Assembly: GCA_964622975.1 (NCBI GenBank) | Contig: CAZUTA010000014.1 | Location: 3,267-67,266 of the forward strand | Length of the DNA stretch: 64,000 nucleotides | Direction: 5' to 3' | From: an uncultured Bacteriovoracaceae bacterium | Lineage (GTDB): Bacteria > Bdellovibrionota > UBA2394 | Part shown: positions 1-64,000 of the stretch, piece by piece | Layout: each line of letters begins with the position of its first letter | Numbering within the stretch: position 1 is the first letter of the stretch | Notes under the pieces: model-generated | Told to the model about the DNA's origin: nothing | Databases searched by the model: none | Seen by the model: the letters and a program-made list of their open reading frames with translations, nothing else | Position numbers and translations under genes: made by a program

Positions 1-626
1 ATCAAATTGAAAATTGGCTCAAGACATTGTCGGCAACACCCCATCCATTTTGGAATCGTTTTGCACAAAGTATCCACAAGTTCGGGCTTTCGACAGAATC
101 CCTACGCGGAATCATTGAAGGATGCCGATATGATTTGCGCCCAAAGCCGTTGACGTTTGAAACCTGGCAAGAACTCAATGACTATGTCCAAGGGGTGGCC
201 GTCTGTGTGGGAGAGGTTGTCTTACAGATTTTGGGAGTTCGCGATTCAAACTCAAGCGCCTATGCGCAAGGTATGGGACGCTGCGTGCAGTATCTCAATA
301 TTTTGAGAGACATTGATGAGGATTTTGCCGAAGGAAAGATCTTTATCCCCAGAGAGTATTTGCAAACCCTGGGGATCTCAGATTTCTCAAAGCCATTTTC
401 GTCAGAGGCCAAACAAAAAGCGCGCGAAGAGCTGTGGAGACGGGCCGTCAACTATCGTGCACACGTGCAGCCTTCATCGATCAAATGCCTTCCAGCCGAA
501 GTCATGGTGGGAGTTTATATGGAAGGCGCCCAAAAATACTGGCGGCACGGAGATTCTCAGCGACTCACGAGTTTTGAAAAACTCGTCGCTGCCATCAAAA
601 GTATTCTGTTATTTGGCAGACGCTGA
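1..626 (+). CDS. Squalene/phytoene synthase family protein, C-terminal part (5' end outside window)
   Basis: The frame is open from nt 3 with no upstream stop, so the gene starts outside the window. The second Asp-rich motif LNILRDIDEDFAEGKIFIPREYL is typical of trans-isoprenyl diphosphate synthases (CrtB/HpnD type). Confidence 0.6.
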   Translation, partial: QIENWLKTLSATPHPFWNRFAQSIHKFGLSTESLRGIIEGCRYDLRPKPLTFETWQELNDYVQGVAVCVGEVVLQILGVRDSNSSAYAQGMGRCVQYLNILRDIDEDFAEGKIFIPREYLQTLGISDFSKPFSSEAKQKAREELWRRAVNYRAHVQPSSIKCLPAEVMVGVYMEGAQKYWRHGDSQRLTSFEKLVAAIKSILLFGRR

Positions 627-1682
627 GCGTGCTCTGAATGAGCGCCGGCGAAGTTCACAGAGACTCAAAATCGCCGCAAAATTCATGAGCAAGTAAATCA
701 GTTTGGATGATGGGCTTAAGGGAGAAGCTGGTTGCGTGCTCAAACTACAGGCCACCGCTACAGCCTGAGAATCTGCCGAACTTCCCATAACATTTGAATC
801 CGCTCCTCCGAGCACTGCAACTCCTCCGCCCAAATTTGGATTTTGAGAATTCTGCACATTTGAAGCCTGTCCATTCATCTGACCAGAGTCGCCCGTGCCT
901 CCATTTCCGATGATGACCCCGGACTCTCCCATTGAAAGGGCGACTTGGACAAACGCCGATATGTCGTCATCGAGAACTCCGACAATATTCAAATAGCCTA
1001 AGGCATCTACAACCTCTTGGGTAAAAAGATTCTCGAATTTTAATTTGGAGTTGAGCTTTAGGGGGAGGTTGTAAGTTCCCACAAAATGGGGACTCAGCTT
1101 GTAACTGACAGCCCCACCTGAAACAACAGGCGTGATATAGGGAGCAAGCTTTGGAATTCGCACTCTCAGCTCCCCAGCACATGTAGACTTAAAGTTCTCG
1201 GGATCAATGAAGACGCTGGAGTTGTAATAAAACTCACCCGGATTCTGACTTGCCTCACCGGGCTCTAATTGAGAAAGAGGGGCCCATAATGTGGGCGCAT
1301 TGCTCACCACACGATAATTGATCAACTCAAATATTTGAAAGACTTTCTCTTTGGGCGCGGCTGCGTCTGACGAATCACGCCTCCTGTGAACCGTGGATTC
1401 TTTTGAGCTGAAAACCAACTTTCCTATCAATGGCGCATCTGCATCGTACTCAAAATACTCTGGTGCACATTTGAATGTCGACGTCAGTAAAACTTCAACG
1501 AGGTCCCCCGGTGCAGCGAGTCTGTCATTGGACCTCGCAAATCGAGCGGCGTCGATGACGCTCTTGAGTGAATCTGTAAAAATAAAAATGAGGGACACAA
1601 CTATGAGAAGCTCGATGACAGTGAAGCCCCCCAGTCTCAACGGACGTGCTAGAGATTTCCTCCCCCCAGAACCCTGCATCAA
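609..1682 (-). CDS. Prepilin-type N-terminal cleavage/methylation domain protein (type IV pilin / pseudopilin-like) with a large C-terminal domain
   Basis: N-terminus has basic residues followed by G|FTVIELLIVVSLI, the classic class III signal peptide with Glu at +5. The rest of the protein has no recognisable motif. Confidence 0.55.
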   Translation of the reverse strand: MMQGSGGRKSLARPLRLGGFTVIELLIVVSLIFIFTDSLKSVIDAARFARSNDRLAAPGDLVEVLLTSTFKCAPEYFEYDADAPLIGKLVFSSKESTVHRRRDSSDAAAPKEKVFQIFELINYRVVSNAPTLWAPLSQLEPGEASQNPGEFYYNSSVFIDPENFKSTCAGELRVRIPKLAPYITPVVSGGAVSYKLSPHFVGTYNLPLKLNSKLKFENLFTQEVVDALGYLNIVGVLDDDISAFVQVALSMGESGVIIGNGGTGDSGQMNGQASNVQNSQNPNLGGGVAVLGGADSNVMGSSADSQAVAVACSLSTQPASPLSPSSKLIYLLMNFAAILSLCELRRRSFRARSASAK

Positions 1683-1749
1683 TTAAGTTTGACATCAAAG
1701 TTCAAACATCGGCAGGGAGTCCCTTAAATACTTGTTTTACCGGGCAATT

Positions 1750-2664
1750 TTAGTTGCTGAGGAGACGCGTGAGCCGCTCCATAATTCCCGGGCCGTCCAG
1801 TTTGTAGTGACGATACAAGTCCTCAGGACTGCCCGACTCTCCAAAACTATCTACCCCAATACGATGAACAACGGCCTCACTTCCTACGCCCGCCACGACT
1901 TCGGAAACCGCTGATCCCAGCCCCCCAATGGTAGAGTGGTCTTCGGCGGTGACGATCATTTCGTAGTTTTCTGCCAAATGGGTGATCAGTCTCTCATCGA
2001 CCGGCTTGAGGCTACAGGCATTGACCACCGTATACTTTTTGCCCAATTGGAGATTGGCTTCCATCAGCGAGTGAACGAGTCCTCCTGTTCCGATGAGTGC
2101 GACTGTTTTGCCTTCATGAAGGGTGTTCCACTTGCCAGGCAAAAATTTGTGATTGGCTTCAAAAATATTGGGCAGCTTTTGGCGACTCAGACGAATATAG
2201 CATGGACCATTATCCATCACCGCAAATCGAATGACGGCTTTTGCTTCGGCATCATCGGCAGGTTGAAATATCTGCATATTGGGGAGAGATCTCAAAAGCG
2301 CTACATCTTCAAGCCCCATTTGCGAATGTCCATCCTCGCCAATGGCGATCCCTGCATGCGTACCGATGATTTTGACGTTGGCTCGATTGTAACTCACGCT
2401 CATGCGAATCTGGTCGTATCGCCCAGTGACAAAACATCCAAAGCTGCATGCAAAAGGAATCTTGCCTGATAATGCGAGTCCCGCCGCGGTCCCGATCATA
2501 TTGGCCTCGGCGATTCCCATTTCAAAAAATCTTTCAGGAAATTTCTTAGCAAATTTTTCGGACTTAGTGGACTTGCTCAAATCGGCGTCCAACACAACGA
2601 TGGCCGAATTCGATTCTCCTAGCAGAGCAACTTCTTCTCCAAATGAATCACGTGTCGCTTTCAT
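1750..2664 (-). CDS. Transketolase, C-terminal (pyrimidine-binding) subunit
   Basis: Motifs FFEMGIAEANMIGTAAGLALSGKIPF and the C-terminal transketolase domain. Adjacent to the N-terminal subunit with a 3-nt gap. Confidence 0.85.
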   Translation of the reverse strand: MKATRDSFGEEVALLGESNSAIVVLDADLSKSTKSEKFAKKFPERFFEMGIAEANMIGTAAGLALSGKIPFACSFGCFVTGRYDQIRMSVSYNRANVKIIGTHAGIAIGEDGHSQMGLEDVALLRSLPNMQIFQPADDAEAKAVIRFAVMDNGPCYIRLSRQKLPNIFEANHKFLPGKWNTLHEGKTVALIGTGGLVHSLMEANLQLGKKYTVVNACSLKPVDERLITHLAENYEMIVTAEDHSTIGGLGSAVSEVVAGVGSEAVVHRIGVDSFGESGSPEDLYRHYKLDGPGIMERLTRLLSN

Positions 2665-2667
2665 TTT

Positions 2668-3531
2668 TTACTGCCCCAATTCTTTCAGTGCCTTTTGCAA
2701 TTGTTCGTCTGTAGGAGCTACCCCGTGCCAGTCAATGACACCCTCCATAAAACTCACTCCCTTACCCTTCACTGTATGAGCGATGATAAGTGTGGGTTTG
2801 CCAGATTCTTTTTGTGGTAAAACTTTTGCCAGCTCAACTCGATTGTGACCGTCAACTTCGAGCACATTCCAGTTAAACGCTTTCCATTTATCTTTGAGCG
2901 GCTCCAAATTCATTACTTCGTCCGACCGGCCATCGATCTGGCCATGATTGTAGTCCACGATCACCGTGAGATTATCGAGCTTGAATTTGGGAGCACTCAT
3001 TGCGGCCTCCCAGATTTGTCCCTCTTGAATTTCGCCATCTCCGACAACACAAAAAACTCGAAAATCCTTTTTGTCGATTTTTGCTGACATCGCCATCCCT
3101 TGAGCAATGCTCAAGCCTTGACCGAGAGACCCGGTGGCTGCTTCGACACAGGTGAGACGAAATCGATCCGGATGTCCCTGAAGTGGAGATCCCAGCTGAC
3201 GCAAAGTCATCAACCAGTCTTTGGGGAAAAATCCACATTCGGCCAAAACTGCATAAAGTGCAGGAACCCCGTGTCCTTTGGATAAAATAAATCGATCTCG
3301 ATCCGTCCACTCGGGTTCTTGAGGGCGGTAGCGCATGACTTGAGAAAAAAGTGTTAAGACGATGTCAAGAACAGACAGACTCCCGCCCGGATGACCATTC
3401 TTTGCGGCGTGAATCATTTTGAGAACCGTCGCGCGCAATCTTCGAGCTGTTGCGTCATCGCTCAAAGGTTTTTGAAATGACGTTGTCATGGGCTTAGCTC
3501 CTGGATCGTTTGTTTGAGTTTGTGTGGCCAT
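2668..3531 (-). CDS. Transketolase, N-terminal (thiamine diphosphate-binding) subunit
   Basis: GHPGGSLS motif and the GDGE ThDP-binding motif. Forms a split transketolase with the downstream ORF. Confidence 0.85.
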   Translation of the reverse strand: MATQTQTNDPGAKPMTTSFQKPLSDDATARRLRATVLKMIHAAKNGHPGGSLSVLDIVLTLFSQVMRYRPQEPEWTDRDRFILSKGHGVPALYAVLAECGFFPKDWLMTLRQLGSPLQGHPDRFRLTCVEAATGSLGQGLSIAQGMAMSAKIDKKDFRVFCVVGDGEIQEGQIWEAAMSAPKFKLDNLTVIVDYNHGQIDGRSDEVMNLEPLKDKWKAFNWNVLEVDGHNRVELAKVLPQKESGKPTLIIAHTVKGKGVSFMEGVIDWHGVAPTDEQLQKALKELGQ

Positions 3532-3549
3532 ACATGGTACAAATAGCTC

Positions 3550-4044
3550 ATGGGCAAAATTTATAATATATTTTCCACCTCGGAAAATTCACCCAAAGAT
3601 TTTTCGCTCGAAGCGGCCAATGAGCTCGTCCCTCTTTTGAGACGCTATACGGATGAGGCCATTCAGGAAACTCAGAAAGTGGCCCTTAAGATGGAATATC
3701 TGGGCAAGGAAACGCCGCAATTTAAGACTCTTTCAAAGGCCCACGATCAATCGATCATCCGATGGGCAGAGCGGGTCCATCGCCTGGGAGGCCTTGCCAA
3801 GGGTCTTTGGACCGTGGATTTTGACAATGGAAAGGGCTTTTTGTGCTGGTCTCATCCAGAAGATAAGATTGAGCACTTTCATAGTTATGACGGCAGCTTT
3901 AAAACTCGCACAAAGCTTGGCGAGCAAGCGATCGAAACGAAAAAGCCTGCCAAAGGTTCGAGCACTGGCACCTCACGTGGAGATGCTAAAGGGAGCAGCA
4001 AAGGCTCCACACCCACTCCCCCTCAGCCGCAGCCGGGAGTTTAG
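3550..4044 (+). CDS. Hypothetical protein (possibly DUF2203-like) with a low-complexity Gly/Ser/Pro C-terminal tail
   Basis: ORF with the segment WTVDFDNGKGFLCWSHPEDKIEHFH, reminiscent of DUF2203. Stop TAG at 4042-4044. Confidence 0.4.
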   Translation: MGKIYNIFSTSENSPKDFSLEAANELVPLLRRYTDEAIQETQKVALKMEYLGKETPQFKTLSKAHDQSIIRWAERVHRLGGLAKGLWTVDFDNGKGFLCWSHPEDKIEHFHSYDGSFKTRTKLGEQAIETKKPAKGSSTGTSRGDAKGSSKGSTPTPPQPQPGV

Positions 4045-4045
4045 A

Positions 4046-4894
4046 TTGAACTTCCGCGCGTTCAGGTCTTTGTTTCTGTGCCTACAATTTGTACCGAGCT
4101 TGCTCGGAGCGAACGATGCGGTGACAAATCAACGATACACTGCGGAGTCTCTCGGAATGTCTCAAGCCGAAACGGCGATTGCTGCAGATGCTTCGGCCTT
4201 CTATTTCAATCCAGCGGGACTATCACGACATTCAGAATACCGACTCTTGTCGGTGTCTCAACGATTTGTAAGTGAATTGGATAATTTTGGAATTCAAGCG
4301 GCCGTCATTGACTCAAAAACAGAAGATCCACTTCACTGGGGTTTTTTGTTTAATTTTGCTCGGGACAAATTGGCAGCGCGATTTCAGGATTACGCTTTCG
4401 TGACGAGTTACAATTATCAGAACTTCATTCTACTCGGTGTGGGCCAACGGTTCTCAAATTTTGATCAAAGAACGCAGACTCCCGACAAATGGACTTATGG
4501 CTTGAATGCTGGCCTCTTACTGTTTGCAACTGACAACGTGGCTCTCGGTTTTTCTGTCGATAATGTTTATCGAAACCACTCGGACAAATTCACAAACCCC
4601 GTCATTTTACGGACAGGTGTCAGTGCTAATTTTCAAGAACTACGAATCGGGCTCGATCTTGAGCGCAACCAATCTAAAGGCAAAACTTTCGGTCGAGCGG
4701 GAGTTGAGTATCAAGCTAGCAGAATGGTTCAGGTCCGTACGGGAGCTTTTTGTGATACGAAAAAAGACGATTTGGGATATTCATTAGGCCTTGGAATAAG
4801 CCCAGCGGAGGGATTTCAGCTAAACTTTGGCTGGCTCGACCAGCTCAAATCTTCGATGACTCTCTGGGCTACCGATTTGACTTTTAAGTTTTAG
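4046..4894 (+). CDS. Putative outer-membrane beta-barrel protein
   Basis: TTG at 4046 lies 7 nt after GGAG (4036-4039) and directly abuts the upstream stop. The predicted signal peptide is NFRAFRSLFLCLQFVPSLLGANDA. The protein has alternating aromatic/hydrophilic beta-strand-like segments and ends in ...LTFKF (C-terminal Phe). The 130 aa before this start in the ORF track (ORF 3653..4894) overlap the upstream gene out of frame and are likely artefactual. Confidence 0.45.
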   Translation: MNFRAFRSLFLCLQFVPSLLGANDAVTNQRYTAESLGMSQAETAIAADASAFYFNPAGLSRHSEYRLLSVSQRFVSELDNFGIQAAVIDSKTEDPLHWGFLFNFARDKLAARFQDYAFVTSYNYQNFILLGVGQRFSNFDQRTQTPDKWTYGLNAGLLLFATDNVALGFSVDNVYRNHSDKFTNPVILRTGVSANFQELRIGLDLERNQSKGKTFGRAGVEYQASRMVQVRTGAFCDTKKDDLGYSLGLGISPAEGFQLNFGWLDQLKSSMTLWATDLTFKF

Positions 4895-6847
4895 GATTTT
4901 TTTTTGCTCATCCATCCAGGATTGAAACATTAACACGTTCCAGAGAGCGTGCGACCAATCGCGCCGTCCTGAAATATGTTCATTCCATTTGTTTTGAATC
5001 TGGGACAATTCAAAGAAACCTTCCTCCTGTACGCGTCGAGATGAAAGTAAATCTTCAGCCCATCCACGAAGAGGGCCTCGAAGCCAAGAGGCCAATGGAA
5101 TTCCAAATCCCATTTTTGGTCTTTCAAACAGCTCTGGCGAAAGATACCGACTCAATAGTTTTTTCAGAATGATCTTTCCACGTCCCTGCTTCACTTTAAA
5201 CTGGAGTGGCAAAGTCCACGCCCATTCAATGAGTCGGTGATCAAGAAAGGGAATTCGGCTTTCAAGGCTTACGGCCATCCCCGCTCTATCTACCTTCACA
5301 AGAATATCGTCTACAAGATATGTCAAAAAGTCGTATTGCATCATGAATTCCGAAAACTCACCTTCTTCATGCAGACGATCCTTTACGTATGAATCACGAT
5401 CACTTTTTTCGCCAAAAGCGAGGGCCTGATGGGCTTGAGGCCAAAGGCTGGCTAAAACTTCATACAGTTCAAAAGAATTCTTTGTATCCAACGCATACGA
5501 AATCTTTTGCATTTTTAATCCCGGCGTTCGCATGATCTCGCGACCTCGATTGAGGCGCATCGCTATTTCGAATATCTGATCCCAGGTTCCCGGCGAAACA
5601 CCCCTCAACCCTGCTGACAATCCTCGCCTCAGCCAAAACGGAATACGATTCAATCGACTGGCAATGCGACCTCCCAGGAAATATCGATTGTACCCACCAA
5701 ATACTTCGTCTCCACCGTCTCCGGACAAAGACACCGTCACGGACTTTCGAGCCAGTTGTGCAACAAAATAGGTAGGGATCTGTGAGCTATCTGCAAAGGG
5801 CTCATCATAAATCTGGGGAACTCGGGGAATCAAGTCCATGGCTTCACGCGGTGAAACTTCGAGGCACGTATGATCAGTTCCGATAGCCCTTGCAACAGCT
5901 TCGGCAGATTTTGATTCATCAAAATTCTTATCCGCAAACCCAATGGTGAACGTCTTAATTGGACGATTGGAGATTTGTTGCATCTTGGCCACTACCAGTG
6001 ACGAATCAATCCCACCCGATAAGAACGCCCCGAGCGGTACGTCCGAAATCATTTGGTTCTGAATAATACTGCCGAGGCGTCGATCAAGCTCATCCACAGC
6101 CTCTTCAAAACTTCCTTCAAAGGGATGAAGTCTTCCTTCATTCACTTTTTCTTTGAGCAGCCAGTAAGATTTTGGTTGAAGGTTCCTTTGATACTCAAAC
6201 TCGCCAAGTTTTAGATACGCGCCAGGCATCAGTTTTTTAAAATTCTGATCTATGGATCTCGGCTCGGAGATATACGAAAATTGCGTGAGCTCCGATACAG
6301 CAACTCGATCAATCTTGCTTTCAAACTTTGAATGTGCAGCGATCGCCTTCAGTTCCGAAGCAAAAGCAAAAATACGCGGAGTTACCCATCCATAATAGAG
6401 AGGCTTTTCTCCCGCCCGATCTCTCGCCAGATAGAGTTGACGTTCCCGCTGGTCCCACAGCGCTAGGGCAAACATTCCCACCGATCTCTTGAGGGCTTCT
6501 TCAAGGCCCCAGAGTTCAATCGCAGCCAAAAGAACTTCCGTGTCTGAATTTCCTCGGAACTGGACTCCGATCTGTCCAAGCTCGGCTCTGATTTCTTTAA
6601 AATTATAAATCTCGCCATTCAACGCTAAGACGAATCGACCAGACGCAGACTTCATGGGCTGCGCTCCGGCTGGCGACAAATCGATAATGGAAAGTCGACG
6701 ATGACCTAAAAAAAAGTGAGCAGGCTTATCTTCAAAAACTCCGTCAGAATCTGGGCCGCGATGGTAGAGAGTCTGGAGCATCCTTCGGAGATCTCCAGAA
6801 AAATCTGAGTCCCCTCGAGAGCTCCAAAATCCTACAAATCCACACAT
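4820..6847 (-). CDS. Asparagine synthase (glutamine-hydrolysing), AsnB family (WbpS-like amidotransferase)
   Basis: N-terminal MCGFVGF (Ntn Cys2), glutaminase domain, PP-loop SGGIDSS, 675 aa. Sits inside a glycan locus. Confidence 0.85.
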   Translation of the reverse strand: MCGFVGFWSSRGDSDFSGDLRRMLQTLYHRGPDSDGVFEDKPAHFFLGHRRLSIIDLSPAGAQPMKSASGRFVLALNGEIYNFKEIRAELGQIGVQFRGNSDTEVLLAAIELWGLEEALKRSVGMFALALWDQRERQLYLARDRAGEKPLYYGWVTPRIFAFASELKAIAAHSKFESKIDRVAVSELTQFSYISEPRSIDQNFKKLMPGAYLKLGEFEYQRNLQPKSYWLLKEKVNEGRLHPFEGSFEEAVDELDRRLGSIIQNQMISDVPLGAFLSGGIDSSLVVAKMQQISNRPIKTFTIGFADKNFDESKSAEAVARAIGTDHTCLEVSPREAMDLIPRVPQIYDEPFADSSQIPTYFVAQLARKSVTVSLSGDGGDEVFGGYNRYFLGGRIASRLNRIPFWLRRGLSAGLRGVSPGTWDQIFEIAMRLNRGREIMRTPGLKMQKISYALDTKNSFELYEVLASLWPQAHQALAFGEKSDRDSYVKDRLHEEGEFSEFMMQYDFLTYLVDDILVKVDRAGMAVSLESRIPFLDHRLIEWAWTLPLQFKVKQGRGKIILKKLLSRYLSPELFERPKMGFGIPLASWLRGPLRGWAEDLLSSRRVQEEGFFELSQIQNKWNEHISGRRDWSHALWNVLMFQSWMDEQKKILKLKSQIGSPESHRRFELVEPAKV

Positions 6848-6850
6848 TGC

Positions 6851-7510
6851 CTAAATATATCCGATGCCCAGCAAGCCCTTAGAGGCATACGGAACGAGCT
6901 CGAATCGCGAGAACCCAGCCTGTTTGTAAATATCGCTCAGCTGATCTCGTGTATAAAAATAAAGCGGACAGTTTCGACGAGCATATCTCCATCGACGAAA
7001 CGGCTCCCGAATCAATGAACTTTCCGGGAACGAGCCGATGACTCGTCCAGTTGTAAACTTCTTCATTTGAATCAAAAACGATACTGGCTCAGCAATATAG
7101 TCAAAGACTCCTAAAGCCACAGAATAGTCAAAGCGCTTATCTGTTGAGAATTCCATCATGTTGGACCGAACAATTTCGGAGCGCTTCTCAAAGCCTGCAC
7201 CCTTCAAATAGGCTCGCGCTAACGCATTCATTTCTTCAGAAAAATCTACTCCGGTTACCCAGTCTGCACCCGCCCTTAGGAGCAAGGCAGAGTTGCGCGC
7301 GGAGCCGCTTCCCACATCTAAAATTGATTTTCCTTGAATTGGCTGCATCGCCTGAATTGTTTTTGTGACACGATCGTACATGCCGCGCCTAAAAAACCGA
7401 TTAAGAACTCTTCCCCGAATATCTTCCTCGTAAAGAGAGTCAAAGGCCTTTGCGGTAAAATCAAAGAACTCTTCGACTTCCCTGGCTTCGCTCTGCTGAT
7501 TTGATTTCAT
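6851..7510 (-). CDS. Class I SAM-dependent methyltransferase
   Basis: ILDVGSGSARNSALL glycine-rich motif I. Confidence 0.6.
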   Translation of the reverse strand: MKSNQQSEAREVEEFFDFTAKAFDSLYEEDIRGRVLNRFFRRGMYDRVTKTIQAMQPIQGKSILDVGSGSARNSALLLRAGADWVTGVDFSEEMNALARAYLKGAGFEKRSEIVRSNMMEFSTDKRFDYSVALGVFDYIAEPVSFLIQMKKFTTGRVIGSFPESSLIREPFRRWRYARRNCPLYFYTRDQLSDIYKQAGFSRFELVPYASKGLLGIGYI

Positions 7511-8381
7511 TCAATACCTCCTTACACGAACGGTAACAGAAACCGTGACCCACAGCTTCCAGTTTGTTGAGCAAGGAACTTCCTCGCCCCAAATTTTGAG
7601 GAAACTCCATCCGCAGCCTCTTCCAGAATGGGGCCTTCAGCCCCACATCGGCGAGACGCAAAGGCACATCGGAGACCTCATAAGGATGAAAATAAATCAT
7701 CAATGGGTTGGCCGTTGTTCGCTTCCATAAATTTCGCACAAGACGCGCCGGCAACAATCGAAAGTAGCCCCCCCCAGACACGGGGAGTTCAACCCCAAAC
7801 ACTTGAGTCGTCGTCAGAGGAAACTCTACGATACTTTGGTTGTTCGCAAATTTGATCTGAGTGCATTGAGTCGGAAAATCAGGCCAACCATATTTTCGAA
7901 ACTTCATGGGGTAGATACTCGAATCATACTCAAGTCCCAGCTCGGCCAAAATCTCGAGTGGCTCGAACTGTGAGTTTCTTATCCAAAACTGAGGGGCTCG
8001 ATATCCCAAGACTTTCTCCCCGGTGATACTCTGAAGCACATCCAAAGAAGTTTGGATGTCGAGCCTAAACTGAGATTCTGAAATATCCTTTGTCAAAAAG
8101 TGAGCATTCCCATGACTCGCAATCTCATGCCCCTGAGAATGAATTCGCCGAATGAGATCCGGATACTTTCTCGCCACTGTCCCTAAACAGAAAAAAGTGG
8201 CGCGAATAGATTTCTGCTCAAGCCACCTGAGCCAATTCTCCGTTTGTTGGAGAACGCGAGAGGTGACTTCGATGTCTGTACCCGTTGTATGACGATGGCG
8301 CAAAGCAAACCAGTCTTCAAGGTCAATGGAAAGCACCGAACTACGACTTTGCAGAACAAGGGGAGAAAACGTCATTGCCAT
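7461..8381 (-). CDS. Polysaccharide deacetylase family protein (CE4-like, PEP-CTERM-locus type)
   Basis: LSIDLEDWF...FFCLG...HEIASHG motifs resemble the DVEDYF-type deacetylases found in EPS loci. Confidence 0.5.
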   Translation of the reverse strand: MAMTFSPLVLQSRSSVLSIDLEDWFALRHRHTTGTDIEVTSRVLQQTENWLRWLEQKSIRATFFCLGTVARKYPDLIRRIHSQGHEIASHGNAHFLTKDISESQFRLDIQTSLDVLQSITGEKVLGYRAPQFWIRNSQFEPLEILAELGLEYDSSIYPMKFRKYGWPDFPTQCTQIKFANNQSIVEFPLTTTQVFGVELPVSGGGYFRLLPARLVRNLWKRTTANPLMIYFHPYEVSDVPLRLADVGLKAPFWKRLRMEFPQNLGRGSSLLNKLEAVGHGFCYRSCKEVLNEIKSAERSQGSRRVL

Positions 8382-9586
8382 AAGCGAGTTACTCCCTGAC
8401 TCGATCTACGTAAAATTTTCTGAAGAGCAGTGTCTATACGCCCGTGGACGAGCTCTTCTCGAAAAATCTTCGAGATGCGCTCCCTCGCAGCTCGGCCGTA
8501 ACTCGATCGAAGTGCAGGATCTTCAATGAGTTGGCAAATCGCCTCGCGAGCAGCTTCTGGATTCTTCAAGGGAACCAAAAGTCCCGTCGTCCCATCTTCT
8601 ACCACTTCTCGACAACCTCGGATTCTCGTCGCGACAGCAGGAACCTCCATCGCTTGAGCTTCCATCAATGCTCTTGGAACACCTTCACGATGCGAAAGAA
8701 GTACAAAGACATCCATGGTGCGATAAATTGCATCAACGTCCGTACGAGCTCCAAGAAAGTGAACTCTGCCCATTTGCGACAGCTCACGCATTTCCTGATT
8801 CGAAATCGCATCGTTTTGATCCTTTTCTTCGCCCCCAACAATCACAAAGTGGAGATTTGGATTCTCCCCGTGCAGCCTTCGAATCACTTCAAAAAATTCA
8901 CGAAATCCTTTCTCGTAAACCAGTCGCCCCACGGTACCGATCACAATGGCCGATTCAGGAATTCCCATTTCTTGGCGCAATGATTGACTGCTTTGCAAAT
9001 CCTTGCGCTGTGGATCAAACCGCCTGATATCAATTCCATTTCCAATATAAAACGCCCGATCACTTGGGACAAAACCACGACGTACAGCCCAATCGTAGTC
9101 CTCTCGACTCTGAAAAAATAAATAATCCGAAAACGTCGCCGTAAATTTTTCAACAGCCCAAAAGAGCATCCGCTTGAGGAAGGGCAATTGATCGTGAAAC
9201 AAAAATCCATGAACCGTATGAATCACAACTGGAATTCGTGCCACTTGAGCAGCGATTGGCCCCAACAAGCCCGCCTTTGGAGTATGAGTATTCACGATAC
9301 CGTAGCCACGTCTTTTAAAGAAAAGAACAAGCTTCAAAAACGTGTTGAGATCTCGAAGAGGAGAAAGCTCGCGCTCAATGGATATATGCGTTCGCGCAAA
9401 GTCTCCCGAACTCGCAGAAAAGTTCTGTTTGTTGGCTCGCTTGGATAGAGCCTCCACCTGATATCCCCGTCCGCTAAGGTACTTTAGCTGTGGCGAAAGG
9501 AGGAGATCGACTGACATCTCGGCTACAGCCATCGAGGCTAAGCGAACACCCGTCGGATCGACATGATCAATCTGCTCCCCGCCCAT
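8372..9586 (-). CDS. Glycosyltransferase family 4 (GT-B)
   Basis: C-terminal segment ...VFVLLSHREGVPRALMEAQAMEVPAVATRIRGCREVVEDGTTGLL (the E-X7-E region). The ORF is open to 9802, but the GT4-like N-terminus begins near the internal Met at 9586. Confidence 0.7.
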   Translation of the reverse strand: MGGEQIDHVDPTGVRLASMAVAEMSVDLLLSPQLKYLSGRGYQVEALSKRANKQNFSASSGDFARTHISIERELSPLRDLNTFLKLVLFFKRRGYGIVNTHTPKAGLLGPIAAQVARIPVVIHTVHGFLFHDQLPFLKRMLFWAVEKFTATFSDYLFFQSREDYDWAVRRGFVPSDRAFYIGNGIDIRRFDPQRKDLQSSQSLRQEMGIPESAIVIGTVGRLVYEKGFREFFEVIRRLHGENPNLHFVIVGGEEKDQNDAISNQEMRELSQMGRVHFLGARTDVDAIYRTMDVFVLLSHREGVPRALMEAQAMEVPAVATRIRGCREVVEDGTTGLLVPLKNPEAAREAICQLIEDPALRSSYGRAARERISKIFREELVHGRIDTALQKILRRSSQGVTRLWQ

Positions 9587-9635
9587 CAGACCCCCGAGTC
9601 TAACAACAAAACGCCTCCATGGCGCTAGACTCTTT

Positions 9636-10685
9636 TTGATTGCCACAATGGGCGGGAGCAAGTGTACTGGGGGACGAGGAGGGTGCCCATTGCACAAGCG
9701 CCTAATTGGGCTTTTAGCCTGTCCCAAATGTCCAAAATCCGATCTAGTACTGAACGATATCCGAGAAGCGGCTGAAGACGAGGTCATTGATGGAGACCTC
9801 ACGTGTAACTCATGTCAGACGATATACCCCGTCGTCCGCGGTATCCCTCGGTTTGTTCCTCCGCAAAATTACGCGGCGTCTTTTGGCTATCAATGGAATA
9901 CATTTCAACGTGAACAGTTGGATTCAAACACCAAGGCCAGACTTTCTGAACAACGCCTGTTGAACGAAACAGGATGGGCCAAAGAATGGTTTAAAGATAA
10001 ATGGATCCTTGATGCAGGTTGCGGAGCAGGACGATTTTTGGAAGTCGCGGCGCATTATGGGGCTCAGATTGTCGGGGTTGATTTGAGTCTTTCGGTGGAT
10101 GGCGTAAAAATTGGCTTGGCACAGTACAAAAACCTTCATCTTGTGCAGGGGAGCATTTTTGATCTGCCCTTTAAACCGGGTGTGTTTGATGCCTGCTATT
10201 GCATTGGAGTTTTACAACATACTCCCGATCCCTTAAGAGCGACTGCCTCACTCCCAAAAGTTGTAAAGCCGGGAGGTCGTTTGGCCGTGACTATTTATGA
10301 ACGACGCCAATTTACCATGCTCAACGCCAAATATGTTGCACGAGCAGTCACTCGGTTTTTGCCCAATCGACTCTTGCTTCAAGTGATTCGCGGAGTTATG
10401 CCCGTCGTGTTTCCTCTAACCTCTGTTTTGTACCGTCTTCCCATTGTTGGAAAATTCTTTCGATTCATCATTCCTGTCGCCAATTACGTCGAAATGAAAG
10501 AGCTCAGCTTGGCTCAGCGATACCAGCTCGCCATTCTTGACACCTTTGACATGCTCGCGCCGGCTTACGATATTCCTCAAAAGGAGCAACCCGTTCGACA
10601 TGTGCTTCAAGAAAAAGGTGTGGCAAATATTAAGCGTCTGCAGAACCCCGGATTAAACCTTACGGGAGAGAGGACAACCTTTTGA
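9636..10685 (+). CDS. SAM-dependent methyltransferase with N-terminal Trm112-like zinc ribbon
   Basis: LACPKCP...CNSC Cys pairs followed by ILDAGCGAGRFLEVAAHYGAQIVGVDL (motif I). Confidence 0.65.
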   Translation: MIATMGGSKCTGGRGGCPLHKRLIGLLACPKCPKSDLVLNDIREAAEDEVIDGDLTCNSCQTIYPVVRGIPRFVPPQNYAASFGYQWNTFQREQLDSNTKARLSEQRLLNETGWAKEWFKDKWILDAGCGAGRFLEVAAHYGAQIVGVDLSLSVDGVKIGLAQYKNLHLVQGSIFDLPFKPGVFDACYCIGVLQHTPDPLRATASLPKVVKPGGRLAVTIYERRQFTMLNAKYVARAVTRFLPNRLLLQVIRGVMPVVFPLTSVLYRLPIVGKFFRFIIPVANYVEMKELSLAQRYQLAILDTFDMLAPAYDIPQKEQPVRHVLQEKGVANIKRLQNPGLNLTGERTTF

Positions 10686-11986
10686 TTACTCAGGAAGTCA
10701 AATCGTGTCGTATTTGTAAAAGCACTCGCCTGACTCCTTTTTTGGATCTCGGCTTGATGCCACTGGTTAACTCTTACCTCAAGTCTCCCTCAGAAATTGC
10801 GAATGAACCCAAATTTCCTTTGATCATACTGTTTTGCAACGATTGTGCGCTTTCGCAACTGAGCCTAGTGGTTTCGCCCGAAGTGCTCTTTAGAGATTAC
10901 GACTATTATTCGTCCGTCTCTAAAACATTTCAAAGCCATTGTGCGCAGTTGGCCAAAAGTGCAGCGACCTATCAGGGGTTCGCACCATCAGATCTTGTTG
11001 TAGAGATTGCTAGCAACGATGGCTGCCTGCTTTCGGAGTTTAAAAAAGTCGGAGCCAGAGTCAAAGGAGTGGAGCCCGCAAGAAACCTCGCCAAAGTCGC
11101 CGAAAGTCGTGGGTTGCCTACGATCTCTGAGTTTTGGAGTGCAGAAGTTGCAAAGGAAATTTTAGCATCGGATGGTCCAGCCAAGATCGTTGTGTGCACG
11201 AACGTCCTAGCTCACGTGGATGACCTTCATGGATTTTTGGGAGCTGTTCGCAGTGTGTTGGCACAGGGGGGGCGATTCATATTTGAAGTGCCGTATATGG
11301 CAGAGTTTTTGAATCGACGGGCATTTGATACAACCTATCACGAACATCTGAGTTATTTTTTGGCGACGCCGCTCAAGCGAGCTCTCGAGATGAATGGCCT
11401 TACAGTCACCGATATTGAAAAGCTGGATATTCATGGTGGATCCATTCGAGTAACAGCACAGCCTGCCTCGGACGATCTGCTGCGAGTGAATGAACGGGTT
11501 ACGCAGATTTTGAATGCGGAGATCGCATCCGGCTTGCTCGAATCTTCTACATACCTGCATTTTCAGTCACAGATTTTGAGTCTGCGCGAGGAACTCTCCC
11601 TTTTTGTAAAGGGGGTTAAAGCTCGTGGCCATCGCATTGCAGCCTACGGAGCTTCCGCCAAAGGAAATGTTCTTCTCAATTTTTGCGGCCTTAACAAAGA
11701 CGATATTGATTTTGTAGTTGATGATACTCCTGCCAAACAAAACAAGCTCTATCCAGGCGTTCACATTCCTATAGTGGCAAGAAGCGAGCTCAAGAATCGC
11801 AATCCAAAATACTTACTCCTTCTCGCATGGAACTTTACCGAGGAGCTCATGGCGAATACCAAAGACTTTTCTGATTCTGGTGGCCGCTATGTTGTTCCTA
11901 TTCCCGGTTTACACGTACTCGCTCCTTCCATTTTGGAGATTAAGGCCCCTCATGAAAAAGCGGATTGTCTTTCTTCATCGGTATGA
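10682..11986 (+). CDS. NDP-hexose C-methyltransferase (TylCIII-like; Zn-binding N-domain plus C-methyltransferase C-domain)
   Basis: N-terminal CRIC...CNDC zinc-binding motif, a class I MTase core (VVEIASNDGCLL) and the C-terminal C-MT domain. 4-nt overlap with the upstream MTase. Confidence 0.65.
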   Translation: MITQEVKSCRICKSTRLTPFLDLGLMPLVNSYLKSPSEIANEPKFPLIILFCNDCALSQLSLVVSPEVLFRDYDYYSSVSKTFQSHCAQLAKSAATYQGFAPSDLVVEIASNDGCLLSEFKKVGARVKGVEPARNLAKVAESRGLPTISEFWSAEVAKEILASDGPAKIVVCTNVLAHVDDLHGFLGAVRSVLAQGGRFIFEVPYMAEFLNRRAFDTTYHEHLSYFLATPLKRALEMNGLTVTDIEKLDIHGGSIRVTAQPASDDLLRVNERVTQILNAEIASGLLESSTYLHFQSQILSLREELSLFVKGVKARGHRIAAYGASAKGNVLLNFCGLNKDDIDFVVDDTPAKQNKLYPGVHIPIVARSELKNRNPKYLLLLAWNFTEELMANTKDFSDSGGRYVVPIPGLHVLAPSILEIKAPHEKADCLSSSV

Positions 11987-13025
11987 TCGCTCGACGGCGA
12001 GCTTTAGAGCGCGCTGTGAGTGCTATTTTGAATCGCTGAGAGAACAAGATTATGAGGTTCTCTCTCAATCGCTTTTTTCTGAAACATACTGGAAGCTCAA
12101 ACCTCGTTCGATTCTCAAACTACTCCACATTTTTACCGCCTACATGACCCGATTGATTTTTCTGTTTAGGCTTAGAAAGAGCGATCAAATCATTCTTTAT
12201 GTAGAGCTCTTTCCTTACCTACCTCCTCTTGCCGAGCGCATTCTCCACATGTGTGGAATTCGATGGATCTACGACATCGACGACGCATTCTTTCACAATT
12301 ACGACGACCATCGCTTCTCGTTCGTTCGTCAAACTCTGGGACAGAAAATGGCTGCAATTATGCGACTGTCTGATTTTGTCATCACGGGAAACAAATATCT
12401 GGAGGCGTATGCCCGGCGCCACAACAACAAAGTCGTCATCATTCCTTCTGTCATTGATCTAAGAACTTTTAGCTATGGAGCGCATCAAAATCTTAATACA
12501 AGAACGACTATCGGTTGGATTGGCACCCCAACGACAGCACCCTTCTTACGCTTGCTTGAATCGGCACTCAACACTCTCTCAGAAGAGTACTCATTTCGAA
12601 TTTTGATTATTGGGTCAAAGGTGAATCCTTTTTCAAAACTTTCACCTTCCATTTCGGTTGAACTGAGGGATTGGAGTGAGAATCGAGAAGCATCGGATTT
12701 AGCAGAAATGGATATCGGAGTCATGCCCTTGCCCGACACACCCTTCACTCGTGGCAAGGGGGGAATGAAAATCATGCAGTATATGGCAGCTTCGATTCCT
12801 GCCGTCGCATCACCCGTAGGATTTAACTGCGAAATTATCTCGCATGGCCAGAACGGCATTTTGGCCGCGACGCCTCAGGAATGGGTGAATGCATTTAAAG
12901 GGCTTATTCAAGATCCCGAAGCCCGTAAACGGATAGGTGAGGCCGGCTATAGGACCGTAGCTGACAGATACTGTATCCAAGTGACTCGACCAGAATTTGT
13001 GCGGACAATTCAGACCCTAGCCTAA
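11952..13025 (+). CDS. Glycosyltransferase (GT1/GT4-like)
   Basis: C-terminal segment DIGVMPLPDTPFTRGKGGMKIMQYMAASIPAVASPVGFNCEII is a GT-B donor-binding region. Likely start is ATG 11952 (MKKRIVFLH...), overlapping the upstream gene. Confidence 0.6.
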   Translation: MKKRIVFLHRYDRSTASFRARCECYFESLREQDYEVLSQSLFSETYWKLKPRSILKLLHIFTAYMTRLIFLFRLRKSDQIILYVELFPYLPPLAERILHMCGIRWIYDIDDAFFHNYDDHRFSFVRQTLGQKMAAIMRLSDFVITGNKYLEAYARRHNNKVVIIPSVIDLRTFSYGAHQNLNTRTTIGWIGTPTTAPFLRLLESALNTLSEEYSFRILIIGSKVNPFSKLSPSISVELRDWSENREASDLAEMDIGVMPLPDTPFTRGKGGMKIMQYMAASIPAVASPVGFNCEIISHGQNGILAATPQEWVNAFKGLIQDPEARKRIGEAGYRTVADRYCIQVTRPEFVRTIQTLA

Positions 13026-13110
13026 TCCGATCGATGTGCCGGGGTGAAATTCACTGGGCAAGGTCTCATCAAAGTGATTAATTTGAAAATGTAGCTGGAG
13101 GGGTATCCTA

Positions 13111-14172
13111 GTGTTTGCCAAACGAGCTCATATCATCAATAGAAAAATTCGATTTGCGATAGTGGGGTGCGGGCGAATCTTTGAAAAACATTTAGAAGGA
13201 CTTGGGCACAACGCAAAGGATGCCGAACTTGTCGCAGTATGCGATTCGGATCCAAAGGCGCTCGATCAAGCCACTCAAAAAACAGGTGCCAAGGGTTATA
13301 GGCATTTAGATGCGCTCCTTTCAGATACAAATGCTGACATCGTCGTGATTGCCACTCCAAGCGGTCTCCATTCTGAACAGGCAGTAAAAGTGGCACTTTC
13401 AGGACGGCACGTCATGACCGAAAAACCTATGGCGACGCATTGGAGCGACGGAAAAGCAATGGTTCAAGCCTGCGACCAAGCCGGGGTTTACCTCTTTGTT
13501 GTTAAACAAAATCGATTTAATTCGACGATTGAAGCTGTAAAAAAGGCTGTCGACGAAGGCCGCTTTGGTAAAATTGTCATGGTCAGCATGAATGTCTTTT
13601 GGACTCGACCACAATCATACTACGACTCTTCGAGTTGGCGCGGAACTTGGGAGTTTGATGGCGGCGCCCTTATGAATCAGGCAAGCCATTACGTCGATTT
13701 AATGGACTATCTGATAGGCCCCGTAGAGAGCGTGCAAGCCCTCATCGGAACCCTGTCGCGTCGAATAGAAGTGGAAGATACCGCGGTCATGAGTGTGCGA
13801 TGGAGATCAGGCGCATTGGGCTCACTGAACGTTACCATGCTGACACACAACAAGAATTTTGAGGGCTCCATCACCATCTTAGGAGAAACTGGAACAGTTC
13901 GCATCGGTGGAATGGCGCTCAATAAAATTGAGCATTGGGAGTTTGCCGAAATGACAGAAGCGGATCGGCAAATTCAATCTGCAAGCTACGAAACAACTAC
14001 CGTCTACGGAAATGGTCATGGCTCTTACTATCATAACGTCATTCAAACCATGCTAGGTGAAGCGCCCCCCCTCACAGATGGTCGAGAAGGTTTGAGATCC
14101 CTTGAGATCCTTGTGTCCGCCTACAAATCTGCGCGAGATGGCCGGCGAATATCGCTGCCCTTAGAGATCTAA
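13111..14172 (+). CDS. Gfo/Idh/MocA family NAD-dependent sugar oxidoreductase (WbpB-like)
   Basis: [16 protein letters not shown] Rossmann N-terminus. Genetically coupled to a WbpD-like acetyltransferase (stop/start share nt 14172). Confidence 0.8.
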
Positions 14173-14741
14173 TGATTCATCCGACTGCCATCATTGACGA
14201 AGGAGCTCAAATTGGCGCTCGAGCCAGAATTTGGCACTGGGTTCATATTTGTAGCGGAGCTCGTCTTGGAGATGACTGCGTCCTTGGACAGAATGTATTT
14301 GTCGGCAATCGCGTCTCCATGGGAAACAATGTGCGAATACAAAACAATGTGTCCGTCTACGACGATGTCACTCTCGAAGATGATGTGTTTTGCGGACCCA
14401 GCATGGTGTTTACAAATGTGATCAATCCCAGGTCCGCCGTCAGCCGTAAGGATGAATACAAACGCACAATTGTTCGAAAGGGTGCAACTATCGGCGCAAA
14501 CGCCACAATTGTCTGTGGAGTTGAAATTGGTGAAGGAGCCTTTATTGGCGCGGGTGCTGTTGTGACTAAGAATGTTCCTTCCTACGCTCTCGTCGTTGGC
14601 AATCCAGCAAAACAAATCGGATGGATGGGAGCTTACGGTGAAAGGCTCATAGAAGATTCAGCTCAGAATATATGGAAATGCCCCAAGACCAACGAGATAT
14701 ACAGAAAATCTGAGCACGGACTTAAACGAGTCTCGATCTAA
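14172..14741 (+). CDS. Hexapeptide-repeat sugar N-acetyltransferase (WbpD/WlbB-like)
   Basis: Left-handed beta-helix hexapeptide repeats ([LIV]-G-x-x-x-x). The length and order after the WbpB-like gene match the UDP-2,3-diacetamido-2,3-dideoxy sugar pathway. Confidence 0.8.
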
Positions 14742-15972
14742 AAAAAATGAACCGATGCACAAAGGGCGCTCCCAAAATCAGAAGTGCGCCGAAAGCAACG
14801 ATATGATGTCGCATGCCCGTTCCATAATTGACGGTTCCCAGGCTCCAAACAAAATTTAGGCTCAGATATCCCGCGAGCAAAAGCTTAATCAGATGCTTTT
14901 GATTTTTATCCCGCACATAGACCAAACTCCAAAGAGCTCCCACCAGAAGAAACATCCTCAAAAAACTCTCCAGAGCGGCATAGAGATCAATACTCGCGCT
15001 CACCTGCCAAGGGAGAGGAGCAAACATATAGAGAAAAAACATGAGGGGGACTGAAACAAGAATACTCGCAATTGAGCTGGGATCAAAGTTAACGCCGTAA
15101 GTCGTCCGGCCAGGATCCTCACTCATGGGATGTGAGCGGTACTTCGCCACTTGTTCTGCAATATCGCCGCTTGCGAGCTTATCGAGACTCCCCAAATCTT
15201 CCAGTGAACTCACGCTCATCGAGGTCCCCATCAGTAATGCTCCCATTCCAATGAGCAAAAAAATAGCCGTGCGACGAGCCGAGAGATAGCGAAGACCCGT
15301 CGTCATTGCCCAAAGGGGCTTCCACACCAGAACCAAGATAATCAAAAAGGGAACGTACCCCACCAAGCCTGAATGCCAAAATCCAATACCTGCAGCGGCT
15401 GCAACAAAAGCAATCAAATCCAAAAACTTTCCATAAGTATGCCACCGCAACGCAAACACCATGGAAACCATAAAAAAAAGCATCTGATAGGATTCACGAA
15501 GCATCACTGAGCCAAACAAAACGCTTGTCGGCAAAAGGCAAAAGATAAACAGAACAAATGACCTATAGCGCTGATAACCGAGCAATTGCAAAAGCGATTC
15601 TGTGGCTAAAACAGACAGACTAAACGCAAAAACAGCACACACCTCTCCGAGCAAAAGTGAGACTCCGAAAGCCTGATACAGACTTCCGATCAGGAATAGA
15701 AAAGCGCCCAACCCCAAGTCAAAAAACTCTGGGTACGTGCCCGTCTCGACAATTCTTGCCAGAAATCCCTGCATCTTTACGGCATCGACATCAGCGCCAA
15801 GAGTGGGGCCTACGTAGACGTTATAAAGCGCTACACCAAATCGGATCAAAAGCGCGGCCCATACAATGAGGAGTGCAACTCCATCTCCTCTCAAGGTTTT
15901 ACTGAGAAGAGGAGCCAGTAATGCGAGGGCAAAGATAACCCAAGCGACTAACTCTGCGCCTAATTCGCCCAT
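14722..15972 (-). CDS. Polytopic membrane protein, putative O-antigen polymerase (Wzy-like)
   Basis: About 10-12 predicted TM segments and a large periplasmic loop. Lies between the Wzz-like and WbpD-like genes. No sequence motif is diagnostic. Confidence 0.4.
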
Positions 15973-16850
15973 GCTCCAGAACCGCCCCGATCTTTAGCCC
16001 CCACACCTCGAGAGTAAGTTCGGCGAACTTGACGTTCCCGCTGAACCAAATCCCAAACAATCAGACCTAACAGTAACGCTAAGAATGTTGCCAGAGTTCC
16101 CGTCACAGCAGACTTCAATCGCTGAGGACCAGACCGATCTGCAGGAACAATCGGTGGATCGATCACCACGAAGCTCTTTTGTTCCTTCTTGGCTTCAATT
16201 TGCGAAATCTCAAGTTGTTCTCGCAAAAGTGACAAAATTTTGGATTGAATACTGTACTCGCGCTGGCCCTGGCTCAACCGAAGATCATTGAGTCTTCTTT
16301 CAAGCGCGACCATCGCCACTTCCGCCTCTTTGAGTCTCGCTTCAAAAAATTCACGATTGGCCTGAGCTTTCTTGGTACTGATCTCGACCAAAGAAGCCTC
16401 TAGTTCATTGATGAGTTCGCTTACAACCTTTTGCGCCATCACCGGATCCGTCTGAGTAGACTCGATAATCATTGTGGGACCCGACGTTCGCCACTTTGCA
16501 CGAATCTCTTTTACCCCAAGACGCTCCTTGATCCGCTCTGTGACGCGCTCAGTTTTGAGGAGCACTTCAAATTGCGCAAGTTCATCGCTACTCGATCCTC
16601 CCCTAAACTGCGCAATCGCTTGAGACAATCCGCCCATAGATCCTCCTGGAGAATCCTTTAAGGGAACCAAAATTACACCACGACTCGTATAGTAGGGAGC
16701 CACTAAAAAATAAGTGTAAGAAAAAATCAATAGCCCCATCGTTGCCGCTACTATTGCAGCCAACTTCCAGCGCATTGACGCCAAGGCAACGATCTCGAAG
16801 AGATCCAAATTCCCTCCAAAACTAGCGTCGTTCTTTAAGGTAGTTCCCAT
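15960..16850 (-). CDS. Polysaccharide co-polymerase / chain-length determinant (Wzz-like, PCP-1)
   Basis: N-terminal TM helix (WKLAAIVAATMGLLIFSYTYFLV), coiled-coil periplasmic region, C-terminal TM helix (LATFLALLLGLIVWDLV). Confidence 0.55.
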   Translation of the reverse strand: MGTTLKNDASFGGNLDLFEIVALASMRWKLAAIVAATMGLLIFSYTYFLVAPYYTSRGVILVPLKDSPGGSMGGLSQAIAQFRGGSSSDELAQFEVLLKTERVTERIKERLGVKEIRAKWRTSGPTMIIESTQTDPVMAQKVVSELINELEASLVEISTKKAQANREFFEARLKEAEVAMVALERRLNDLRLSQGQREYSIQSKILSLLREQLEISQIEAKKEQKSFVVIDPPIVPADRSGPQRLKSAVTGTLATFLALLLGLIVWDLVQRERQVRRTYSRGVGAKDRGGSGAWAN

Positions 16851-16904
16851 ATGATCCTCCCAGGATTTGATTACAGTAACGAAATCTCAGTCCGAAAACA
16901 AAGA

Positions 16905-18968
16905 TTAATGGACGTGCCGCTGAAGCTCTTTTTTTGTTAACTCCACAGCCCTTAAAGCCCTCATTTGCAAATGAGGGAGGCGTTCTTTTAACTCCCGACG
17001 TACCCTTTCAGACTGTTCGAAGAGTACCAAATAGTCCCTGATCAACGTCTCCAAGTTGAGATCTTGATACTCAATTGAAAAAGCTTCCTGACCAAACTCA
17101 TTTAAGAGGCCTCGGTATTTGTAGTTCCAACCTATCGCCAGGGAAGGCACTCCACTTGAGAGAGCGGCGACCAGCGCATGATAACGAGATCCCACAAATA
17201 CATCGCATTTAGAAATGATCGCCTTGAGTTCTGCGGGTGAGGAGTCTTTCTCTAAAAAAATTACTCCGTCACTGCCCTTGAAGGTCGCCGCAAAATCTCT
17301 GCCCAGTTGCCAGTCATCTAAAACACCCATATCTTCCTGGGAGGAATGAGCGATCACCAAAACACCATCGCCACGTTCAAGTAGCCAACACGCAAAATTT
17401 TTCATGCAGGATAAGTAATCTGCTGAACGACGAGAAACCATTGAACTTAAATTAATACCCACCCACTTTTTAGACTTTGAAAGAAGGGGTCGGTGATCTT
17501 GCGAAGCAGTACTATCCAACAAAATCGCAATGTCTGGAAACGCCTGATCCCCCACATTCAATCCAATCTCCCTCAAGCTCACGACCGAATCACTCTCTCT
17601 TGCGAGCACGAGGTCCGCCAAGTGCAGTGAATATGCCGCCCAGCGACTTTGCCAATGATGAAGGGGCCCGTACGTTTGAGTAAAACAAATCAGAGGCTTT
17701 CGCCAAATTTTGGCTAGAACCAATGGAACAACATCATAAAGCGCCGCCTTAAGACTTTTTCCGCCTCCAAACTTTACCCCATGCATATCCACCACGGCAT
17801 CGCATCCCTTAAAACAGCTCAAAGCGCCTTTCAGTCTTTTCAAGTTTGGTCGCGCTACAATCTCCACTTCATTGTCCAAATTGCATTCAAAGTCTCGCTT
17901 GAAGTCAGAGCTCAATAGACGAAAGCGAAGCGGTTGCTCAGGCCACACTTTTTGTAACGCCTGCTTCAGGCAGCTGAAAATGGCAGGGCCGCCTTTATTG
18001 CCGGTAAGCCCCAATCCAACGACAGCAATTTTTATAGACTTGCGCGGCAGGTTCTTCGGGCCAGAGCCAAACACGACCATGGATCCAAACCGTTGAACCT
18101 TCCATGAACGCTTGCCCGACAACTCGAGCAGGTACCTCTCCAGCTCTGATGGACTCAAGTGATTAATTTTTGAGGACAGCGACATATCACTCGCCGCCAA
18201 AGCAAAGTTTTTCTTTCCGACAACTGCAAAAAGAAAATCAAACAAAAAAAACCTCATGCGAGCGCTTGGGATTAATCGTCGAACTCTCCGAGCCAGCTTC
18301 TCCACAAGACCTCTTCGTTCTGAATAAACCCATGAAAATATCCAGCCATCTGTTTTGGCAACACGCTCGAGTTCTGAAAGGCACTGCTGAAGATTGTTAA
18401 CGTAGGGGAGTGCGCCATCACACCACACAATGTCGAACATCCTGGAGGGAAGGGGAATCTGACTGAGGTTCGCCCGAAAAAGATGAACATGGGGTAAAGC
18501 CTCTGTTCGTTGATAAGCGCTTTCCCACTCAGTCTGCACATCGAACGCATAGATTTGGGCACCATACTTCGCGAGATGAGTTTCGATTCTCGCCAAACCA
18601 CATCCCGCATCCAAGATGACCTTGCCTCGAATCTCCTCAAGACTCGATAGGCCAAGTTTAAAACAAAAGTCCTCCACTTCTTCCTTAACGGTCTTTCCAT
18701 AAAGAACTTCATGATCTCGAGAATTACTCAGAATCCTCCTAAAATATGCTCCATAGTTTTCGCCCGTGGTTGTGTCCATCCCTCTATCGAGGATTTCCGG
18801 CATTCCTCTGACGATTTCATAAGAACGATTGCACTTCGAACAATTCAAACAACCCGCAAAGACATGATCTCCTTTGAGCAAGCAACCTTCAGAACTCAAC
18901 CGAAAAACTTCCTGACAGCAGATGGACCTAAAAGCCTTGAGCGCAGAGACTCTCATGAGTACTTCCAC
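16905..18968 (-). CDS. Fusion protein: Trm112-like zinc ribbon plus class I SAM methyltransferase (N-terminal) with polysaccharide pyruvyl transferase (CsaB/WcaK-like, C-terminal)
   Basis: N-terminus has CLNCSKC and ILDAGCGLARIETHLAKYGAQIYAFDV. C-terminus has ...GSRYHALVAALSSGVPSLAIGWNYKYRGLL, the conserved pyruvyl-transferase region. Confidence 0.6.
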   Translation of the reverse strand: MEVLMRVSALKAFRSICCQEVFRLSSEGCLLKGDHVFAGCLNCSKCNRSYEIVRGMPEILDRGMDTTTGENYGAYFRRILSNSRDHEVLYGKTVKEEVEDFCFKLGLSSLEEIRGKVILDAGCGLARIETHLAKYGAQIYAFDVQTEWESAYQRTEALPHVHLFRANLSQIPLPSRMFDIVWCDGALPYVNNLQQCLSELERVAKTDGWIFSWVYSERRGLVEKLARRVRRLIPSARMRFFLFDFLFAVVGKKNFALAASDMSLSSKINHLSPSELERYLLELSGKRSWKVQRFGSMVVFGSGPKNLPRKSIKIAVVGLGLTGNKGGPAIFSCLKQALQKVWPEQPLRFRLLSSDFKRDFECNLDNEVEIVARPNLKRLKGALSCFKGCDAVVDMHGVKFGGGKSLKAALYDVVPLVLAKIWRKPLICFTQTYGPLHHWQSRWAAYSLHLADLVLARESDSVVSLREIGLNVGDQAFPDIAILLDSTASQDHRPLLSKSKKWVGINLSSMVSRRSADYLSCMKNFACWLLERGDGVLVIAHSSQEDMGVLDDWQLGRDFAATFKGSDGVIFLEKDSSPAELKAIISKCDVFVGSRYHALVAALSSGVPSLAIGWNYKYRGLLNEFGQEAFSIEYQDLNLETLIRDYLVLFEQSERVRRELKERLPHLQMRALRAVELTKKELQRHVH

Positions 18969-20329
18969 CTTTTAAATCTTCGACGAAGCTGAGTTCCAAA
19001 CGGAATGAGCGACATCGCTTGTCGTATCAAACTTGTTATCGTCAGACGCAGATACATGAATGGAACTCGCGCTTTAAAAAACGAGTACCCAAAGCCCGCT
19101 CTATTGAGCTTTCGCACCCATGAAGGAAAAAGCTCTGAGACCCAATAGAGGCTCAACGAGCGCTTTCGCACGGGAAGTAGTGGTCTGATGAATTCAGGGT
19201 AAAACTCGCCTCGACGTTTCATGCCGCAAATCAATGCCTCAGCACTGATACCCAATGCCAAATCTCGACTCTGTGATTCGACGATGTCTTCCTTTTTGCC
19301 AGTGATCAAATCTAAGCGCTGCCCCTTGATCATTTGATGTATCAATTTGTCGATCCTCTCATTTCGAGTAACGACTAAACTCGTGCCGAGCGACTCCCTC
19401 GCAAAGGCATCTAGCCAAGCGTCTCCAACACTCACGTCCGCCAAATAATTGAGGTGATCTACGCAGACCAAACATCGTCTCGTATTGTACGATCGAGAGA
19501 ACGCTGTTCGAAACGCTGCTGTATGAGAATCTCGATGTATCTGCGGCCGACGGCTGAACTGAAACTCCCGCTGGCCAGTTTTGATTCTCAACTGACCTAC
19601 TTTATCGCCCCCGCGATAACTGACTTCCGTGGGTTTCTCTAAGATGCCCTGAGACTTTAAAAAATGAACGAGAGAATTTCGACTAAACATCCACCCACAT
19701 ATCAAACCAATACTCAAAACCAATTGAGCACGAAGATCAGCCTGAAACAAAGTAGCCCACTTTTTAATCGCCGTGAGCTGGCAAGGTGTCGCTACGAGGA
19801 CCAATCGTTCAGAACTATTTTTCAAGATATCAATAACGCTTTCAAAAGAGAAGTTGTGATAGATAGACCCCGGCATTGAATTCATTTCTGCGGGATCTCT
19901 AAAAATCTCCGCTTTGTAATCAAGACCCCCCGCGTGTTTGAGAGACACCACGCCATCCGCGAGATCATTCTCAAGATAATACCTACAGATTTCTCGAATC
20001 ACGCCCCCGGAACTGGCGCGCCTTTGAATCTCAGCACTACTGCTTTTGCCTAAATAAACTCCTTCAACAGGTCCGAAGACCTCTTCTTCATCCATCCAAT
20101 TTGCCAACGCCCTAAAATCAACTTGATAACTCGGGCATACCTGCAAACAGGGCTTCGTAGAGCAAGTATCACAGGCCACTGTATTTTGGATGACGGGTTC
20201 ATAGATTCCTTTTGTGACTCTATACTCAATTGTGATTTCCTGAGCGGGACAGGCGTGACGACAGGCTCCACAACTAATACACAAATCATTCTCGGGAATG
20301 ATAGAAACGTTTTGAGGCAACACGTTCAT
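18953..20329 (-). CDS. Coenzyme F420 hydrogenase/dehydrogenase beta-subunit (FrhB)-like protein with N-terminal 2x[4Fe-4S] ferredoxin domain
   Basis: CISCGACRHACP and CDTCSTKPCLQVCP cluster motifs. FrhB-like proteins recurrently pair with pyruvyl transferases in CPS/EPS loci. Confidence 0.6.
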   Translation of the reverse strand: MNVLPQNVSIIPENDLCISCGACRHACPAQEITIEYRVTKGIYEPVIQNTVACDTCSTKPCLQVCPSYQVDFRALANWMDEEEVFGPVEGVYLGKSSSAEIQRRASSGGVIREICRYYLENDLADGVVSLKHAGGLDYKAEIFRDPAEMNSMPGSIYHNFSFESVIDILKNSSERLVLVATPCQLTAIKKWATLFQADLRAQLVLSIGLICGWMFSRNSLVHFLKSQGILEKPTEVSYRGGDKVGQLRIKTGQREFQFSRRPQIHRDSHTAAFRTAFSRSYNTRRCLVCVDHLNYLADVSVGDAWLDAFARESLGTSLVVTRNERIDKLIHQMIKGQRLDLITGKKEDIVESQSRDLALGISAEALICGMKRRGEFYPEFIRPLLPVRKRSLSLYWVSELFPSWVRKLNRAGFGYSFFKARVPFMYLRLTITSLIRQAMSLIPFGTQLRRRFKRWKYS

Positions 20330-21588
20330 GACACACTCGCCTTCGCCGTAAAGAGTGGCACTCTCAATACTTTGAGGAAAGCAACGATATGAGCAGGAAT
20401 AGAGAAAAAATATGTCACCAATATGTTAGAGACAAGAACAGCGGCATATCCCCACTTTGGAAAGAGATAGTAACTCAGAATGCACATGAGCAACACATTC
20501 GCTCCAAAAATTAAGGCCACAACTTTTGACTGCCCTCCCGCAATCTCGAAACTCGAAAAACTTACAGCTCTGGCTGGGAGCAAAAAGAGGGCTAACTGAA
20601 ATGCAGGAACACTCGCAAGATAATCGCCGGAGAAAAGGAGTGGTACCAAATCACCTGCAAAAAAATAAAGAATAAGAACCAGAGGAGCAAAGATGCTCAA
20701 GTTGATGCTCAACACACGCCAAAACAACCTCGCCACTCGGTGAGTCTCCCTTGCCAAAAATAGTTGAGTGAGGTCGACAGTTAACACGCGATTGAGAGGG
20801 CTCGTTAGACTTCCGAGAAATGTGACGACTGAAAGCGCCACTGTATAGTCTGCGAGATCTCCAGGAGTTCCCCATACCGAAACAAACCATCGATCAGCCT
20901 GAACCTGTAAATTTCCGAATATTGCAGAGAGCCAGAGTGGACTTCCATAGATCAACTGAGTTTTCCAGGAAGCGACCTTTCCCCGCCCATGCAATAAATT
21001 GAACGGAAGAATCATCAAACCCAGAAAATACTGAGCGCTGAGACCCAGGGCGAGGCCAATCCAAACTGCCTGAAAGCTCCCAAAGACAAGAGCAAAAATG
21101 ACCACCGAGGCGAAGAGGGCGGTTCTGCCCACGAGATGAAAGATCGCCAAGCGCCGATAAAGGCGAAAGCTCAGAAAAACAGGAGGTACCAATGAGAGGA
21201 GAAGACTCACCAGCACTGGGAAGCCCAAAAGCCAATTGAGATTTGAACTTGCAAAAGAATCTTTAAACAAAAATGTACGTAAATCTGTCCAAACAAATAC
21301 TCCCAAGAGAAAAACGAATCCGACGAGACCCAAAAGGAGAGTGGCGTCTCCAAACACTCGCCCTCGATGGCCAGGTTTTTGAAGCCAATAATAGAGGCCT
21401 TCAGACAATCCCATGCTCAGCAAAGGGGTCAATGTTGCGACAACCAAAAACGCCTGAGAGTAAAGCGCATAGTCGGCCTTCGGAAGAACTCTTGCGAGTA
21501 CCACGACCAAGAGAAATCCGGAGACCACCGCAAAGCCCTCAGCCTGCGCGACTTTCAGGGTTCTTGCAAAAAGGCTGCTCCCATCCAC
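20326..21588 (-). CDS. Wzx-like oligosaccharide flippase (MOP superfamily polysaccharide biosynthesis protein)
   Basis: 420 aa with about 12 TM helices and a Wzx-type N-terminus (RVLPKADYALYSQAFLV...). Confidence 0.55.
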   Translation of the reverse strand: MDGSSLFARTLKVAQAEGFAVVSGFLLVVVLARVLPKADYALYSQAFLVVATLTPLLSMGLSEGLYYWLQKPGHRGRVFGDATLLLGLVGFVFLLGVFVWTDLRTFLFKDSFASSNLNWLLGFPVLVSLLLSLVPPVFLSFRLYRRLAIFHLVGRTALFASVVIFALVFGSFQAVWIGLALGLSAQYFLGLMILPFNLLHGRGKVASWKTQLIYGSPLWLSAIFGNLQVQADRWFVSVWGTPGDLADYTVALSVVTFLGSLTSPLNRVLTVDLTQLFLARETHRVARLFWRVLSINLSIFAPLVLILYFFAGDLVPLLFSGDYLASVPAFQLALFLLPARAVSFSSFEIAGGQSKVVALIFGANVLLMCILSYYLFPKWGYAAVLVSNILVTYFFSIPAHIVAFLKVLRVPLFTAKASVS

Positions 21589-21709
21589 TCAACGCCAAAA
21601 CTAAAGGAAGCACTCAATCGAGTCCAGGTGAAGCGGGCCTGGGCGGGGTGCAAAGAATCTCAAGTATTGACAAGAGCTTAGATGCCTCGCCAGAAGGGTC
21701 TAGTGGTCA

Positions 21710-23068
21710 TTGAGACTCTGTTTTCCTGACTTCTGTCGAGCGGAACGTGAGTATATTTCTGAAATCGTATTTGGCGAATTGTTGGGGTTTCGTTTCGAGG
21801 TCTCTTGGAGCCAAAACCAAAGAGGCTCCATCATTCAAGCAGAGTACAACGGCGTCCCAGATCAAAAAACATTGCATTTAGATGATCGCTTCTTTGAACT
21901 GGCACGAGAATTCTGGCTTCGAAAAGAATCGCTTCCTCAGTCTCCACTCCAAGAATTTTTAATCTCCGATTTTTCAAAATCTCATGAAATTTCGCGATTC
22001 AAAAGCATCCCCCTCCTTTACGGAAATTCAAGGACCCTCACTTCGAGCACCTCTGACATCAAAGTTGATTTTGATATCTTGGGTTCGAGCTTTTTTCTGC
22101 TCAGCCGATATGAAGAACTCGTGATTTCCGATCGAGATCCACATGGAAGGTTCCCCTACTCCATGTCGATTTCATGCCGAGAGAATCTGATTCAACGCTG
22201 TCTTGTGAATGAATACGCAAATTTACTTGGAGAGATTATTAAGTCCCTTTGGCCGCAAGTTCAGCCCAAACCCCGCAAGGCTTTCAAGGTCTCCGTCTCA
22301 TGCGATGTAGACCGTCCTTCTTATTTTATTAACCGTCCAATACTTCATGTTGCCGAAGATTTTTTTCGAGATCTTCGATCGCCTTTATTGTTGGCAAAGC
22401 GATGGGGGGCATTTCTCCTCCAACAGCGAGATCCCTTCGACACTTTTGATTGGATGATGGACGAGGCGGAGAATGGCGGAGAGTTAATCACTTTTAACTT
22501 CATACCAAAGCGAACTCACAAGCTTGACGGAAAGTATGATTTTGAAAGACAGAGCGCGCTGATTCACCACATCCTCACGCGGGGACATTTTGTTGGATTT
22601 CATCCCAGCTACATGACGCATCTGGACGAAGACCGATGGAATTTGGAATTTGGTTTACTGAAGCAAAAAACTTCGAGCCTTGATTCTGTCAGACAACACT
22701 ATCTCCGTCTAAACATTCCAGAAACTTGGCAGATTCAAAGTCGAAGCGGCATTCACTATGACACGAGCCTCGGATATGCGGAAGCACCCGGATTCCGCGC
22801 AGGAACGTCTCACAGTTTTTTTGTCTATGATTTGAAACAAAGAGAAAAGATGAGTCTACAAGAGTCGCCGCTTATTTTTATGGATGCCTCTCTCAAGTAC
22901 TTGGGCATTCAAGATGATCAAGTGAGCGAAGCGCTTGCCATCATTCAAAATCTAAAATCTGAATGTCGATTTCACCACGGAAGTTTCAATGTCCTTTGGC
23001 ACAATTCAAATTTAGAGACACCACTTTCGCGATCTACGTTTCAGAGCGCCATTTCCAAGCGGGATTGA
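21710..23068 (+). CDS. Hypothetical protein, possible CE4/NodB-fold polysaccharide deacetylase-like
   Basis: CDVDRPSYF, FHPSYMTH and VLWHNSN segments resemble CE4 motifs. Weak call. Confidence 0.3.
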   Translation: MRLCFPDFCRAEREYISEIVFGELLGFRFEVSWSQNQRGSIIQAEYNGVPDQKTLHLDDRFFELAREFWLRKESLPQSPLQEFLISDFSKSHEISRFKSIPLLYGNSRTLTSSTSDIKVDFDILGSSFFLLSRYEELVISDRDPHGRFPYSMSISCRENLIQRCLVNEYANLLGEIIKSLWPQVQPKPRKAFKVSVSCDVDRPSYFINRPILHVAEDFFRDLRSPLLLAKRWGAFLLQQRDPFDTFDWMMDEAENGGELITFNFIPKRTHKLDGKYDFERQSALIHHILTRGHFVGFHPSYMTHLDEDRWNLEFGLLKQKTSSLDSVRQHYLRLNIPETWQIQSRSGIHYDTSLGYAEAPGFRAGTSHSFFVYDLKQREKMSLQESPLIFMDASLKYLGIQDDQVSEALAIIQNLKSECRFHHGSFNVLWHNSNLETPLSRSTFQSAISKRD

Positions 23069-23126
23069 TTGGGGCTTCGCCCCATATCCAGTGCTGAGTA
23101 GAATAAAATATTGGGAGGCGAACGGA

Positions 23127-23684
23127 ATGCAATTATTTAAATTAATCTGTTGGATCTTGGGATTGAGCCTTTTGGGCACAATTCCCGCGCAAGCTGGATC
23201 CACATTGATGCGCCTCTCTAAGCATTCAATGAATATCACCGGCAACGGATCCAAATATGTTTTGAAGTTTGACGAGACAATGAGTGCAGATGGAATCAAT
23301 TACGATCCAGAAGCAGGTGTCTTTCGAGTACAAGAAAGCGGAATCTATATGATCTCGTGGTCGCTTCCGATTGGAAACTTACTTCCTTCCAATGAAAGTG
23401 CTGCCGCCTGGATACATGCGGGTCCGTATGAATCATACATATTCAATGGCAACCCATGGAAAATGCGCAACCCCGGCGGGGTCATTGGAGGAGGAAGTGA
23501 TATTCTCGCTATCGTAGGCTCAGGTCTTTACCAGATCGATGCCACCGAAGACCCCAACGTCTGGATAGGACTTCTTGTGGGCGGCCACACCAGAAAGAAT
23601 GTCATTCTCCTCTACGACTCGTTTATCAGTATACAGAAAGTCGCAGATTATCCTCGGGGTGGTGCCATGCCCTCACGGAAATAG
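23127..23684 (+). CDS. Secreted C1q/TNF-like jelly-roll domain protein
   Basis: GGAGG lies 10 nt upstream of ATG 23127. Signal peptide MQLFKLICWILGLSLLGTIPAQA. Segment VLKFDETMSADGINYDPEAGVFRVQESGIYMISWSL matches the C1q core pattern (F-D-x-V-x-x-N-x-G-x-x-Y-D-x-x-T-G-x-F-x-x-P-x-x-G-x-Y-x-F). Confidence 0.4.
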   Translation: MQLFKLICWILGLSLLGTIPAQAGSTLMRLSKHSMNITGNGSKYVLKFDETMSADGINYDPEAGVFRVQESGIYMISWSLPIGNLLPSNESAAAWIHAGPYESYIFNGNPWKMRNPGGVIGGGSDILAIVGSGLYQIDATEDPNVWIGLLVGGHTRKNVILLYDSFISIQKVADYPRGGAMPSRK

Positions 23685-23742
23685 GACCAACACACTCTAT
23701 TGCTAGCATTTCATCTCAATTTTAGGGATTCTGGCATGGCCT

Positions 23743-25074
23743 ATGACGTCAGGTTCCACGAAAGGGCTAAAGAATCTACTGATCGTCACGCAGTTTTTTC
23801 CCCCCTCCAATGCTATTGCTTCTCGAAGATTTGGGGAAATGGCCCCCTATTTTGAAAGGTATGGCTACAAGCCATGGATTGTAACAACAAAAAGTCGTGG
23901 GCCCCTACGCGAACCACTGCCGCAACACCAAGTGTTTTGCCAGGGGCAGACTCAACGCGCGGGAGTTACCCTAGAAAACTGGTCTTCGGATAATTTTTTT
24001 TACCGTCTCGGAGAGAAATTTGGATTTAGAACTCTTTCGCTCGGTCGAGGCAGCGCTGAGTGGCCAAAGCAAATAGATGCTTTTAAGTCAGAACTAAAAT
24101 CGACTCTACCCCAAGTCGATTGCATTATTGGAAGTTATGGGCCGATATCAAGCTTTGAAGTGGCAGGTTTCCTTTCCAAATTTTACAAGGCCCCTTGGAT
24201 AGCGGACTTTAGAGATTTGGGGGCATGGAGAGAAGACAACCGAAACGCTGTGGTAAAATGGTATGACCGCAGAATAGAGAATCGACTTGTTGATTCCGCC
24301 ACTGGTTTTGTAACTGTGAGCGAAACGCTTCGATCCATACTGATGAAGCATTACCAAAAGCCAACAGAAGTTGTTTATAACGGGTTTGACTTTACACTGG
24401 AAAAGCCAACACAAAATTTAATTGATCTCCCTCTGAGAGCAGATCTCCGCTATCTCTATTATGCTGGTCAACTCTACCCGCACCAAATGCCCAGCGTTGC
24501 CCTACTCCTTAAAACAATGACGACTTTGCCAACGAGTCGTGTAATTTTTAGAATTCTAGGCCCGCGCTATCTCGAGCGAAAAGTCATTGAGCTTGCTAAA
24601 AAGTACAATCTGGAATCTCGAGTAAATGTTTTACCACCGTGCGAGCCTCATATTGTTAATCAAGAAGCCGATCGTTCACTCGCCAATCTTGTTTTTGAAA
24701 ACTTGTCCAAAGATTTTGAATGGTCCAAGGGAACTATCACTGGGAAGCTTTTAAGGCTACTCCCTCTGAGGCCTCCCATTTTGGTCACCGCTCGCCCGGA
24801 CTCTGATATTAGTGGAATCCTGGCGACAACGCAGAGAGGGGTTCTCTGCCACACAGAAGCTGAGATCTATCGTCGGTATCACGAGATTCTCGATCATCCA
24901 GAAAAATTCAGCGGGGACAAGGCCATCGTGGAACGATTCTCAAAACAACAACAAGCTGCGCATCTCTGTCGCTTCTTGGATCGGCTATTAGAATTTGAAA
25001 CGAGGTCAACAATCGCACCACAGGTTTTGACGGAAGATCCGTCACTGAGAGAGGTAGAGAATGAACATCGATAG
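23743..25074 (+). CDS. Glycosyltransferase (GT4-like, WbuB-type)
   Basis: N-terminus LLIVTQFFPPSNAIASRRF... is typical of GT4 N-domains. Confidence 0.55.
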   Translation: MTSGSTKGLKNLLIVTQFFPPSNAIASRRFGEMAPYFERYGYKPWIVTTKSRGPLREPLPQHQVFCQGQTQRAGVTLENWSSDNFFYRLGEKFGFRTLSLGRGSAEWPKQIDAFKSELKSTLPQVDCIIGSYGPISSFEVAGFLSKFYKAPWIADFRDLGAWREDNRNAVVKWYDRRIENRLVDSATGFVTVSETLRSILMKHYQKPTEVVYNGFDFTLEKPTQNLIDLPLRADLRYLYYAGQLYPHQMPSVALLLKTMTTLPTSRVIFRILGPRYLERKVIELAKKYNLESRVNVLPPCEPHIVNQEADRSLANLVFENLSKDFEWSKGTITGKLLRLLPLRPPILVTARPDSDISGILATTQRGVLCHTEAEIYRRYHEILDHPEKFSGDKAIVERFSKQQQAAHLCRFLDRLLEFETRSTIAPQVLTEDPSLREVENEHR

Positions 25075-26074
25075 TTTGAACAAAGAAATTCGAAAGCAGT
25101 ATCGCAGAGCTCTTGTGACTGGAGGAGCTGGCTTCGTGGGCTCACACCTTTGCGAAGAACTCGTCAAATCTGGCATTGAGGTCGTTGCTTTAGATGACTT
25201 TTCAGCGGGATATCTCTCCAACGTTAAATTTTTGGAGCACTACCCTAATTTTAAAGTGGTGAAGTGCGACATTACAGACATGACCGAACTTCAAGACTGC
25301 TTCAAAGAAGTAGATCTCGTTTTTCACAATGCCGCCTCCAAAAAGTCTGTTTGCCTCAAGGATCCGAGGCGTGACTTAGAAGTTAATGCCAAAGGGGCCT
25401 TTAACCTTTTGGAACTTTCTCAAAAATTCGGAGTAAAAAAATTCGTGCACGCCTCCACAGGCTCAGTCTATGGAGAACCCGTTCAATTTCCTCAAACGGA
25501 AGCGCATCCGCTCAAGCCCGTTTCTCACTATGGGGTGAGTAAACTTGCAGGTGAGCGCTATGTGGCGCTCTTTAATCACCTTTATAATTTAAATACGACA
25601 ATTCTTCGATACTTTCACGTTTATGGACCAAGACAAGAATCGAATGAGTTTGGTGGCGTGGTTTCGATTTTCATTCGCAATCTCCTAAAAAATCAGCAAC
25701 CAGTTATTTTTGGAGATGGATCTCAAGAACGGAGTTTTACTTATGTCAAAGATGTTGTGAAAGCCAACCTCTTGGTTGCCGTCGATCAACGTGCCAATGG
25801 TGAGGTTTACAACTGTGCTTCAGGAATTTCTGTGACTATACAGCAACTCTGTGACGCAATACTCGAAGCTTTTGGAAAGAAGGGAACTGTGAGTCCTAAG
25901 TATGGGGATTGGCTCCTGGGCGATATCAAGCACTTTGAAGTCAACTCAGAAAAAATTCAGACCCTAGGCCTGACATTTGAGAAGGATTTTTTCAGCCGAC
26001 TTAAAGAAGTAGTTCAAGAAACAATTCAGCCGGCAACTTTTTCCAAAAACAGTGAGATTGTGACTCAAGTTTAA
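25061..26074 (+). CDS. NAD-dependent nucleotide-sugar epimerase/dehydratase (extended SDR)
   Basis: ALVTGGAGFVGSHLCEEL Rossmann motif and catalytic YGVSK (YxxxK). Confidence 0.75.
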   Translation: MNIDSLNKEIRKQYRRALVTGGAGFVGSHLCEELVKSGIEVVALDDFSAGYLSNVKFLEHYPNFKVVKCDITDMTELQDCFKEVDLVFHNAASKKSVCLKDPRRDLEVNAKGAFNLLELSQKFGVKKFVHASTGSVYGEPVQFPQTEAHPLKPVSHYGVSKLAGERYVALFNHLYNLNTTILRYFHVYGPRQESNEFGGVVSIFIRNLLKNQQPVIFGDGSQERSFTYVKDVVKANLLVAVDQRANGEVYNCASGISVTIQQLCDAILEAFGKKGTVSPKYGDWLLGDIKHFEVNSEKIQTLGLTFEKDFFSRLKEVVQETIQPATFSKNSEIVTQV

Positions 26075-27198
26075 TTGCGGATGGCATTCACGGTCTCATC
26101 GCCGTAGAGTCGCAGATAATAGTTAGCACTCGCTTCAATCGAGAAGTTCTTTTTTACAAAGTCGACTGCTATCTGGCTCCTGGTGGCAAACTCCTTAGAT
26201 TCAAGACTAAGAATTCGACAAATTTGATCGGCTAAGTCTTGGGAGCTAAAGAGCCCAGGAACATAAAAACTAAACTCTTCTCGTGCTAACAATCTGGAGT
26301 CCGCAATATCTGTCACAACAGGGAGATTTCCAGCCGCCAAGCCTTCAACGAGAGCCTTAGAGGGATAGTTCGTATCCTTTTGTATCGACATAAAAACTTT
26401 TGATTCTTGCAAAACCCTTCCAGGAAACGAGTCATACTTAAAAGTAACAGGAATTCCTTTATAGATGGCTGACTCTAGGATTTCTCGAACTCGACCCTCG
26501 AGTTCTCCAAACCCCATAATAAAAAAGTGATGATCTACGATCCCTAACTTCCGCAATTGCTGATCAACAATCGGCAACGCTTCGACAAATGGCAGTATAT
26601 TTTTTTTGTCTCGAGCATCAAGTCTACCCACAAATACTATCCAGTTCTTCTTGTGATCTGCCGGAAAAAAATCCTCCATTCGAGTAAATGTCCCAGGTGT
26701 GGTCAAAAATGACTTGTCTTTGAGGAGCCTCAGCTTTCGATGTGTCTCAAACTCAGTGAGGTCCACAAAGTCAATTTTCTTGGCACAAAGGAGACAGAGC
26801 CAATAAAACAATCGAGTAGACAGTGCTGGAAAAACATCTTTTATGAATATGCCCGCTGTGTTTGAGATGACCATCGATTGCCCCAGCAGGTTGTGGACGA
26901 ATGGCAATCCTGTCATAAAATATTGGAAGACTGCTCCACGCCCCGCCTTCATGGCTATCCGGCTTACCTGAAGGAGAAACTGCACATGAGAACTTGTATT
27001 AAGAACATGCAAATTCTGTGGTCGGTCTTGAATCCAAGCAAGATAAGGCACCGTCCTAAGCTTTTCATAAAGTTCGGATCGCACAATGAGATGGATGTTT
27101 CGGTAACCCTGATCAATGTAATATTGCCAAAGCTCGGAGAATCGCTTTTCGGTTCCACCGATTCCCGGCATTGCGATGACAATATAGACACTTTTCAT
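26071..27198 (-). CDS. Glycosyltransferase family 4
   Basis: GT-B fold with C-terminal KALVEGLAAGNLPVVTD donor-binding region. 4-nt overlap with the convergent epimerase gene. Confidence 0.55.
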   Translation of the reverse strand: MKSVYIVIAMPGIGGTEKRFSELWQYYIDQGYRNIHLIVRSELYEKLRTVPYLAWIQDRPQNLHVLNTSSHVQFLLQVSRIAMKAGRGAVFQYFMTGLPFVHNLLGQSMVISNTAGIFIKDVFPALSTRLFYWLCLLCAKKIDFVDLTEFETHRKLRLLKDKSFLTTPGTFTRMEDFFPADHKKNWIVFVGRLDARDKKNILPFVEALPIVDQQLRKLGIVDHHFFIMGFGELEGRVREILESAIYKGIPVTFKYDSFPGRVLQESKVFMSIQKDTNYPSKALVEGLAAGNLPVVTDIADSRLLAREEFSFYVPGLFSSQDLADQICRILSLESKEFATRSQIAVDFVKKNFSIEASANYYLRLYGDETVNAIRN

Positions 27199-27199
27199 A

Positions 27200-28345
27200 T
27201 TAAATTTGCCGATGCGGCTGAAACTTTCGAATAAACTTTCCTACCCGATTGATCATTGATTGGACAAAATCTTCATTTGGAAGTTCTCGATAATCCCGCA
27301 GAGGAGTTTTCATAACAGTTTCAAACTCTTCTCTCGAGATTTCTAACTTCTGAAGCACAAAGTCTCTCTCTCTGGCCAAAGCGTCTTCAGGATAAGGGGG
27401 GCGCCCCATCTCATCAAGTGCGCTGTCTCGGGTGATCTGACCTGAGAGAATCAGAGTCGATAGATGGCAGCGACGCTTATCGTATCCAAACTTTTTGGGA
27501 AGATAATAGCCCTGGTGAAATCGAGTATAGACTGATTCAAAATGCTTTCCCCCATAATCTCGCCATCCAAATTCTCTCGTCAAAAAATCCTTAGCCTCGG
27601 CCTTGTTGTAATCAATAAGATTTAAAACACCGTGCTGATACACAGGATGGATCCAACGATAATAAAAATAGCGCTTTAAGATTCCGATAGTTGGATAGCG
27701 GTTGAGCCGTCCTTGACCAAATCGCTTAAACACAGCCCTAAGACTTCGAAGATCCGTACATCTGTGCCCGCGATAGCTTTCAGGCAAAATGGCTTCCGTC
27801 ACAACATTGGTGCCCACAAGAATATGTTGAATTTTAAACTTTGCCGCCGTCGCATAAAGACTTGCAATGATTGAGTGATCCTGAGGTATGTCACAGTTCA
27901 CCATTCCTGATCGCAAGTATGCCACTTGCAGAGACTTCATCTCTTCCCAATCACAAACAAAAGTATGTAGTGGGATATCCAATTTTTCGAGCAATCGCTG
28001 AATATTCCCCACGGCAAGCTCTGAATTCCATCCGCTGTCAAAATGAAATGCCAGCGGTCTCAATCCCCACTTCTTGGCTAAATATGCGACGTATGAAGAA
28101 TCTACGCCACCGCTCACTCCTACGAGACAGTCAAAATCATTCTTTGCACCAGAGCGGCGAACCTTTGTAAGAAGCTCATCGAGTAATTTCTGAGACTTGA
28201 TAGGGTCTGCCAGTCTGCTTGCCGCTGTGTCTCGATACTCGTGGCAATAGTTACAGATCCCTTGAGCATCAAAAACAATCAAAGGATCTGACGTATCCAT
28301 GATACATTTCTGACAAATTTGATAGTGACCCCTCATCGCTCCCAT
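27200..28345 (-). CDS. N-acetyl sugar amidotransferase (WbpG/PseA/WbuX family, PP-loop ATPase)
   Basis: N-terminal Cys-rich zinc ribbon (CQKC...CNYC) and PP-loop GVSGGVDSS. HisH-like and HisF-like genes are in the same operon. Confidence 0.75.
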   Translation of the reverse strand: MGAMRGHYQICQKCIMDTSDPLIVFDAQGICNYCHEYRDTAASRLADPIKSQKLLDELLTKVRRSGAKNDFDCLVGVSGGVDSSYVAYLAKKWGLRPLAFHFDSGWNSELAVGNIQRLLEKLDIPLHTFVCDWEEMKSLQVAYLRSGMVNCDIPQDHSIIASLYATAAKFKIQHILVGTNVVTEAILPESYRGHRCTDLRSLRAVFKRFGQGRLNRYPTIGILKRYFYYRWIHPVYQHGVLNLIDYNKAEAKDFLTREFGWRDYGGKHFESVYTRFHQGYYLPKKFGYDKRRCHLSTLILSGQITRDSALDEMGRPPYPEDALARERDFVLQKLEISREEFETVMKTPLRDYRELPNEDFVQSMINRVGKFIRKFQPHRQI

Positions 28346-28383
28346 GAGCTACCGTAGCGCGACCCGTCGTTCAAAACAAGAAA

Positions 28384-29643
28384 TCAAGCGCGAAGGCCTG
28401 AGCCGCCGGAAAATTGGTAAGATCTCACTAGATAGTAAATCTGGACTATGGCTGTTGCTATCGAAAATGCCCATAAACATGATTGTGGGCTCGGATCAAT
28501 GGCAAAACCTATAAACAAAGCCAGTGGGGTCAATAACCCATTAAAAATTTGAACGATGAAATCTTCCCTCTGCCTTCGCACCAAATAGAACATGAAAGAC
28601 AAGGGACTCGAGATAAATCTCCAAAAAAACATCAGGCATAGTATCTGAGCGTAGTGTCCCGCCTCAAGCCACTGAGAACCGAAGACTTTGGCAATCAGAA
28701 AGGGTCCCCAGAAATAGAGCAGAGAAAAAAACACCAAACTCAAACTCAAGAGAACCCACAAACTCTGCCTAAACACTCGACGGCATTCACCTGTTTCGTG
28801 AAATGCCGCTGTTGCTCTGGTCCGGAAAACCTCGCCAATAGCCGACGCCAAGAACACTAGTGGCACACCCAAAACTCGCATGGTCAAAGAGTACTGCCCC
28901 ACCACTTCTGTGGTGAGATAATGAGTAAGAAAAAAAACAGGTATCTGAGATACAAAAGTGCTCAAGAGATCTGTCGGAAGCGTAAAAATTGGAAAATGTC
29001 TAAACTCGTGGAGAAGGCGCCAGATCTCCTTGCTCATGGGAAGTCGATACTCGAGTTGAAACTTGCGACGTGCAAAGGCAATCAATCCAATAGCGACAGT
29101 TCCCTGTGCCAGCGCCTGGCTCGATATCAAGCTGAGTCCAGAAGCCGAGAGACAAACTCCCAAACCAATCTGCAGTCCAAGCGTGCCAATGGATACAGCG
29201 ACGCGACTCACTGCTATCGATCGGAATGACCGATTGCGACTCAACCAGAACGTAAGGGCTTCAATCACTCCCGTCGAAAATATTCCTACTGCCAGAAAAG
29301 ATGTCCACTCAGCAGTAGGATTTACGACAACCAAATAGAGGCAGACCCCAATTACCGTCATCAGGCTCAATAGAGAGGTCACCGCAAAACAGATCATCAC
29401 TAATCGCTTTGAATCCACTTCCTCTTTGATCATAAAAATGGATTGACCATAGCGTAAGGTCGCACCAGCTCCCAAAAGACTCACGACAGACGCATAAAGT
29501 GCATATTCACCAAAATCAATGGGGCCATAGATCCTCGTCAGAGTAGGTGACAAAAGGATGTTGAGAAGCTGAGCAAATGTGGTTCCACTTAAAAGTGTAA
29601 CGACGTCCTTTAAAAATGATCTGCTCAAAAAGTTTTTCAACAC
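28384..29643 (-). CDS. Second Wzx-like flippase / MOP-family polysaccharide biosynthesis membrane protein
   Basis: 419 aa with about 12 TM helices. Wzx-type N-terminus LLSPTLTRIYGPIDFGEYALY. Confidence 0.5.
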   Translation of the reverse strand: MLKNFLSRSFLKDVVTLLSGTTFAQLLNILLSPTLTRIYGPIDFGEYALYASVVSLLGAGATLRYGQSIFMIKEEVDSKRLVMICFAVTSLLSLMTVIGVCLYLVVVNPTAEWTSFLAVGIFSTGVIEALTFWLSRNRSFRSIAVSRVAVSIGTLGLQIGLGVCLSASGLSLISSQALAQGTVAIGLIAFARRKFQLEYRLPMSKEIWRLLHEFRHFPIFTLPTDLLSTFVSQIPVFFLTHYLTTEVVGQYSLTMRVLGVPLVFLASAIGEVFRTRATAAFHETGECRRVFRQSLWVLLSLSLVFFSLLYFWGPFLIAKVFGSQWLEAGHYAQILCLMFFWRFISSPLSFMFYLVRRQREDFIVQIFNGLLTPLALFIGFAIDPSPQSCLWAFSIATAIVQIYYLVRSYQFSGGSGLRA

Positions 29644-30392
29644 AAGATCGAGGTGATTTCTTCTGGTTTAGGATAGGTAATCAGGACTGCACGGTATTTT
29701 CCATGGAATACAAAATAGCTTCCTGCCGCCACTGCGGAGGCTCCTGCTCGAGCTGCCGCAGCAAAGTCATCGAGCTTACCCGCACCGCCGTGCGCAATGA
29801 CGGGAACTTTTACCGCCTTAGACACTTCTTCGATCAATCTGATGTCGTAGCCGGCCATTGTTCCCTCTCGATCAACAGAAGTCAGGAGAATCTCTCCGAC
29901 ACCTCGAGACTCTAGCTCTCTTGCAAAATCTATGACGTTTGTGCGCAACTTTTGTTGAGCCCGTTGTCCGCAAACTTCGTACCCCCCTAAAAACTTTTTT
30001 CGAACATCAATAGATCCAATGATCGCTTGAGATCCAAATCGCTTTGCAGCTTCTTCTATGAATTGAGGGACCCTTTCAAAGGCAGCCGTATTCACTGAAA
30101 TTTTCTCAACGCCCAGACTTATGATTCGTTCAATCTGCTTTAGATTCTTAACGCCTCCGCCGTACGCAAGGGGCATAAAACACTGGGATGTCATTTGTTC
30201 CAATAGGCTATAGGAAGGTTCACGATTTTCCACACTGGCAGTCACATCCAAAAAGACGAGTTCATCGACGAACTTCTCATTAAAAATTCGAACCGCATTG
30301 ATGGGGTCGCCAATATAAACTGGATCTTTAAACTGCTTAGTTTTTACCAACCCTTTTCCATCGAGCAATAAAACAGGAATAACTCGAAGCAT
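29637..30392 (-). CDS. Imidazole glycerol phosphate synthase cyclase subunit HisF homologue (WbuZ-like)
   Basis: (beta/alpha)8 HisF signature. LLLDGKG...VFLDVTAS near the N-terminus and VIAHGGAG near the C-terminus. No other his genes nearby. Confidence 0.8.
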   Translation of the reverse strand: MLRVIPVLLLDGKGLVKTKQFKDPVYIGDPINAVRIFNEKFVDELVFLDVTASVENREPSYSLLEQMTSQCFMPLAYGGGVKNLKQIERIISLGVEKISVNTAAFERVPQFIEEAAKRFGSQAIIGSIDVRKKFLGGYEVCGQRAQQKLRTNVIDFARELESRGVGEILLTSVDREGTMAGYDIRLIEEVSKAVKVPVIAHGGAGKLDDFAAAARAGASAVAAGSYFVFHGKYRAVLITYPKPEEITSILC

Positions 30393-31486
30393 TACATCTG
30401 GTTTCCAAATGATCTTACGGCATCAACAACCAGAGTCTGATCGGCTTCACTCAGATACGGATGCATGGGTAAACTCAGGACTTCTTTGGCTGCTCTCTCA
30501 GATTCTTTGAGATGCACTCCAGTATTCGAACCTGCAAACAATGGCTGCTGATGGAGCGGAATGGGATAGTGAATCGCGGTAGGAATACCGAGCTTCTGCA
30601 AATGACCCTGAAGGCGATCCCTCTCGGGATGGCGAATGGTAAACTGTGCCCAAGCCGATAGATTGTGATCTAAAACTATTGGAGTCTTCACGTAGGCATT
30701 GAGCAATTTTGTGTATCGAGACGCTACAACTTGGCGCTTCTGAATTTCGTCTTCAAAGACCTCCATCTTTGAGAGTAAAATCGCTGCTTGAAGTGAATCC
30801 AATCGAGAGTTTGTTCCCATTTGAACATGACGATACCTTTGCTCCTGCCCGTGAGAACGAATCCGTTTGATATTGTCTGCCAGTTTTTTATCCGAGGTCA
30901 ACAACGCGCCCCCATCACCGTAGCATCCCAAGGGCTTGGATGGAAAAAAACTCGTACAGGCAATCGTCGTCATTGAACAACTTCGCCTGCCTTTATACTT
31001 TGCCCCAAAACTCTGAGCAGCATCTTCAATAACTGCCAGCCCCTTTTGCTCCGCTATCTGGTTAATCTCATCGAGGGCAGCCACTTGTCCGTAGAGGGAA
31101 ACGGGTATAATCGCTTTCGTCTTGTTTGTGATGACACTCATAAGTGACTCAGGATCTAGGTTGAAAGTCTGAGTATCAATATCCGCAAAAACGGGAGTGG
31201 CTCCCACTAACAAACAAGCTTCAGCCGTAGCAAAGAAACTAAACGCTGTCGTCACAACTTCATCCCCTGGACCAACACCCAGAGCACGAAGTGCGATCTG
31301 CAGTGCATCTGTCCCATTGGCTACAGTGATTGCGTGCCGAACATTGCAAAAGTCCGCAAGCTGGAGCTCCAACTCCTCGACTTCAGGTCCCAAAATGAAC
31401 TTTGTGTGCTGTAACACTCTCTCCATCCGACGATTGAGACTCTCTCGAATTCGTTCGCGCTGGATATTTAAGTCACAAAACTCCAT
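30392..31486 (-). CDS. DegT/DnrJ/EryC1/StrS family PLP-dependent sugar aminotransferase (WbpE-like)
   Basis: Fold-type I sugar aminotransferase. Segments LGPEVEELE...VANGTDAL and SFFPSKPLGCYGDGGAL (the Lys is the PLP site). Confidence 0.8.
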   Translation of the reverse strand: MEFCDLNIQRERIRESLNRRMERVLQHTKFILGPEVEELELQLADFCNVRHAITVANGTDALQIALRALGVGPGDEVVTTAFSFFATAEACLLVGATPVFADIDTQTFNLDPESLMSVITNKTKAIIPVSLYGQVAALDEINQIAEQKGLAVIEDAAQSFGAKYKGRRSCSMTTIACTSFFPSKPLGCYGDGGALLTSDKKLADNIKRIRSHGQEQRYRHVQMGTNSRLDSLQAAILLSKMEVFEDEIQKRQVVASRYTKLLNAYVKTPIVLDHNLSAWAQFTIRHPERDRLQGHLQKLGIPTAIHYPIPLHQQPLFAGSNTGVHLKESERAAKEVLSLPMHPYLSEADQTLVVDAVRSFGNQM

Positions 31487-31492
31487 AAGATC

Positions 31493-32116
31493 CTATACTC
31501 TCAAAAAACCTTCAAAGAGGCCCATTCCGTAATGATGACTTTTCTCTGGATGAAACTGAACTCCAAAGATGTTGTCCTTTTCTACCGCGGCGGCAAAGCC
31601 CTCTCCATATTTTACTCGTGCCACGACATCTTCATCATTTCTGCACTTCATAAAGTACGAATGCACAAAATAAAACCTCTTCTCTGTTGAGCTCAATCCC
31701 AACACTTCGGAATCCCGCCTCTGCTCAATATAAGCCCAGCCCATATGAGGGATCTTGAGTTGCGAGTCCGCTGAGAGCAGTTTCGAAAAATGAAGTACCT
31801 CGGCGTCAATCCATCCCAAACCCTTTAGATCACCCTCATCGCTTCGTTTACCTAGGAGCTGAAATCCAACGCAAATACCAAGAAGCGGACTCCGCTCCTT
31901 TAATACCTTGGCTTCTAAGGCGGGAATTAACCCAGAATGATCGAGTTGAGCTCGCGCATGATCAAAGGCACCGACCCCCGGTAGAATGAATTTTTTGCCG
32001 GCATTGACCTCCTCGGGCGTCCGAGCCAATACAGCTGTTCCGCCAACCCGCTTGATCATATTGGAAATGGCTCCTAAATTGCCCACTCCGTAATCAATGA
32101 TCGTGATTTCAGTCAC
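31493..32116 (-). CDS. Glutamine amidotransferase HisH homologue (WbuY-like)
   Basis: Class I GATase. GICVGFQLL (catalytic Cys) and the HPE motif near the C-terminus. Confidence 0.8.
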   Translation of the reverse strand: MTEITIIDYGVGNLGAISNMIKRVGGTAVLARTPEEVNAGKKFILPGVGAFDHARAQLDHSGLIPALEAKVLKERSPLLGICVGFQLLGKRSDEGDLKGLGWIDAEVLHFSKLLSADSQLKIPHMGWAYIEQRRDSEVLGLSSTEKRFYFVHSYFMKCRNDEDVVARVKYGEGFAAAVEKDNIFGVQFHPEKSHHYGMGLFEGFLRV

Positions 32117-32121
32117 AGAAT

Positions 32122-33318
32122 TTAAACCTCAGACATAATTTCTTTGGAAGCGACTCCGGTAGATGTGGCGGCTGACTCGGTCAAAGATTCTCCCCAGCAG
32201 GAACGAATGACCATTAACGCGTTACAAATAGCCTCTTCAGATTCTGTGCCAACGCCGACCCGAACAAAGTGATCTGTGCTTTCCCCATACGCACTCCCTG
32301 GGACGACAGCAATTTGATGTTCCTCCAAAAGCCATTCTGCAAATTCGAGAGAAGTCTTTTGAGATTTGCTAATGTCGACAAAAAAATAAAACGTTGAAGC
32401 CCCCGCCAAGTACTTGAGCCCAATGGAGTCCATATACTTCGCAATTCGATCACGCTTAAGAACAACATCTCTCACCTGAGGAAGAGTTGCTGCGAGAATC
32501 TGATCAAAATAGTTTTCACAGTATTGTAAGAGTATTGTCGGCGCACACGTAATGAGATGCTGATTGAGCTTCAGAAGCGGAAAAATTGTCTCTTCATTTG
32601 CAATGATATAACCAATCCGCCATCCAGACATTCCCATATTCTTAGAGAGGGAATTTACAACAATAATGTTTTTGAGATCCTTGCGGAGTCGAACAGCTGA
32701 ATAGAACTCATTGCGAATACAAAAGTCCGAATAAGCTTCATCCACAACCAGATAGGCACCACGCTTTAGACAAAGGTCATGAATGATACGAAGGTCTTCT
32801 TCTGTGTAGACACTCCCCGCTGGATTATTAGGATTATTGAGAATCACCAGCTTTGTTCGGTCAGTGAAATAGTTTTCAAAATCTCGAGCCTTTGCCCAAT
32901 AAGGCACTGCCTTTGGAACTCCACGGCAGAGCTTGATTTGCTCGGGATAACTGACCCAGTAGGGTTCAGGTACCAGAGCTTCATCTCCAGGATTGAGTAT
33001 CGCCAAAGACGTCATATAGAGGAGAATTTTAGAACCAGCAGATATGACGAGATTCTTGGATGGATCAAAAGGCGCTTGATAATGAGTCGCGTAAAAATTT
33101 GCAATTCGTTCTCTCAGTTGAGGGAGTCCTCGAGTGTCTGAGTAATGATAGCCTTTGACAAAATCGAGCTTCGAAAAGTCAAACTGGGGTATATCAAAGA
33201 AAGCTTCACCCAGTGACAATACGGTCACGTCAATTCCCAGACGCCTCTTATCGTAGACCATCTGATTGATCCGAATTGAGCCTGCCTCTACTACATTACG
33301 CGCGACATCACTAAGCAT
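32122..33318 (-). CDS. Class I/II PLP-dependent aminotransferase (AspAT-like fold)
   Basis: NPNNPAGSVY...LVVDEAYSDF...SLSKNMGMSGWRIGY, a typical class-I aminotransferase Lys region. Confidence 0.7.
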   Translation of the reverse strand: MLSDVARNVVEAGSIRINQMVYDKRRLGIDVTVLSLGEAFFDIPQFDFSKLDFVKGYHYSDTRGLPQLRERIANFYATHYQAPFDPSKNLVISAGSKILLYMTSLAILNPGDEALVPEPYWVSYPEQIKLCRGVPKAVPYWAKARDFENYFTDRTKLVILNNPNNPAGSVYTEEDLRIIHDLCLKRGAYLVVDEAYSDFCIRNEFYSAVRLRKDLKNIIVVNSLSKNMGMSGWRIGYIIANEETIFPLLKLNQHLITCAPTILLQYCENYFDQILAATLPQVRDVVLKRDRIAKYMDSIGLKYLAGASTFYFFVDISKSQKTSLEFAEWLLEEHQIAVVPGSAYGESTDHFVRVGVGTESEEAICNALMVIRSCWGESLTESAATSTGVASKEIMSEV

Positions 33319-33571
33319 GCTTTCCCCCCCTGCTCTTCAAAAACTCAAAAATCTTTCTGGCACTGGAGAGATCTGATGCCTCTAAGGACTCCAAATCAAT
33401 TCGAACACCGTGGCGATCTTCCATGTCGGAAATCATCTCGATAAAACAGACTGAATCGATCAATCCTGCCTTAAAGAGTTCTGAGTCTTCAGAGACTTCG
33501 CTCCTCACCGCTTCAGGAATATAAGACTTCACTAGTCCGAGTACGTCCTGTGGAGAGCTCAGTCCCATCAA
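33311..33571 (-). CDS. Acyl carrier protein
   Basis: 86 aa, acidic, with GLIDSVCFIEMI (DS is the phosphopantetheine site). Confidence 0.6.
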   Translation of the reverse strand: MMGLSSPQDVLGLVKSYIPEAVRSEVSEDSELFKAGLIDSVCFIEMISDMEDRHGVRIDLESLEASDLSSARKIFEFLKSRGGKHA

Positions 33572-35100
33572 AAAGTCTCCAGCTCGTTTCGAAGTGCCGC
33601 ATCCAAAGCTTTTGACTGAAGCGCCTTTCGATCAGGTTTCCCGCTATGCGTTAGAGGCATGCCATCGACATACATCAAAAACGAAGGCCACTTATATCGT
33701 GCCAGCTTCTCAGCCAAATGACGCCGCATGGAGAGTCCCGCTGCTTTCTCGCGAGAAGGGACACAGACAGTAACACATTCTCCATAAAGAGGGTGGCTCA
33801 TTCCGACACTCATGGCCCCAATAAACTGAGGAACCTCTTCCAATGCACGATCGATCTCATCGAGGGAAATCAGATACCCCCCCTTTTTGATAATATTTTT
33901 GGTTCGTCCTTTATAAACAAGACGATCCCCTGAAACCTCAATGATATCCCCGGTTCCCCAATAGGTATCGAGATCAAAAACTTTCTCTCTCGTCATTCCG
34001 ATCTCGTCTTCTACAACCTCTCCTTCAGCAAGAAACGGCGTCTTTATCTCAAGCTCCCCTGTCTCCGGCTTTACGTGCGCATTCACCCACGGCAGCACTT
34101 CTCCGATACTTGCTTCAATTCGTTTAAATCTTGTGTTGAGAGTCTCTGAAGAAATAAAAGTGGTCTCGGACAGTCCGTAGTTTTCAAGAAGAGAAAAACC
34201 AAGTCGTCTTTCATACTCCACCTTCTCTGAAGTACGGATCGGGCCCATTCCCAAAAAGCCAGCTCGAATAGACTTGGCCAGATCTAAGGGACATATTTCA
34301 TCGGTGCTTTTGGCCATTTTGGCAAGTCCATGAAGGACTGTCGGAGAAAACCAAAGAACATTGATTCCAAACCTTCGGACTGTCGTCCAAAACTTCATCA
34401 ATGAAATGCCTGTAAAACCCTCACCTAAGACGCTGCTCGCACCTACTGAATATGGAATCAATGTGAGATTAAATGTCCCAGCCAAATATGACATTGGATA
34501 AAAATTAAAAAATCTGCAGTTCTCATCAAGAAACTGATGGTGAGAAGAAAAGCTTACCGCAGACGTCCACAAGCGATCCATGGAGATGCGAATGATCTTT
34601 GGCAGACCAGTACTCCCACTGGTAGCAATCAAGAGCTTTCCCGCCTTAAGTCCCTTCTCGCAACTTGTTCCAAGAGAACTTGAAAGGTCTTCCAGATTCA
34701 AACGTATGATTTTTGTCCCAGAGGGAACTTCTTGTACGAACTCATGATCTTTCTGACGATCTTCAAGGCAGAGTAGGGCACTTGGCTTGAGAAGTCGAAA
34801 TGCACGCTGAAGCTCAGACTTAGTACTCTGACATGAAAGCGGCAGGTATTGATGACCAGACCGAGTGACTCCAATAAAGCAAATGACACTCAATGGTCCG
34901 CCAGGAATGAGCGAGGCGACTACATCGCCCGGCTTGAGGCCTTGAGCTCTCAAGATCTCTGCAAGCCCTAGGCTCTTCTTCCTCAGGTCTCCAAATTTAG
35001 TCTCTTCATTCGTGTTCGAATCAACCAAAGCGACTCGGTTGACATAAAGAGTCTCAATTCGCTCAAAATCTTCCGCAAAGTTTTTGAGGTTTGAATTCAT
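33568..35100 (-). CDS. AMP-dependent synthetase/ligase (acyl-AMP/acyl-ACP ligase-like)
   Basis: LLIATSGSTGLPK adenylation motif A3 and the ...TGD... motif. Confidence 0.75.
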   Translation of the reverse strand: MNSNLKNFAEDFERIETLYVNRVALVDSNTNEETKFGDLRKKSLGLAEILRAQGLKPGDVVASLIPGGPLSVICFIGVTRSGHQYLPLSCQSTKSELQRAFRLLKPSALLCLEDRQKDHEFVQEVPSGTKIIRLNLEDLSSSLGTSCEKGLKAGKLLIATSGSTGLPKIIRISMDRLWTSAVSFSSHHQFLDENCRFFNFYPMSYLAGTFNLTLIPYSVGASSVLGEGFTGISLMKFWTTVRRFGINVLWFSPTVLHGLAKMAKSTDEICPLDLAKSIRAGFLGMGPIRTSEKVEYERRLGFSLLENYGLSETTFISSETLNTRFKRIEASIGEVLPWVNAHVKPETGELEIKTPFLAEGEVVEDEIGMTREKVFDLDTYWGTGDIIEVSGDRLVYKGRTKNIIKKGGYLISLDEIDRALEEVPQFIGAMSVGMSHPLYGECVTVCVPSREKAAGLSMRRHLAEKLARYKWPSFLMYVDGMPLTHSGKPDRKALQSKALDAALRNELETF

Positions 35101-36110
35101 AAGACAAACCGTCCTTGCTCTAAAAGTTTAGTGCCATCCACAGAAATTGTTGGCGCCCGAAAAATAAAATCTAAGTGAAATGAAACGACATTCTTTCCAC
35201 CGACCGTGGAATTGGATCCAAATCCACAATGAGCAGTTCCGGCAGCTCCCTCATCAGTGAGCATGATCCCTTGCAACTGAGCATTGTCATTAAACCCAAT
35301 GCCAAGCTCTGCGAGAATCTTCGTTTTCTTTGGATCCTGCATCCGAAACAAAGTCTCTAGACGACCAACGAGTTCAAGATTGTCTGAGGATATGTCTACG
35401 ATCAACCCGTCTTCAATTTTAAGTGTCACCGGAGACTTCAGCAACCCAAAGCCCGGATAGGGAATCGAACCGTCTACAACAAGAATTCCATTGCTTCCAT
35501 CTTCAAGCGGCGAAACATTGGCTTCAATATCTGGCGGTGATCCCAAGTCACCCGCCTTTTCTACAAAACCCGGACAATAATTTCCCACTCGGTCAGAAAT
35601 TGAAATCTCCAAATTGGTCCCCAAAGAAGTCGTTACGTGAATCAGATTCCCTCGAGTAAACAGATCAGCAGTTTTTCGAACGCGATCACTGACACCTCGG
35701 TAATCCGTCAAAAGACAGCGGTCTTGAAGCAGTTCAATTGAATACTCAGGCAGGCTCAAAAAACGCGCGCCAATCTCGCAGGCCGCAATCCGAGCTCGAG
35801 TATGAGCCATCGACTTGGAAGCCATTCCCAAAATCAACGAAGACTCTTTCATGAGATTCAATGTCTCGTCCGGCGGCTCTTCGCCATGCATTCTCGGAAT
35901 CGGAACATGAGACGTCTGAATCATCAGTCCAGAGTCTCTCGCAATTCGAACCACCGCTTGAGCCGCATCGGCCGAGACATCATCGTAAATGATGAGTATG
36001 CTCTCCGAGGCTTTGGCATTGCCGCAGATTTTCAAGAGGCTTAAAACACCAGATCGAAGCGCCTGCGTGTCAGATTTCGGCTGTACGCTAGATTGTATTG
36101 TTTGTGTCAC
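35097..36110 (-). CDS. M29 (aminopeptidase T/AmpS)-like family protein
   Basis: C-terminal EGAAGTAHCGFGSNSTVGGKNVVSFHLDFIF matches the M29 metal-ligand region (E...H...H-x-D). Confidence 0.45.
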   Translation of the reverse strand: MTQTIQSSVQPKSDTQALRSGVLSLLKICGNAKASESILIIYDDVSADAAQAVVRIARDSGLMIQTSHVPIPRMHGEEPPDETLNLMKESSLILGMASKSMAHTRARIAACEIGARFLSLPEYSIELLQDRCLLTDYRGVSDRVRKTADLFTRGNLIHVTTSLGTNLEISISDRVGNYCPGFVEKAGDLGSPPDIEANVSPLEDGSNGILVVDGSIPYPGFGLLKSPVTLKIEDGLIVDISSDNLELVGRLETLFRMQDPKKTKILAELGIGFNDNAQLQGIMLTDEGAAGTAHCGFGSNSTVGGKNVVSFHLDFIFRAPTISVDGTKLLEQGRFVL

Positions 36111-36163
36111 AGCAAACCCCCGTTTATAAATTAACCAACAATGACCTGAGCTGTCGACGAAAC

Positions 36164-37093
36164 TTAAGTCGACAACCCAAAGTCCTTAGGAAGCTGCTGA
36201 GAAGGCTTTGCAACGAGCTTCGCGTGCGGTGGAACATCCTTCACAACGATGGCCCCAATTCCCAAATGCGCTTCTTCTGATAACCGAATTCCGTTGGATA
36301 AGACCGCCGAAGGGCCAATCCACGCATTCTTATCGATGATAGTACTCCCACTGATCGTGACATTGCCTGCGATCAAAGCAGACTCTCCAATATCGCAATT
36401 ATGACCAATGTTGACGAGCGCCCCTATCTTAGTGCCTTTGCGGATAATCGTGGCCCCTAATGTTCCCCGATCGACAACGGAGTTAGCTCCGATCTCTACC
36501 TCTTCTTCTACAATCACCCGCCCAACATGGAGAAATCCTTCGATACCTCCTGTATCATTACGAGAAAAACCAAATCCACTCGAACCCAGCACTACTCCGG
36601 ACTCAATTCGAGCATGACTTCCTATCTCGACACCATCACCCACCGTCACTCGAGACACCAATACCGCTCCCTTTCCAATATGCGCCTTTCCGATTACACA
36701 TCCTGGACCAATAAATGCCGCGGGATGAACGGAGGCATCCTTAGAAACAATGGCACTGGGATCAATGCCCGGAATAACTTTATCAGCAAAAAATGATCTT
36801 AGAATTCTCATAAATGTCAGCCGAGGTTGTGCGCTTCGGATCACCAATCGCGAACCAAAATTACCCGTTGCCCCCTCAGCACAAATAACAACCTTGGCTT
36901 TGGTTGATGACATTAAATCGGATGCATTCTTGAGATGGGGCGAAATCCACGTCATTGAATTCTCATCGGCCTCCGTTGGACTTTTTGCAGAGCTCAACTT
37001 CCATGGCCCTCCACTCCCCTCCACGGTCTCTCCGAGAGTAAGAACTTTTTGCAACTCGACCTCATCAATCACTACGTCACGGGAATTGTTCAT
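36164..37093 (-). CDS. LpxD-like left-handed beta-helix N-acyltransferase (UDP-3-O-acyl-glucosamine N-acyltransferase family)
   Basis: N-terminal LpxD-type domain, then hexapeptide repeats with the IGHNCDIGE catalytic His region. Confidence 0.65.
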   Translation of the reverse strand: MNNSRDVVIDEVELQKVLTLGETVEGSGGPWKLSSAKSPTEADENSMTWISPHLKNASDLMSSTKAKVVICAEGATGNFGSRLVIRSAQPRLTFMRILRSFFADKVIPGIDPSAIVSKDASVHPAAFIGPGCVIGKAHIGKGAVLVSRVTVGDGVEIGSHARIESGVVLGSSGFGFSRNDTGGIEGFLHVGRVIVEEEVEIGANSVVDRGTLGATIIRKGTKIGALVNIGHNCDIGESALIAGNVTISGSTIIDKNAWIGPSAVLSNGIRLSEEAHLGIGAIVVKDVPPHAKLVAKPSQQLPKDFGLST

Positions 37094-37863
37094 CGTTCAC
37101 TCAAGCTCCTCACTTTTTGAATGCGACCATAATCCCAAGTCTTTGACTCAAATCTATAGGGCTGCAAATTTCTCTCTAACTCTTTGTCGAGAAACAATTT
37201 TCGCTCCTCAAGAAAAAGGTTGAGTTTCTGAACGGGAGTCCGAAACTCAGAATCCCACCAAATCGGATGGATCAAAAGCTGAATGGCCCTCTTCTGCTTG
37301 AAGGCCTCATGATCGGCCGGGTAGCCCCCAGGCCAACGCTCCAGTGAATCCGACAAATATGTCGCCTCCAAAAAAAACCGCGGGGCATAAGTGTGTACAC
37401 GATTCTTAAGTTCAACATCAGCACCTAAGAGTTCCCGTACTGGCCGATGAAAGCTCACAGAATGCACGGGCGCACCGCAATAGTGCTCAAGCGTTTCACA
37501 TTCGCTATCGATCGCTCGAGACAGGCGCTCCAATTGCAAATGCGGATAAAGCTCCACATCAAAATGCAACCCAATCTGATGCCCCAAATGAAGAATCTCT
37601 TTCAGAATCTGTAGCGCGCTCAAGCTTCCCAAATTGTAAAATTCAGTTCTCAGTAAAAAAAAGTACGTCGATTTTACTTCGAGCGAGGCCTCCAACCTCG
37701 CCATTTCGAGCGCCCTCTCCAAAGAAACATCCACATCGTGTCTCAGAGCAAGATGCTGCTTCTTGGGATCAAACTCCAAAAAGTTTACATCTTGATAGCC
37801 TTGATTCTTAAAGGCCTTCAGAAGCTCAACATAACTGGCATAAGTAAAGGGAGCCAAACTCAT
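37090..37863 (-). CDS. Hypothetical protein, possible CE4-like deacetylase fold
   Basis: LALRHDVDVS...KSTYFFL resembles NodB motif 1/2. Weak call. Confidence 0.3.
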   Translation of the reverse strand: MSLAPFTYASYVELLKAFKNQGYQDVNFLEFDPKKQHLALRHDVDVSLERALEMARLEASLEVKSTYFFLLRTEFYNLGSLSALQILKEILHLGHQIGLHFDVELYPHLQLERLSRAIDSECETLEHYCGAPVHSVSFHRPVRELLGADVELKNRVHTYAPRFFLEATYLSDSLERWPGGYPADHEAFKQKRAIQLLIHPIWWDSEFRTPVQKLNLFLEERKLFLDKELERNLQPYRFESKTWDYGRIQKVRSLSER

Positions 37864-37903
37864 AACCCTCCAGGAGAATGACCCAGTAAACCAAACTCAG
37901 CTT

Positions 37904-38527
37904 TTAATGTCGAGAAAGGTCGATCTCACGAGCGGGAACACCCAAAGCCGTGCGGCCAGCCCGAATATTCTTAACAATTACACTTCCAGCGCCAATGGTC
38001 GCCCATTCGCCTATGTCCATAAAAGGCTTTGCTTTTGAGCCGACTCCAAGGAGCGATCCCTCGCCAACCTTCACACCTCCCGATAAGACACAACCCGGAG
38101 CGATATGCGCAAAATCAGCAATCTGGCAGTCATGATCAATCGACGCCGAAGTGTTGATAATACAGTGCTCTCCAATCACAACATCTGGCTGAATTACAAC
38201 TCCTGCAAATACGACAGTTCCTCTTCCGATTTTGACACTTGAATGAACAATGGAAGAAGGATGACAGACAGTGAGCCAATTGAGATCGAGCTGGCGGGAG
38301 ACATCCCTTCGTCGTTGATTGTCCCCAATTGCATTGATAGCAAAACAATTCTTAAACTCCGCGCTACGACTGACAGGTCCCATCACTTTGATTCCCAGAA
38401 TTTGTGACCCCCACTTTTCGGGGTTATCATCGAAAGCTGCTGCCACATTAAATCCAGCCGCTTCAAGAGTCGCAATCACAACTTTTGCATGGCCCCCTGC
38501 GCCCACGATGATGACTTCTTTAGACAT
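37904..38527 (-). CDS. PglD/NeuD-family sugar N-acetyltransferase (hexapeptide)
   Basis: Rossmann-like N-domain (IIVGAGGHAKVV) followed by a left-handed beta-helix. Adjacent to PglC-like and PglE-like genes. Confidence 0.75.
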   Translation of the reverse strand: MSKEVIIVGAGGHAKVVIATLEAAGFNVAAAFDDNPEKWGSQILGIKVMGPVSRSAEFKNCFAINAIGDNQRRRDVSRQLDLNWLTVCHPSSIVHSSVKIGRGTVVFAGVVIQPDVVIGEHCIINTSASIDHDCQIADFAHIAPGCVLSGGVKVGEGSLLGVGSKAKPFMDIGEWATIGAGSVIVKNIRAGRTALGVPAREIDLSRH

Positions 38528-39143
38528 GGAACTTACCTCGAACTTCTAGCAGAGAAGGCATCGTCACTTGTCCAGCACTCATGATTCCGTCACGCTTCAA
38601 TACTTTTAGAACAGTGAGCAAAACAATTTTCAGATCGAGGGACAAAGACCAATTTTCAACATACCAAACATCAAAACTGAGTCGTTCATCCCAAGTCACA
38701 GAATTGCGACCATTGACTTGAGCCCAACCCGTAATCCCCGGACGAACCAAGTGTCGCTTGCTCTCCACTTCTGTATACAATGGTAGATACTCGGGAAGAA
38801 GAGGGCGCGGTCCCACTAAACTCATCTCTCCCTTCATCACGTTCCAGAGTTGCGGAAGCTCATCAAGACTGGTCGCTCTCAAAAATCTGCCCCAACTCGT
38901 CATCCGTAAATGATCAGGCAACAGATTCCCTTGTTTGTCCCGTCGGTTATCCATGGTTCTGAGTTTGCACAAATTAAAAATTCTTCCACCAAGTCCGGGC
39001 CGTCTCTGAAAAAAGAAAGGATTGCCTCTAAAACTCAAAGCACTAATCCCTAATGCCAATGCAATCACTGGCAGTGCAAAGACTGCCAAAGCCGATCCCA
39101 GAACCAAATCAAACCCTCGTTTAAGGCTTAGAGATAAACTCAT
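38520..39143 (-). CDS. Monotopic phosphoglycosyl transferase (PglC/WbaP C-terminal 'bacterial sugar transferase' family), initiating enzyme
   Basis: N-terminal re-entrant helix, then RPGLGG, DELPQL and SLVGPRP motifs. Confidence 0.8.
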
Positions 39144-40288
39144 GATCGAAGTCGTGCTCGAAGCCCCTGAATGACACGCTCCTGATCTTCGGCACTCATC
39201 AAAGTCCCCGAAGGCAAGACAACTCCAGTCTCAAAAAGTTGGTCCGAAACACTTTCGGACGACGAAGCTGTATAGTACCGACAATTTTTGAACAAGGGTT
39301 GTCGATGCATGGGTTTCCAAACGCGCCTCGCTTCTATGTCGAGATCAGCCAGCGCAGTGATTATTGCCGCAGGCTTTTTAGTACTGTCCATTGGAAGAGT
39401 CATCACACTGAGCCACCGACTAGAAAACCCTCCCTGAATCTCGGGCATCCACTTCAGATCGCCATTTTCTCTAAATGCTTCCTCGTAAACCGAAAAAATC
39501 TCACGACGTCGCTGCACTCGCTTATCCAATACTTCAAGCTGCCCTCGCCCCAAAGCAGCCAGTAAATTACTCATTCGGTAGTTATATCCTACTTCGCAAT
39601 GCTCATAGTGTGGCACCGGCTCTCTCGACTGTGTTGACCAGAATCTGATTCTTTCAGCGGTCTGACTATCTCGCGCAATCAACGCCCCCCCACCTGATGT
39701 CGTAATGATCTTGTTCCCGTTAAACGAAAGAATCGCAAGGTCACCAAAATTGCCAGATTTTTTGCCGGCATAAGAAGCACCCAATGACTCAGCGGCATCT
39801 TCGAGAATCGCGATTCCATTTTCACGGCAGATTTCTATGAGCTCATTGTAATTTGCACTTTGACCGTAGAGATTTACAATGACTGCAATTCGGGGTCGTA
39901 TTCCCTCTTTTTTAAGTTCCCCCAAAGCTCGTTTAAGAGCTTGAGGACTCATATTCCAAGTTTCAAAATCAGAATCTACAAAAACAGGTGTCGCGCCCTC
40001 GTACAAAATAGGATTCGTACTTCCGACAAATGTGAGGGACGAACAAAGTACATGATCTCCTCGCTGCACACCCAGCGCCTTGAGTGCCAAATGGATCGCT
40101 GCGGTCCCCGAACTCAGAGCTACAACCTCATGGGCGCCAATGTAGGCAGCGAGTTCCTTTTCGAATGCATTGACCTGAGGTCCGAGCGTCGTAATCCAAT
40201 TGCTCTCAAGCGCTTGAATCAAATAGTCCCGCTCCTTGCCCGAAAGATGTGGTGCCGAAAGATAAACTCGTTTGCCCAGATGACTCAA
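39140..40288 (-). CDS. DegT-family sugar aminotransferase (PglE-like)
   Basis: APHLSGKERDYLIQALESNW and the SFNGNKIITTSGGGAL Lys region. Probable TTG start at 40288 preceded by AGGAAGAGG. The ORF is open to 40387, overlapping the upstream gene. Confidence 0.8.
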   Translation of the reverse strand: MSHLGKRVYLSAPHLSGKERDYLIQALESNWITTLGPQVNAFEKELAAYIGAHEVVALSSGTAAIHLALKALGVQRGDHVLCSSLTFVGSTNPILYEGATPVFVDSDFETWNMSPQALKRALGELKKEGIRPRIAVIVNLYGQSANYNELIEICRENGIAILEDAAESLGASYAGKKSGNFGDLAILSFNGNKIITTSGGGALIARDSQTAERIRFWSTQSREPVPHYEHCEVGYNYRMSNLLAALGRGQLEVLDKRVQRRREIFSVYEEAFRENGDLKWMPEIQGGFSSRWLSVMTLPMDSTKKPAAIITALADLDIEARRVWKPMHRQPLFKNCRYYTASSSESVSDQLFETGVVLPSGTLMSAEDQERVIQGLRARLRS

Positions 40289-40310
40289 GCAATACCTCTT
40301 CCTTTGCCGT

Positions 40311-43034
40311 CTATTTAAACGCAGCGATTGTAATGCCCGTTGTTGTCGCAATCTGAAAAATAATCTCTGTAATGTCTTTAGTCGCACTCAACCAAGAAAA
40401 GCGCGTGATATCTTTTGGAACAAAGATTGAGTCCCCTCTTTCGACTTCAACGCTATAAAAATTTCTCAGCAAGAATCCTCGGTTCTGTTGGCGCGAAATA
40501 ACAGAACCATCGGCCCGAATCAAAAAAATGCTTTCTTTATCTCCATTAGATGTGGGCCCACCGGCTTTCTCTAAATAGTACTGAATTGTTTTCCCCGGCA
40601 AAAAAATCATAGCCGTGGGCGTGTAGACTTCTCCCATCACATTGACAGAAGAAGGCGTCGCGGGAATATCAATCAAATCTCCCCCTTCCAGAGGTATATC
40701 AAATCTATTCCCTACGAATGTATTGAGTTCCGAAAAATTTACGACCATGCGGCCAGACGCTTTTACATTTCGCATGTTTTCGAGCAATGCGTTTCGGCTC
40801 GCCGCTGCCGCCATTGTCGCCGCTCGATCCTCCGAGCTCTGAAACTTCAAAGTCGGATTGACGTCCTCTTGCAAAATGGCTGCTTCAAGTCGATCAACCT
40901 GTTCCTTTAGCCCTTTTTGCTGCATTGCCTGCACGGCCTTTCGCGTAAACACCGCTCCCGGCAAAAACGCTCGGGGGGTGTATCCTCCTGCACGCTTAAT
41001 GATTGCGCTAATGCGCTCCCCAGGCACGAACGAATAAGTGCCAGGAAACTTTACTTCTCCAAGGACCTGTACCGTATTGTTGATCTCGAAGTTTTGAACT
41101 CCTTGAATGAGAATCTTATCTCGAGGCATCAACTCAGGATTGTTGAGGGGTGGAGATGAAATCACTTCTTTTAAATTCACCTGAAGGCGCTCAACCTTAA
41201 AGTCGTCTCCCACTTCAGAATACCGAGCAATTTCTGCAGTCGCTAAATTGGCATCACGAGTTAAATTGCCAGCCATATACAATAAGTCTCGAAGCTTCAT
41301 CCCCTGAAAATAATAATAGGCTCCTGGCTTATTCACTCGCCCAGCAATGGACACTCTCTCTCGAAGATCGAGCTCCGCTTTGCTAAAGACCACCACCTCA
41401 TCTCGTTCCAAAAGCTCGAGGTTTTCGGATGCATCTCCATTCAAGAGATTCTCCAAATTGACAAACAAGGATTGCTTTTCATCGCGGGGAGGAACGGTTC
41501 TTAAAATTTGAATATATTTTGTGTATGGTTCGGGCAGCAAAATCTCAAAATTTGGAATCACTTCCAAAACTTTCAGCCCCGGTCGCCATTCAAAGGCTCC
41601 AGGCCTGCGAACATGCCCACGCAAAAATACCGTCTTTCGAATTTCTGAGAGAACGGGGAATATTTTGACAATATCACCATCAATCAGTCTCTCTCTAAGG
41701 TCACCCTTCATAGCTTCTTCAAAAGTCAAATTTTGAACATTGGGAGGGAGGACAAAATCCTTTGTGACTCGCTCTTTATTCTGTTGGACGCGCTCCAAAG
41801 ACAAACGGCCCGCATACCCAGAAAACGAAAGTCCTCCACTCAACTGCAAAATATCAAATAGATTCGTATCCTCAGTAAGTTCATAGATTGCAGGGCGCCG
41901 GACTCCTCCCGTCACAGCTGCCACATCGCGGAGGACAGGAATCAAAATGACATCGTGGGGCTGCAAATCAATGGAGGCTGTTTGGCCTTTCGTCAGAAAA
42001 TTATAAAGATCGACTTTATGAGCGGTTTTATTGGCTCGAACAATTTCGAGTCGTCGCAAGCTTCCAGATTTTTTTACCCCACCCGCCTGAACAAGTGCAT
42101 TTACAATTCCAGCAGTCGCAGGAACGAAGTACATTCCCGGAGTTTCCACTTCACCGACGACATAAAGTGGAATGTTGCGCGCTGTTTCCAAACTCAGGCG
42201 CATCTTGATCCCGTTATAAGAAGAATTGAGTCTCTTTAGGACTACATCTCCGGCATCTTTAAGAGTTTTGCCCGCAACCTTAATGGCTCCGACTCGGGGC
42301 AGAAACACTGTGCCATCTTTTTTAACGCTCAAATAAACCGAAAAACTGTTGGAGCCCCAAGCCACAAGATAAAGTTCATCGCCTGGCCCGACAATGTAAT
42401 CAGGGCCAGCGGGGGCCTCAGCAAAAAAGTTCCTCGCCTGCTCCTGACGATCGTCTGAGTCCTCTGTAGTTCGAGGGAGAAAGGCTTCGTATCCAAACTG
42501 TTTAAAGTCTCTAAACAATTCGAGAGGAAACTTGCCAAGGAGAACCTCTTCAACTTTTGATAACTTTTGAGAAGCGGGCTTTTCAAACAGATCCCCATCC
42601 TCAAATTCTTCACTCTCTACCAAATTGGTGGGTCGCTCTTTGGGAGTTTGAGCGGCCTCTGGCAAAATAGGGTCTAAGACTCCTTCGTCTCTGTACTGTT
42701 GCTTGAGTAAATCGGCATCTCGCACAAGCTCAGTCGCTTCATCACGAATCTTCAACTCTTCTGACAGATCTCGCTTCTCACCTTGCAAGGAGGCCTTGTC
42801 TTGTCTCGCCCGATTTTTTTTCTCTTTTACTAGAACTTGTCCCTTGCGCTTTGATTCATAGGGCCCATTCGGTCCAAGAGCATTCGCTGCTCCAGAGGCA
42901 TCTCGCTGCACTGTCTCTGAAGATGTCCCTGAATTGGAATGAATATTTGAAGGTTCTGACTGAGCAAAAACGCTCAGTCCTGGCAAAAGTAAGCTGAGAA
43001 ACAACCCCCTAAAGAACATAGCAAAGGCTATCAC
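40311..43034 (-). CDS. Outer-membrane polysaccharide export (OPX, Wza/KpsD-like) protein with Poly_export plus multiple SLBB domains
   Basis: Signal peptide, PDYIVGPGDELYL Poly_export motif, repeated beta-grasp SLBB-like segments, 907 aa. Confidence 0.65.
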   Translation of the reverse strand: MIAFAMFFRGLFLSLLLPGLSVFAQSEPSNIHSNSGTSSETVQRDASGAANALGPNGPYESKRKGQVLVKEKKNRARQDKASLQGEKRDLSEELKIRDEATELVRDADLLKQQYRDEGVLDPILPEAAQTPKERPTNLVESEEFEDGDLFEKPASQKLSKVEEVLLGKFPLELFRDFKQFGYEAFLPRTTEDSDDRQEQARNFFAEAPAGPDYIVGPGDELYLVAWGSNSFSVYLSVKKDGTVFLPRVGAIKVAGKTLKDAGDVVLKRLNSSYNGIKMRLSLETARNIPLYVVGEVETPGMYFVPATAGIVNALVQAGGVKKSGSLRRLEIVRANKTAHKVDLYNFLTKGQTASIDLQPHDVILIPVLRDVAAVTGGVRRPAIYELTEDTNLFDILQLSGGLSFSGYAGRLSLERVQQNKERVTKDFVLPPNVQNLTFEEAMKGDLRERLIDGDIVKIFPVLSEIRKTVFLRGHVRRPGAFEWRPGLKVLEVIPNFEILLPEPYTKYIQILRTVPPRDEKQSLFVNLENLLNGDASENLELLERDEVVVFSKAELDLRERVSIAGRVNKPGAYYYFQGMKLRDLLYMAGNLTRDANLATAEIARYSEVGDDFKVERLQVNLKEVISSPPLNNPELMPRDKILIQGVQNFEINNTVQVLGEVKFPGTYSFVPGERISAIIKRAGGYTPRAFLPGAVFTRKAVQAMQQKGLKEQVDRLEAAILQEDVNPTLKFQSSEDRAATMAAAASRNALLENMRNVKASGRMVVNFSELNTFVGNRFDIPLEGGDLIDIPATPSSVNVMGEVYTPTAMIFLPGKTIQYYLEKAGGPTSNGDKESIFLIRADGSVISRQQNRGFLLRNFYSVEVERGDSIFVPKDITRFSWLSATKDITEIIFQIATTTGITIAAFK

Positions 43035-43043
43035 TGCGCTGCT

Positions 43044-44978
43044 TTAGCCGGCAACCTGAAACGCCTCCGACTGTGTGCTAGGGCTTGCAGGGATTTTATG
43101 GCGCCGTGCGGCCAATTGCGTTTTGAGGTCCCGATCAATCCCATCTACGAGTACCTTAAGATACTCGGCGGCATTTTTTGGCTCCCTATCGACACAATCC
43201 ACCAAATTCGTCAGTGCGGCCTGCGAAACTTCGCCTCGCAAGTCTGGCTTAAGAACAAAAACTTTCTCGACCCCGGTCCTTAAAACATCGTCGGATTCCC
43301 AGGCGAGCTCCTCTGCCAACTTCTCACCTTCTTTAAGCCCAGTATAAACAATGCTCAATCCTCGAGCCCCTCTGGGATCAGCCAATTCAATCATGCGACG
43401 AGCCAGTTGATCGACTTTCACAGGCTGCCCCATATCAAGCATGTAGATGTTTCCCGTGCTTCCATGAGTACTCGCATGCAAAACTAACTCAACCGCCTCA
43501 GGAGCTGTCATAAAAAATCGAGTTGCCTCTTTATCTGTCACTGTCAGAGGCGCACCTCTCCGGATCTGTTCTCTAAAAATTTGCACAGCTGAGCCACTGC
43601 TCCCCAGGACATTTCCAAAGCGAACCGAGATGACCTCTACGCCTTCATCCGCTTTGGCCTGGCAAACCATTTCCGCTAGCCGTTTCGAATACCCCATCAC
43701 ACTCTTAGGATTTACCGCTTTGTCTGTTGAAATATTCACAAACTTCTCCACGCAACCAGAAGCAATCGCTTTATCGAGTAAGATCTTCGTACCCAAAACG
43801 TTATTCTTTACGGCCTGCCGAGAGTTGACCTGCATCATTCCCACATGTTTGTAAGCCGCTGCATGATATAGAAGTTTTGGTGCATAACTCTTGAACGCAT
43901 AGTCCAGAGCGGTTTCATCCAGAATATCGCCAATCATGGCCACGATTTTTGACTGAGGAAACTTTTCTCGAAGCTCTCTCTCAATATAAAATAAATTCTC
44001 TTCTGAGCGTTCAAACAAAATTAATTGAGCTGGGTTGAAGGTGAGGACCTGACGGCACAATTCCGAGCCAATCGAGCCCCCCGCACCGGTGACCATTACC
44101 GTTCTGCCCACAATCTCTTGCGCCGTTCGAGATTTGTTAAGTCTAATCGGCTCTCGCCCCAATAAATCTTCAACCTCCACTTCTCGAAGCTGATGAATCT
44201 GATGCCCCTGCTCGATCATTTCTTTCAATGAAGGGATTGTTTTGAACGAAACACCTGAAGCTATACAAAGTTTAACGATGCGATCCAACTGCTCCTTTTG
44301 AAGCGAAGGAATGGCGATATAAACTTCATTGATCGCATGTTCCTTGGCCAATCCAACTAAGGATCCAATATCGCCAAGAACTGGTACTTCCACAAATCGA
44401 GCGCGCGTTTTTGTTCGATCATCATCCAAAAAACCGACGACATGGATCTCTAGTTTAGCGCTCGCCTGAAGAGCCTTGACGAGCGAAATCCCCGCATCAC
44501 CGGCCCCGACAACAAGCACTCTTTTGTCGGACTGCCGCCTAAAGTTATCTCGAAGAGAAGTGCGTTCACGCAAAACTCGAACCCCCAGGCGTATCCCGCA
44601 CTTCAGACCGACAGTAATAACAAAATCTAAAACAATGACTGCTCTCGAAAAAAACTCAAACGATAAGGACTGAATCAAAAAAATCAACACGGCAGCAAAA
44701 GCCATGCCGGCGATGATTCGCTTTACATCACCAACACTCGTGTATTTCCACCAGCCGTGATTCAAATGAAACAGCCGATTCAACGGAAGCTTTACCAGGA
44801 GGGCTATAGGTAAAAACTTTATGAAGTCATCCCACCTTGCAAAGAACTCCATCTCAAATCTTAAAAGATGAGCGAGTGCAGCAGCGGCGCAAATAATTGC
44901 CACCTGCAGCGCGAGGGACACCAGCTTACGGTAGCGAATGGTCGCATCAATAAATTGGATTAGAAATCGTCCCAACAC
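43044..44978 (-). CDS. Membrane-anchored UDP-GlcNAc 4,6-dehydratase (PglF/WbpM/CapD family)
   Basis: Four N-terminal TM helices, two Rossmann regions (VLVVGAGDAG; VMVTGAGGSIGSEL) and the CapD polysacc_synt_2 core. Confidence 0.85.
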   Translation of the reverse strand: MLGRFLIQFIDATIRYRKLVSLALQVAIICAAAALAHLLRFEMEFFARWDDFIKFLPIALLVKLPLNRLFHLNHGWWKYTSVGDVKRIIAGMAFAAVLIFLIQSLSFEFFSRAVIVLDFVITVGLKCGIRLGVRVLRERTSLRDNFRRQSDKRVLVVGAGDAGISLVKALQASAKLEIHVVGFLDDDRTKTRARFVEVPVLGDIGSLVGLAKEHAINEVYIAIPSLQKEQLDRIVKLCIASGVSFKTIPSLKEMIEQGHQIHQLREVEVEDLLGREPIRLNKSRTAQEIVGRTVMVTGAGGSIGSELCRQVLTFNPAQLILFERSEENLFYIERELREKFPQSKIVAMIGDILDETALDYAFKSYAPKLLYHAAAYKHVGMMQVNSRQAVKNNVLGTKILLDKAIASGCVEKFVNISTDKAVNPKSVMGYSKRLAEMVCQAKADEGVEVISVRFGNVLGSSGSAVQIFREQIRRGAPLTVTDKEATRFFMTAPEAVELVLHASTHGSTGNIYMLDMGQPVKVDQLARRMIELADPRGARGLSIVYTGLKEGEKLAEELAWESDDVLRTGVEKVFVLKPDLRGEVSQAALTNLVDCVDREPKNAAEYLKVLVDGIDRDLKTQLAARRHKIPASPSTQSEAFQVAG

Positions 44979-45105
44979 CTACCCTCCAACCCTGTCTCAG
45001 AACTTCAACCTAGCAAGTAACGGGCGAGAGGTCACGCTCGAGCTTCAAAAGAAACAAGTTCCTATTGGGCGGAGCATAGAACATGAGGCAATCTAAGGAC
45101 GCTTT

Positions 45106-45984
45106 ATGTTAGATCAACGGCGGAAAATTCTACTCTTGGGATCGACTGGACAGGTAGGCCATGAGCTTAAACGCCTCCTCACACCGCTCGCAGAACTGAC
45201 CGCAATGACTCGATCTGATTTCCATCATGAGTCTCCCGATGAAGTTGAAAGAGTCTTAACCAGCCTCAGGCCGGACATCATCATTAATGCAGCGGCTTAT
45301 ACGCAAGTAGAACAGGCCGAGATTGATCCCCATTCTGCAACGCAAATGAATACAATATTGCCAGAATGCTTGGCCGCATTTTGCCGCCGTCGATCAAGTC
45401 TTCTTGTTCACTATTCCACAGACTATGTTTTCGACGGTTCTAAAAATTCTCCCTACTTGGAGTCCGATCAGACCAATCCACTCAACGTCTATGGCAAGAC
45501 AAAATTGGAGGGAGAAGTAAGGATAGTCAATTCTGGTTGTCGTGCGATCACCTTACGAACGAGCTCTGTATTTTTAAATCGCGGTCGCAACTTTGTGCTT
45601 ACGATTCTGAAACTCGCTGGCACTAAAGACGAAATACCCGTGGTTTCTGACCAAACAATGTGTCCGACGAGCGCTTCCCAAATCGCACAAGCGACTTGCG
45701 AAATTCTCAATCGGGATTCTCCGCCGTTAAACGGAATCTTTCACGTGACCTCGCCAGATACTGCAACTTGGTTTGAATTTGCCGAGGAGATTTTAAAACA
45801 AGCAGCGCCGTATTTGAAAAATATCCCCAAAGTCAGAGCGATCATGACATCTCAGTATCCCTCAAACCTCAAACGCCCACTCTATACTGTTTTAAGTTCT
45901 GAAAGGATAAAGAGAGAGTTCAATATCAAACTCCCTTCCTGGAAACTTCAGTTAAGTAAGGTAATCGGAGAGATCTTCCAATGA
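45106..45984 (+). CDS. rmlD: dTDP-4-dehydrorhamnose reductase
   Basis: KILLLGSTGQVGHEL motif plus RmlD length and overall architecture. Confidence 0.85.
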   Translation: MLDQRRKILLLGSTGQVGHELKRLLTPLAELTAMTRSDFHHESPDEVERVLTSLRPDIIINAAAYTQVEQAEIDPHSATQMNTILPECLAAFCRRRSSLLVHYSTDYVFDGSKNSPYLESDQTNPLNVYGKTKLEGEVRIVNSGCRAITLRTSSVFLNRGRNFVLTILKLAGTKDEIPVVSDQTMCPTSASQIAQATCEILNRDSPPLNGIFHVTSPDTATWFEFAEEILKQAAPYLKNIPKVRAIMTSQYPSNLKRPLYTVLSSERIKREFNIKLPSWKLQLSKVIGEIFQ

Positions 45985-46535
45985 TACAAGTGGAAAAAAC
46001 AGAGTTTACAGATCTATGGGTGTTAAAGACTGAACGTTTCGGCGATCTAAGAGGTTTTTTTTCCGAGGTCTTTAATGCGACAGAATACCAAGCCCTCGGC
46101 CTGCCCTCTCAATTTGCCAATATTAGCATTTCGCACTCAGCGCCCAACGTTTTGCGAGGACTTCACTATCAATTAGCCCCAGCTCAAGGAAAAATCGTCA
46201 GCGTCGTCGCAGGAAGAATTTTTGATGTTGTTGTGGATCTTCGAAAGAATTCGCCCACTTTTAAAAAGTGGCTTTCTTTCAGCCTTTCAAGCGATACCCC
46301 AAAGCATTTGTGGATCCCTCCGGGCTTTGCTCATGGATTTTGTAATACCGAGAACACTCCGGCAACAGTGCTCTATTTTATTGACCAACCCTATTCTCCC
46401 GGATCCGAGCGAGGAATCCGCTATGACGATACTACTTTGCAAATCCCCTGGCCGCTTTCTCACCCCATCGTCTCGCAAAGAGATCAGAGTTTCTCTACGA
46501 TTTCATCTTCCGAATTTTTATCGTTCGGCGCGTGA
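45981..46535 (+). CDS. rmlC: dTDP-4-dehydrorhamnose 3,5-epimerase
   Basis: FGDLRGFFSE...RGLHYQ cupin motifs. 4-nt overlap with rmlD. Confidence 0.85.
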   Translation: MIQVEKTEFTDLWVLKTERFGDLRGFFSEVFNATEYQALGLPSQFANISISHSAPNVLRGLHYQLAPAQGKIVSVVAGRIFDVVVDLRKNSPTFKKWLSFSLSSDTPKHLWIPPGFAHGFCNTENTPATVLYFIDQPYSPGSERGIRYDDTTLQIPWPLSHPIVSQRDQSFSTISSSEFLSFGA

Positions 46536-47705
46536 GAGCATTTGCTCATAAATCTGCAAATATCTCTGAGACGCTTTGGTTGAAGAAAAATAGTCTCCTG
46601 CCAACGCTCGACAACGCTCAGAGACTTTGGGGTCTTCGAGCAATTCTAAGAATTGAGCAACGCCAGCCTTAATTGATTCTAAATTAAAATCTTCAATGCA
46701 AACTCCCACTCGGTGATCCCGCACAAGCCTTTCCACGTCACCCACCCTGGTATTCGTTAACACCGGGACTCCCACAGACATGAGTTCACCAAGCTTGGTA
46801 GGGCAAGAGGCGACCTTTGAAAACGTCTGCTTCACAAAAAACAGAGCTCCATTCAACTGATCAAGCTCTCTGGGGATCTCGGAATAGGCCACAGCTCTCA
46901 CTTCTGAAACGTCTGCCAATCCGGCATTTGTAATATCAGTCAGAATTGATCCCGTTCGATCTCGATTGAGAAACAAAAATCGTGCTTCTGGCCGCAAGAG
47001 ATGAATCTGCTGAAAAGCCTTTAAGGCAGCATCAAAATCATAGGAAAAAGAGGCCGAGCCCACGTATCCAATTTTAAAAGTCGAGAGCGTTCTTGATGAT
47101 GTATGACGAAATCGATCTTGCTTCACACATGTCGGAATCACCACCGTCTTATCTTTCGGAAGGTAATCTAAGCTGGCAAAGCTGAGCGTAACGTTTTGAT
47201 TTGCCCAGAGAGGCATTCGTCTTTCGAGCGATTTCAAAATCTTATAGCGAAGCGAATCTCGGGCCCAGGCTCCGCCATCGACCTTCTCGTCGGTCCAAAA
47301 TCCCCGCATATCAAACAGCCACTTCACTCCCAACAGCTGCAGTCCACGACCGATGATTGAAGGAATAAATCCCCGCGTATGCACAATCTTTACGCGTGAG
47401 CTCAAACAGATTCTTACAGCCATCAAGATTCCGAGCGTGATATCAAAAGCGGATGCCAGAAGTCGGGGGCGACGATGGTAACGCAAAAAATGCCAAGAAA
47501 TTCCTGCGGATTTGACTCTCATTTGCATTGCGGCCAATCGTTCCTTCTCAGAAAGGTCCGTTGGCTTCTCAAAGGTCAGCAAATGGACCCTGAGCTGAGG
47601 ATCGAAACTACACATCTCTTCTAGGTAAACAAGAATCTGGGACTCCCCCAAGGGCTCCAGAATTCCATCGAGCGAAATATAGAGACTATGCTTAAGGCCC
47701 CTCAC
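46518..47705 (-). CDS. Glycosyltransferase family 4
   Basis: GT-B fold with C-terminal GVPVLTNTRVGDVERLV donor-binding segment. Confidence 0.55.
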   Translation of the reverse strand: MRGLKHSLYISLDGILEPLGESQILVYLEEMCSFDPQLRVHLLTFEKPTDLSEKERLAAMQMRVKSAGISWHFLRYHRRPRLLASAFDITLGILMAVRICLSSRVKIVHTRGFIPSIIGRGLQLLGVKWLFDMRGFWTDEKVDGGAWARDSLRYKILKSLERRMPLWANQNVTLSFASLDYLPKDKTVVIPTCVKQDRFRHTSSRTLSTFKIGYVGSASFSYDFDAALKAFQQIHLLRPEARFLFLNRDRTGSILTDITNAGLADVSEVRAVAYSEIPRELDQLNGALFFVKQTFSKVASCPTKLGELMSVGVPVLTNTRVGDVERLVRDHRVGVCIEDFNLESIKAGVAQFLELLEDPKVSERCRALAGDYFSSTKASQRYLQIYEQMLSRAER

Positions 47706-47839
47706 TGAGCCGAAAGCTAAATCCCGAAGCCCTAAATGTGAAGAAAATTCCGCCCCTAGGGCAATCTTAATGACAGATGACTATTCGGATGACTTGCTTT
47801 TTTAATTTAGAGATTCTGCTCACTGGTGGAGGCCACGAA

Positions 47840-48940
47840 ATGACTGCAGAGCGCCCAAAAAGTTCAGCTTTGATTGTGACCGGTGGCGCGGGATTCATCG
47901 GGTCCGAAGCAGTGCGATTTATTCTAAACGAAACAAACTATGACGTCGTGGTGATTGATAAACTCACTTACGCGGGACGCTTGGAGAATCTAGAGACCGT
48001 TCGAGACAACGCTCGCTTTCATTTTTATAAATCAGATATTTCAGACTCAAAGTCGGTGGAAAGAATTTTTTATGAGCATCGTCCGGTAGGGGTTCTCCAT
48101 TTGGCAGCTGAATCCCATGTGGATCGTTCGATCGATGGCCCTGAAGCCTTTGTGGATACCAATATTGTAGGAACATTCAGACTTCTACAGATGGCGAGGC
48201 AGTATTGTGAAACAGCGCACCCCCAAACATTCAAATTTGTTCACGTCTCCACAGACGAAGTCTTTGGCTCCCTTGAGATGGAGAATGCATTTTTTGATGA
48301 GCATTCACCTTACGATCCGCGCTCTCCCTACTCTGCATCAAAGGCTGCTTCTGACCACCTGGTGAGAGCGTTTGGTCACACATATAAAATCCCCGTGGTC
48401 ATTACCAACTGCGGGAATAACTACGGACCTTTTCAATTTCCCGAAAAGCTTGTTCCCGTAGTCATCCTCAATGCCATCAATGAGAAGCCCATTCCCGTCT
48501 ATGGTGAAGGCACAAACGTCAGAGATTGGATTTATGTAACTGATCATGTGCGCGGAATCATTAGCGCCTTCGAAAGTGGAAGTGCGGGACAGACTTACCT
48601 TTTTGGTGGAGGGACGCCCACCAACAATCTCACGCTTGTGAAGGAAATCTGTACAATCCTCGATGGATTAAAACCAAGACACAATCACCGCTCTTATGCA
48701 GAGCTCATTCAATTCGTGCGGGATAGACCTGGACATGATTTTCGCTATGCCATTGATTTTACAAAGACGACTCGAGAGCTCCAGTGGAGCCCGAAGGAAT
48801 CTCTTTCGACTGCCCTCAAAAAAACTGTGGGATGGTATTTGGGCAACTTAAATTGGTGCGATCAAGTCTCCGACAAGTCCTATCTTAATCGACTCGGTCT
48901 CCAAGTCAGTTCAGTACAGGATTCGCAGAGAACTCTATGA
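47840..48940 (+). CDS. rmlB: dTDP-glucose 4,6-dehydratase
   Basis: GGAGG lies 7 nt upstream of ATG 47840. [26 protein letters not shown] (YxxxK). Confidence 0.85.
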
Positions 48941-49851
48941 AAGGAATTGTTTTAGCAGGAGGAAGTGGATCACGTCTTCATCCCATTACAAAGGGCACGA
49001 GCAAACAGCTGCTCCCTGTCTACTCAAAGCCAATGATTTATTATCCACTCTCAGTTTTGATGCTCGCCGATATCCGTGAAGTATTGATCATCACGCTCCC
49101 GGAGGACGAATCGAAGTTTAGAAAGCTACTGGGTGATGGGAGTCAGTGGGGAATGCGCATTGAGTACGCGCTCCAGCCCGAACCACGCGGTCTCGCCGAA
49201 GCATTTATCATCGCCGATAAGTCAGGGTTCCTAAAAGGGGGACACGAAGGTGCCGCTCTTGTCCTCGGAGATAATATTTTTTATGGAGGTGGCCTCACAC
49301 CAAGCCTGCGTCGTGCAGCGGCTCGAGACAGTGGTGCCAGCGTGTTTGCCTACTGGGTCAAGGATCCCGAGAGATATGGCGTTATTGAATTTGATTCCCT
49401 TGGGGCTCCAAAGCAAATTCAAGAAAAGCCTAAGGTTCACATCTCGCCCTACGCACTGACTGGAGTTTATTTTTTTGATTCACAAGTCGTACAGATTGCA
49501 AATGGCATTAAGCCATCATCTCGCGGTGAACTTGAAATTACAGAAATCATGAATTTTTATCTCAAAAGTGGTCAACTCAATGTCGAGATTTTGGGGCGCG
49601 GTATCGCGTGGCTGGATACAGGGACTCCCGAAGCCCTACATCAAGCCGCGAATTTTGTTGAAGCGATTGAAGAAAGACAGGGATTGAAAATCTCATGCCC
49701 AGAAGAAATCGCGTTTAGACAAGGCTGGATATCGAAGGATCAGCTCGGATCTTTAGCTCGGTCCATGAAGTCGAACGCCTATGGACAATATTTAGAGCGC
49801 TTACTCGCTGAAGCAGTTCCTTCCTCTAAAACGCAACCCCTATTAACATAA
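48937..49851 (+). CDS. rmlA: Glucose-1-phosphate thymidylyltransferase
   Basis: [18 protein letters not shown]...KQLLPVY signature. 4-nt overlap with rmlB. Confidence 0.9.
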
Positions 49852-50176
49852 AGCTGAGGCCTGAGCCGGCGACGTTGGCGTAGATATCACGGACATCTCG
49901 ATCGCCCCCACGCTTGGGATCTGTGTATTCCTTGGCAGCACCCGCGGCGTTGATCAGGACAAAGCAGCCAATCTGTGAGCCCCATTTGGATCGGGTCACT
50001 GTTTTGGCAAGAGCGTAGCAACTGGTTTGAGCCGTGGCCGCGATTCCAAAATGGGCCGCCTTGTCGACGGGGACTGGATCCCTGCCCGGTTCCTCGGCGG
50101 CTTCTGCGTTTGAGAAGCAAGCGCTGACGATCAACGATAAGAAGATTAAAATGAGACCCAACTCTTTAGTGTTCAT
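49826..50176 (-). CDS. Small hypothetical lipoprotein
   Basis: Signal peptide with lipobox LIVSAC. 116 aa with no recognisable domain. Confidence 0.35.
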
Positions 50177-50538
50177 ATGTCCGTACTCCCTAACTTAACT
50201 CGCGGCCTTTAATGCAAGCCCCAGGCCAAGAAGACGGCTCCGATAAGTTATTGAAATAACTGCCTAAAATATTGATGCCGCGACAACTTCGCCCCAAATA
50301 AAGGCGCCAAAGTGTGATGAATATGTCTCACTGCCGATATGTGGCGGTACTTTCACCCGCTATTTTTTCAAAGGATTTGAAGCCACCCGCAAGGCGGCAG
50401 CGAGCTCGTTCTGCAAAGAGTCGCGAGCCAGACAACGAAGCCGATGTCTTCGAACGAGGGCGCGTACCATGATGTACGTAACCGAGAGAGAATCGAGGCG
50501 GAGGAAGTATGGCGAAGTGAATCTGCAGCAGAAAAATG

Positions 50539-50612
50539 CGCGGCCTGAGCGATTCGAACGCCCGACCCTCTGGTTCGAAGCCAGATGCTCTATCCAGCTG
50601 AGCTAAGGCCGC
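50539..50612 (-). tRNA. tRNA-Arg (anticodon TCG)
   Basis: Folded manually. 7-bp acceptor GCGGCCT/AGGCCGC, D-arm GCTC-AGCTGGATA-GAGC (A20), anticodon stem TCTGG/CCAGA with loop CTTCGAA (U33, A37), T-arm GGGCG-TTCGAAT-CGCTC. 74 nt, CCA not encoded. Confidence 0.8.
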
Positions 50613-50699
50613 ACTCTTAAAAAAACCTGACTCAAAAGGCATACTCGAGCATGCATAGGCAGCGCAACCTCTCTGTCAGATTAGTTTAACTCCCTTAAA

Positions 50700-51785
50700 T
50701 CAATATTCTCCAGGGCGACGGCGTCCAGGAACGGGCTTAGGATCCGGCTCGGGTGTAGTGCCTCCGCAGCCTGGGCACGAAGTCGTAATCTGGCAGGGAT
50801 CAATGCCCGCATCTCTCAATTCCTGGCATATCGCATTCACACCTTCTTCATTGCCACATTGCCACCAGGGCTTTTCGCCACAATACCACTCACTCCATCC
50901 ATCCGCTGGGTTGAGGTAGCGATATCTCCACCAAAAATTATTCCAATGGCTACAAACGAGTCCCATTCCTTCATAAAATCGACACAACCGTTCATGAGCC
51001 GCTTCTTCTTCGGTCTCCGGGATCTTGAGTTCACCATTCTCACTAATCCAGCAATGAATCGCTTGCCCCGTAGAAGGTTCGATCAAACAAACTTCCCATT
51101 TTCCATCAGGGGTTCGTGTTCGCTGAATATTAAAGGCATGATTCCAACCATAGGAAAAAAGAAAAATAATATGGCAGTTTTCACGCTCTGATTCCGGCAA
51201 CAATTGGCAATAGGCCCAAGCCGTATCATCACAATCCCAAAACTCCTCCGAACAATTCACAGGAAACAAATGTTTGTGAGGAACAACATAGTCCGGAACC
51301 AAACCTCCTGGCGGAGTGGGATATCTCGTGGGAGGCATCATTGCTAAGATCGCCGCAGATCCACACACAATTTCGGCCTTAAACGGACCTGGCTTCGCAG
51401 AGTACTCCCCATCGCGCGAATTCCGCGCTGCTGCTTCAGCCGCAGCACCGCCCGCAGGGACTAAAACGCAAGGACCGCGGTTGAGACGCTCTTGTGGCGA
51501 GCGCACATAGCGATTGATCCCTGTTGGATTCAGGCCATGAGCGGCGTTGAGAAGAAAGAGCTCTTCGGAATGGCTCAAGGCATAATGGGGACCATTACGC
51601 ATGACCTTCCAGTCAAGAATCTCCCAGTTCATTTCTTTCATCGCTTCGGCCATCGCCTCGGGAGTATTAAAGATCGAAAGATCTTCTAAGTTCTGAGCTT
51701 TCAACTGAGCACTTTGACTGCCCATCAAAAAGAAACTTACCGCCACAAGAAACAGGGCACTTTTACCACACCACGCTCGTTTCAC
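50700..51785 (-). CDS. Secreted Cys- and Trp-rich hypothetical protein
   Basis: Signal peptide, then a C-terminal half with at least 14 Cys and many Trp (CSHWNNFWWRYRYL...WYCGEKPWWQCG...CPGCGG). Confidence 0.5.
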   Translation of the reverse strand: MKRAWCGKSALFLVAVSFFLMGSQSAQLKAQNLEDLSIFNTPEAMAEAMKEMNWEILDWKVMRNGPHYALSHSEELFLLNAAHGLNPTGINRYVRSPQERLNRGPCVLVPAGGAAAEAAARNSRDGEYSAKPGPFKAEIVCGSAAILAMMPPTRYPTPPGGLVPDYVVPHKHLFPVNCSEEFWDCDDTAWAYCQLLPESERENCHIIFLFSYGWNHAFNIQRTRTPDGKWEVCLIEPSTGQAIHCWISENGELKIPETEEEAAHERLCRFYEGMGLVCSHWNNFWWRYRYLNPADGWSEWYCGEKPWWQCGNEEGVNAICQELRDAGIDPCQITTSCPGCGGTTPEPDPKPVPGRRRPGEY

Positions 51786-51817
51786 AGATTCTCCTCACTT
51801 CCCCCCCTATTTGATTT

Positions 51818-52804
51818 TTAGTAATTTACTTCGACGCGAACTTTCATTCGCGCAAATGTTGGGGCTTCCGAAATCTCTCGAGGGACATACGCGACGTATC
51901 GATATCCCATTGCATTACTCCTCGAGGAATCAGTCAGAATTCGATTCTTTTTTGCAACCTGAGTCACATTCCAGTTGGAATCAGAAAGTTGGACGAATAA
52001 TTCTCCCGTGTCCTGAAAGTTTCCATCCAATAGATTCATGCGACCAAAAACAACTGCATAATAATCTTCGGGGGCCTTATTCTGGCGAGCGAGCGAAAAA
52101 TAAAACTCCAAAACAGATCTCGCCAGCTGGGGATCCGTATGCGGGCCTTTTCCTGAACCCGCAAACCTTCCACCATACCGCTTAAAGAACTCAGCATCGT
52201 CCTTTGGATCTGCGGGCAACTGCTCGTGGCCTCGAGCGAGTTCTTCTTTCTCAAACCAGTCTTTAAATTCAAGGGCTCCTCGAACGTGAGCTTTGGGGTT
52301 TTTTTCTGTCGGGCTGTCATCGATTTGCTCAATGAGAATTTCGTAGGACTTGCCCGCTTTTGAAAAAGTCTTCGTGGTCTGCCATCGGCCTGATGGAGAT
52401 TTTTTGAGATCTTCCCGTCTTAAATGAAACAGAGTCTCACCGAGGACGCCCGCATCTCTCAAGTCTTTGGACAGACTCGCTTGAGTCTCCGAAGGAATAC
52501 TCTCCAGAATCGTCGCCATCTCTCTCTGGGTTATTGGGGTTTCAAGAGTCAGCTGCATCAGACTGAGCGGGCTCACACTCAACCGCGCACCAGAATTATC
52601 GAGCTCTTTTTGAGTTCCTTTAATGGACTCCTGACTCGCTACTGAACTGGAGTTTTCTTGGATCTTGATTTTAAGAGAATTCAATATCTCTTGGCGACGA
52701 TCCCATTCTTTGGCCATCGGATCTGGATTCTGAGAAAACAGAGGACTCCATCCGAATACGGCGAGCACGACACAATACCCAATCGAAACACACACACGCT
52801 TCAT
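51818..52804 (-). CDS. Secreted hypothetical protein
   Basis: Probable start at Met13 (MKRVCVSIGYCVVLAVFGWSPLFS signal peptide). No recognisable motif. Confidence 0.4.
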   Translation of the reverse strand: MKRVCVSIGYCVVLAVFGWSPLFSQNPDPMAKEWDRRQEILNSLKIKIQENSSSVASQESIKGTQKELDNSGARLSVSPLSLMQLTLETPITQREMATILESIPSETQASLSKDLRDAGVLGETLFHLRREDLKKSPSGRWQTTKTFSKAGKSYEILIEQIDDSPTEKNPKAHVRGALEFKDWFEKEELARGHEQLPADPKDDAEFFKRYGGRFAGSGKGPHTDPQLARSVLEFYFSLARQNKAPEDYYAVVFGRMNLLDGNFQDTGELFVQLSDSNWNVTQVAKKNRILTDSSRSNAMGYRYVAYVPREISEAPTFARMKVRVEVNY

Positions 52805-52914
52805 TCCGCCTCTTTGGCACAGCTCTATTTGAAACGGCAAGGAATAAGGCAGTAGAATTTAATGCCACTCCAATCCTCAATAAGCCTTTGGATAGAGACG
52901 AATTTTAAGAACGC

Positions 52915-53976
52915 CTAGCGGTTTACGCCGTGTGCAAGATTTTCGCGCAAGCAGTTGGGGCTGACCTCTACAAAGTGAGAGGCTTCACGAATCTCGCCGA
53001 TAGATCGACAGTTGAGATAGCTCATGCCACTGCGGATTCCACCCACAAACTCTTGAACGATCTCTCGCACAGGCCCTTTACAGGCCACATGAGTACTTTC
53101 ACCCTCGGGAGCCATCCCTTCGGGCAACTGGCCGCCGCGCCACGAGGTCTGCGCAGAACGAGACGCCATTCCACGATACAACTTTTTGCCGTGTACAATT
53201 TCTCCAGGAGTTTCGATCGCTCCCGAGAGCACACTGCCCATCATTAAGGTAGAGGCTCCCGCCGCGAGAGCCTTCATCCCATCGCCACTTGTTCGTAAGC
53301 CTCCGTCCGCAATAATCGGCACTCCCGATTTGCGCGCAATCTCGGAGCAAATCGCAATTGCGGAGAGTTGAGGCATCCCAACACCGGTAATAATCCGCGT
53401 CGTACACATACTGCCTGGGCCAATTCCAACTTTGATCGCATCTGCACCCGCGGTGATCAAATCTTCGGTCGCCTTAGGAGTCGCGACGTTCCCGCCAATC
53501 ACATCGACTTTCGGAAATTCCTTTTTGAGATGCCGAATCATTTCAATCATGGATTCGCTATGGCCGTGCGCAATATCCACTGTCAAAATCTGCGCACCAG
53601 CATCGACAACGGCGCGTGCGCGCTCCTTTGAATCTTGATTCACTCCCACAGACGCGGCGATAAGGCCTGCGTTCGGCATCTTGTCCCTAATTTTTTTGAC
53701 TTGAGCCACTTGCGTCTCAATGGTCATAAACCGATGTAAGATCGCCGTCGCTCCGATTTCATTCATCGCGATGCACATTTCGGCTTCGGAGATCGTATCC
53801 ATATTGGCAGCCACCACCGGGAGCTTGAGCCTAAAGTTTCTTGTCAGTAGAGAATCCGTCTCAACATGAAATCGGCTTTGCACAGCTGATCGACAGGGCA
53901 TGAGCAAAACATCGTCAAAAGTATAAGCACGATCGCGCTTGGCGAGATCACTGGCCGAAAAAACAAATCCCATCAT
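52915..53976 (-). CDS. IMP dehydrogenase/GMP reductase family protein (no CBS pair; GMP-reductase-like)
   Basis: TIM-barrel IMPDH/GMPR core ([10 protein letters not shown]...[11 protein letters not shown] catalytic Cys loop), 353 aa without a CBS insertion. Confidence 0.7.
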
Positions 53977-54109
53977 GTGTAAGTCTCCTCAATTTGGATG
54001 CATCAAACCTTTGAAGAGTTACCGAACGGGCTTCTTTTTGGCGAGCGCAATTCAGTCGTCCTCATTATTATTGGCTTCGGGCTATGAGGCTCGATAAAAG
54101 CGCTAAGAC

Positions 54110-55327
54110 ATGCCGATTCGTCAGTACATAGCCTCCTGGAAAATGCTCTCCAAGCTCCCCAAAGAGATTTGGACCTTGAGCCTCACCATTTTTATCAATC
54201 GCTGCGGCAGTATGGCCTGGCCGTTTTTTACTCTTTATCTGACGACTCAGCGTGGATGGAGTCCGGCAGAGGCGGGCGGCCTGCTGTTTCTGGACGGGAT
54301 TTTTGGATTCAGTGGCGCACTCATTGCCGGTGCGCTCACGGATAAAATTTCGCCCGTCATCATCATGAGAGGGAGTCTGATTTTTTCTGCTCTTAGCCTT
54401 CCGTTGATTCCTCTCAGTGAATCTTCGAGCGCACTCATTATCGCAACAGCCCTTTGGGCTTTAGGCACCCAGGCTTACCGTCCGGCGGCGGCGACGATGC
54501 TCAATTTGCTGACTCCTGCCGAGGATCGAAAACTCACGTTTTCTCTCTACCGCCTGGCCATTAACTTTGGATGGGCCATTGGCCCCGCGCTCGGAGGAAT
54601 CATTGCTGAGAGAAGTTACCCCGCACTTTTTTATATCAATTCCATCGCGCTTTTTTCAGGTGTTTTTGTATTGGCAAAACTCAAATCTCCTCATCGACCC
54701 AAACGAGGGGATCTCCCCGCAGAATCCAATTTGATTCACCCCTATCGAAAAGAATCTCGAGCATTTTTTGATACGACGTTTTTGTTTTTTCTTTTTGGAA
54801 TATTTTTGGTCGCCTGCATTTACAAACAACATGACACGGTTCTCGGGCTTCATTTGGCGCAGAATCTTCACCTCTCGACGGCTTGGATCGGACTTTGTTT
54901 TGCGGTGAATGCGATCCTCATTGTGTTTGTCGAAATCCCTCTCAATGTCTGGACTCATCACTGGTCACTCAAACGCTCCATGGTTCTTGGAAGTTTGATC
55001 TATGCCATTGGTTTTGGACTTCTAGGATTTGCTTGGAATTTTACGACAGTCGCGATGCTTGTTGCGTTTTATACATTTGCAGAAATGATCGAATCTCCCG
55101 CCGTCCATGCCAGTATTGCCCATCGAGCTCCCGAACATCGACTCGGCGAATACACTGGGCTTTTGACGATGACTTTTTCGCTCTCCAACTCACTTGGACC
55201 CTGGATTGGAACCTGGCTCTATGAGCATTACACTCACTATTCGGTCTGGGCGTTTTGCTTTTTGTGCGGGACCATCGGGGCCGCGATTTTTTGGCGATCT
55301 CAGTGGCTCAACCCTCACAAAAGCTGA
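54110..55327 (+). CDS. MFS transporter
   Basis: 12 TM helices, 405 aa. Confidence 0.7.
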   Translation: MPIRQYIASWKMLSKLPKEIWTLSLTIFINRCGSMAWPFFTLYLTTQRGWSPAEAGGLLFLDGIFGFSGALIAGALTDKISPVIIMRGSLIFSALSLPLIPLSESSSALIIATALWALGTQAYRPAAATMLNLLTPAEDRKLTFSLYRLAINFGWAIGPALGGIIAERSYPALFYINSIALFSGVFVLAKLKSPHRPKRGDLPAESNLIHPYRKESRAFFDTTFLFFLFGIFLVACIYKQHDTVLGLHLAQNLHLSTAWIGLCFAVNAILIVFVEIPLNVWTHHWSLKRSMVLGSLIYAIGFGLLGFAWNFTTVAMLVAFYTFAEMIESPAVHASIAHRAPEHRLGEYTGLLTMTFSLSNSLGPWIGTWLYEHYTHYSVWAFCFLCGTIGAAIFWRSQWLNPHKS

Positions 55328-55926
55328 GTTTTTTTGGCAATCAAGAACACTTTGTCTCCCCACGCCGAAGAAGGCGTCAGCTCAGAATAATATTGAATCT
55401 GAAAGCTCATGCTCTGAGGATTAAGCGACGTTAAAAGTTCATTGGCTTTGTAGCATTCGAAGGCTTCGATACTTTTGTTGGTTTTTATAGCAGCGAGGAG
55501 GTGGGCCTCCATGATGAGCACGCCATTTTGTTTGAGACCTCGCGATAAATTTTTGAGCAAAGTCAGGGGCGGCTTAAAATCCACACTCACAATTGCATCA
55601 TAGGCGAGAAGCTCTGGAATAAAAAAATCCAAGTCCCCCGTCTTCCAATTCACTTTGGCCCCAGACTCTGCTGCAAGCTTTTGAGCGCGCTCGTGCGCAA
55701 GAGGAGCCGAATCAATCGCCGTAACATCGTATCCCTTAAGTGCAAGCGCGACAGCGTTACGACCTTCGCCCGCAGCGATTTCCAAAACCTTTCCGCCAGA
55801 AGGAATCAAATCCAGATACGAGATGACAAATTCAGAGGGCGTCTTTGAATACAAATACCCCTCGGTCTTAGAATATTTTTCGTTCCACCACTCTTTGGTA
55901 TTTTCTTTGTGCTGAGATCGAATCAT
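55315..55926 (-). CDS. Class I SAM-dependent methyltransferase (TehB-like small MTase)
   Basis: VLEIAAGEGRNAVALALKGYDVTAIDSAP (motif I). Confidence 0.65.
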   Translation of the reverse strand: MIRSQHKENTKEWWNEKYSKTEGYLYSKTPSEFVISYLDLIPSGGKVLEIAAGEGRNAVALALKGYDVTAIDSAPLAHERAQKLAAESGAKVNWKTGDLDFFIPELLAYDAIVSVDFKPPLTLLKNLSRGLKQNGVLIMEAHLLAAIKTNKSIEAFECYKANELLTSLNPQSMSFQIQYYSELTPSSAWGDKVFLIAKKTQLL

Positions 55927-56146
55927 TTGTTTCGCGCTCGAGTAAAAGTCAAAAGCAAATAAGAGAGACGCTCCATCTGACGCTGATCTTGTGGAGCCAC
56001 TTTGTATTTTTCGTAGAGATCAAAGAGCTGCTTACCAAGGCTCGTATACAAATGAGAATCAATCACGGGCGTTGCCAATTTTTTGGACTCAAAATGACGA
56101 CCCTCCTCAAGACCCAAAGATTCGATCACATCGTCACGGCTTGAGC

Positions 56147-56491
56147 TCAATGACATCCCCCACCACAGCATCCGCCCGCCACTTCTGCCTCAGGCGAAAT
56201 TTTTTCCTCCGTCAAAGGAGGCAAATTTTTGATGCGATCAAACGCAAAAATACTGCGATGACTATCGGCCCACATAATTCCAACAGCATAATTGCCTACG
56301 AGATCTAATGAATGAACGCTTCGCGATCTTTCAAAGCGAGCATCGCGATAGTCCGGATGACTCGGCATTTCTCGACATACCGCGCACGTACAAGCGAGCC
56401 TCAGGCGAGCATAATCGACGACGTCGAGCTTTCCATCGGACCAAATAATCTGAAGGCCGCCACTCGAACGGCGAATCTCTTTGGGCTTCAT
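56147..56491 (-). CDS. DUF971 family protein with C-terminal Cys/Gly-rich tail
   Basis: LQIIWSDG...LRLACTCAVC signature of DUF971. Unusual C-terminus GGCCGGGCH. Confidence 0.5.
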   Translation of the reverse strand: MKPKEIRRSSGGLQIIWSDGKLDVVDYARLRLACTCAVCREMPSHPDYRDARFERSRSVHSLDLVGNYAVGIMWADSHRSIFAFDRIKNLPPLTEEKISPEAEVAGGCCGGGCH

Positions 56492-56512
56492 GAGGACTAA
56501 TTAAGTCCCGAA

Positions 56513-58147
56513 TCAATCCTCAATCAAGAACATCTGGAATTCTGCCTTGTTGCCACTTCGACGCTTGCTCGCAAGGCGCACCTGATCCTCGGGCACACCC
56601 TTCGCAACGAGATAAGCGCGCAGGGATTCGAATCGCGTATCTATGATAGAACTCGATTCACCCGGTCCAACAACCCCTTGGAACTGAATGACTGAGCTGG
56701 GGTTTTCGAGCAAGAATTTACTCGTCTGATCAAGTGTCATCATCACTTGTGGCTCGACAGATGCATCGTTTGGCGAAAACGAAAGCTCACCCGGAATTTT
56801 TGTCGGATCTTTAGCAGCAGGGGCCTTGGCCGCCGCTTTTGGTACTATCGCTTGAGTGGCAACGGCAGCTTCGTCTCCCAGCCCTGCATCAGCCACTGTC
56901 GCCGCAGGAGCTGCGGATTTAGGCTTTGCAGATTGAGGCAAAAATTTATCCAGTGGTCGAGCGGGCGCTTTGATGACTTCAGTCTTAGTTGCTTCAGATT
57001 TTTTGAGATTGCGCGCCTCTTCACCGGTTTGCTGCGAACCTCCTTGAGTTATATCAGTTGCAGCTTGCGCTTCTGCTAAGGCAATCGCATCAGGACTCAA
57101 ATCCATTTTCTCCGGAGCCTCCGTCGTTGCAGAAGCAGAAGTTTGATCTCCCTTAGCAGCATTTGGATCTACCGGAGTCTCAAAAGCCTCGGACTCTGCC
57201 GTATTTGCTTGAGGAGTAAGCATTCCTTCAGGCCCCTTGATTTGGCGAGGAGTGGGAAGAATTGCAAAGTTTGGAACTTCCTTTTTGGCTGCTACGGGAG
57301 TCGCCGCATCGGCCGATGCGGATTGAAGAGCCTCGCTCGAGATTTCTCCAGGCATGGAGGGGGTCTCGACGGGCTTCACTTCTGCATCGCTCGGAGCGGA
57401 CTTCACAGAAGGGCTAAGATCGGTAGGAACCGCTGGCAAAATGGGAGTCGGCACTGGAGCACTCGAAGAGGCTCGAGCTCCCGGGACTTCTGCCACCGGT
57501 GCAGAACCGCCTTCATTTATTTTCTTTTCCACAGGAACCGCGGGTCGCACAGGCTGACGAGCTGGTGCCGGCGCAGACGGAGCGACAGGCGCCACTTTAG
57601 GTGCTACTTTTGGTGTCGCGACAGAATTTCGAGTGGATTTTGCCACTCCATTCGACTGAGCGGCTCGCTTCATCGCCAAATATTTTGCGAGAGCTGCCTT
57701 GGGCAGCGCTCGAGGTTCTTGAGAACGTGGCTTAGGCTCGTTATTCCACGCTGGATTCGGTGCTGGCAAAAATTCTGGCTCTGCTGCGGGCAGAGATGCG
57801 GGCGCTTGTGCAACAGCGGGTGCCGGCGCACGAACCGCCGCCAATGGAGCAGGCTCTGCTCGCTTTGCTGCCATCTTTGCTTCGTACGCTCCCGGATCGA
57901 CAATGCTCTCAGACCAAAGGAGAGATTCTCTAAATTTTTGAGTCGCAATATCGTACCGAGCTTCATCCAACGCCACTCGACCTTCCGAAAAATTCACGCG
58001 CGCTTTTTCGAGATCACGATGCTGAGGCTCTTTGGTTTGCGCCTTTTCGAGCTGCCGAAATGCGCTGACATAAAGTTTGTTTGCATCCTGAGCAGCACAG
58101 CCCGACAGGCTTAAAGCCAGTAAAATCCGGCACCAAATTCGATTCAT
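56513..58147 (-). CDS. Lipoprotein with long Pro/Ala-rich low-complexity linker and OmpA-like C-terminal domain
   Basis: Lipobox LSLSGC. About 350 aa of P/A/E/K-rich sequence. C-terminus RFESLRAYLVAKGVPEDQVRL resembles an OmpA_C-like peptidoglycan-binding fold. Confidence 0.45.
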   Translation of the reverse strand: MNRIWCRILLALSLSGCAAQDANKLYVSAFRQLEKAQTKEPQHRDLEKARVNFSEGRVALDEARYDIATQKFRESLLWSESIVDPGAYEAKMAAKRAEPAPLAAVRAPAPAVAQAPASLPAAEPEFLPAPNPAWNNEPKPRSQEPRALPKAALAKYLAMKRAAQSNGVAKSTRNSVATPKVAPKVAPVAPSAPAPARQPVRPAVPVEKKINEGGSAPVAEVPGARASSSAPVPTPILPAVPTDLSPSVKSAPSDAEVKPVETPSMPGEISSEALQSASADAATPVAAKKEVPNFAILPTPRQIKGPEGMLTPQANTAESEAFETPVDPNAAKGDQTSASATTEAPEKMDLSPDAIALAEAQAATDITQGGSQQTGEEARNLKKSEATKTEVIKAPARPLDKFLPQSAKPKSAAPAATVADAGLGDEAAVATQAIVPKAAAKAPAAKDPTKIPGELSFSPNDASVEPQVMMTLDQTSKFLLENPSSVIQFQGVVGPGESSSIIDTRFESLRAYLVAKGVPEDQVRLASKRRSGNKAEFQMFLIED

Positions 58148-58200
58148 ATAACCTTTATTCTACAAATGACGCGCGCGTCGAAGCAAGCTATGCAAAACAA

Positions 58201-58920
58201 ATGCCTTTGAATGAAAAGGACCGCCTCGCTAACCTTGGAGATCTTGCTGCGATATTGGCTCATGAGATGAAGAATCCCATGAATTCCATCATCATAAACC
58301 TCGAATTGCTGCGTTCTACTCTGACCGAATTGACCTCGGGCGTCGAAACACCCTCCAGTCAGCGCGCTAAAAAATACTTGGATGTTGTGGAAGGCGAAGT
58401 CAAACGTCTCGACAAAGTGCTCAGAGGATTCTTGGATTTTGCGAGTCCGCCCCAAACAACGCGAATACGATTCAAAGTAAATCCCGTGATCAAACTCATG
58501 GTGGATTTTATGGCGCCGGAGTTTAAAAACAAAGGTGCGACTCTCCAATGTGAGCTCGAAAGCGAACTTCCCGCAGTTCATGGGAGTGCTGATCAATTCA
58601 AGCAAGCACTCCTCAATCTGATGCTCAATGCGCTTCAAGCCATGCCCGAACAAAATGGCCACACCACCGTCAAAACAAAGACAGAGGGAACGCATATCGT
58701 GATCGAAGTTTCGGACAATGGTACTGGAATTGATCCTCAGATTTTTTCTAAAATTTTTGATCCTTATTTTACGACCAAAACTAAAGGCTCAGGCCTTGGA
58801 CTCACCGTAGTCAAAAGATTTGCCAAAGATCATGGCGGCGATGTCCGAGTAGAGTCCAAAGCTGGTCAGGGGACCGTTTTTGCGATTCTCCTTCCTCAAT
58901 GGACCTCAGATCCCTCTTAA
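58201..58920 (+). CDS. Cytoplasmic sensor histidine kinase (HisKA + HATPase_c)
   Basis: H-box LAAILAHEMKNPMNSI. N, G1 and G2 boxes present (NLMLNALQA; DNGTGI; GSGLGL). Start is taken at ATG 58201 to avoid overlap with the convergent lipoprotein gene. Confidence 0.7.
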   Translation: MPLNEKDRLANLGDLAAILAHEMKNPMNSIIINLELLRSTLTELTSGVETPSSQRAKKYLDVVEGEVKRLDKVLRGFLDFASPPQTTRIRFKVNPVIKLMVDFMAPEFKNKGATLQCELESELPAVHGSADQFKQALLNLMLNALQAMPEQNGHTTVKTKTEGTHIVIEVSDNGTGIDPQIFSKIFDPYFTTKTKGSGLGLTVVKRFAKDHGGDVRVESKAGQGTVFAILLPQWTSDPS

Positions 58921-58994
58921 AAGCGTTTCTGAGCTGCATATTCTGATGCCGGCTTTTTGCGATTCAGATCAAAGTTTGGTAGAGCCAATGATTC

Positions 58995-60377
58995 ATGGTG
59001 GCCAACCCCCTCAGTTTTTCGAAGGTTCGGATTCTCGTCGTTGATGACGAAGAAAACGCGCGCGAAGGCTTTGAAGACCTTTTACAAACCTGGGGCTACG
59101 AAGTCGCTCATGCCGGCGATGGTAAAGCGGCCCTCGAACTCGTCAAAAAATTTCAGCCTCATGTGATTTTGACAGACCTCGTGATGCCCGAGCTCGACGG
59201 AATGCAACTCCTCGAAAAGCTCAAAGAAGAGAAGCTCGCTTCCGAGGTCACTTTTGTAATTCTTTCGGCTCACGGCAATATTGATTCAGCGGTCGAAGCC
59301 ATCAAAAAGGGTGCTTATGACTTTCTGACAAAGCCAGTGGATGTTGTTCGGCTCAAAATTTTGCTCGAGAATGTGACCAAACGTCTCGGCGTCGAGCAAG
59401 AAATGACGAGCCTGAGAGACAAGGTTCGACGTCTTGGAACTTTTGGCAAACTCAACGGCTCAACACCGCGAATGAAATCTGTCTTCAAGCAGATTCAAGT
59501 CATTGCACCGACGACGGCCTCTGTTCTCATCACGGGAGAGTCTGGAACAGGTAAAGAACTTGTTGCCAAAGCGATCCATACTCAATCAAAGCGCAAGGAC
59601 AAAACCTTCATCGCGATTAACTGCGGCGCTATCCCAGAAACTCTCCTCGAAAACGAACTCTTTGGTCACGAGAAGGGCGCCTACACTGGAGCCAATACTC
59701 AGGAACAAGGCTGTTTTGAAGTGGCTGACGGAGGCACGATTTTTTTGGATGAAATCGGCGAGATGACGCCCGATATGCAGACCAAACTTTTGCGCGTTTT
59801 AGAAAATGGAACATTCCGACGAATCGGTGGCAAAAAAGAATTGCAGGTCGATGTGCGAGTTATCGCGGCCACCAACCGAGATCTCGAAGGCTTGGTTGAA
59901 GATGGAAGCTTTAGAGAAGATCTCTTTTATCGCCTCAATGTTTTTAGCATTAAGCTTCCGCCGCTGCGCGAACGATCCGAAGACCTCCCTCTTTTGGCAC
60001 AGACATTTATCGAGGAGTTTAACTTAAAGAACGACAAGCACATTAAGGGCTTGAGTCGAGAAGCTCTCATCGTCATTAAAAAATATTCCTGGCCTGGAAA
60101 CGTTCGCGAACTCAAAAACACAATTGAGCGCGCCGTGATCGTCTGCCAGGGCGAATTTATTGACGTAGCAGACCTCCCTGAAACGATGACATCTAAGGCT
60201 CATAAGGCCCCTACTGTTGAATTTCGCTTGGGCCAGACGATGGATGATGTGGAAAGAGAGTTTTTGTTTCACACGATCAACTATGTGGATGGAAACAAGA
60301 CGAAGGCGGCCAAAATGCTCAATATCAGCCTTAAAACCCTTCATAATAAGCTCGCCAAGTACAAATCTAGCGTCTGA
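58995..60377 (+). CDS. Sigma-54-dependent response regulator (NtrC family: REC + AAA+ sigma-54 activator + HTH)
   Basis: REC (ILVVDDEEN...D...K), Walker A GESGTGKE, the GAFTGA-equivalent loop HEKGAYTGA (sigma-54 contact), an ESELFGHEKGAF-type motif, and a C-terminal Fis-type HTH. Confidence 0.85.
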   Translation: MVANPLSFSKVRILVVDDEENAREGFEDLLQTWGYEVAHAGDGKAALELVKKFQPHVILTDLVMPELDGMQLLEKLKEEKLASEVTFVILSAHGNIDSAVEAIKKGAYDFLTKPVDVVRLKILLENVTKRLGVEQEMTSLRDKVRRLGTFGKLNGSTPRMKSVFKQIQVIAPTTASVLITGESGTGKELVAKAIHTQSKRKDKTFIAINCGAIPETLLENELFGHEKGAYTGANTQEQGCFEVADGGTIFLDEIGEMTPDMQTKLLRVLENGTFRRIGGKKELQVDVRVIAATNRDLEGLVEDGSFREDLFYRLNVFSIKLPPLRERSEDLPLLAQTFIEEFNLKNDKHIKGLSREALIVIKKYSWPGNVRELKNTIERAVIVCQGEFIDVADLPETMTSKAHKAPTVEFRLGQTMDDVEREFLFHTINYVDGNKTKAAKMLNISLKTLHNKLAKYKSSV

Positions 60378-60545
60378 TGTAATTCTTACTCGATCTCATG
60401 AAATCATATAAGCGCATGAATTTATTGGCATTTTTACCATTTTAGGGGCTTTGTGCGAGAGGCCCATGTAAGAATTACTCAAAATCCGATCCCAAAAACC
60501 GATGGATTTTTGGTAAAATATGAATGATTTCAAATAGTTAAAAAG

Positions 60546-60561
60546 TTGGCATGCGCATTGC
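60546..60561 (+). promoter_or_regulatory. Sigma-54 (-24/-12) promoter candidate
   Basis: TGGCATG-cgca-TTGCA matches the consensus TGGCACG-N4-TTGCW with exact GG-N10-GC spacing. An 11-bp inverted repeat GTAATTCTTAC (60379-60389) / GTAAGAATTAC (60468-60478) lies upstream and could be part of an enhancer (UAS). Confidence 0.4.
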
Positions 60562-60571
60562 ATAAAGAGTC

Positions 60572-60684
60572 ATCACATAGTTTAAGTTTTGGTGGCAACG
60601 AACCCTTAAACCCTTAATCCCTCCCCCAAAGTTGCCACCAGAATTGCAAAGAGCCCGGTGCGCAAAGCCCGGGCTCTTTTTTTT
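60572..60684 (+). ncRNA. Candidate sigma-54-dependent small RNA (~110 nt)
   Basis: Bounded by the sigma-54 promoter and an intrinsic terminator. Contains a perfect 10-bp stem (TGGTGGCAAC/GTTGCCACCA, 60589-60598/60631-60640) with a 32-nt C-rich loop (ACCCTTAAACCCTTAATCCCTCCCCC). There is no ORF. Confidence 0.3.
60650..60684 (+). terminator. Rho-independent terminator
   Basis: 9-bp GC-rich stem AGAGCCCGG/CCGGGCTCT, 10-nt loop, followed by T8. Confidence 0.65.
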
Positions 60685-60717
60685 GGATCTTTATAATCCC
60701 CGATGGATCAGCTGTTT

Positions 60718-61989
60718 CTAAAGGCCCTCAGGCTTAATGAACAAGTAGTCCAAATGCGTGGGCCATGTCGACGAAGCTGCAAAACTCAAATTGAGATACC
60801 TCTCTTTGGTTGATCGATCTGTCGGTGCTTTAGAACCCCAAGGGCTCCACGAGCTCGAAGTGTATGGGAGATAAATCGCCATCCCAGTTGATCGTTTGTA
60901 AGAATTCGATGCCATATTTTGGACCGTCGCATCTCTGAGCGCTTCGAGCAAATCGAAACTCTTTGTCCCAAATGCCATATCACTTTCTGAGCTTGCGACT
61001 CGAATTCTCTTTTCCATTACCAAAGAAACATAGTCACCCAAATCACGATAATCCGAATCAGAGAAATTTAGAGTCTCGTCCGCGGCACTCAACATTTGCT
61101 CGCGAGTCAGACCGCTCTCACTCTGAAGTGACTCGAGCCATACGCCGAGCTTCTCTTTGACGGCTGCCATTTTATTGAGATCAAAAGCAGAGAGCTGGAC
61201 CTGGCGAGTTCCCTGGCTTCCACCGCTGTAGCTCAGATAGTATTGCTCGACAGAGTCCTTAAGAAAGTTCGCAACACTTAATTCATCTCGAGAAGTAAAC
61301 GCACTCAACAAATGATCGTAAGCAAATCCGGGCCCAGGAATGACTTCCTCCGAAGCCAGAAGATAGTCCGCATGTGGAACAAGAACATCTCCGATTTCGA
61401 GCATGGCCATGAGGCAGGCATCAAAACCGACAACATCGATTTTGCGGCCCAGTAACCCTTGAACTTGAAGAAAGGCCTGGTCGAGCTCCATCGTCGTGAT
61501 GTGAGTGCCAGACGAGTAGTCATAAGAGATCCCTTTGACCGCTCTAAAGCCTTCTTGTTTTTTCCATCCTGATCCATGATTCCAAATGATCACGGCATAA
61601 TGTTTGGCCGGATATTTCTCAATTCCCCAAGTCATGAAATCTGCAAGCACACGCCAATCCCCCATGTCTTGTTCAGGCATGTCCATCACGATGGGAGAAT
61701 TAAATGAATTGCGCTCTTCGACATAAGCTTGAGTGGATTTTTCCATATAGACACGAGAGCTTCCCGACTTGTTCCACTCGTCCCACTGGACCACCACATT
61801 GACTTGATCTGTGGAGCCTACTTTTTCCATCTCTCGCATATCATCAAAACCAAATCGCTCGAGATCGTTGTCCGCATTCAGAAAAACGAGAATCGTCCAC
61901 TCCTTTTGTGTTGGTGCTGGTATCTCATCTGCAAAAGTGGCAGATGCAAAAATTGTCGAGAATGCAATCGTGAATACATTGAATTTCAT
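60718..61989 (-). CDS. Secreted clostripain-family (C11) cysteine peptidase
   Basis: Signal peptide MKFNVFTIAFSTIFASATFA. Catalytic dyad contexts IIWNHGSGW (His) and VGFDACLMAMLE (Cys). Confidence 0.6.
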   Translation of the reverse strand: MKFNVFTIAFSTIFASATFADEIPAPTQKEWTILVFLNADNDLERFGFDDMREMEKVGSTDQVNVVVQWDEWNKSGSSRVYMEKSTQAYVEERNSFNSPIVMDMPEQDMGDWRVLADFMTWGIEKYPAKHYAVIIWNHGSGWKKQEGFRAVKGISYDYSSGTHITTMELDQAFLQVQGLLGRKIDVVGFDACLMAMLEIGDVLVPHADYLLASEEVIPGPGFAYDHLLSAFTSRDELSVANFLKDSVEQYYLSYSGGSQGTRQVQLSAFDLNKMAAVKEKLGVWLESLQSESGLTREQMLSAADETLNFSDSDYRDLGDYVSLVMEKRIRVASSESDMAFGTKSFDLLEALRDATVQNMASNSYKRSTGMAIYLPYTSSSWSPWGSKAPTDRSTKERYLNLSFAASSTWPTHLDYLFIKPEGL

Positions 61990-62171
61990 TGAGCCCTTAC
62001 CCCCTTGGTGATGATTTTCTCTCGAACTCTGCATTCCGTCATGAGGGGGGCGAGTCAGCACAATGCAGCCAGTCACTTTGAAATGCGTCACAAAATATCA
62101 CCTCTGAAGCTTGACGAAATGATCGATTGAAGTTGTCACAGGGCCACGCTAGAACCTCAAAAGTGAAAAAG

Positions 62172-62247
<76 letters not shown>

Positions 62248-62264
62248 AATCATTTCCAGACAAC

Positions 62265-62945
62265 TTGCCGCATCATTGGCGTTCTCTGTTGGAAAACGAA
62301 TCGCAGAAAAAATATTTTTTGGACCTTCAAAAATTCTTGCGTTTAGAAAGAAAATCCTCGGCCACTGTTTATCCATCTCGAGAAAACATTTTGCGAGCGA
62401 TTCAGAGTATTGATTTTCCCGATGTGCGCGTCGTGATTCTCGGCCAGGATCCTTATCACGGAGAAAATCAGGCGATGGGATTGTCTTTTGCTGTTCCCAA
62501 CGATCTTCGAGTCAAACCTCCGAGCCTTCAAAATATTTTTAAGGAGATCAAATCAGATCTCGGCATTGAGCTCGATCCCAAGCTCTCCGATCTGACGGGC
62601 TGGGTATCTCAGGGCGTACTCCTTTTGAATACAGTACTCACTGTCCGAAAAGGTCAGCCTTTTTCGCATCGGGATAAGGGATGGGAAGTTTTTACGGATC
62701 AAATCATCCAGCATCTCAATGCCCGAACAGAACCTCTCATCTTTGTTCTCTGGGGAGCCGCTGCTCAAAAAAAGAAACTCCTGATCACCTCTTCTCATCA
62801 CTATGTCCTTGAGAGCCCGCACCCCTCTCCGTTTTCGGCAGATCGCGGATTTTTTGGATGTAAGCACTTCTCTAAGATCAATCACATCCTCTCTCAAAAA
62901 CTTAAAAGCGCACCCATTGATTGGTCGAGAATTTCTCAATCATGA
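62265..62945 (+). CDS. ung: Uracil-DNA glycosylase (family 1)
   Basis: GQDPYH water-activating motif, HPSPFS. The in-frame TTG at 62265 gives about 226 aa. The longer ORF in the track would run through the tRNA-Ala. Confidence 0.8.
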   Translation: MPHHWRSLLENESQKKYFLDLQKFLRLERKSSATVYPSRENILRAIQSIDFPDVRVVILGQDPYHGENQAMGLSFAVPNDLRVKPPSLQNIFKEIKSDLGIELDPKLSDLTGWVSQGVLLLNTVLTVRKGQPFSHRDKGWEVFTDQIIQHLNARTEPLIFVLWGAAAQKKKLLITSSHHYVLESPHPSPFSADRGFFGCKHFSKINHILSQKLKSAPIDWSRISQS

Positions 62946-63388
62946 GCTCTTCAACCAAAAGTGATCATGAGTATTTTTTTGAAGTTGCGCTTCAACAAGC
63001 AAAAAAAGCAGCAAAGCAAAGTGAAGTGCCCATCGGGGCGGTCCTTGTGCACCAAGGAAAAATAATTTCGACCGCTTTTAACAAAACGGAGAGCCAAGGG
63101 AGTTTTTTGGCTCACGCCGAAATATTGTGTATTCAAAAAGCCACAAAGATTCTGAAGACAAAATTTTTGAATCACTGCGAACTCTATATCACTCTGGAAC
63201 CTTGCTTGATGTGCTTTACTGCCGCTCGCCTGTCTCGAGTCAAAGCGATCCATTACCTGGCAGCGAGTCCTAAGTTTGGACGAAAAGGTCGAGCTTATTT
63301 TAAGACGGCCATCAAAAAATCAAGACGCAAAGAATTGACGCAACAGGCAGTGGGACTTCTCTCGAGTTTTTTTGAAACTCGACGATAA
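62942..63388 (+). CDS. tadA: tRNA-specific adenosine deaminase
   Basis: HAE...PCLMC zinc-binding CDA motifs. ATGA overlap with the ung stop. Confidence 0.8.
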   Translation: MSSSTKSDHEYFFEVALQQAKKAAKQSEVPIGAVLVHQGKIISTAFNKTESQGSFLAHAEILCIQKATKILKTKFLNHCELYITLEPCLMCFTAARLSRVKAIHYLAASPKFGRKGRAYFKTAIKKSRRKELTQQAVGLLSSFFETRR

Positions 63389-63400
63389 TAGAAAGGAGTG

Positions 63401-64000
63401 ATGTATTGGATCTTGGCCTTGGCCATGTTGCTCTGCGCCTGCGGCAGCGAAAAGGTGGAAATCGCAACAGGCGCCCAACTCCGCGTGAGTTTTTCGGAGC
63501 GCATCGTCTCAGTAAATTTTGATTTGCGCCCCGACTTTCGATTGAACTCACCCTATCGAAAAACTTTTCAACAAGGAGATCTTCTCCTCGCAAGAACCTA
63601 CCTCAATCCAGGGAGCGCTGGCGCAGGAGCAAAGCTGGGAGCCTTTGCCGCACCTGACGATCTTCGTAAGGCTGTCTTTGACGAAGATCAGATGAAGAAG
63701 TTTCCCAATTGGAAGAAGCTTCCAAGAACTGTGCCTTCGGGGGCGCTTAAAGTTTTGAGTGAAGAACAAGTGGGCGCCACCATGGAGTTTCTGTTTCAGG
63801 ATCAGCCCTATCTGATTGTAGGGGGAAGCATTCGGACCGAAGCTTTTAAGGATCTTCCGATTGGATTCTTGGCGCATCAGTACTTCATGGATTCAAACAA
63901 GAATATCACCGCAAGCCTCTCCTTGGCCGGGCCCACCCTCCTTGGGGATGGGGGCATTTACTTTCTGGGATACTTTGGCCTCAATCCATTCGTCCTTGAA
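63401..64000 (+). CDS. Putative lipoprotein, 3' end outside window
   Basis: ATG 63401, signal peptide MYWILALAMLLCAC with lipobox-like Cys. The frame stays open to the end of the window. It is absent from the ORF track because it has no stop. Confidence 0.4.
   Translation, partial: MYWILALAMLLCACGSEKVEIATGAQLRVSFSERIVSVNFDLRPDFRLNSPYRKTFQQGDLLLARTYLNPGSAGAGAKLGAFAAPDDLRKAVFDEDQMKKFPNWKKLPRTVPSGALKVLSEEQVGATMEFLFQDQPYLIVGGSIRTEAFKDLPIGFLAHQYFMDSNKNITASLSLAGPTLLGDGGIYFLGYFGLNPFVLE

What the first reader, a model, noticed from the sequence alone, without database searches (positions are those of the whole stretch)
16905..20329. Methyltransferase-pyruvyltransferase fusion protein paired with an FrhB-like Fe-S protein
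ORF 16905..18968 joins a Trm112-like zinc ribbon plus class I SAM methyltransferase domain to a CsaB/WcaK-type polysaccharide pyruvyl transferase in one 687-aa polypeptide. The next gene is an F420-hydrogenase-beta-like protein with two 4Fe-4S motifs. FrhB-like proteins next to pyruvyl transferases are a known but functionally unexplained pairing in CPS loci. Fusing an MTase to the pyruvyl transferase is unusual. It suggests coupled methylation and ketal-pyruvylation, or reduction of a pyruvyl ketal to a lactyl ether, on the same sugar.
Basis: partly seen in the sequence, partly recalled or inferred. Interest (0 to 1): 0.6.

Follow-up and report, generated by a model that had tools for sequence, protein, structure and literature searches.

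The report
Methyltransferase–pyruvyltransferase fusion with Fe-S flavoreductase partner
In a surface-polysaccharide operon, two neighbouring sugar-decorating genes (a methyltransferase and a pyruvyl transferase) have merged into one, and with the iron-sulfur flavoprotein gene just upstream they most likely attach a methyl-decorated lactic-acid ether to a sugar, not the usual pyruvate ketal.

Summary
On the minus strand, one 683/687-aa ORF (16905-18956/18968) carries a degenerate Trm112-like zinc ribbon, a Methyltransf_11 domain and a complete PS_pyruv_trans domain. The 458-aa FrhB-like protein with two ferredoxin-type 4Fe-4S motifs lies directly upstream, not downstream, with an ATGA stop/start overlap.

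The closest relatives (Chloroflexota MAGs and metagenome contigs) have the same cassette, wzx / FrhB-like / MTase / pyruvyl transferase, as separate adjacent genes. The window protein is therefore an end-to-end fusion with a linker of about 4 aa. An exhaustive search of 1.84 billion representative proteins found no other protein matching both halves. One unrelated DUF354-MTase-PvT protein exists.

The FrhB-like/PvT pairing is close to obligatory: 68 of 80 genomic loci, with fusions in both orders. Klebsiella literature links such pairs to lactyl (1-carboxyethyl) ethers. K66 (PvT plus "F420 hydrogenase") and K22/K37 (PvT plus nitroreductase) carry lactyl ethers and no ketal pyruvate.

Best reading: PEP-dependent enolpyruvyl transfer, then flavin/Fe-S reduction, then methylation, on a lipid-linked repeat unit.

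Caveat: the fusion junction has no independent confirmation. Another assembly breaks exactly there.

This is a new variant of a known kind, of moderate interest.

The parts
20326..21588 (-). Wzx-type flippase, first gene of the operon. Its TGA overlaps the FrhB-like ATG as ATGA.
   Evidence: Polysacc_synt_3 and Polysacc_synt hits; sequence at 20326-20329.
18953..20329 (-). FrhB-like Fe-S flavoprotein (458 aa), the proposed reductase partner.
   Evidence: FrhB_FdhB_N and FrhB_FdhB_C above cut-off. AF2 model pLDDT 89.7; best Foldseek PDB hits are F420-oxidoreductase modules 8riu_B, 8rja_E, Fsr 7npa, FrhB and HCAR 5dqr. The family has 186 hits at E<=1e-3; about 20 full-length homologues share 40-48% identity.
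20129..20293 (-). N-terminal 2x[4Fe-4S] ferredoxin domain (aa 13-67). C17/C20/C23/C27 and C53/C56/C61/C65 are invariant.
   Evidence: Fer4_7 and Fer4_9 hits; invariant cysteines in an 18-sequence alignment.
19307..20059 (-). FrhB core (aa 91-341) with invariant SSGG 106-109 (FAD-type motif, my reading) and invariant C183, C211, C286 and C289 (candidate third cluster).
18959..19156 (-). C-terminal extension of three long aromatic/basic helices (aa 392-457), absent from FrhB proper. Inferred to be a membrane-interface anchor.
   Evidence: Secondary structure of the AF2 model; alignment. Membrane association is inference.
16905..18968 (-). MTase::pyruvyl-transferase fusion ORF (687 aa from GTG 18968; probable start ATG 18956, 683 aa).
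18783..18920 (-). Trm112-like zinc-ribbon region (aa 17-62). The second CxxC is intact and the first knuckle is degenerate (SICC).
   Evidence: Weak NCBIfam hit. Relatives pass Pfam Trm112p. Alignment.
18273..18635 (-). Class I SAM methyltransferase core (aa 112-232) with motif I ILDAGCG.
   Evidence: Methyltransf_11/25/12/31 hits; 34-40% identity to stand-alone cassette MTases.
18033..18068 (-). Fusion junction. The MTase-homologous sequence ends near aa 307, the linker is PRKS (aa 308-311), and PvT strand beta-1 (IKIAVVG) begins at aa 312. An off-frame TAA lies at 18032-18034. The 9-bp stretch 18058-18066 is missing from assembly GCA_013558295.1.
16905..18035 (-). PS_pyruv_trans domain (aa 312-687) with a GT-B-like fold. 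GN-G, QTYGP and R-x-H (R595/H597) are conserved.
   Evidence: Pfam; alignment invariants; AF2 model pLDDT 82 with GT-B fold hits.
15960..16850 (-). Wzz-type chain-length determinant, 54 nt downstream of the fusion, with a GGAGG Shine-Dalgarno.
   Evidence: Pfam Wzz; sequence.
14722..15972 (-). Multi-pass membrane protein with no family hit, a probable Wzy-like polymerase. Last gene of the operon.
   Evidence: ORF and sequence; no Pfam or NCBIfam hit. The polymerase role is inferred from position and hydrophobicity.
21710..23068 (+). DUF7033 / VimE-like deacetylase, divergently transcribed. The same family accompanies the cassette in relatives.

Best explanation
What is shown. The ORF is a genuine, lineage-specific end-to-end fusion of two adjacent genes. 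They belong to a conserved glycan-decoration cassette (FrhB-like Fe-S flavoreductase, Trm112/Methyltransf_11 methyltransferase, PS_pyruv_trans transferase). The cassette sits inside a Wzx/Wzy-type operon: wzx, frhB-like, MT::PvT, wzz, wzy-like. The first three genes are translationally coupled by ATGA overlaps. What is inferred. [quoted passage not shown] Normally the neighbouring hydroxyl would close the cyclic ketal. Here the FrhB-like protein instead reduces the enolpyruvyl (or oxocarbenium) intermediate to a 1-carboxyethyl (lactyl) ether. Electrons enter through its two ferredoxin-type clusters and are passed as a hydride from FAD. This is the MurA/MurB logic carried out by unrelated folds. 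The methyltransferase domain then methylates the same or an adjacent position, either a neighbouring hydroxyl or the lactyl carboxylate. Fusion to the transferase fixes 1:1 stoichiometry and proximity of the two steps.
For: Fusion of cassette genes. In relatives L001-L006 (a 3-Mb Chloroflexia MAG, an Anaerolineae MAG and metagenome contigs) the order is wzx / FrhB-like (45-48% identity) / MTase of 317-333 aa / PvT of 383-391 aa, as separate genes 1-18 nt apart. A DUF7033 gene lies nearby. The window protein aligns end to end with MTase plus PvT at 34-37% identity, with a linker of about 4 aa. There is no ATG or GTG for a separate PvT between the junction and the GNKGG motif. The catalytic motifs of both halves are intact. 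Operon coupling is shown. Rarity: the only protein matching both halves among 1.84e9 representatives. One independent DUF354-MT11-PvT fusion exists, P0207. Reductase-transferase coupling: 68 of 80 genomic FrhB-like loci have a PvT within 1.5 kb, and 7 of the other 12 are cut by a contig end. FrhB::PvT and PvT::FrhB fusion proteins occur repeatedly. Methyltransf_11 genes flank the pair independently in Parcubacteria, Syntrophales, three archaeal phyla and Bacteroidales. Lactyl link: Klebsiella K66 has a unique 'coenzyme F420 hydrogenase' gene plus the pyruvyltransferase wcqF. K22 and K37 share the pyruvyl transferase wclZ plus a nitroreductase. None of the three capsules has ketal pyruvate (PMC4616057). 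K66 carries beta-Glcp-O-lactyl, and K22/K37 carry 4-O-lactyl-GlcA (PMC6856556 Table 1; bioRxiv 10.1101/2025.09.09.675204; Parolis 1988 title). In Campylobacter, glucolactilic acid tracks pgl operons that contain a pyruvyl transferase gene (PMC13232197). The FrhB fold family includes hydride-transferring flavo-Fe-S modules and HCAR.
Against: No chemistry was measured, and the polysaccharide and the organism are unknown. The Klebsiella correlation rests on gene names in a supplementary table. I could not compare those sequences, or E. coli wfeP, with the window proteins. K8 also has a PvT gene without reported pyruvate and has no reported lactyl group. Nothing in the sequence distinguishes an enolpyruvyl-releasing PvT from a ketal-forming one. 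The target of the MTase is a guess. The junction is not independently verified: in GCA_013558295.1 two contigs end and begin 9 bp apart exactly there. The three database contigs that carry the 683-aa protein may all be the same sequence.
Confidence: 0.5

Rival explanations
1. This is ordinary ketal pyruvylation plus O-methylation of the same sugar. The fusion makes a methylated, ketal-pyruvylated residue. A precedent, from my memory only, is 4,6-O-(1-carboxyethylidene)-3-O-methyl-glucose in Mycobacterium avium serovar 8 glycopeptidolipid. The FrhB-like protein performs an unrelated redox step on another sugar, or only supplies electrons elsewhere.
For: PS_pyruv_trans is characterised as a family of ketal-forming enzymes, and the review PMC6801904 mentions no lactyl-forming members. 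The R-x-H and other family invariants are intact. The island contains many other sugar-modifying genes that could need redox chemistry.
Against: Well-studied ketal pyruvyl transferases (WcaK, CsaB, EpsO, GumL, ExoV, PssM; my knowledge) work without an FrhB-like partner. That leaves the near-obligate adjacency and the repeated physical fusion of FrhB-like and PvT unexplained. Klebsiella K66 has the pair but no ketal pyruvate.
Confidence: 0.2
2. The fusion is an assembly or sequencing artefact, or a population variant. The true genome has two genes as in the relatives, and a 1-nt length error in 18058-18066 (GG/CCC runs) merges the frames.
For: All close relatives have separate genes. In the fragmentary assembly GCA_013558295.1 the two 100%-identical contigs stop at 18067 and restart at 18057. 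The chance of a break within 25 nt of the junction is about 2% for contigs of about 2.6 kb. If the true sequence were one base shorter, the MTase frame would end at the TAA at 18032-18034, right at the PvT N-terminus.
Against: A separate PvT would have no ATG or GTG start, only ATA, ATT, CTG or a TTG that deletes strand beta-1. The contiguous ORF is recorded on three contigs up to 92 kb. In the closest genome (L004) the two genes already share a frame, so loss of a single stop gives exactly this product. Independent MT-PvT and FrhB-PvT fusions show that such fusions are tolerated.
Confidence: 0.15
3. One reading: the transferase completes a normal pyruvate ketal, and the FrhB-like enzyme then reductively opens the ketal to a lactyl ether.
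For: It predicts the same end product, so the same genomic and Klebsiella evidence applies.
Against: Reductive cleavage of an unactivated ketal C-O bond has no flavoenzyme precedent that I know of. Reduction of an enolpyruvyl ether does (MurB; established knowledge). Tight fusion and coupling fits interception of a reactive intermediate better. Neither route was tested here.
Confidence: 0.1

Closest known systems
Unfused cassette wzx / FrhB-like / Trm112-MT11 / PS_pyruv_trans (/ DUF7033) in Chloroflexota MAGs (CAVVXQ010000009.1, JAFLCG010000010.1) and metagenome contigs L001-L003
   Same: Same gene order and the same protein families. Identity is 45-48% for the FrhB-like protein and 34-37% for MTase and PvT. 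Genes are tightly packed, and a DUF7033 deacetylase gene is nearby.
   Different: There the MTase and PvT are two genes separated by a stop and 1-18 nt. The relatives' MTases have a longer hydrophobic segment, about 14 aa of which are deleted in the window. They also have a canonical first CxxC.
Klebsiella K66 cps genes HG203 ('coenzyme F420 hydrogenase') + wcqF (pyruvyltransferase), and K22/K37 wclZ + nitroreductase HG127
   Same: A PS_pyruv_trans-annotated gene is paired with a flavoreductase gene in a Wzx/Wzy capsule locus. The capsules carry O-lactyl-Glc or 4-O-lactyl-GlcA and no ketal pyruvate.
   Different: No methyltransferase is reported there. Function there rests on correlation, not biochemistry.
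FrhB::PS_pyruv_trans fusion proteins (e.g. P0168, P0170, P0180, P0230, P0278; reverse order P0271, L011, L019, L038)
   Same: They physically couple the same two activities, and they are widespread across phyla.
   Different: In those proteins the reductase is fused to the transferase. In the window the methyltransferase is fused and the reductase stays separate, though translationally coupled.
MurA / MurB (UDP-GlcNAc enolpyruvyl transferase and UDP-enolpyruvyl-GlcNAc reductase)
   Same: Proposed chemical logic: a PEP-derived enolpyruvyl ether on a sugar hydroxyl, followed by flavin-dependent reduction to a lactyl ether (established for MurA/MurB; inferred here).
   Different: The folds and families are unrelated: GT-B-like PS_pyruv_trans instead of the EPSP-synthase fold, and FrhB-type Fe-S flavoprotein instead of MurB. 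The likely substrate is lipid-linked, and the electron input is Fe-S, not NADPH.
P0207, a 933-aa DUF354 + Methyltransf_11 + PS_pyruv_trans protein
   Same: It is the only other protein found with an MTase domain N-terminal to a PvT domain in one chain.
   Different: Its MTase is of a different subfamily with no Trm112 ribbon, and it has an extra DUF354 domain. It is an independent fusion event, and its context is unknown.

Membership tests
PS_pyruv_trans (Pfam PF04230) | Match to the family HMM above the gathering score, over the full length | tested here: met
   79.8 bits against a cut-off of 25.3; profile positions 1-279 of 280.
PS_pyruv_trans (Pfam PF04230) | Two-Rossmann GT-B-like fold and conserved GN-G, QTYGP and R-x-H motifs | tested here: met
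   AF2 model pLDDT 82 with GT-B fold hits. N, QTYGP and R/H are invariant in the alignment. The clade lacks the GGDSF[ST]DIYG loop.
PS_pyruv_trans (Pfam PF04230) | PEP-dependent formation of a cyclic pyruvate ketal | not testable with these tools
I argue that the product may be a lactyl ether instead.
CsaB / WcaK equivalogs (TIGR03609, TIGR04006) | Score above the NCBIfam equivalog cut-off | tested here: not met
   CsaB 85.6 bits against 213.1; WcaK 24 bits against 727.
Class I SAM methyltransferase (Methyltransf_11) | HMM above the gathering score and glycine-rich SAM motif I | tested here: met
   58.2 bits against 21.2; ILDAGCG in the sequence.
Trm112-like zinc ribbon | Two CxxC knuckles and an HMM above cut-off | tested here: inconclusive
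   NCBIfam 19.7 bits against 77. The first knuckle is SICC and the second is CSKC. Orthologues in L004 and L006 and the window paralogue have Pfam PF03966 hits; L006 and the paralogue exceed the gathering cut-off, while L004's hit is marked weak.
FrhB/FdhB family (PF04422 + PF04432) | Both domain HMMs above cut-off, and the FrhB fold | tested here: met
   43.5 bits against 22 and 87.4 bits against 23.3. Foldseek top hits are 8riu_B, 8rja_E, 7npa, FrhB and HCAR at E 1e-16 to 1e-11.
F420-reducing hydrogenase beta subunit proper (TIGR03289) | Equivalog score, and FrhA/FrhG hydrogenase neighbours | tested here: not met
   57.6 bits against 331.5. All neighbours are glycan genes.
Lactyl-ether (glycolactilic acid) synthesis pair, as inferred for Klebsiella K66 and E. 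coli O124 | A PS_pyruv_trans gene adjacent to a flavoreductase gene in a glycan locus | tested here: met
   ATGA-coupled neighbours in the window. The pattern is general: 68 of 80 loci.
Lactyl-ether (glycolactilic acid) synthesis pair, as inferred for Klebsiella K66 and E. coli O124 | Sequence homology to HG203/wcqF or wfeP, and a lactyl ether in the product | not tested
Searches in E. coli genomes failed. The product is unknown.
MurA/MurB | EPSP-synthase-fold enolpyruvyl transferase and MurB-type FAD reductase | tested here: not met
   Neither family appears in the Pfam or NCBIfam scans. The folds are GT-B and FrhB. This is a functional analogy only.

The most novel reading that the evidence does not exclude
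The three activities (PEP-dependent GT-B-fold transferase, FrhB-type Fe-S flavoreductase, SAM methyltransferase) form a widespread pathway, uncharacterised biochemically, that installs methylated 1-carboxyethyl (lactyl) ethers on lipid-linked glycans in bacteria and archaea. This would be a non-homologous counterpart of MurA/MurB. It would make a large fraction of the genes annotated 'polysaccharide pyruvyl transferase' and 'coenzyme F420 hydrogenase beta subunit' in glycan loci mis-named. The window's fusion would be direct evidence that methylation is mechanistically coupled to the transfer step, for example by blocking ketal closure through O-methylation of the neighbouring hydroxyl.
Probability: 0.3. 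Interest if true: 0.65.

Novelty: new variant of a known kind. Interest (0 to 1): 0.45.

Why it matters
If the fusion is real, it is a Rosetta-stone link showing that the cassette's methyltransferase and pyruvyl transferase act together. Combined with the near-obligate and often fused FrhB-like/PvT pairing, this defines a three-enzyme glycan-decoration module.

The Klebsiella genotype/structure correlations give that module a concrete and cheaply testable product: a lactyl ether in place of a ketal. That would explain why 'F420 hydrogenase' genes sit in polysaccharide loci of organisms that are not known to use F420. It would also improve prediction of surface-antigen chemistry from sequence, which matters for serotyping, phage depolymerase specificity and vaccines. 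Finally, it would add a second, non-homologous route to muramic-acid-like lactyl ethers.

Tried and rejected
1. Looking up the exact fusion protein on contigs found nothing on record.

2. Independent confirmation of the junction failed. The only readable second assembly (GCA_013558295.1) stops 9 bp short on each side. A scan of JGI metagenome contigs for the 29-mer next to the junction found nothing.

3. Organism identification failed. The genome is not among the GTDB species representatives, and exact-sequence cluster look-ups returned no names.

4. I first thought the ATA codon (I312) was a decayed PvT start codon. I dropped this. A gap-free alignment from the GNKGG motif puts the relatives' Met one codon earlier, opposite Ser311. 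The off-frame TAA could also be chance.

5. I tried to show that E. coli wfeP (O124/O164) or other lactyl O-antigen genes are PvT or FrhB-like. Fishing with K-12 glf, blastn with a Bacteroidales pair and inspecting three glf loci found no O124 cluster. The key papers (Senchenkova 2006, Knirel 2017, Liu 2008) are not held.

6. A full-length AF2 model of the fusion was abandoned, because MAFFT misaligned the half-length homologues. The two partners were modelled separately instead.

7. PDB sequence search gave only generic MTase hits and no solved PvT relative.

8. The window's second Trm112-MT11 gene (9636-10685) is only 27% identical, so it is not a recent duplicate of the fused MTase.

Full report
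OBSERVATION.

The two ORFs exist at the stated coordinates, but on the minus strand. ORF 16905-18968 is 687 aa from a GTG start.
- Pfam places Methyltransf_11 at aa 119-211 (E 1e-15).
- Pfam places a full-length PS_pyruv_trans at aa 324-615, covering profile positions 1-279 of 280 (E 4e-22).
- NCBIfam adds a sub-threshold CsaB-like match (85.6 bits against 213) and a weak Trm112 ribbon match (19.7 bits against 77).

ORF 18953-20329 is 458 aa. It has a ferredoxin-type dicluster domain (aa 13-67), FrhB_FdhB_N (91-164) and FrhB_FdhB_C (174-341).

Transcription runs from high to low coordinates, so the FrhB-like gene is upstream of the fusion. The order is wzx (20326-21588), FrhB-like, MT::PvT, wzz (15960-16850), then a Wzy-like membrane protein (14722-15972).
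- The wzx stop and the FrhB-like start overlap as ATGA.
- The FrhB-like stop overlaps in the same way with an ATG at 18956. That ATG is preceded by AGGTGG and matches NCBI's 683-aa protein P0001.
- The wzz gene follows after 54 nt and has a GGAGG site.

IS THE FUSION REAL, AND WHERE DOES IT COME FROM?

The word-indexed search of 5.8 billion proteins returned only the protein itself plus stand-alone pyruvyl transferases. An exhaustive phmmer search of 1.84 billion cluster representatives found no other protein matching both halves. The next hits are PvT-only proteins (391-420 aa, up to 39% identity) or MTase-only proteins (226-328 aa, up to 41%).

Genomic contexts of the best FrhB-like homologues explain the origin. 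In three metagenome contigs and in a 3-Mb Chloroflexia MAG the order is wzx / FrhB-like / Trm112-MT11 MTase (317-333 aa) / PS_pyruv_trans (383-391 aa). These are separate genes 1-18 nt apart, with a DUF7033 gene nearby. An Anaerolineae MAG shows the same arrangement.

The window protein aligns end to end with MTase plus PvT (34-37% identity). MTase homology ends near aa 307, four residues (PRKS) follow, and the first beta-strand of the transferase starts at aa 312. In L004 the two genes share a reading frame, separated by TAG plus 15 nt. Loss of a single stop would therefore produce exactly this architecture.

In the window there is no ATG or GTG from which a separate transferase could start. 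Both halves keep their family motifs. I conclude that this is a fusion of neighbouring cassette genes.

The caveat is serious. The only other assembly I could read (GCA_013558295.1, contigs of 2-3 kb) is 100% identical to the window, but one contig ends at 18067 and the next begins at 18057. That 9-bp hole sits right at the junction. If the true sequence were one base shorter, the MTase would terminate at an off-frame TAA at 18032-18034. The three database contigs that carry the 683-aa protein may all be the same sequence annotated more than once. I put the artefact or polymorphism reading at about 15%.

THE FrhB-LIKE PARTNER.

The family is large. It has 186 hits, many around 450 aa long and 40-48% identical. 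Invariant residues are:
- CxxCxxCxxxC and CxxCx4CxxxCP motifs;
- an SSGG motif;
- four further cysteines (C183, C211, C286, C289).

The AF2 model is confident (pLDDT 89.7). Its best structural matches are F420-oxidoreductase modules: 8riu_B, 8rja_E, the N-terminal half of Fsr, FrhB, and plant HCAR. It fails the FrhB equivalog cut-off and has no hydrogenase neighbours. A C-terminal extension of three aromatic/basic helices (aa 392-457) suggests attachment to the membrane surface. That point is inference.

HOW GENERAL IS THE PAIRING?

A scan of one genome per GTDB species with the FrhB-like profile gave 285 relatives. I analysed 80 loci with my own HMMs for the three proteins.
- 68 loci have a PvT within 1.5 kb, usually overlapping or abutting the FrhB-like gene.
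- 7 of the remaining 12 are truncated by a contig end.
- 3 loci encode PvT::FrhB fusion proteins.

Among the long hits of the exhaustive search, at least eight are FrhB::PvT fusions and one is PvT::FrhB. The two proteins therefore almost certainly act together.

The FrhB/MT/PvT triad with the Trm112-type MTase is confined to the window's nearest clade (L001-L006). That MTase subfamily is rare, with 11 hits in 5.8 billion proteins. However, unrelated Methyltransf_11 genes flank the pair in Parcubacteria, Syntrophales, Thermoproteota, Nitrososphaerota, Aenigmatarchaeota and Bacteroidales loci. One DUF354-MT11-PvT fusion also exists. Methylation is thus a recurrent companion of the pair.

WHAT DOES THE MODULE MAKE?

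Well-studied ketal pyruvyl transferases work without a reductase (my knowledge). The 2019 review of glycan pyruvylation mentions no reductase, lactyl ether or methyltransferase in this context.

The comparative study of Klebsiella capsule loci is informative.
- K66 alone has a 'coenzyme F420 hydrogenase' gene (HG203) next to a unique pyruvyltransferase (wcqF).
- K22 and K37 share a unique pyruvyl transferase (wclZ) and a 'nitroreductase' (HG127).
- The authors note that K22, K37, K66 and K8 have pyruvyl-transferase genes although their capsules contain no pyruvate.

The published structures show that K22 and K37 carry 4-O-lactyl-GlcA. K66 carries a beta-Glcp-O-lactyl side chain. I read this from PMC6856556 Table 1 and validated the column reading on K37. 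So in the K-antigen composition table of PMC6856556, the lactyl-ether entries I identified (K37 and K66; K22 from the other sources cited above) belong to K types that pair a PS_pyruv_trans gene with a flavoreductase gene and lack the ketal.

Further leads:
- E. coli O164 differs from O124 only by loss of glucolactilic acid, through a frameshift in wfeP.
- A 2006 paper reports two genes for glucolactilic acid in Shigella boydii 17.
- In Campylobacter, glucolactilic acid tracks pgl operons that contain a pyruvyl transferase gene.
I could not establish the protein families of those genes.

MECHANISM (INFERRED).

The transferase adds a sugar hydroxyl to C2 of PEP. Ketal closure does not follow. 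Instead, the FrhB-like flavoprotein reduces the enolpyruvyl or oxocarbenium intermediate to a 1-carboxyethyl ether. It is fed through its two ferredoxin-type clusters and delivers a hydride from FAD. This is the MurA/MurB logic carried out by unrelated folds (GT-B; FrhB).

The methyltransferase then modifies the same residue, at a neighbouring hydroxyl or at the new carboxylate. Its target is not determined.

The position of these genes between wzx and wzz/wzy, and the amphipathic segments in both proteins, suggest action on the undecaprenyl-PP-linked repeat unit.

CONTEXT.

The window is a glycan island of about 50 kb. It contains:
- rmlABCD;
- PglC/D/E/F-like genes;
- WbpB/WbpD-like genes;
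- a WbpS-like amidotransferase;
- a VimE-like deacetylase;
- WbuX/HisH/HisF-like genes;
- a sugar C-methyltransferase;
- a second Trm112-MT11 gene (27% identical to the fused one);
- two Wzx flippases;
- a Wza-like exporter.

The organism is unidentified. The cassette's nearest relatives are Chloroflexota at less than 50% identity.

VERDICT.

The object is a rare fused variant of a conserved but biochemically uncharacterised decoration cassette. Its most likely product is a methyl-decorated lactyl ether.

My probabilities:
- the fusion is real: about 0.8;
- the lactyl-ether chemistry: about 0.5-0.6;
- the combined statement: 0.5.

Noticed in passing
window 18057-18067 (contigs JACCDN011067017.1 and JACCDN011140301.1 of GCA_013558295.1 = L085, L086): A second public assembly with more than 1.1 million contigs, probably a host or metagenome assembly, holds this operon at 100% identity in 2-3 kb pieces. 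It breaks with a 9-bp gap exactly at the MTase/PvT junction.
   Followed up: partly
window 9636-10685 (+) and 10682-11986 (+): A second, stand-alone Trm112 + Methyltransf_11 gene, 27% identical to the fused MTase, overlaps the start of a sugar C-methyltransferase (Methyltransf_13/14). A further small MTase lies at 6851-7510 (-). This one island therefore holds four MTase domains.
   Followed up: partly
window 4820-6847 (-), 13111-14741 (+), 21710-23068 (+): A WbpS-like asparagine-synthase amidotransferase, a WbpB-like oxidoreductase with a WbpD-like hexapeptide acetyltransferase, and a VimE-like (DUF7033) deacetylase occur together. This gene set suggests a di-N-acyl-glucuronamide sugar like the Porphyromonas A-LPS linking sugar.
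   Followed up: no
window 27200-32116 (-): An NAD-synthase-like protein, a second Wzx, HisF-like and HisH-like proteins and a DegT aminotransferase lie together. This resembles WbuX/WbuY/WbuZ-type acetamidino-sugar synthesis and implies a second repeat-unit pathway in the same island.
   Followed up: no
window 17700-17760 (fusion aa ~390-400); alignment A4: The window's PvT clade (window, P0002, P0010) replaces the GGDSF[ST]DIYG loop of other PS_pyruv_trans hits with DMHG-VKF and a 4-residue deletion. This could be a signature of the MTase-associated subfamily.
   Followed up: no
window 18230-18300 (fusion aa ~225-262): The hydrophobic segment after the MTase core is about 14 residues shorter than in the unfused orthologues of L001 and L004. 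The membrane anchor may have been partly lost after the fusion.
   Followed up: no
window 40311-43034 (-) and 43044-44978 (-): A 907-aa Wza/EpsE-type export protein has a long N-terminal extension. Next to it is a 644-aa PglF-like dehydratase with an N-terminal membrane domain that resembles sugar-phosphate transferases.
   Followed up: no
window 23091-23684 (+), 35097-36110 (-), 50700-52840 (-), 56513-58147 (-): Several sizeable ORFs inside or beside the island have no Pfam or NCBIfam match.
   Followed up: no
L090 (E. coli Ec-U7, NZ_CM192139.1 1534008-1534886): An E. coli group-1-type capsule locus has glf and a short (292-aa) pyruvyl-transferase-family gene with no reductase neighbour. It is an example of an unpaired PvT.
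   Followed up: no

Follow-up and report, generated by a model that had tools for sequence, protein, structure and literature searches.

The tetronate genes of Vibrio cholerae O1, wbeK-O, form a sub-cluster within an O-antigen locus that makes an unusual acyl group and attaches it to the amine of a 4-amino sugar (perosamine), much as we propose for the locus described here, and they include an ACP and a hexapeptide acyltransferase together with alcohol-dehydrogenase and LuxC/LuxE-like reductase components; to our knowledge, they include neither an AspAT-type aminotransferase nor an M29-like protein. Their product is a hydroxy acid and is not aminated, and the pathway rests largely on homology. 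WbeL, encoded in this set (VC0248-VC0252), is an ATP-binding ligase-like protein (PMC3441752). In Porphyromonas gingivalis and Tannerella forsythia, a CE4 deacetylase of the Wbp/Vim pathway (VimE) has been proposed to strip a UDP-diacetamido sugar of its C-2 N-acetyl group, after which VimA would add an amino acid (serine or glycine) to the freed amine (PMC7468200). Our locus would share this "acetyl out, amino-acyl in" logic, and a VimE-like deacetylase gene is present at 21710-23068 in the 64-kb stretch of DNA that we analysed (hereafter the window); unlike the present system, VimA is GNAT/FemAB-like and no carrier, ligase, aminotransferase or M29-like protein is described in that pathway, and the window yielded no VimA-like gene. 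The LpxC/LpxD route offers a further parallel, in which a UDP-N-acetyl sugar is deacetylated and then N-acylated from ACP by a beta-helix enzyme with a uridine-binding N-domain, whereas here the deacetylase candidate has a CE4 fold and is not LpxC, and a dedicated carrier replaces AcpP. The butirosin side chain (BtrI/J/K/O/V/H/G) is an amino-acyl group that is assembled on a free-standing carrier with the help of a PLP enzyme, moved to the amine of an amino sugar and finally relieved of a protecting residue by a peptidase-type enzyme; unlike in our cassette, an ATP-grasp enzyme takes the place of an ANL ligase in loading, a decarboxylase serves as the PLP enzyme and an aminoglycoside is the acceptor, and we know of no sequence relationship between the butirosin enzymes and the M29-like protein. 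Finally, the uncharacterised exosortase-A/PEP-CTERM EPS set found near TIGR03098 also combines an AMP-forming ligase, an ACP/carrier and a PLP enzyme, but its PLP enzyme is a decarboxylase and its hydrolases have the alpha/beta fold. Several PEP-CTERM-type EPS genes lie within the window, in which no exosortase was found, and the TIGR03098 match of our ligase is weak (79.5 bits vs a cut-off of 592). Consistently with the initial annotation, our literature search found no published description of the cassette and no characterised pathway with this combination.

The block under study comprises six open reading frames, all on the minus strand (32122-37863) and all located where the initial annotation had placed them. 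In order of transcription they encode a CE4-fold putative N-deacetylase (37090..37863, 257 aa, recognised by its AF2 fold and of uncertain membership in the module), an LpxD-like left-handed beta-helix N-acyltransferase (36164..37093, 309 aa), an M29-aminopeptidase-like metalloprotein (35097..36110, 337 aa, precomputed Pfam PF26233 "NicX"), an adenylate-forming ligase (33568..35100, 510 aa), a stand-alone carrier protein (33311..33571, 85-86 aa) and an AspAT-type (class I) PLP aminotransferase (32122..33318, 398 aa); the CE4-like gene, previously placed after the others, is thus transcribed before them. The translational coupling claimed for the block is borne out by overlaps at four of the five junctions, namely 4 nt between the CE4-like and LpxD-like genes, 4 nt between the M29-like and ligase genes, 4 nt between the ligase and carrier genes with a TTG start (1 nt if translation begins at the ATG one codon further on) and 8 nt between the carrier and aminotransferase genes, but it fails between the LpxD-like and M29-like genes, which are not coupled because a 53-nt gap separates them. 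On the same strand and in the same operon, Pfam and NCBIfam annotation identified upstream a PglD/NeuD acetyltransferase (37904-38527), a PglC-type phosphoglycosyltransferase (38520-39143), a PglE/LegC-like aminotransferase (39140-40387), a Wza/OtnA-like exporter of 907 aa (40311-43034) and a PglF/WbpM-like dehydratase (43044-44978). Downstream, also on the minus strand, lie the likely functional partners HisH/WbuY (31493-32116), a DegT aminotransferase (30392-31486), HisF/WbuZ (29637-30392), a Wzx flippase (28384-29643), the WbuX amidotransferase (27200-28345) and a GT4 glycosyltransferase (26071-27198). We propose, with a probability of roughly 0.55, that the block is a dedicated carrier-dependent module adding a non-acetyl acyl group to an amino sugar of the repeat unit, a general reading that the initial annotation had already offered and that the analysis supports.

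The four-gene core (M29-like protein, ligase, carrier and aminotransferase) is a widespread conserved surface-glycan cassette and is not unique to this genome. The order M29-like > ligase > aminotransferase is kept in ~40 of 45 related loci, from at least 14 phyla as named in the record titles and including Pelagibacter, Prochlorococcus, Legionella and Clostridium, and since these loci are independent the grouping goes far beyond chance, which answers the suggestion that synteny be searched across genomes. An HMM tally over 51 rows (including the window and two duplicates) found the ligase in 49, the aminotransferase in 47 and the carrier in 45. Fusions join ligase and aminotransferase (903-918 aa; loci L003, L017, L019, L022 and L023), M29-like protein and ligase (P0380), ligase, aminotransferase and M29-like protein (P0374), and M29-like protein and carrier (P0378). 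Most core-bearing loci also hold legionaminic/pseudaminic-acid or bacillosamine-type genes; a six-gene version stands alone in Paenibacillus durus, and another lies within a legionaminic-acid locus of Clostridium kluyveri. We also tested for a connection with the N-methyl-glutamyl legionaminic acid found in Clostridium botulinum and obtained no support for it. The transferase accompanying the core varies: an AAC(3)-like enzyme is nearby in 25 of the 51 rows, and elsewhere the partner is GNAT-like (c34, c40, GNAT21), belongs to c58 (no Pfam match) or is LpxD-like, so that the LpxD-like protein is just one among a set of interchangeable partners. Amidohydrolases are frequent partners (DUF4910 in 22/51 rows, CE4 in 10/51), and this combination of a variable transferase with a frequent amidohydrolase fits a replacement of the acetyl group on an amino sugar by a different acyl group. 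SAM methyltransferase genes often follow the aminotransferase gene (20/51). The LpxD-like gene directly adjoins the M29-like gene in the window, in the Myxococcaceae locus L023 and in L038. L023 combines the core and the LpxD-like gene with glycosyltransferase, HisF, HisH, DegT and WbuX homologues, and the functional block therefore probably reaches downstream to 26071; in L038 a DegT homologue follows the carrier gene.

The Pfam families anticipated by the initial annotation were recovered for three of the core proteins. The ligase matched AMP-binding (PF00501, E 3e-37) and AMP-binding_C (PF13193), and its motifs A3, A5, A7, A8 and A10 are readable (TSGSTGLPK, NYGLSET, GTGD, GRTKNIIKKGG and PLTHSGK), which identifies it by sequence as an ANL adenylate-forming ligase. 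It falls under the cut-off of every specific NCBIfam family; among solved structures it is closest to malonyl-CoA synthetase 4fuq, oxalate-CoA ligase and NRPS A domains, the dicarboxylate ligases being marginally ahead of the NRPS domains (E 2e-25 vs 3e-22), and it also matches long-chain fatty-acid CoA ligase families (E 1e-33 to 1e-35). The A4 region, FNFYPMSYLAG, contains by eye no Asp or Glu at what we take, from GrsA and DltA, to be the position binding the alpha-amino group (Asp235-type), which speaks against assignment as an amino-acid-activating enzyme of the NRPS A domain or DltA type. The carrier matched PP-binding (PF00550) at 23.6 bits, over the cut-off of 20.8, scored 67 bits against a carrier profile built from related loci and its own sequence, and has a putative phosphopantetheine serine in GLIDSV, consistent with an acyl/peptidyl carrier protein; D-alanyl carrier proteins and PCPs lead its matches in both NCBIfam and the PDB. 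The Dlt D-alanylation system itself was discarded, as the DltA and DltC models lie far under their cut-offs (92.9 against 476 for the ligase and 27.7 against 68 for the carrier) and no DltB- or DltD-like gene is annotated in the window. The aminotransferase, the best-conserved member of the core (44-58% identity in related loci from different phyla), matched PF00155 (E 3e-62, 211 bits) and aligns over its full length with the Thermotoga AspAT 1o4s, keeping the PLP lysine (SKN), the carboxylate arginine (FVRV), NPNNP (NPxNP) and DEAY; on this alignment it is a class I AspAT-type enzyme with its active-site residues retained, and since it falls under every NCBIfam equivalog cut-off, no specific substrate can be assigned to it.

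For the M29-like protein, the expected PF02073 match was missing: neither Pfam nor NCBIfam gave a hit in our local libraries, even at E<=10. The proposed M29 resemblance was nevertheless borne out by fold and family profile. Foldseek with the AF2 model (pLDDT 94) returned NicX as best match (TM 0.8 at 19% identity), followed by the M29 aminopeptidases PepS, AmpS and AmpT (TM 0.5-0.7), which at ~400 aa are ~75 aa longer; the family profile aligns to both. The protein has 1117 homologues, 293 representatives were collected at E<=1e-30, and some homologues carry a precomputed PF02073 match. E196, E268, H294, H312 and D314 are invariant in 30 homologues, and E196, E268, H312 and D314 align to PepS E253, E319, H381 and D383, the M29 metal ligands being, as we take them, Glu253, Glu319, His348, His381 and Asp383. 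By its position H294 would be the equivalent of His348, so that all five ligands appear to be retained. Identity with NicX (2,5-dihydroxypyridine 5,6-dioxygenase) was rejected: within its presumed mononuclear Fe(II) site (His265, Ser302, His318 and Asp320, a numbering that fits our alignment), His265 is replaced by E and Ser302 by G, and only the His/Asp pair is common.

Together with the LpxD-like enzyme, these four proteins could also be read as a Dlt-like system of direct aminoacylation. An unusual alpha-amino acid would be produced in free form by the aminotransferase, coupled to the carrier through its alpha-carboxyl group by the ligase, as DltA does with DltC, and passed on by the LpxD-like enzyme, and the M29-like aminopeptidase would edit mis-acylated products or take off a protecting residue, the latter as in the butirosin and macrolactam pathways. 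The kinship of the carrier with DltC and PCPs, the matches of the ligase to NRPS A domains and DltA, and the M29 ligand set, which fits cleavage beside a free alpha-amine, make this the strongest alternative; we consider it possible but unlikely, because the ligase has no acidic residue at the presumed alpha-amino-binding A4 position and because fusions of the ligase with the aminotransferase and of the M29-like protein with the carrier point to chemistry on the carrier and not to the supply of a free amino acid.

The LpxD-like protein scored 228.8 bits with NF002060 (cut-off 207) but only 182.5 bits with the lpxD equivalog TIGR01853, under the cut-off of 242.5. Its best PDB matches are LpxDs, and two LpxD hallmarks are represented by a weak N-terminal uridine-binding domain (PF04613, residues 34-99, E 1.3e-4, under the gathering score) and, in the beta-helix, by the histidine of VNIGHN, which aligns with the QIAHQ histidine of Chlamydia LpxD 2iu8, presumably the catalytic one. 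The protein stops ~20 aa past the last hexapeptide turn (309 aa vs 341-374 aa in solved LpxDs), and the C-terminal helical extension of true LpxD, which docks ACP, is absent as judged from the sequence end; without it, the enzyme could use acyl-CoA. No fabZ, lpxA or lpxB was annotated by Pfam or NCBIfam near the gene, which lies among polysaccharide genes and beside the ligase/carrier/aminotransferase core. The score under the equivalog cut-off, the missing extension and this context led us to reject identity with LpxD, and the block is neither canonical lipid A nor fatty-acid machinery. We propose that the protein transfers the acyl group from the carrier to a sugar amine.

The prediction first drawn from this LpxD relationship was a lipidated glycan: the ligase would activate a fatty acid of medium or long chain, or a 3-hydroxy one, and load it on the carrier, and the LpxD-like enzyme would use it to N-acylate a sugar, giving an amphiphilic polysaccharide. 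That the acyltransferase's best solved relatives are LpxDs using 3-hydroxyacyl-ACP, that NF002060 is passed and that the ligase matches fatty-acid CoA ligases speak for it, yet it leaves no role for the invariably linked aminotransferase and M29-like protein. The carrier is closest to D-alanyl and peptidyl carriers and the ligase to malonyl-/oxalate-CoA ligases and NRPS domains, the core is paired in most loci with AAC(3)-like and GNAT-like transferases, no chain-building genes (ketosynthase, reductase or dehydratase) were present by Pfam and NCBIfam annotation, and the LpxD-like protein is truncated at its C-terminus and under the lpxD cut-off. We therefore hold a lipidated product to be improbable, and the evidence speaks more for an acyl group that is small, polar and aminated than for a long fatty chain.

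The CE4-fold protein had no Pfam (including PF01522) or PDB sequence match, and none of 120 listed homologues, out of 599, carries a precomputed Pfam domain. Its AF2 model (pLDDT 94) resembles CE4 deacetylases including ArnD, which make up the top 24 PDB fold matches with probability 1.0 but TM of only 0.36-0.59. RHDVD, H100, D102, S137-H139-R140 and H199 are invariant in the family and H95 nearly so; by eye only, RHDVD, H100, HRP, H199 and H95 resemble the Asp-Asp, His-His, Arg-Pro and Leu-x-His motifs. A homologue lies between DegT and PglD in L017, and none was detected in L023 or L038, the other two loci with an LpxD-like gene; the membership of this protein in the module is uncertain.

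In the carrier-dependent N-acylation that we favour, the ligase would adenylate a small carboxylic acid, with keto and dicarboxylic acids being likelier candidates than alpha-amino or fatty acids, and load it as a thioester onto the 85-aa carrier. The aminotransferase would add, or would earlier have added, an amino group beside a free carboxylate with glutamate as donor, the M29-like metallohydrolase may carry out a further step on the carrier-bound intermediate (e.g. trimming, deprotection or cyclisation), and the LpxD-like enzyme would move the finished acyl group to the amine of a UDP-linked sugar. An aminated small acyl group, the second reading of the initial annotation and the one that best fits the evidence, is favoured because the carrier is similar to aminoacyl carriers, the ligase lacks the Asp235-type residue and is closest among solved structures to dicarboxylate ligases, the arginine for binding a free alpha-carboxylate is retained in the aminotransferase, methyltransferase genes often follow the aminotransferase gene, and ketosynthase, reductase and dehydratase genes are missing. 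The part given to the LpxD-like enzyme is favoured by its adjacency to the M29-like gene in all three loci and by its retained active-site-aligned histidine and weak uridine-binding domain. The window offers three candidate acceptor amines, from PglE, DegT and the VimE-like deacetylase; the most likely is the one installed by the adjacent DegT aminotransferase, because DegT, WbuX, HisH, HisF and the glycosyltransferase are co-conserved with the LpxD-like gene in L023, and DegT in L038. Such a sugar would also bear an acetamidino group from WbuX, HisH and HisF, and the CE4-fold protein may free a second amine by de-N-acetylation, as do LpxC before LpxD and, by proposal, VimE before VimA.

A hydrolase is an awkward core member for a pathway in which an acyl donor is made; it could instead set a free product loose, and the donor model would then fail. 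That the M29-like protein frees a small molecule built on the carrier, with the neighbouring transferases being acetyl-CoA N-acetyltransferases and no new glycan acyl group arising, would agree with the obligatory and sometimes carrier-fused hydrolase, the missing ACP-docking extension and the need of these loci for N-acetyltransferases anyway, but is very improbable, since the core lies mostly within glycan loci, PglD- and WbpD-like acetyltransferases already accompany the LpxD-like protein in the window, the extra transferase adjoins the core (in many loci next to the carrier gene) and a deacetylase partner makes sense only if the acetyl group is replaced. The most likely product of the cassette is an unusual, probably amino-group-bearing acyl group, built on a small carrier and attached to an amino sugar of the surface polysaccharide.

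The six genes at 32122-37863, transcribed in the order CE4-like, LpxD-like, M29-like, ligase, carrier and AspAT-type aminotransferase, all lie within a single co-directional minus-strand run from 44978 down to 26071. The run opens with a PglF/WbpM-like dehydratase, a 907-aa Wza/OtnA-like exporter (40311-43034), a PglE/LegC-like aminotransferase, a PglC-type phosphoglycosyltransferase and a PglD/NeuD acetyltransferase, followed by the six genes themselves and, 3' of them, by HisH/WbuY, a second DegT aminotransferase, HisF/WbuZ, a Wzx flippase, a WbuX amidotransferase and a GT4 glycosyltransferase, in this order. The six ORFs described in the initial annotation proved real, all on the minus strand and each assignable to a family or fold; the translational coupling proposed there applies to four of the five junctions, where neighbouring genes overlap by 1-8 nt, but not to the LpxD-like/M29-like junction, which is a 53-nt gap. 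No NeuB or NeuC gene was found in the window, so the target sugar here is not a nonulosonic acid and the module, unlike most related loci, has no tie to that class of sugar.

The decisive support for a module is comparative. A profile search with the M29-like family led to 45 distinct genome loci, whose record titles, from which phyla were taken, point to at least 14 phyla and include Elusimicrobia, Omnitrophota, Pelagibacter, Rhodospirillaceae, Legionella and Coxiellaceae as well as Prochlorococcus, Melainabacteria, Planctomycetota, Actinomycetota, Myxococcota and Clostridia; the core combination extends well beyond the genome of the window. By synteny, about 40 of these 45 loci keep one gene order, M29-like protein, then ligase, then AspAT-type aminotransferase, in support of the block originally singled out, and the aminotransferases are 44-58% identical to that of the window. 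HMMs built from the clusters detected the ligase in 49, the aminotransferase in 47 and the carrier in 45 of 51 rows, a set that includes the window and two duplicates and in which several absences fall at contig ends. Moreover, ligase-aminotransferase fusion ORFs of 903-918 aa occur in five loci, of which three belong to marine alphaproteobacterial assemblies that closely resemble one another, an M29-ligase fusion was found among the library representatives, and a ligase-aminotransferase-M29 protein of 1224 aa and an M29-carrier fusion were also found. Judging from shared gene order and fusions, these four components, hereafter the core, appear to behave as a single enzymatic unit around a carrier-bound intermediate.

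Consistently with the families first proposed for them, the aminotransferase (32122-33318, minus strand) is a full-length class I enzyme in which the PLP lysine, DEAY, NPNNP and the carboxylate-binding arginine all align with Thermotoga AspAT, the stand-alone carrier (85-86 aa) passes the PP-binding threshold with its serine in GLIDSV, and the acyl-AMP ligase has the full set of ANL core motifs. The aminotransferase scored under all NCBIfam equivalog cut-offs, and the top NCBIfam and PDB matches of the carrier were D-alanyl and peptidyl carrier proteins. The closest solved relatives of the ligase were malonyl-CoA synthetase first, then NRPS A domains and oxalate-CoA ligase; judged by eye, its A4 position for alpha-amino binding has no acidic residue.

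The M29 assignment held at the level of fold and metal ligands but not by HMM scan, since the M29-like protein had no match in the local Pfam and NCBIfam libraries. Its AF2 model (pLDDT 94) matches NicX (TM about 0.8) and M29 aminopeptidases, and a profile alignment places E196, E268, H312 and D314 on the PepS metal ligands E253, E319, H381 and D383, all four being invariant, as is H294, across 30 homologues. A NicX-type dioxygenase role was rejected: of the four Fe ligands, the two NicX-specific ones, H265 and S302, are replaced by Glu and Gly, while the M29 ligand set is intact. From alignment and model, the protein looks more like a dinuclear metallohydrolase than a ring-cleaving dioxygenase. 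The step that it catalyses might be trimming, deprotection, cyclisation or product release, and butirosin and macrolactam pathways provide a precedent for trimming or deprotection. The family has 293 representatives at E<=1e-30; in the source annotations, members go under 'aminopeptidase', '2,5-dihydroxypyridine dioxygenase' or 'hypothetical protein', and a plasmid search with the M29-like protein returned only paralogues of about 30% identity annotated 'aminopeptidase'. One library representative (P0391, 702 aa) fuses an HMGL-like domain, of the 2-oxo-acid aldolase/synthase family, to an M29-like domain 41% identical to the window protein. The 2-oxo-acid chemistry at which it hints was set aside, as neither the window nor any of the fetched loci has an HMGL-like gene, and P0391 may belong to a family branch of its own with other chemistry.

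Most core loci have a nonulosonic-acid or bacillosamine-type setting, with NeuB, NeuC, NeuA-like, DegT and SDR genes. The transferase adjoining the core varies in fold, being AAC(3)/Antibiotic_NAT-like (close to the core in 25 of 51 rows), GNAT-like, in Firmicutes a 340-aa protein with no Pfam match, or LpxD-like, the last in the window, in L023 (a Myxococcaceae locus) and in the related locus L038. An amidohydrolase partner is very often present: DUF4910/DUF2172, which we take to be peptidase-like, in 22 and a CE4 deacetylase in 10 of the 51 rows. Paenibacillus durus has a self-contained six-gene version, and the same six-gene set lies within a complete legionaminic-acid locus in Clostridium kluyveri. 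The AAC(3)-like and DUF4910/DUF2172 proteins are fused in an elusimicrobial locus (L001, 15555-17411, 618 aa) and encoded by adjacent genes in about 20 loci among L006-L046, which suggests that transferase and hydrolase work as a pair. The recurrence of a hydrolase and N-acyltransferase pair beside an acyl-carrier unit is as expected if the N-acetyl inherited from UDP-GlcNAc were removed and another acyl put in its place, the same acetyl-out, acyl-in logic as LpxC followed by LpxD. This recurrence in glycan loci speaks for the dedicated sugar N-acylation module of the initial annotation.

In the window, the proposed LpxD-type N-acyltransferase passes the cut-off of a broad subfamily model and keeps the histidine aligned with the LpxD active site, but falls under the lpxD equivalog cut-off and stops about 20 residues past the beta-helix, the C-terminal helical extension being absent. 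Because of score, truncation and gene context, a canonical lipid A or fatty-acid origin, which the initial annotation had named as a possible refutation, was rejected. The 257-aa CE4-like ORF lies 5' of the LpxD-like gene and not after the module, where it had been placed; no sequence-level annotation was found for it, its AF2 model (pLDDT 94) has CE4 deacetylases including ArnD as top matches, and its invariant residues are similar to CE4 motifs. Its membership of the module is uncertain, since no homologue was detected in L023 or L038 and the one in the related locus L017 lies between DegT and PglD. The PglC/PglD/CE4-like/LpxD-like stretch recurs as an identical copy in L050 (GCA_013558295.1, JACCDN011006586.1, a 7-kb contig). 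Contig numbers in that assembly run beyond one million, so it may be a large and perhaps eukaryotic one in which the source is a bacterial symbiont or contaminant. L023 has in common with the window the core, the LpxD-like gene (40% identity) and homologues of GT4, HisF, HisH, the second DegT and WbuX, and in L038 a DegT homologue lies directly 3' of the carrier gene; on these grounds, we think that the functional block starts at 37093, or else at 37863, and extends to 26071. The acyl group would most likely go to the amine from the second DegT, on a sugar to which the acetamidino group is also added, and the prediction for the window is a repeat-unit diamino sugar with both an acetamidino and a novel acyl group.

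With regard to the acyl group, the evidence leans weakly towards a keto or dicarboxylic acid with one carboxyl attached and amination beside the other, which would give a Glu- or Asp-like distal linkage: the alpha-carboxylate arginine is kept in the aminotransferase, the ligase lacks an acidic residue for an alpha-amino group and has, marginally, malonate and oxalate ligases as top match, and methyltransferase genes often lie 3' of the aminotransferase gene. A serious rival is that an unusual alpha-amino acid would be loaded directly, in the manner of Dlt. The amino-acyl decoration envisaged in the initial annotation fits the aminoacyl-like carrier and the obligatory aminotransferase, and its interpretation, like the observation itself, stood in this respect and in that of a dedicated, non-lipid A module. 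The long-chain or hydroxy-fatty acyl group of a lipidated glycan did not, since no chain-building genes are present, the carrier is aminoacyl-like, and the aminotransferase and M29-like protein would be left without a role. A possible tie to Clostridium botulinum flagellin, which carries N-methyl-glutamyl legionaminic acid, was unsupported, with no C. botulinum protein among the best 120 matches of a Firmicutes-profile search (which include Cohnella, P. durus and C. kluyveri); two published accounts of Clostridium flagellar loci do not mention such genes.

Elsewhere in the window, a VimE-like CE4 deacetylase (21710-23068, plus strand; NF053580, 156.7 bits, under cut-off) shares its region with a WbpB-like oxidoreductase, a WbpD-like acetyltransferase, an XrtA-type polysaccharide deacetylase and an asparagine-synthase-like amidotransferase (TIGR03108, 578 bits, under cut-off), with companions at 13111-14741 (plus), 4820-6847 (minus) and 7461-8381 (minus). 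Together they resemble a route of Wbp/Vim type whose product would be an N-modified 2,3-diamino uronic acid or uronamide and, as no VimA/FemAB-like transferase was found in the window, the amine freed by the VimE-like enzyme is a possible alternative acceptor for the acyl module. A SAM methyltransferase/CsaB-type pyruvyl transferase fusion (687 aa; 16905-18968, minus), adjoining a coenzyme F420 hydrogenase beta-subunit-like protein (18953-20329, minus), suggests that the same polymer contains a sugar with pyruvyl and methyl groups, and a C-methyltransferase (10682-11986, plus) with Methyltransf_13 zinc-binding and Methyltransf_14 C-terminal domains points to a C-methyl branched sugar. The rml genes (45106-49851) are split around a GT4 gene of opposite orientation (rmlD-rmlC 45106-46535, plus; GT4 46518-47705, minus; rmlB-rmlA 47777-49851, plus), and from their presence dTDP-rhamnose, or a derivative, is also a predicted polymer precursor. 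At the edge of the polysaccharide region, the N- and C-terminal halves of a transketolase are separate genes (1750-2664 and 2668-3531, minus); such split pairs are known in sugar-modification clusters. The 907-aa exporter is unusually long and has a PEP-CTERM export model as its top match, and a sigma-54 response regulator (58995-60377, plus) is PEP-CTERM-box regulator-like (430 bits against a cut-off of 503); the window yielded no exosortase.

For the Wbp/Vim pathway, it has been proposed that VimE, a CE4 enzyme, takes off the C-2 acetyl and that VimA adds serine or glycine (PMC7468200), an acetyl-for-amino-acid swap by deacetylase and transferase whose logic is like that of the core's partner pairs, and the V. 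cholerae O1 tetronate genes VC0248-VC0252 form an acyl-building sub-cluster in an O-antigen locus (PMC3441752). With such O-antigen sub-clusters and Wbp/Vim swaps, the kind of system is already known; in the literature we found no description of the specific core cassette, in keeping with the initial remark that no characterised pathway has this combination. We give a probability of roughly 45%, somewhat short of even, to the reading that the quartet is a widespread uncharacterised pathway (SAR11, Prochlorococcus, Legionella, Clostridia, Elusimicrobia and others) for placing an aminated acyl on nonulosonic acids and bacillosamine-type sugars, with a new M29-fold reaction on a carrier-bound intermediate and interchangeable deacetylase/transferase pairs that swap out the acetyl.

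Serotype, phage receptors and immune recognition all depend on which N-acyl groups amino sugars and nonulosonic acids carry and, to our knowledge, the genes for most non-acetyl N-acyl groups are not known. The cassette, whose hosts include abundant marine bacteria and relatives of Legionella and Clostridium, is a concrete, testable gene set for one such decoration. If the proposed pathway is correct, it would provide the first function for a large M29/NicX-fold family, and LpxD-type, AAC(3)-type and GNAT-type enzymes would be alternative outlets of one acyl-carrier pathway.

Follow-up and report, generated by a model that had tools for sequence, protein, structure and literature searches.

The 313-nt non-coding gap that follows the NtrC-type activator gene in the window (the whole 64-kb stretch of DNA that was analysed) probably harbors the gene for a ~112-nt trans-acting small RNA, which would form the local output of the adjacent two-component system; we put the probability of this reading, including the mechanism outlined below, at roughly 70%. 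The RNA is possibly the only output that the system has. What carries the case is a set of computed features, namely the sequence elements in the gap, the conservation of the RNA, the covariation of its helices, the geometry of enhancer and promoter, and the co-variation of promoter class with a motif of the activator. From these we infer the following course of events. A minimal kinase would phosphorylate the NtrC-type activator, dimers of which would bind two GTAA-N3-TTAC palindromes ~100 and ~190 bp upstream and remodel the sigma-54 RNA polymerase held at TGGCAT-N5-TTGCA. Transcription would start near 60573 and stop at the T8 terminator, producing an RNA whose 15-bp helix carries a 31-nt loop, rich in C and free of G. 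This loop would most likely pair with G-rich ribosome-binding regions and thereby block translation, with the mRNA of a neighbouring secreted clostripain-type protease as the best candidate target.

Table 1. Features of the kinase, activator and small RNA cassette and of the convergent protease gene (positions of the window)
Feature	Position	Strand	Basis and remarks
Minimal histidine kinase gene, 239 aa	58201..58920	+	Pfam HisKA and HATPase_c only; without sensor or transmembrane domain
NtrC-type enhancer-binding response regulator gene, 460 aa	58995..60377	+	Pfam: receiver, sigma-54 AAA+, Fis-type HTH
Distal enhancer site (putative), palindrome GTAATTCTTAC, GTAA-N3-TTAC	60379..60389	.	Sequence pattern and conserved position
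Proximal enhancer site (putative), palindrome GTAAGAATTAC	60468..60478	.	89 bp from distal site
Sigma-54 promoter TGGCAT-N5-TTGCA, TGGCATGCGCATTGCA	60547..60562	+	-24 GG at 60548-49, -12 GC at 60560-61
Predicted small RNA, ~112 nt	60573..60684	+	Start placed by the usual spacing after the -12 element; end in T-tract
Helix P1, 5′ strand	60585..60599	+	Fold, covariation
Apical loop, 31 nt, C-rich, GAACCCUUAAACCCUUAAUCCCUCCCCCAAA	60600..60630	+	Proposed effector/seed region
Helix P1, 3′ strand	60631..60645	+	Fold, covariation
Intrinsic terminator, 11-bp GC-rich stem and T8	60648..60684	+	Fold, inverted-repeat search
Clostripain-family (Peptidase_C11) gene, convergent	60718..61989	-	Pfam; signal-peptide-like N-terminus MKFNVFTIAFSTIFAS
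G-rich ribosome-binding region of the C11 gene, GGGGGUAAGGG	61994..62004	-	Complementary to loop CCCUUAAUCCC(UCCCCC)

Genomic context

The kinase coordinates were mapped from the gene call on an identical contig, L001 (L001 2207-2926). The activator matches Pfam Response_reg, Sigma54_activat (3e-74), AAA_lid_14 and HTH_8, the domain set of NtrC-class enhancer-binding proteins, and its contact motif, GAYTGA, is a conservative variant of GAFTGA. Since it falls below the cut-off of every NCBIfam equivalog, it is best described as an unnamed member of the AtoC/NtrC/ZraR group; like the kinase and the conserved divergent genes, it received no specific NCBIfam name. Around 50 orthologues of the activator were found at 63–85% identity, well set off from the next group, which reaches ≤57%, and the genome relatives that bear a name are MAGs labelled Bdellovibrionota (L015, L016), with one labelled Bradymonadales.

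Orthologous loci share a gene order in which genes on the opposite strand (a methyltransferase, a small protein, a DUF971 protein and an unknown protein) are followed by the kinase, the activator and the non-coding gap. The convergent C11 gene of the window probably begins, judging from its sequence, at ATG 61989 and not at the mechanically assigned GTG 62091; beyond it lie a tRNA-Ala and a uracil-DNA glycosylase (UDG) gene.

Sequence elements in the gap

Every element that the original prediction had named in the gap is present, several of them in amended form. The sigma-54 element, first placed at 60546-60561, lies one nucleotide further to the right. It is the single match to TGGCAY-N5-TTGCW on both strands of the 64 kb (shuffles average 0.11), agrees with the consensus TGGCAC-N5-TTGCW at 10 of 11 positions, and holds its GG and GC exactly 12 bp apart. 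What had been described as an 11-bp inverted repeat does exist, its two 11-nt arms being 100% complementary to each other, and is really a pair of separate palindromic sites, as each arm by itself reads GTAA-N3-TTAC. This pattern occurs twice in the window, both times in the gap between activator and RNA, where 0.28 occurrences would be expected in the whole 64 kb, and the two copies stand at about -100 and -190.

The C-rich stem-loop is likewise there, with dimensions that differ from the 10-bp stem and 32-nt loop given before: P1 comprises 15 pairs, two of them G-U, and closes a 31-nt loop that is G-free after its first base. The strong GC-stem/T8 terminator was described correctly, its 11-bp stem (60648-60658 paired with 60669-60679) running into the T8 at 60677-60684; with a loop above the limit of 8, it escaped a simple terminator scan. 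Folding of the 117-nt stretch yields -45.3 kcal/mol (z = -7.2), a stability reached by none of 200 shuffles. As also foreseen, the region is devoid of ORFs, with none of ≥30 aa on the + strand between 60412 and 60702.

A conserved and covarying RNA family

Homologous loci were drawn from two sources, orthologues of the regulator, which gave 10 loci with the RNA, and a loop-pattern scan of metagenomes. All ten protein-derived loci carry the same hairpin, loop and terminator inside the gap. The pattern scan returned 114 stretches, ~14 of them real and representing 11 distinct RNA sequences; the remaining matches were simple repeats of the CCCTTGAA type and were discarded. Because one pattern-derived RNA (L101) has the same sequence as the protein-derived L004, the two sources together provide 20 distinct RNAs. 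A covariance model of the family, R1, scores these 20 members at 48–98 bits, whereas its next-best matches, at ≤30 bits, are junk; three weak matches at ~29 bits (L149, L159 and L163) lack the helices and were rejected. The window contains a single match to R1, at 60570-60684 with 98.1 bits. Almost all homologues, which come from Bdellovibrionota MAGs and from metagenomes, have an orthologue of this activator as their neighbour.

Automatic alignment of 19 sequences with MAFFT and RNAalifold recovered the terminator only and missed P1, the length of which varies, and R1 was therefore given its structure by hand, next to a separate hand alignment padded with N. In the model alignment (A6), which like the hand alignment (A5) was adjusted to the structure proposed here, pairing reaches 87.5% of cells (65.8% after shuffling), a level that none of 500 shuffles attained and that no slid register comes close to. 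In the same fitted alignment both helices covary, with compensatory changes at 18 of the 20 pairs, and the terminator helix is 98% paired with such changes at five of six. Hand-aligned P1 is 98.5% paired with compensatory changes at 11 of 15 pairs.

The strands of P1 differ near-completely between lineages (GGUGGCAAC/GUUGCCACC vs GAGCAGC/GCUGCUC), while the loop that they present stays almost constant. Mean pairwise identity across nine protein-derived loci is 0.77 in the loop and 0.60–0.63 in the helices. The loop is thus the best-conserved segment of the RNA, with ~25 nt conserved and its ACCCU and CCC columns invariant in 19 sequences; as half of the 20 RNAs were retrieved by a loop-derived pattern, this conservation is an unbiased measure only in the ten protein-derived loci. 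The number of ACCCU units varies, from two in most homologues to three in L144, L153 and L165 and four to five in L011.

Paralogues of the activator from Acidobacteriota and Methylomirabilota, at 50–54% identity among the matches listed, lack the RNA in all 24 loci searched with R1, and the sampled loci mostly have a long ORF 3′ of the activator, not a non-coding gap. Among the genome-contig matches listed in the protein-based scan, only L015 and L016 were useful. In L008 and L009 no RNA was detected even with the search filters off, and a terminator-like remnant is all that is found there. Rfam 15, searched at permissive thresholds, yielded no relevant family for the window (Qrr, CrcZ, NrsZ and GlmY included); its sole match is that of the terminator to Caulobacter CC0196, at 15 bits (gathering threshold 35) and E = 8.3.

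A probable gene of its own

Two rearrangements separate the RNA unit from its usual surroundings. In L004, the promoter has turned round together with RNA and terminator, all three lying on the opposite strand of the same gap. In assembly GCA_016307145.1, 14 nt separate the activator (L209) from the chemotaxis operon that follows it, and the RNA resides on a second contig (L132) with both palindromes and the promoter intact; its neighbours there are ORFs of the lengths expected for the usual UDG and deaminase genes. The two contigs might stem from different strains. The RNA has its own promoter, an intrinsic terminator, no conserved ORF and a covarying structure, which are the marks of a small-RNA gene. 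Together, these sequence-level observations support a stand-alone small-RNA gene that would be driven by the adjacent NtrC-type activator.

Promoter class follows the activator contact motif

Twelve homologous loci have a sigma-54-class promoter, scoring at least 9/11 in every case. In 11 of them the palindromes are 86–91 bp apart, the proximal one ~98–123 bp and the distal one ~185–215 bp upstream of the RNA; only the inverted L004 departs from this, its palindromes being 24 bp apart. Two conserved putative sites next to an activator gene have the configuration of upstream activator sites, which usually lie ~80–200 bp away and to which the regulator would be expected to bind. Seven further loci are without a sigma-54 promoter (≤7/11) and instead have -35/-10 hexamers, 16–17 bp apart, immediately 5′ of the RNA; TTGGAT-17-TATGGT and TTGAGA-16-TATATT are two examples. 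Most of these seven sigma-70-like loci retain the palindromes.

The alignment of the activators accounts for this split through the state of their contact motif, which reads GAFTGA, GSFTGA or GAYTGA in most orthologues and is deleted or degenerate in several. Among the loci in which both features can be read, an intact motif goes with a sigma-54 promoter in nine (the window, L002, L004, L006, L011, L015, L115, L153 and L165), and a lost motif with a sigma-70-like promoter in five (L010, L012, L013, L116 and L210); in L008 the motif is lost and the RNA absent. For this 9:0 versus 0:5 distribution Fisher's exact test, calculated by hand and uncorrected for phylogeny, gives 1/2002. On a neighbour-joining tree of the protein family, at least five separate branches bear a degenerate or deleted motif. 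L116 (P0015-like) is placed inside the intact-motif clade, apart from a basal motif-less clade, which implies at least two independent switches of promoter class among the loci examined. The Walker A/B residues and the receiver aspartate are invariant in all orthologues of the activator. Proteins without the motif have therefore probably kept their activity as regulators, and we infer that they would work with sigma-70 polymerase. Of all the evidence, the co-variation of motif and promoter speaks most strongly for an action of the activator on the promoter of the RNA. The original prediction of a small RNA dedicated to this two-component system thus gains support from four sides: a conserved RNA with covariation, a nearly fixed enhancer and promoter geometry, a unit that stays intact when inverted or unlinked, and a promoter class that tracks the activator motif.

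Loop pairing and a candidate target

Small RNAs that base-pair with G-rich ribosome-binding sites typically expose a loop of this kind, rich in C, free of G and set on a stable helix, and by this likeness the loop would pair with Shine–Dalgarno sequences. A conserved G-run in front of the C11 gene fits such a mode of action. In the window, the site AAGGGGGUAAGGG upstream of ATG 61989 is predicted to form a duplex of ~-20 kcal/mol with loop CCCUUAAUCCC, and a run of five to seven Gs lies near the start codon in 10 of 12 C11 orthologues that adjoin the RNA. When the start regions of three to five neighbouring genes were compared, that of C11 paired best in four of seven loci, or in five with the corrected start in the window, and it stands out in L002, L012, L013 and L210 (z = -2.8 to -3.5). 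Five further loci have a G-rich, strongly pairing C11 start region, and in L158 the sequence GGGAUUAAGGG matches the loop without a mismatch for 11 nt, the UUAAU linker among them. No consistent complementarity to the loop across loci was seen at the starts of the other genes compared (kinase, activator, UDG, histone-fold and divergent genes), the only outlier among them being the kinase of L210 (z = -2.3).

Several results temper this assignment. With every candidate start codon allowed, the C11 site of the window ranks 14th of 55 genes, a ranking that does not discriminate, and neither whole-window duplex scans nor searches for the motifs GGGAGGGA or AAGGGTT brought up a convincing target. 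A C-rich loop would find a partner in any strong ribosome-binding site that is rich in G, and L006, L011 and L015 keep the RNA without an adjacent C11 gene. We therefore name the C11 peptidase mRNA only tentatively as the direct target, at odds well short of even.

Alternative explanations

The variation of the ACCCU unit from two to five copies between homologues makes protein titration the main alternative to pairing. The RNA would then be real and under the same control, and would act through its ACCCUU/CCC repeats as a decoy for an RNA-binding protein, in the manner of CrcZ, which sequesters Hfq, or RsmZ, which sequesters RsmA. Besides the repeated units, the ~25 conserved nucleotides, more than a typical seed, and the uninformative outcome of the unbiased target scans in the window would suit a decoy. 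It is nevertheless an unlikely explanation: no candidate protein with a preference for C-rich RNA was identified, the one short loop compares poorly with the many sites of known sponge RNAs, and the G-run at the C11 start provides a concrete partner for pairing. Far less probable still is that there is no separate RNA and that the hairpins merely end the kinase-activator operon and terminate the convergent genes from both directions, with the promoter-like sequence left unused. The terminator scan found nothing between the activator stop codon and the small-RNA region, and the terminator stem, with an A-run 5′ of it, could serve the convergent C11 transcript as well. However, P1 is unnecessary for termination, the loop is conserved far beyond what a terminator needs, the geometry of promoter and enhancer is maintained in 11–12 loci, and promoter, P1 and terminator move together, as in the inverted L004 and in L132 versus L209.

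A different matter is whether the RNA, once accepted as a small RNA transcribed from a sigma-54 promoter, and Myxococcus Pxr are true homologues that have diverged, which would make the cassette an old module of the former delta-proteobacteria. The pxrK-pxrR-pxr locus likewise combines a kinase and an NtrC-like regulator with a 108-nt RNA that lies 262 nt 3′ of the regulator gene, has a sigma-54 promoter and an enhancer region to itself, finishes with a terminator hairpin and depends for function on its first loop (PMC5568312, PMC5684412). The direct targets of Pxr are still unknown (PMC11928866). A primer-derived fragment of Pxr, positions 13–33, ends in a C-run. The L014/L016 group of activators (55–56% identity; L016 is a Bdellovibrionota chromosome) has a sigma-54 promoter and a different C-rich RNA of ~200 nt, for which Rfam at permissive thresholds yielded no relevant match, with one exact copy of GTAA-N3-TTAC and a near-match upstream of the promoter; this suggests a wider set of such cassettes, and its similar sites would agree with common descent. 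Against homology, the two Pxr fragments share only 6–7-nt words with the RNA of the window, and Pxr is described with three stem-loops, compared with two here. As there is no significant similarity to the two primer-derived fragments and the stem-loop counts differ, membership of the Pxr family is not supported, and we regard true homology as improbable. The fullest version of our preferred reading, with a one-output system, an RNA that silences the C11 protease, repeated rewiring from sigma-54 to sigma-70 and a cassette that may include Pxr, strikes us as rather doubtful when taken as a whole.

Implications

Our results support a small RNA family absent from Rfam and dedicated to a sigma-54/NtrC-type two-component system in uncultured Bdellovibrionota, in an arrangement known from Pxr, Qrr and CrcZ. 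The small RNAs of these predatory, little-cultured bacteria are almost unexplored, and a search of the literature on Bdellovibrio, small RNA and sigma-54 found nothing relevant. The family is a clear addition to the few small RNAs that are dedicated to sigma-54/NtrC-type systems, and it supplies a regulatory motif, GTAA-N3-TTAC, for an uncharacterised two-component system together with a testable candidate target, a secreted cysteine protease. The series of orthologues in which the loss of GAFTGA is accompanied by promoter replacement could further show how enhancer-dependent regulation is gained or abandoned. If true, the rewiring proposed above would be a natural, repeated conversion of one regulator–target pair between two modes of transcription initiation, in at least two lineages.

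Comparison with known systems

The closest analogue is Pxr of Myxococcus xanthus with its pxrK/pxrR (nla19) pair, which has the same order of kinase, activator and ~110-nt RNA; the RNA of the window lies 3′ of a pxrK/pxrR-type pair and has a sigma-54 promoter (PMC5684412), so that the likeness is one of layout. The two differ in their helices, three in Pxr and two here, and belong to different phyla with different neighbour genes.

Sigma-54-dependent small RNAs activated by NtrC-family regulators also include Qrr with LuxO in Vibrio, CrcZ with CbrAB and NrsZ with NtrBC in Pseudomonas, and GlmY with GlrKR in Enterobacteria, and their genes are often found beside the regulator gene. The effectors of these RNAs differ from the C-rich loop described here, CrcZ being an A-rich Hfq sponge and Qrr having a conserved 32-nt seed. 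With respect to the loop, the nearest parallels are RsaE/RoxS with its UCCC motifs, RepG of Helicobacter and CcsR of Rhodobacter, which use unpaired C- or CU-rich loops to pair with G-rich ribosome-binding regions, much as loop UCCCUCCCCC and the CCCUU units here face the run of five to seven Gs of C11 in the predicted pairing. These RNAs are unrelated to that of the window in sequence, structure and regulation, and to our knowledge none of them is sigma-54-dependent.

The change of promoter class has precedents as well. Promoters of glmY and glmZ are of the sigma-54 or the sigma-70 type depending on the species, but there the activator keeps its GAFTGA, whereas here the switch of promoter goes together with loss of the motif. 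Family members without GAFTGA, NtrC of Rhodobacter capsulatus among them, no longer have the loop that contacts sigma-54 and operate with sigma-70 polymerase; the activators described here differ in that the switch would have occurred repeatedly, inside one orthologous group and at the same target gene.

Variation in the activator and its RNA

In the alignment of activator orthologues (A1), the GAFTGA loop, which forms the sigma-54 contact motif, is degenerate or deleted on five or more separate branches within a single orthologous group (P0013-P0052; window residues 231-236), and the receiver aspartate and the Walker A and B residues are invariant despite this loss. The window activator carries the rarer form GAYTGA. 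In the P0046 lineage (loci L008 and L009), the motif has degenerated to EAFSSD and the RNA is missing from the region searched; a terminator-like remnant, GAGCCTTTTCTTTTTGATTTT, alone remains, ahead of the uracil-DNA glycosylase (UDG) gene.

Related activators in loci L014 and L016 are followed by an RNA of about 200 nt that differs from the window RNA, with conserved C-rich segments (CCACUACCUCAUUUCCCCCUAC and CUUCCCCUCCUUCGA), and that matched neither an Rfam family nor R1, the covariance model of the window RNA family. Its sigma-54 promoter reads TGGTAT-N5-TTGCW. Sites of the GTAA-N3-TTAC type, the palindrome of the putative enhancer, are represented there by a single exact copy, which lies upstream of this promoter, and by a near-match. 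Further downstream in L016 lie another pair of sites and another sigma-54 promoter.

Coordinates of features in the window (bare numbers) and in related loci
Feature	Position	Strand	Remark
Activator 3′ coding sequence CCTTAAAACCCTTCAT	60329-60344		
RNA loop sequence CCCTTAAACCCTTAAT	60603-60618		
55-aa ATG ORF	60396-60563	-	Spans enhancer and promoter region
AAT(G/A)ATTTCA box	60523-60532		Across loci, lies 15-35 nt before the -24 element
C11 peptidase start region	61987-62091	-	Longest ORF begins at GTG 62091
tRNA-Ala, anticodon CGC	62172-62247	+	Within mechanical ORF 62127-62945
57-aa gene	L011:4524-4697; L008:4411-4584; L007:4564-4737	-	Between activator gene and RNA position
P0046-lineage region	L008:4585-4830; same region of L009		
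Region with different RNA	L014:4560-4790; L016:5070-5290		3′ of related activators (55-56% identity)
RNA homologue lacking a U-tract	L115:220-335; L131:3808-3923	-	

The window RNA family itself varies at its 3′ end: one homologue, found in L115 and L131, has a 3′ hairpin, GAUGACGAGGCCCGAAAGGGCCUCGGUCAUC, that is not followed by a U-tract, whereas all other homologues have one. As to the origin of the C-rich loop, CCCTTAAACCCTTAAT shares 81% identity across 16 nt, read in the same sense, with CCTTAAAACCCTTCAT at the end of the activator gene, which codes for the invariant LKTLH of the activator HTH. The loop could have descended from a duplicated gene end; the likeness is probably a coincidence.

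Neighbouring genes and source records

Several lineages carry a 57-aa gene, preceded by a TTGACA-like -35 element, in the interval that separates the activator gene from the RNA position, and L015 has a similar minus-strand ORF directly 3′ of its activator gene; the gene is absent from the corresponding position in the window. Its product matches solved proteins of 59-66 aa whose names give a CBFD_NFYB_HMF or DUF1931 domain (PDB 8fvx, 8cmp, 9qt0), and histone models of Pfam and NCBIfam match it with scores below their cut-offs.

Downstream of the RNA, the longest ORF of the clostripain-family (C11) peptidase begins at a GTG, but the ATG at 61989 is likely the true start, given the signal-peptide-like N-terminus and G-rich ribosome-binding site that go with it. 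Since a tRNA-Ala gene lies inside the mechanical ORF beyond, the UDG gene must start further downstream.

A contig of identical sequence is JACCDT011168047.1 (GCA_013565695.1). Very high contig numbers also mark the assemblies behind several relatives (JACCDG, JADMIO, JAEEGI, and a ‘Quagga’ co-assembly), a pattern that suggests bacterial contigs within large host or environmental assemblies.

Promoter region

A box, AAT(G/A)ATTTCA, recurs in several sigma-54-class loci, standing at equivalent positions in L002, L144, L153, L158, and L015; spotted by eye only, it may be a site for an IHF-type DNA-bending protein. The 55-aa ORF on the opposite strand is regarded as spurious. In some sigma-54-class loci, good sigma-70 hexamers matching at 10 of 12 positions overlap the sigma-54 element (TTGACT-16-TATATT in L132, TTGACC-17-CATAAT in L115). 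Such overlap could offer a route to a switch of promoter class, and is similar to the overlapping promoters of glmY.
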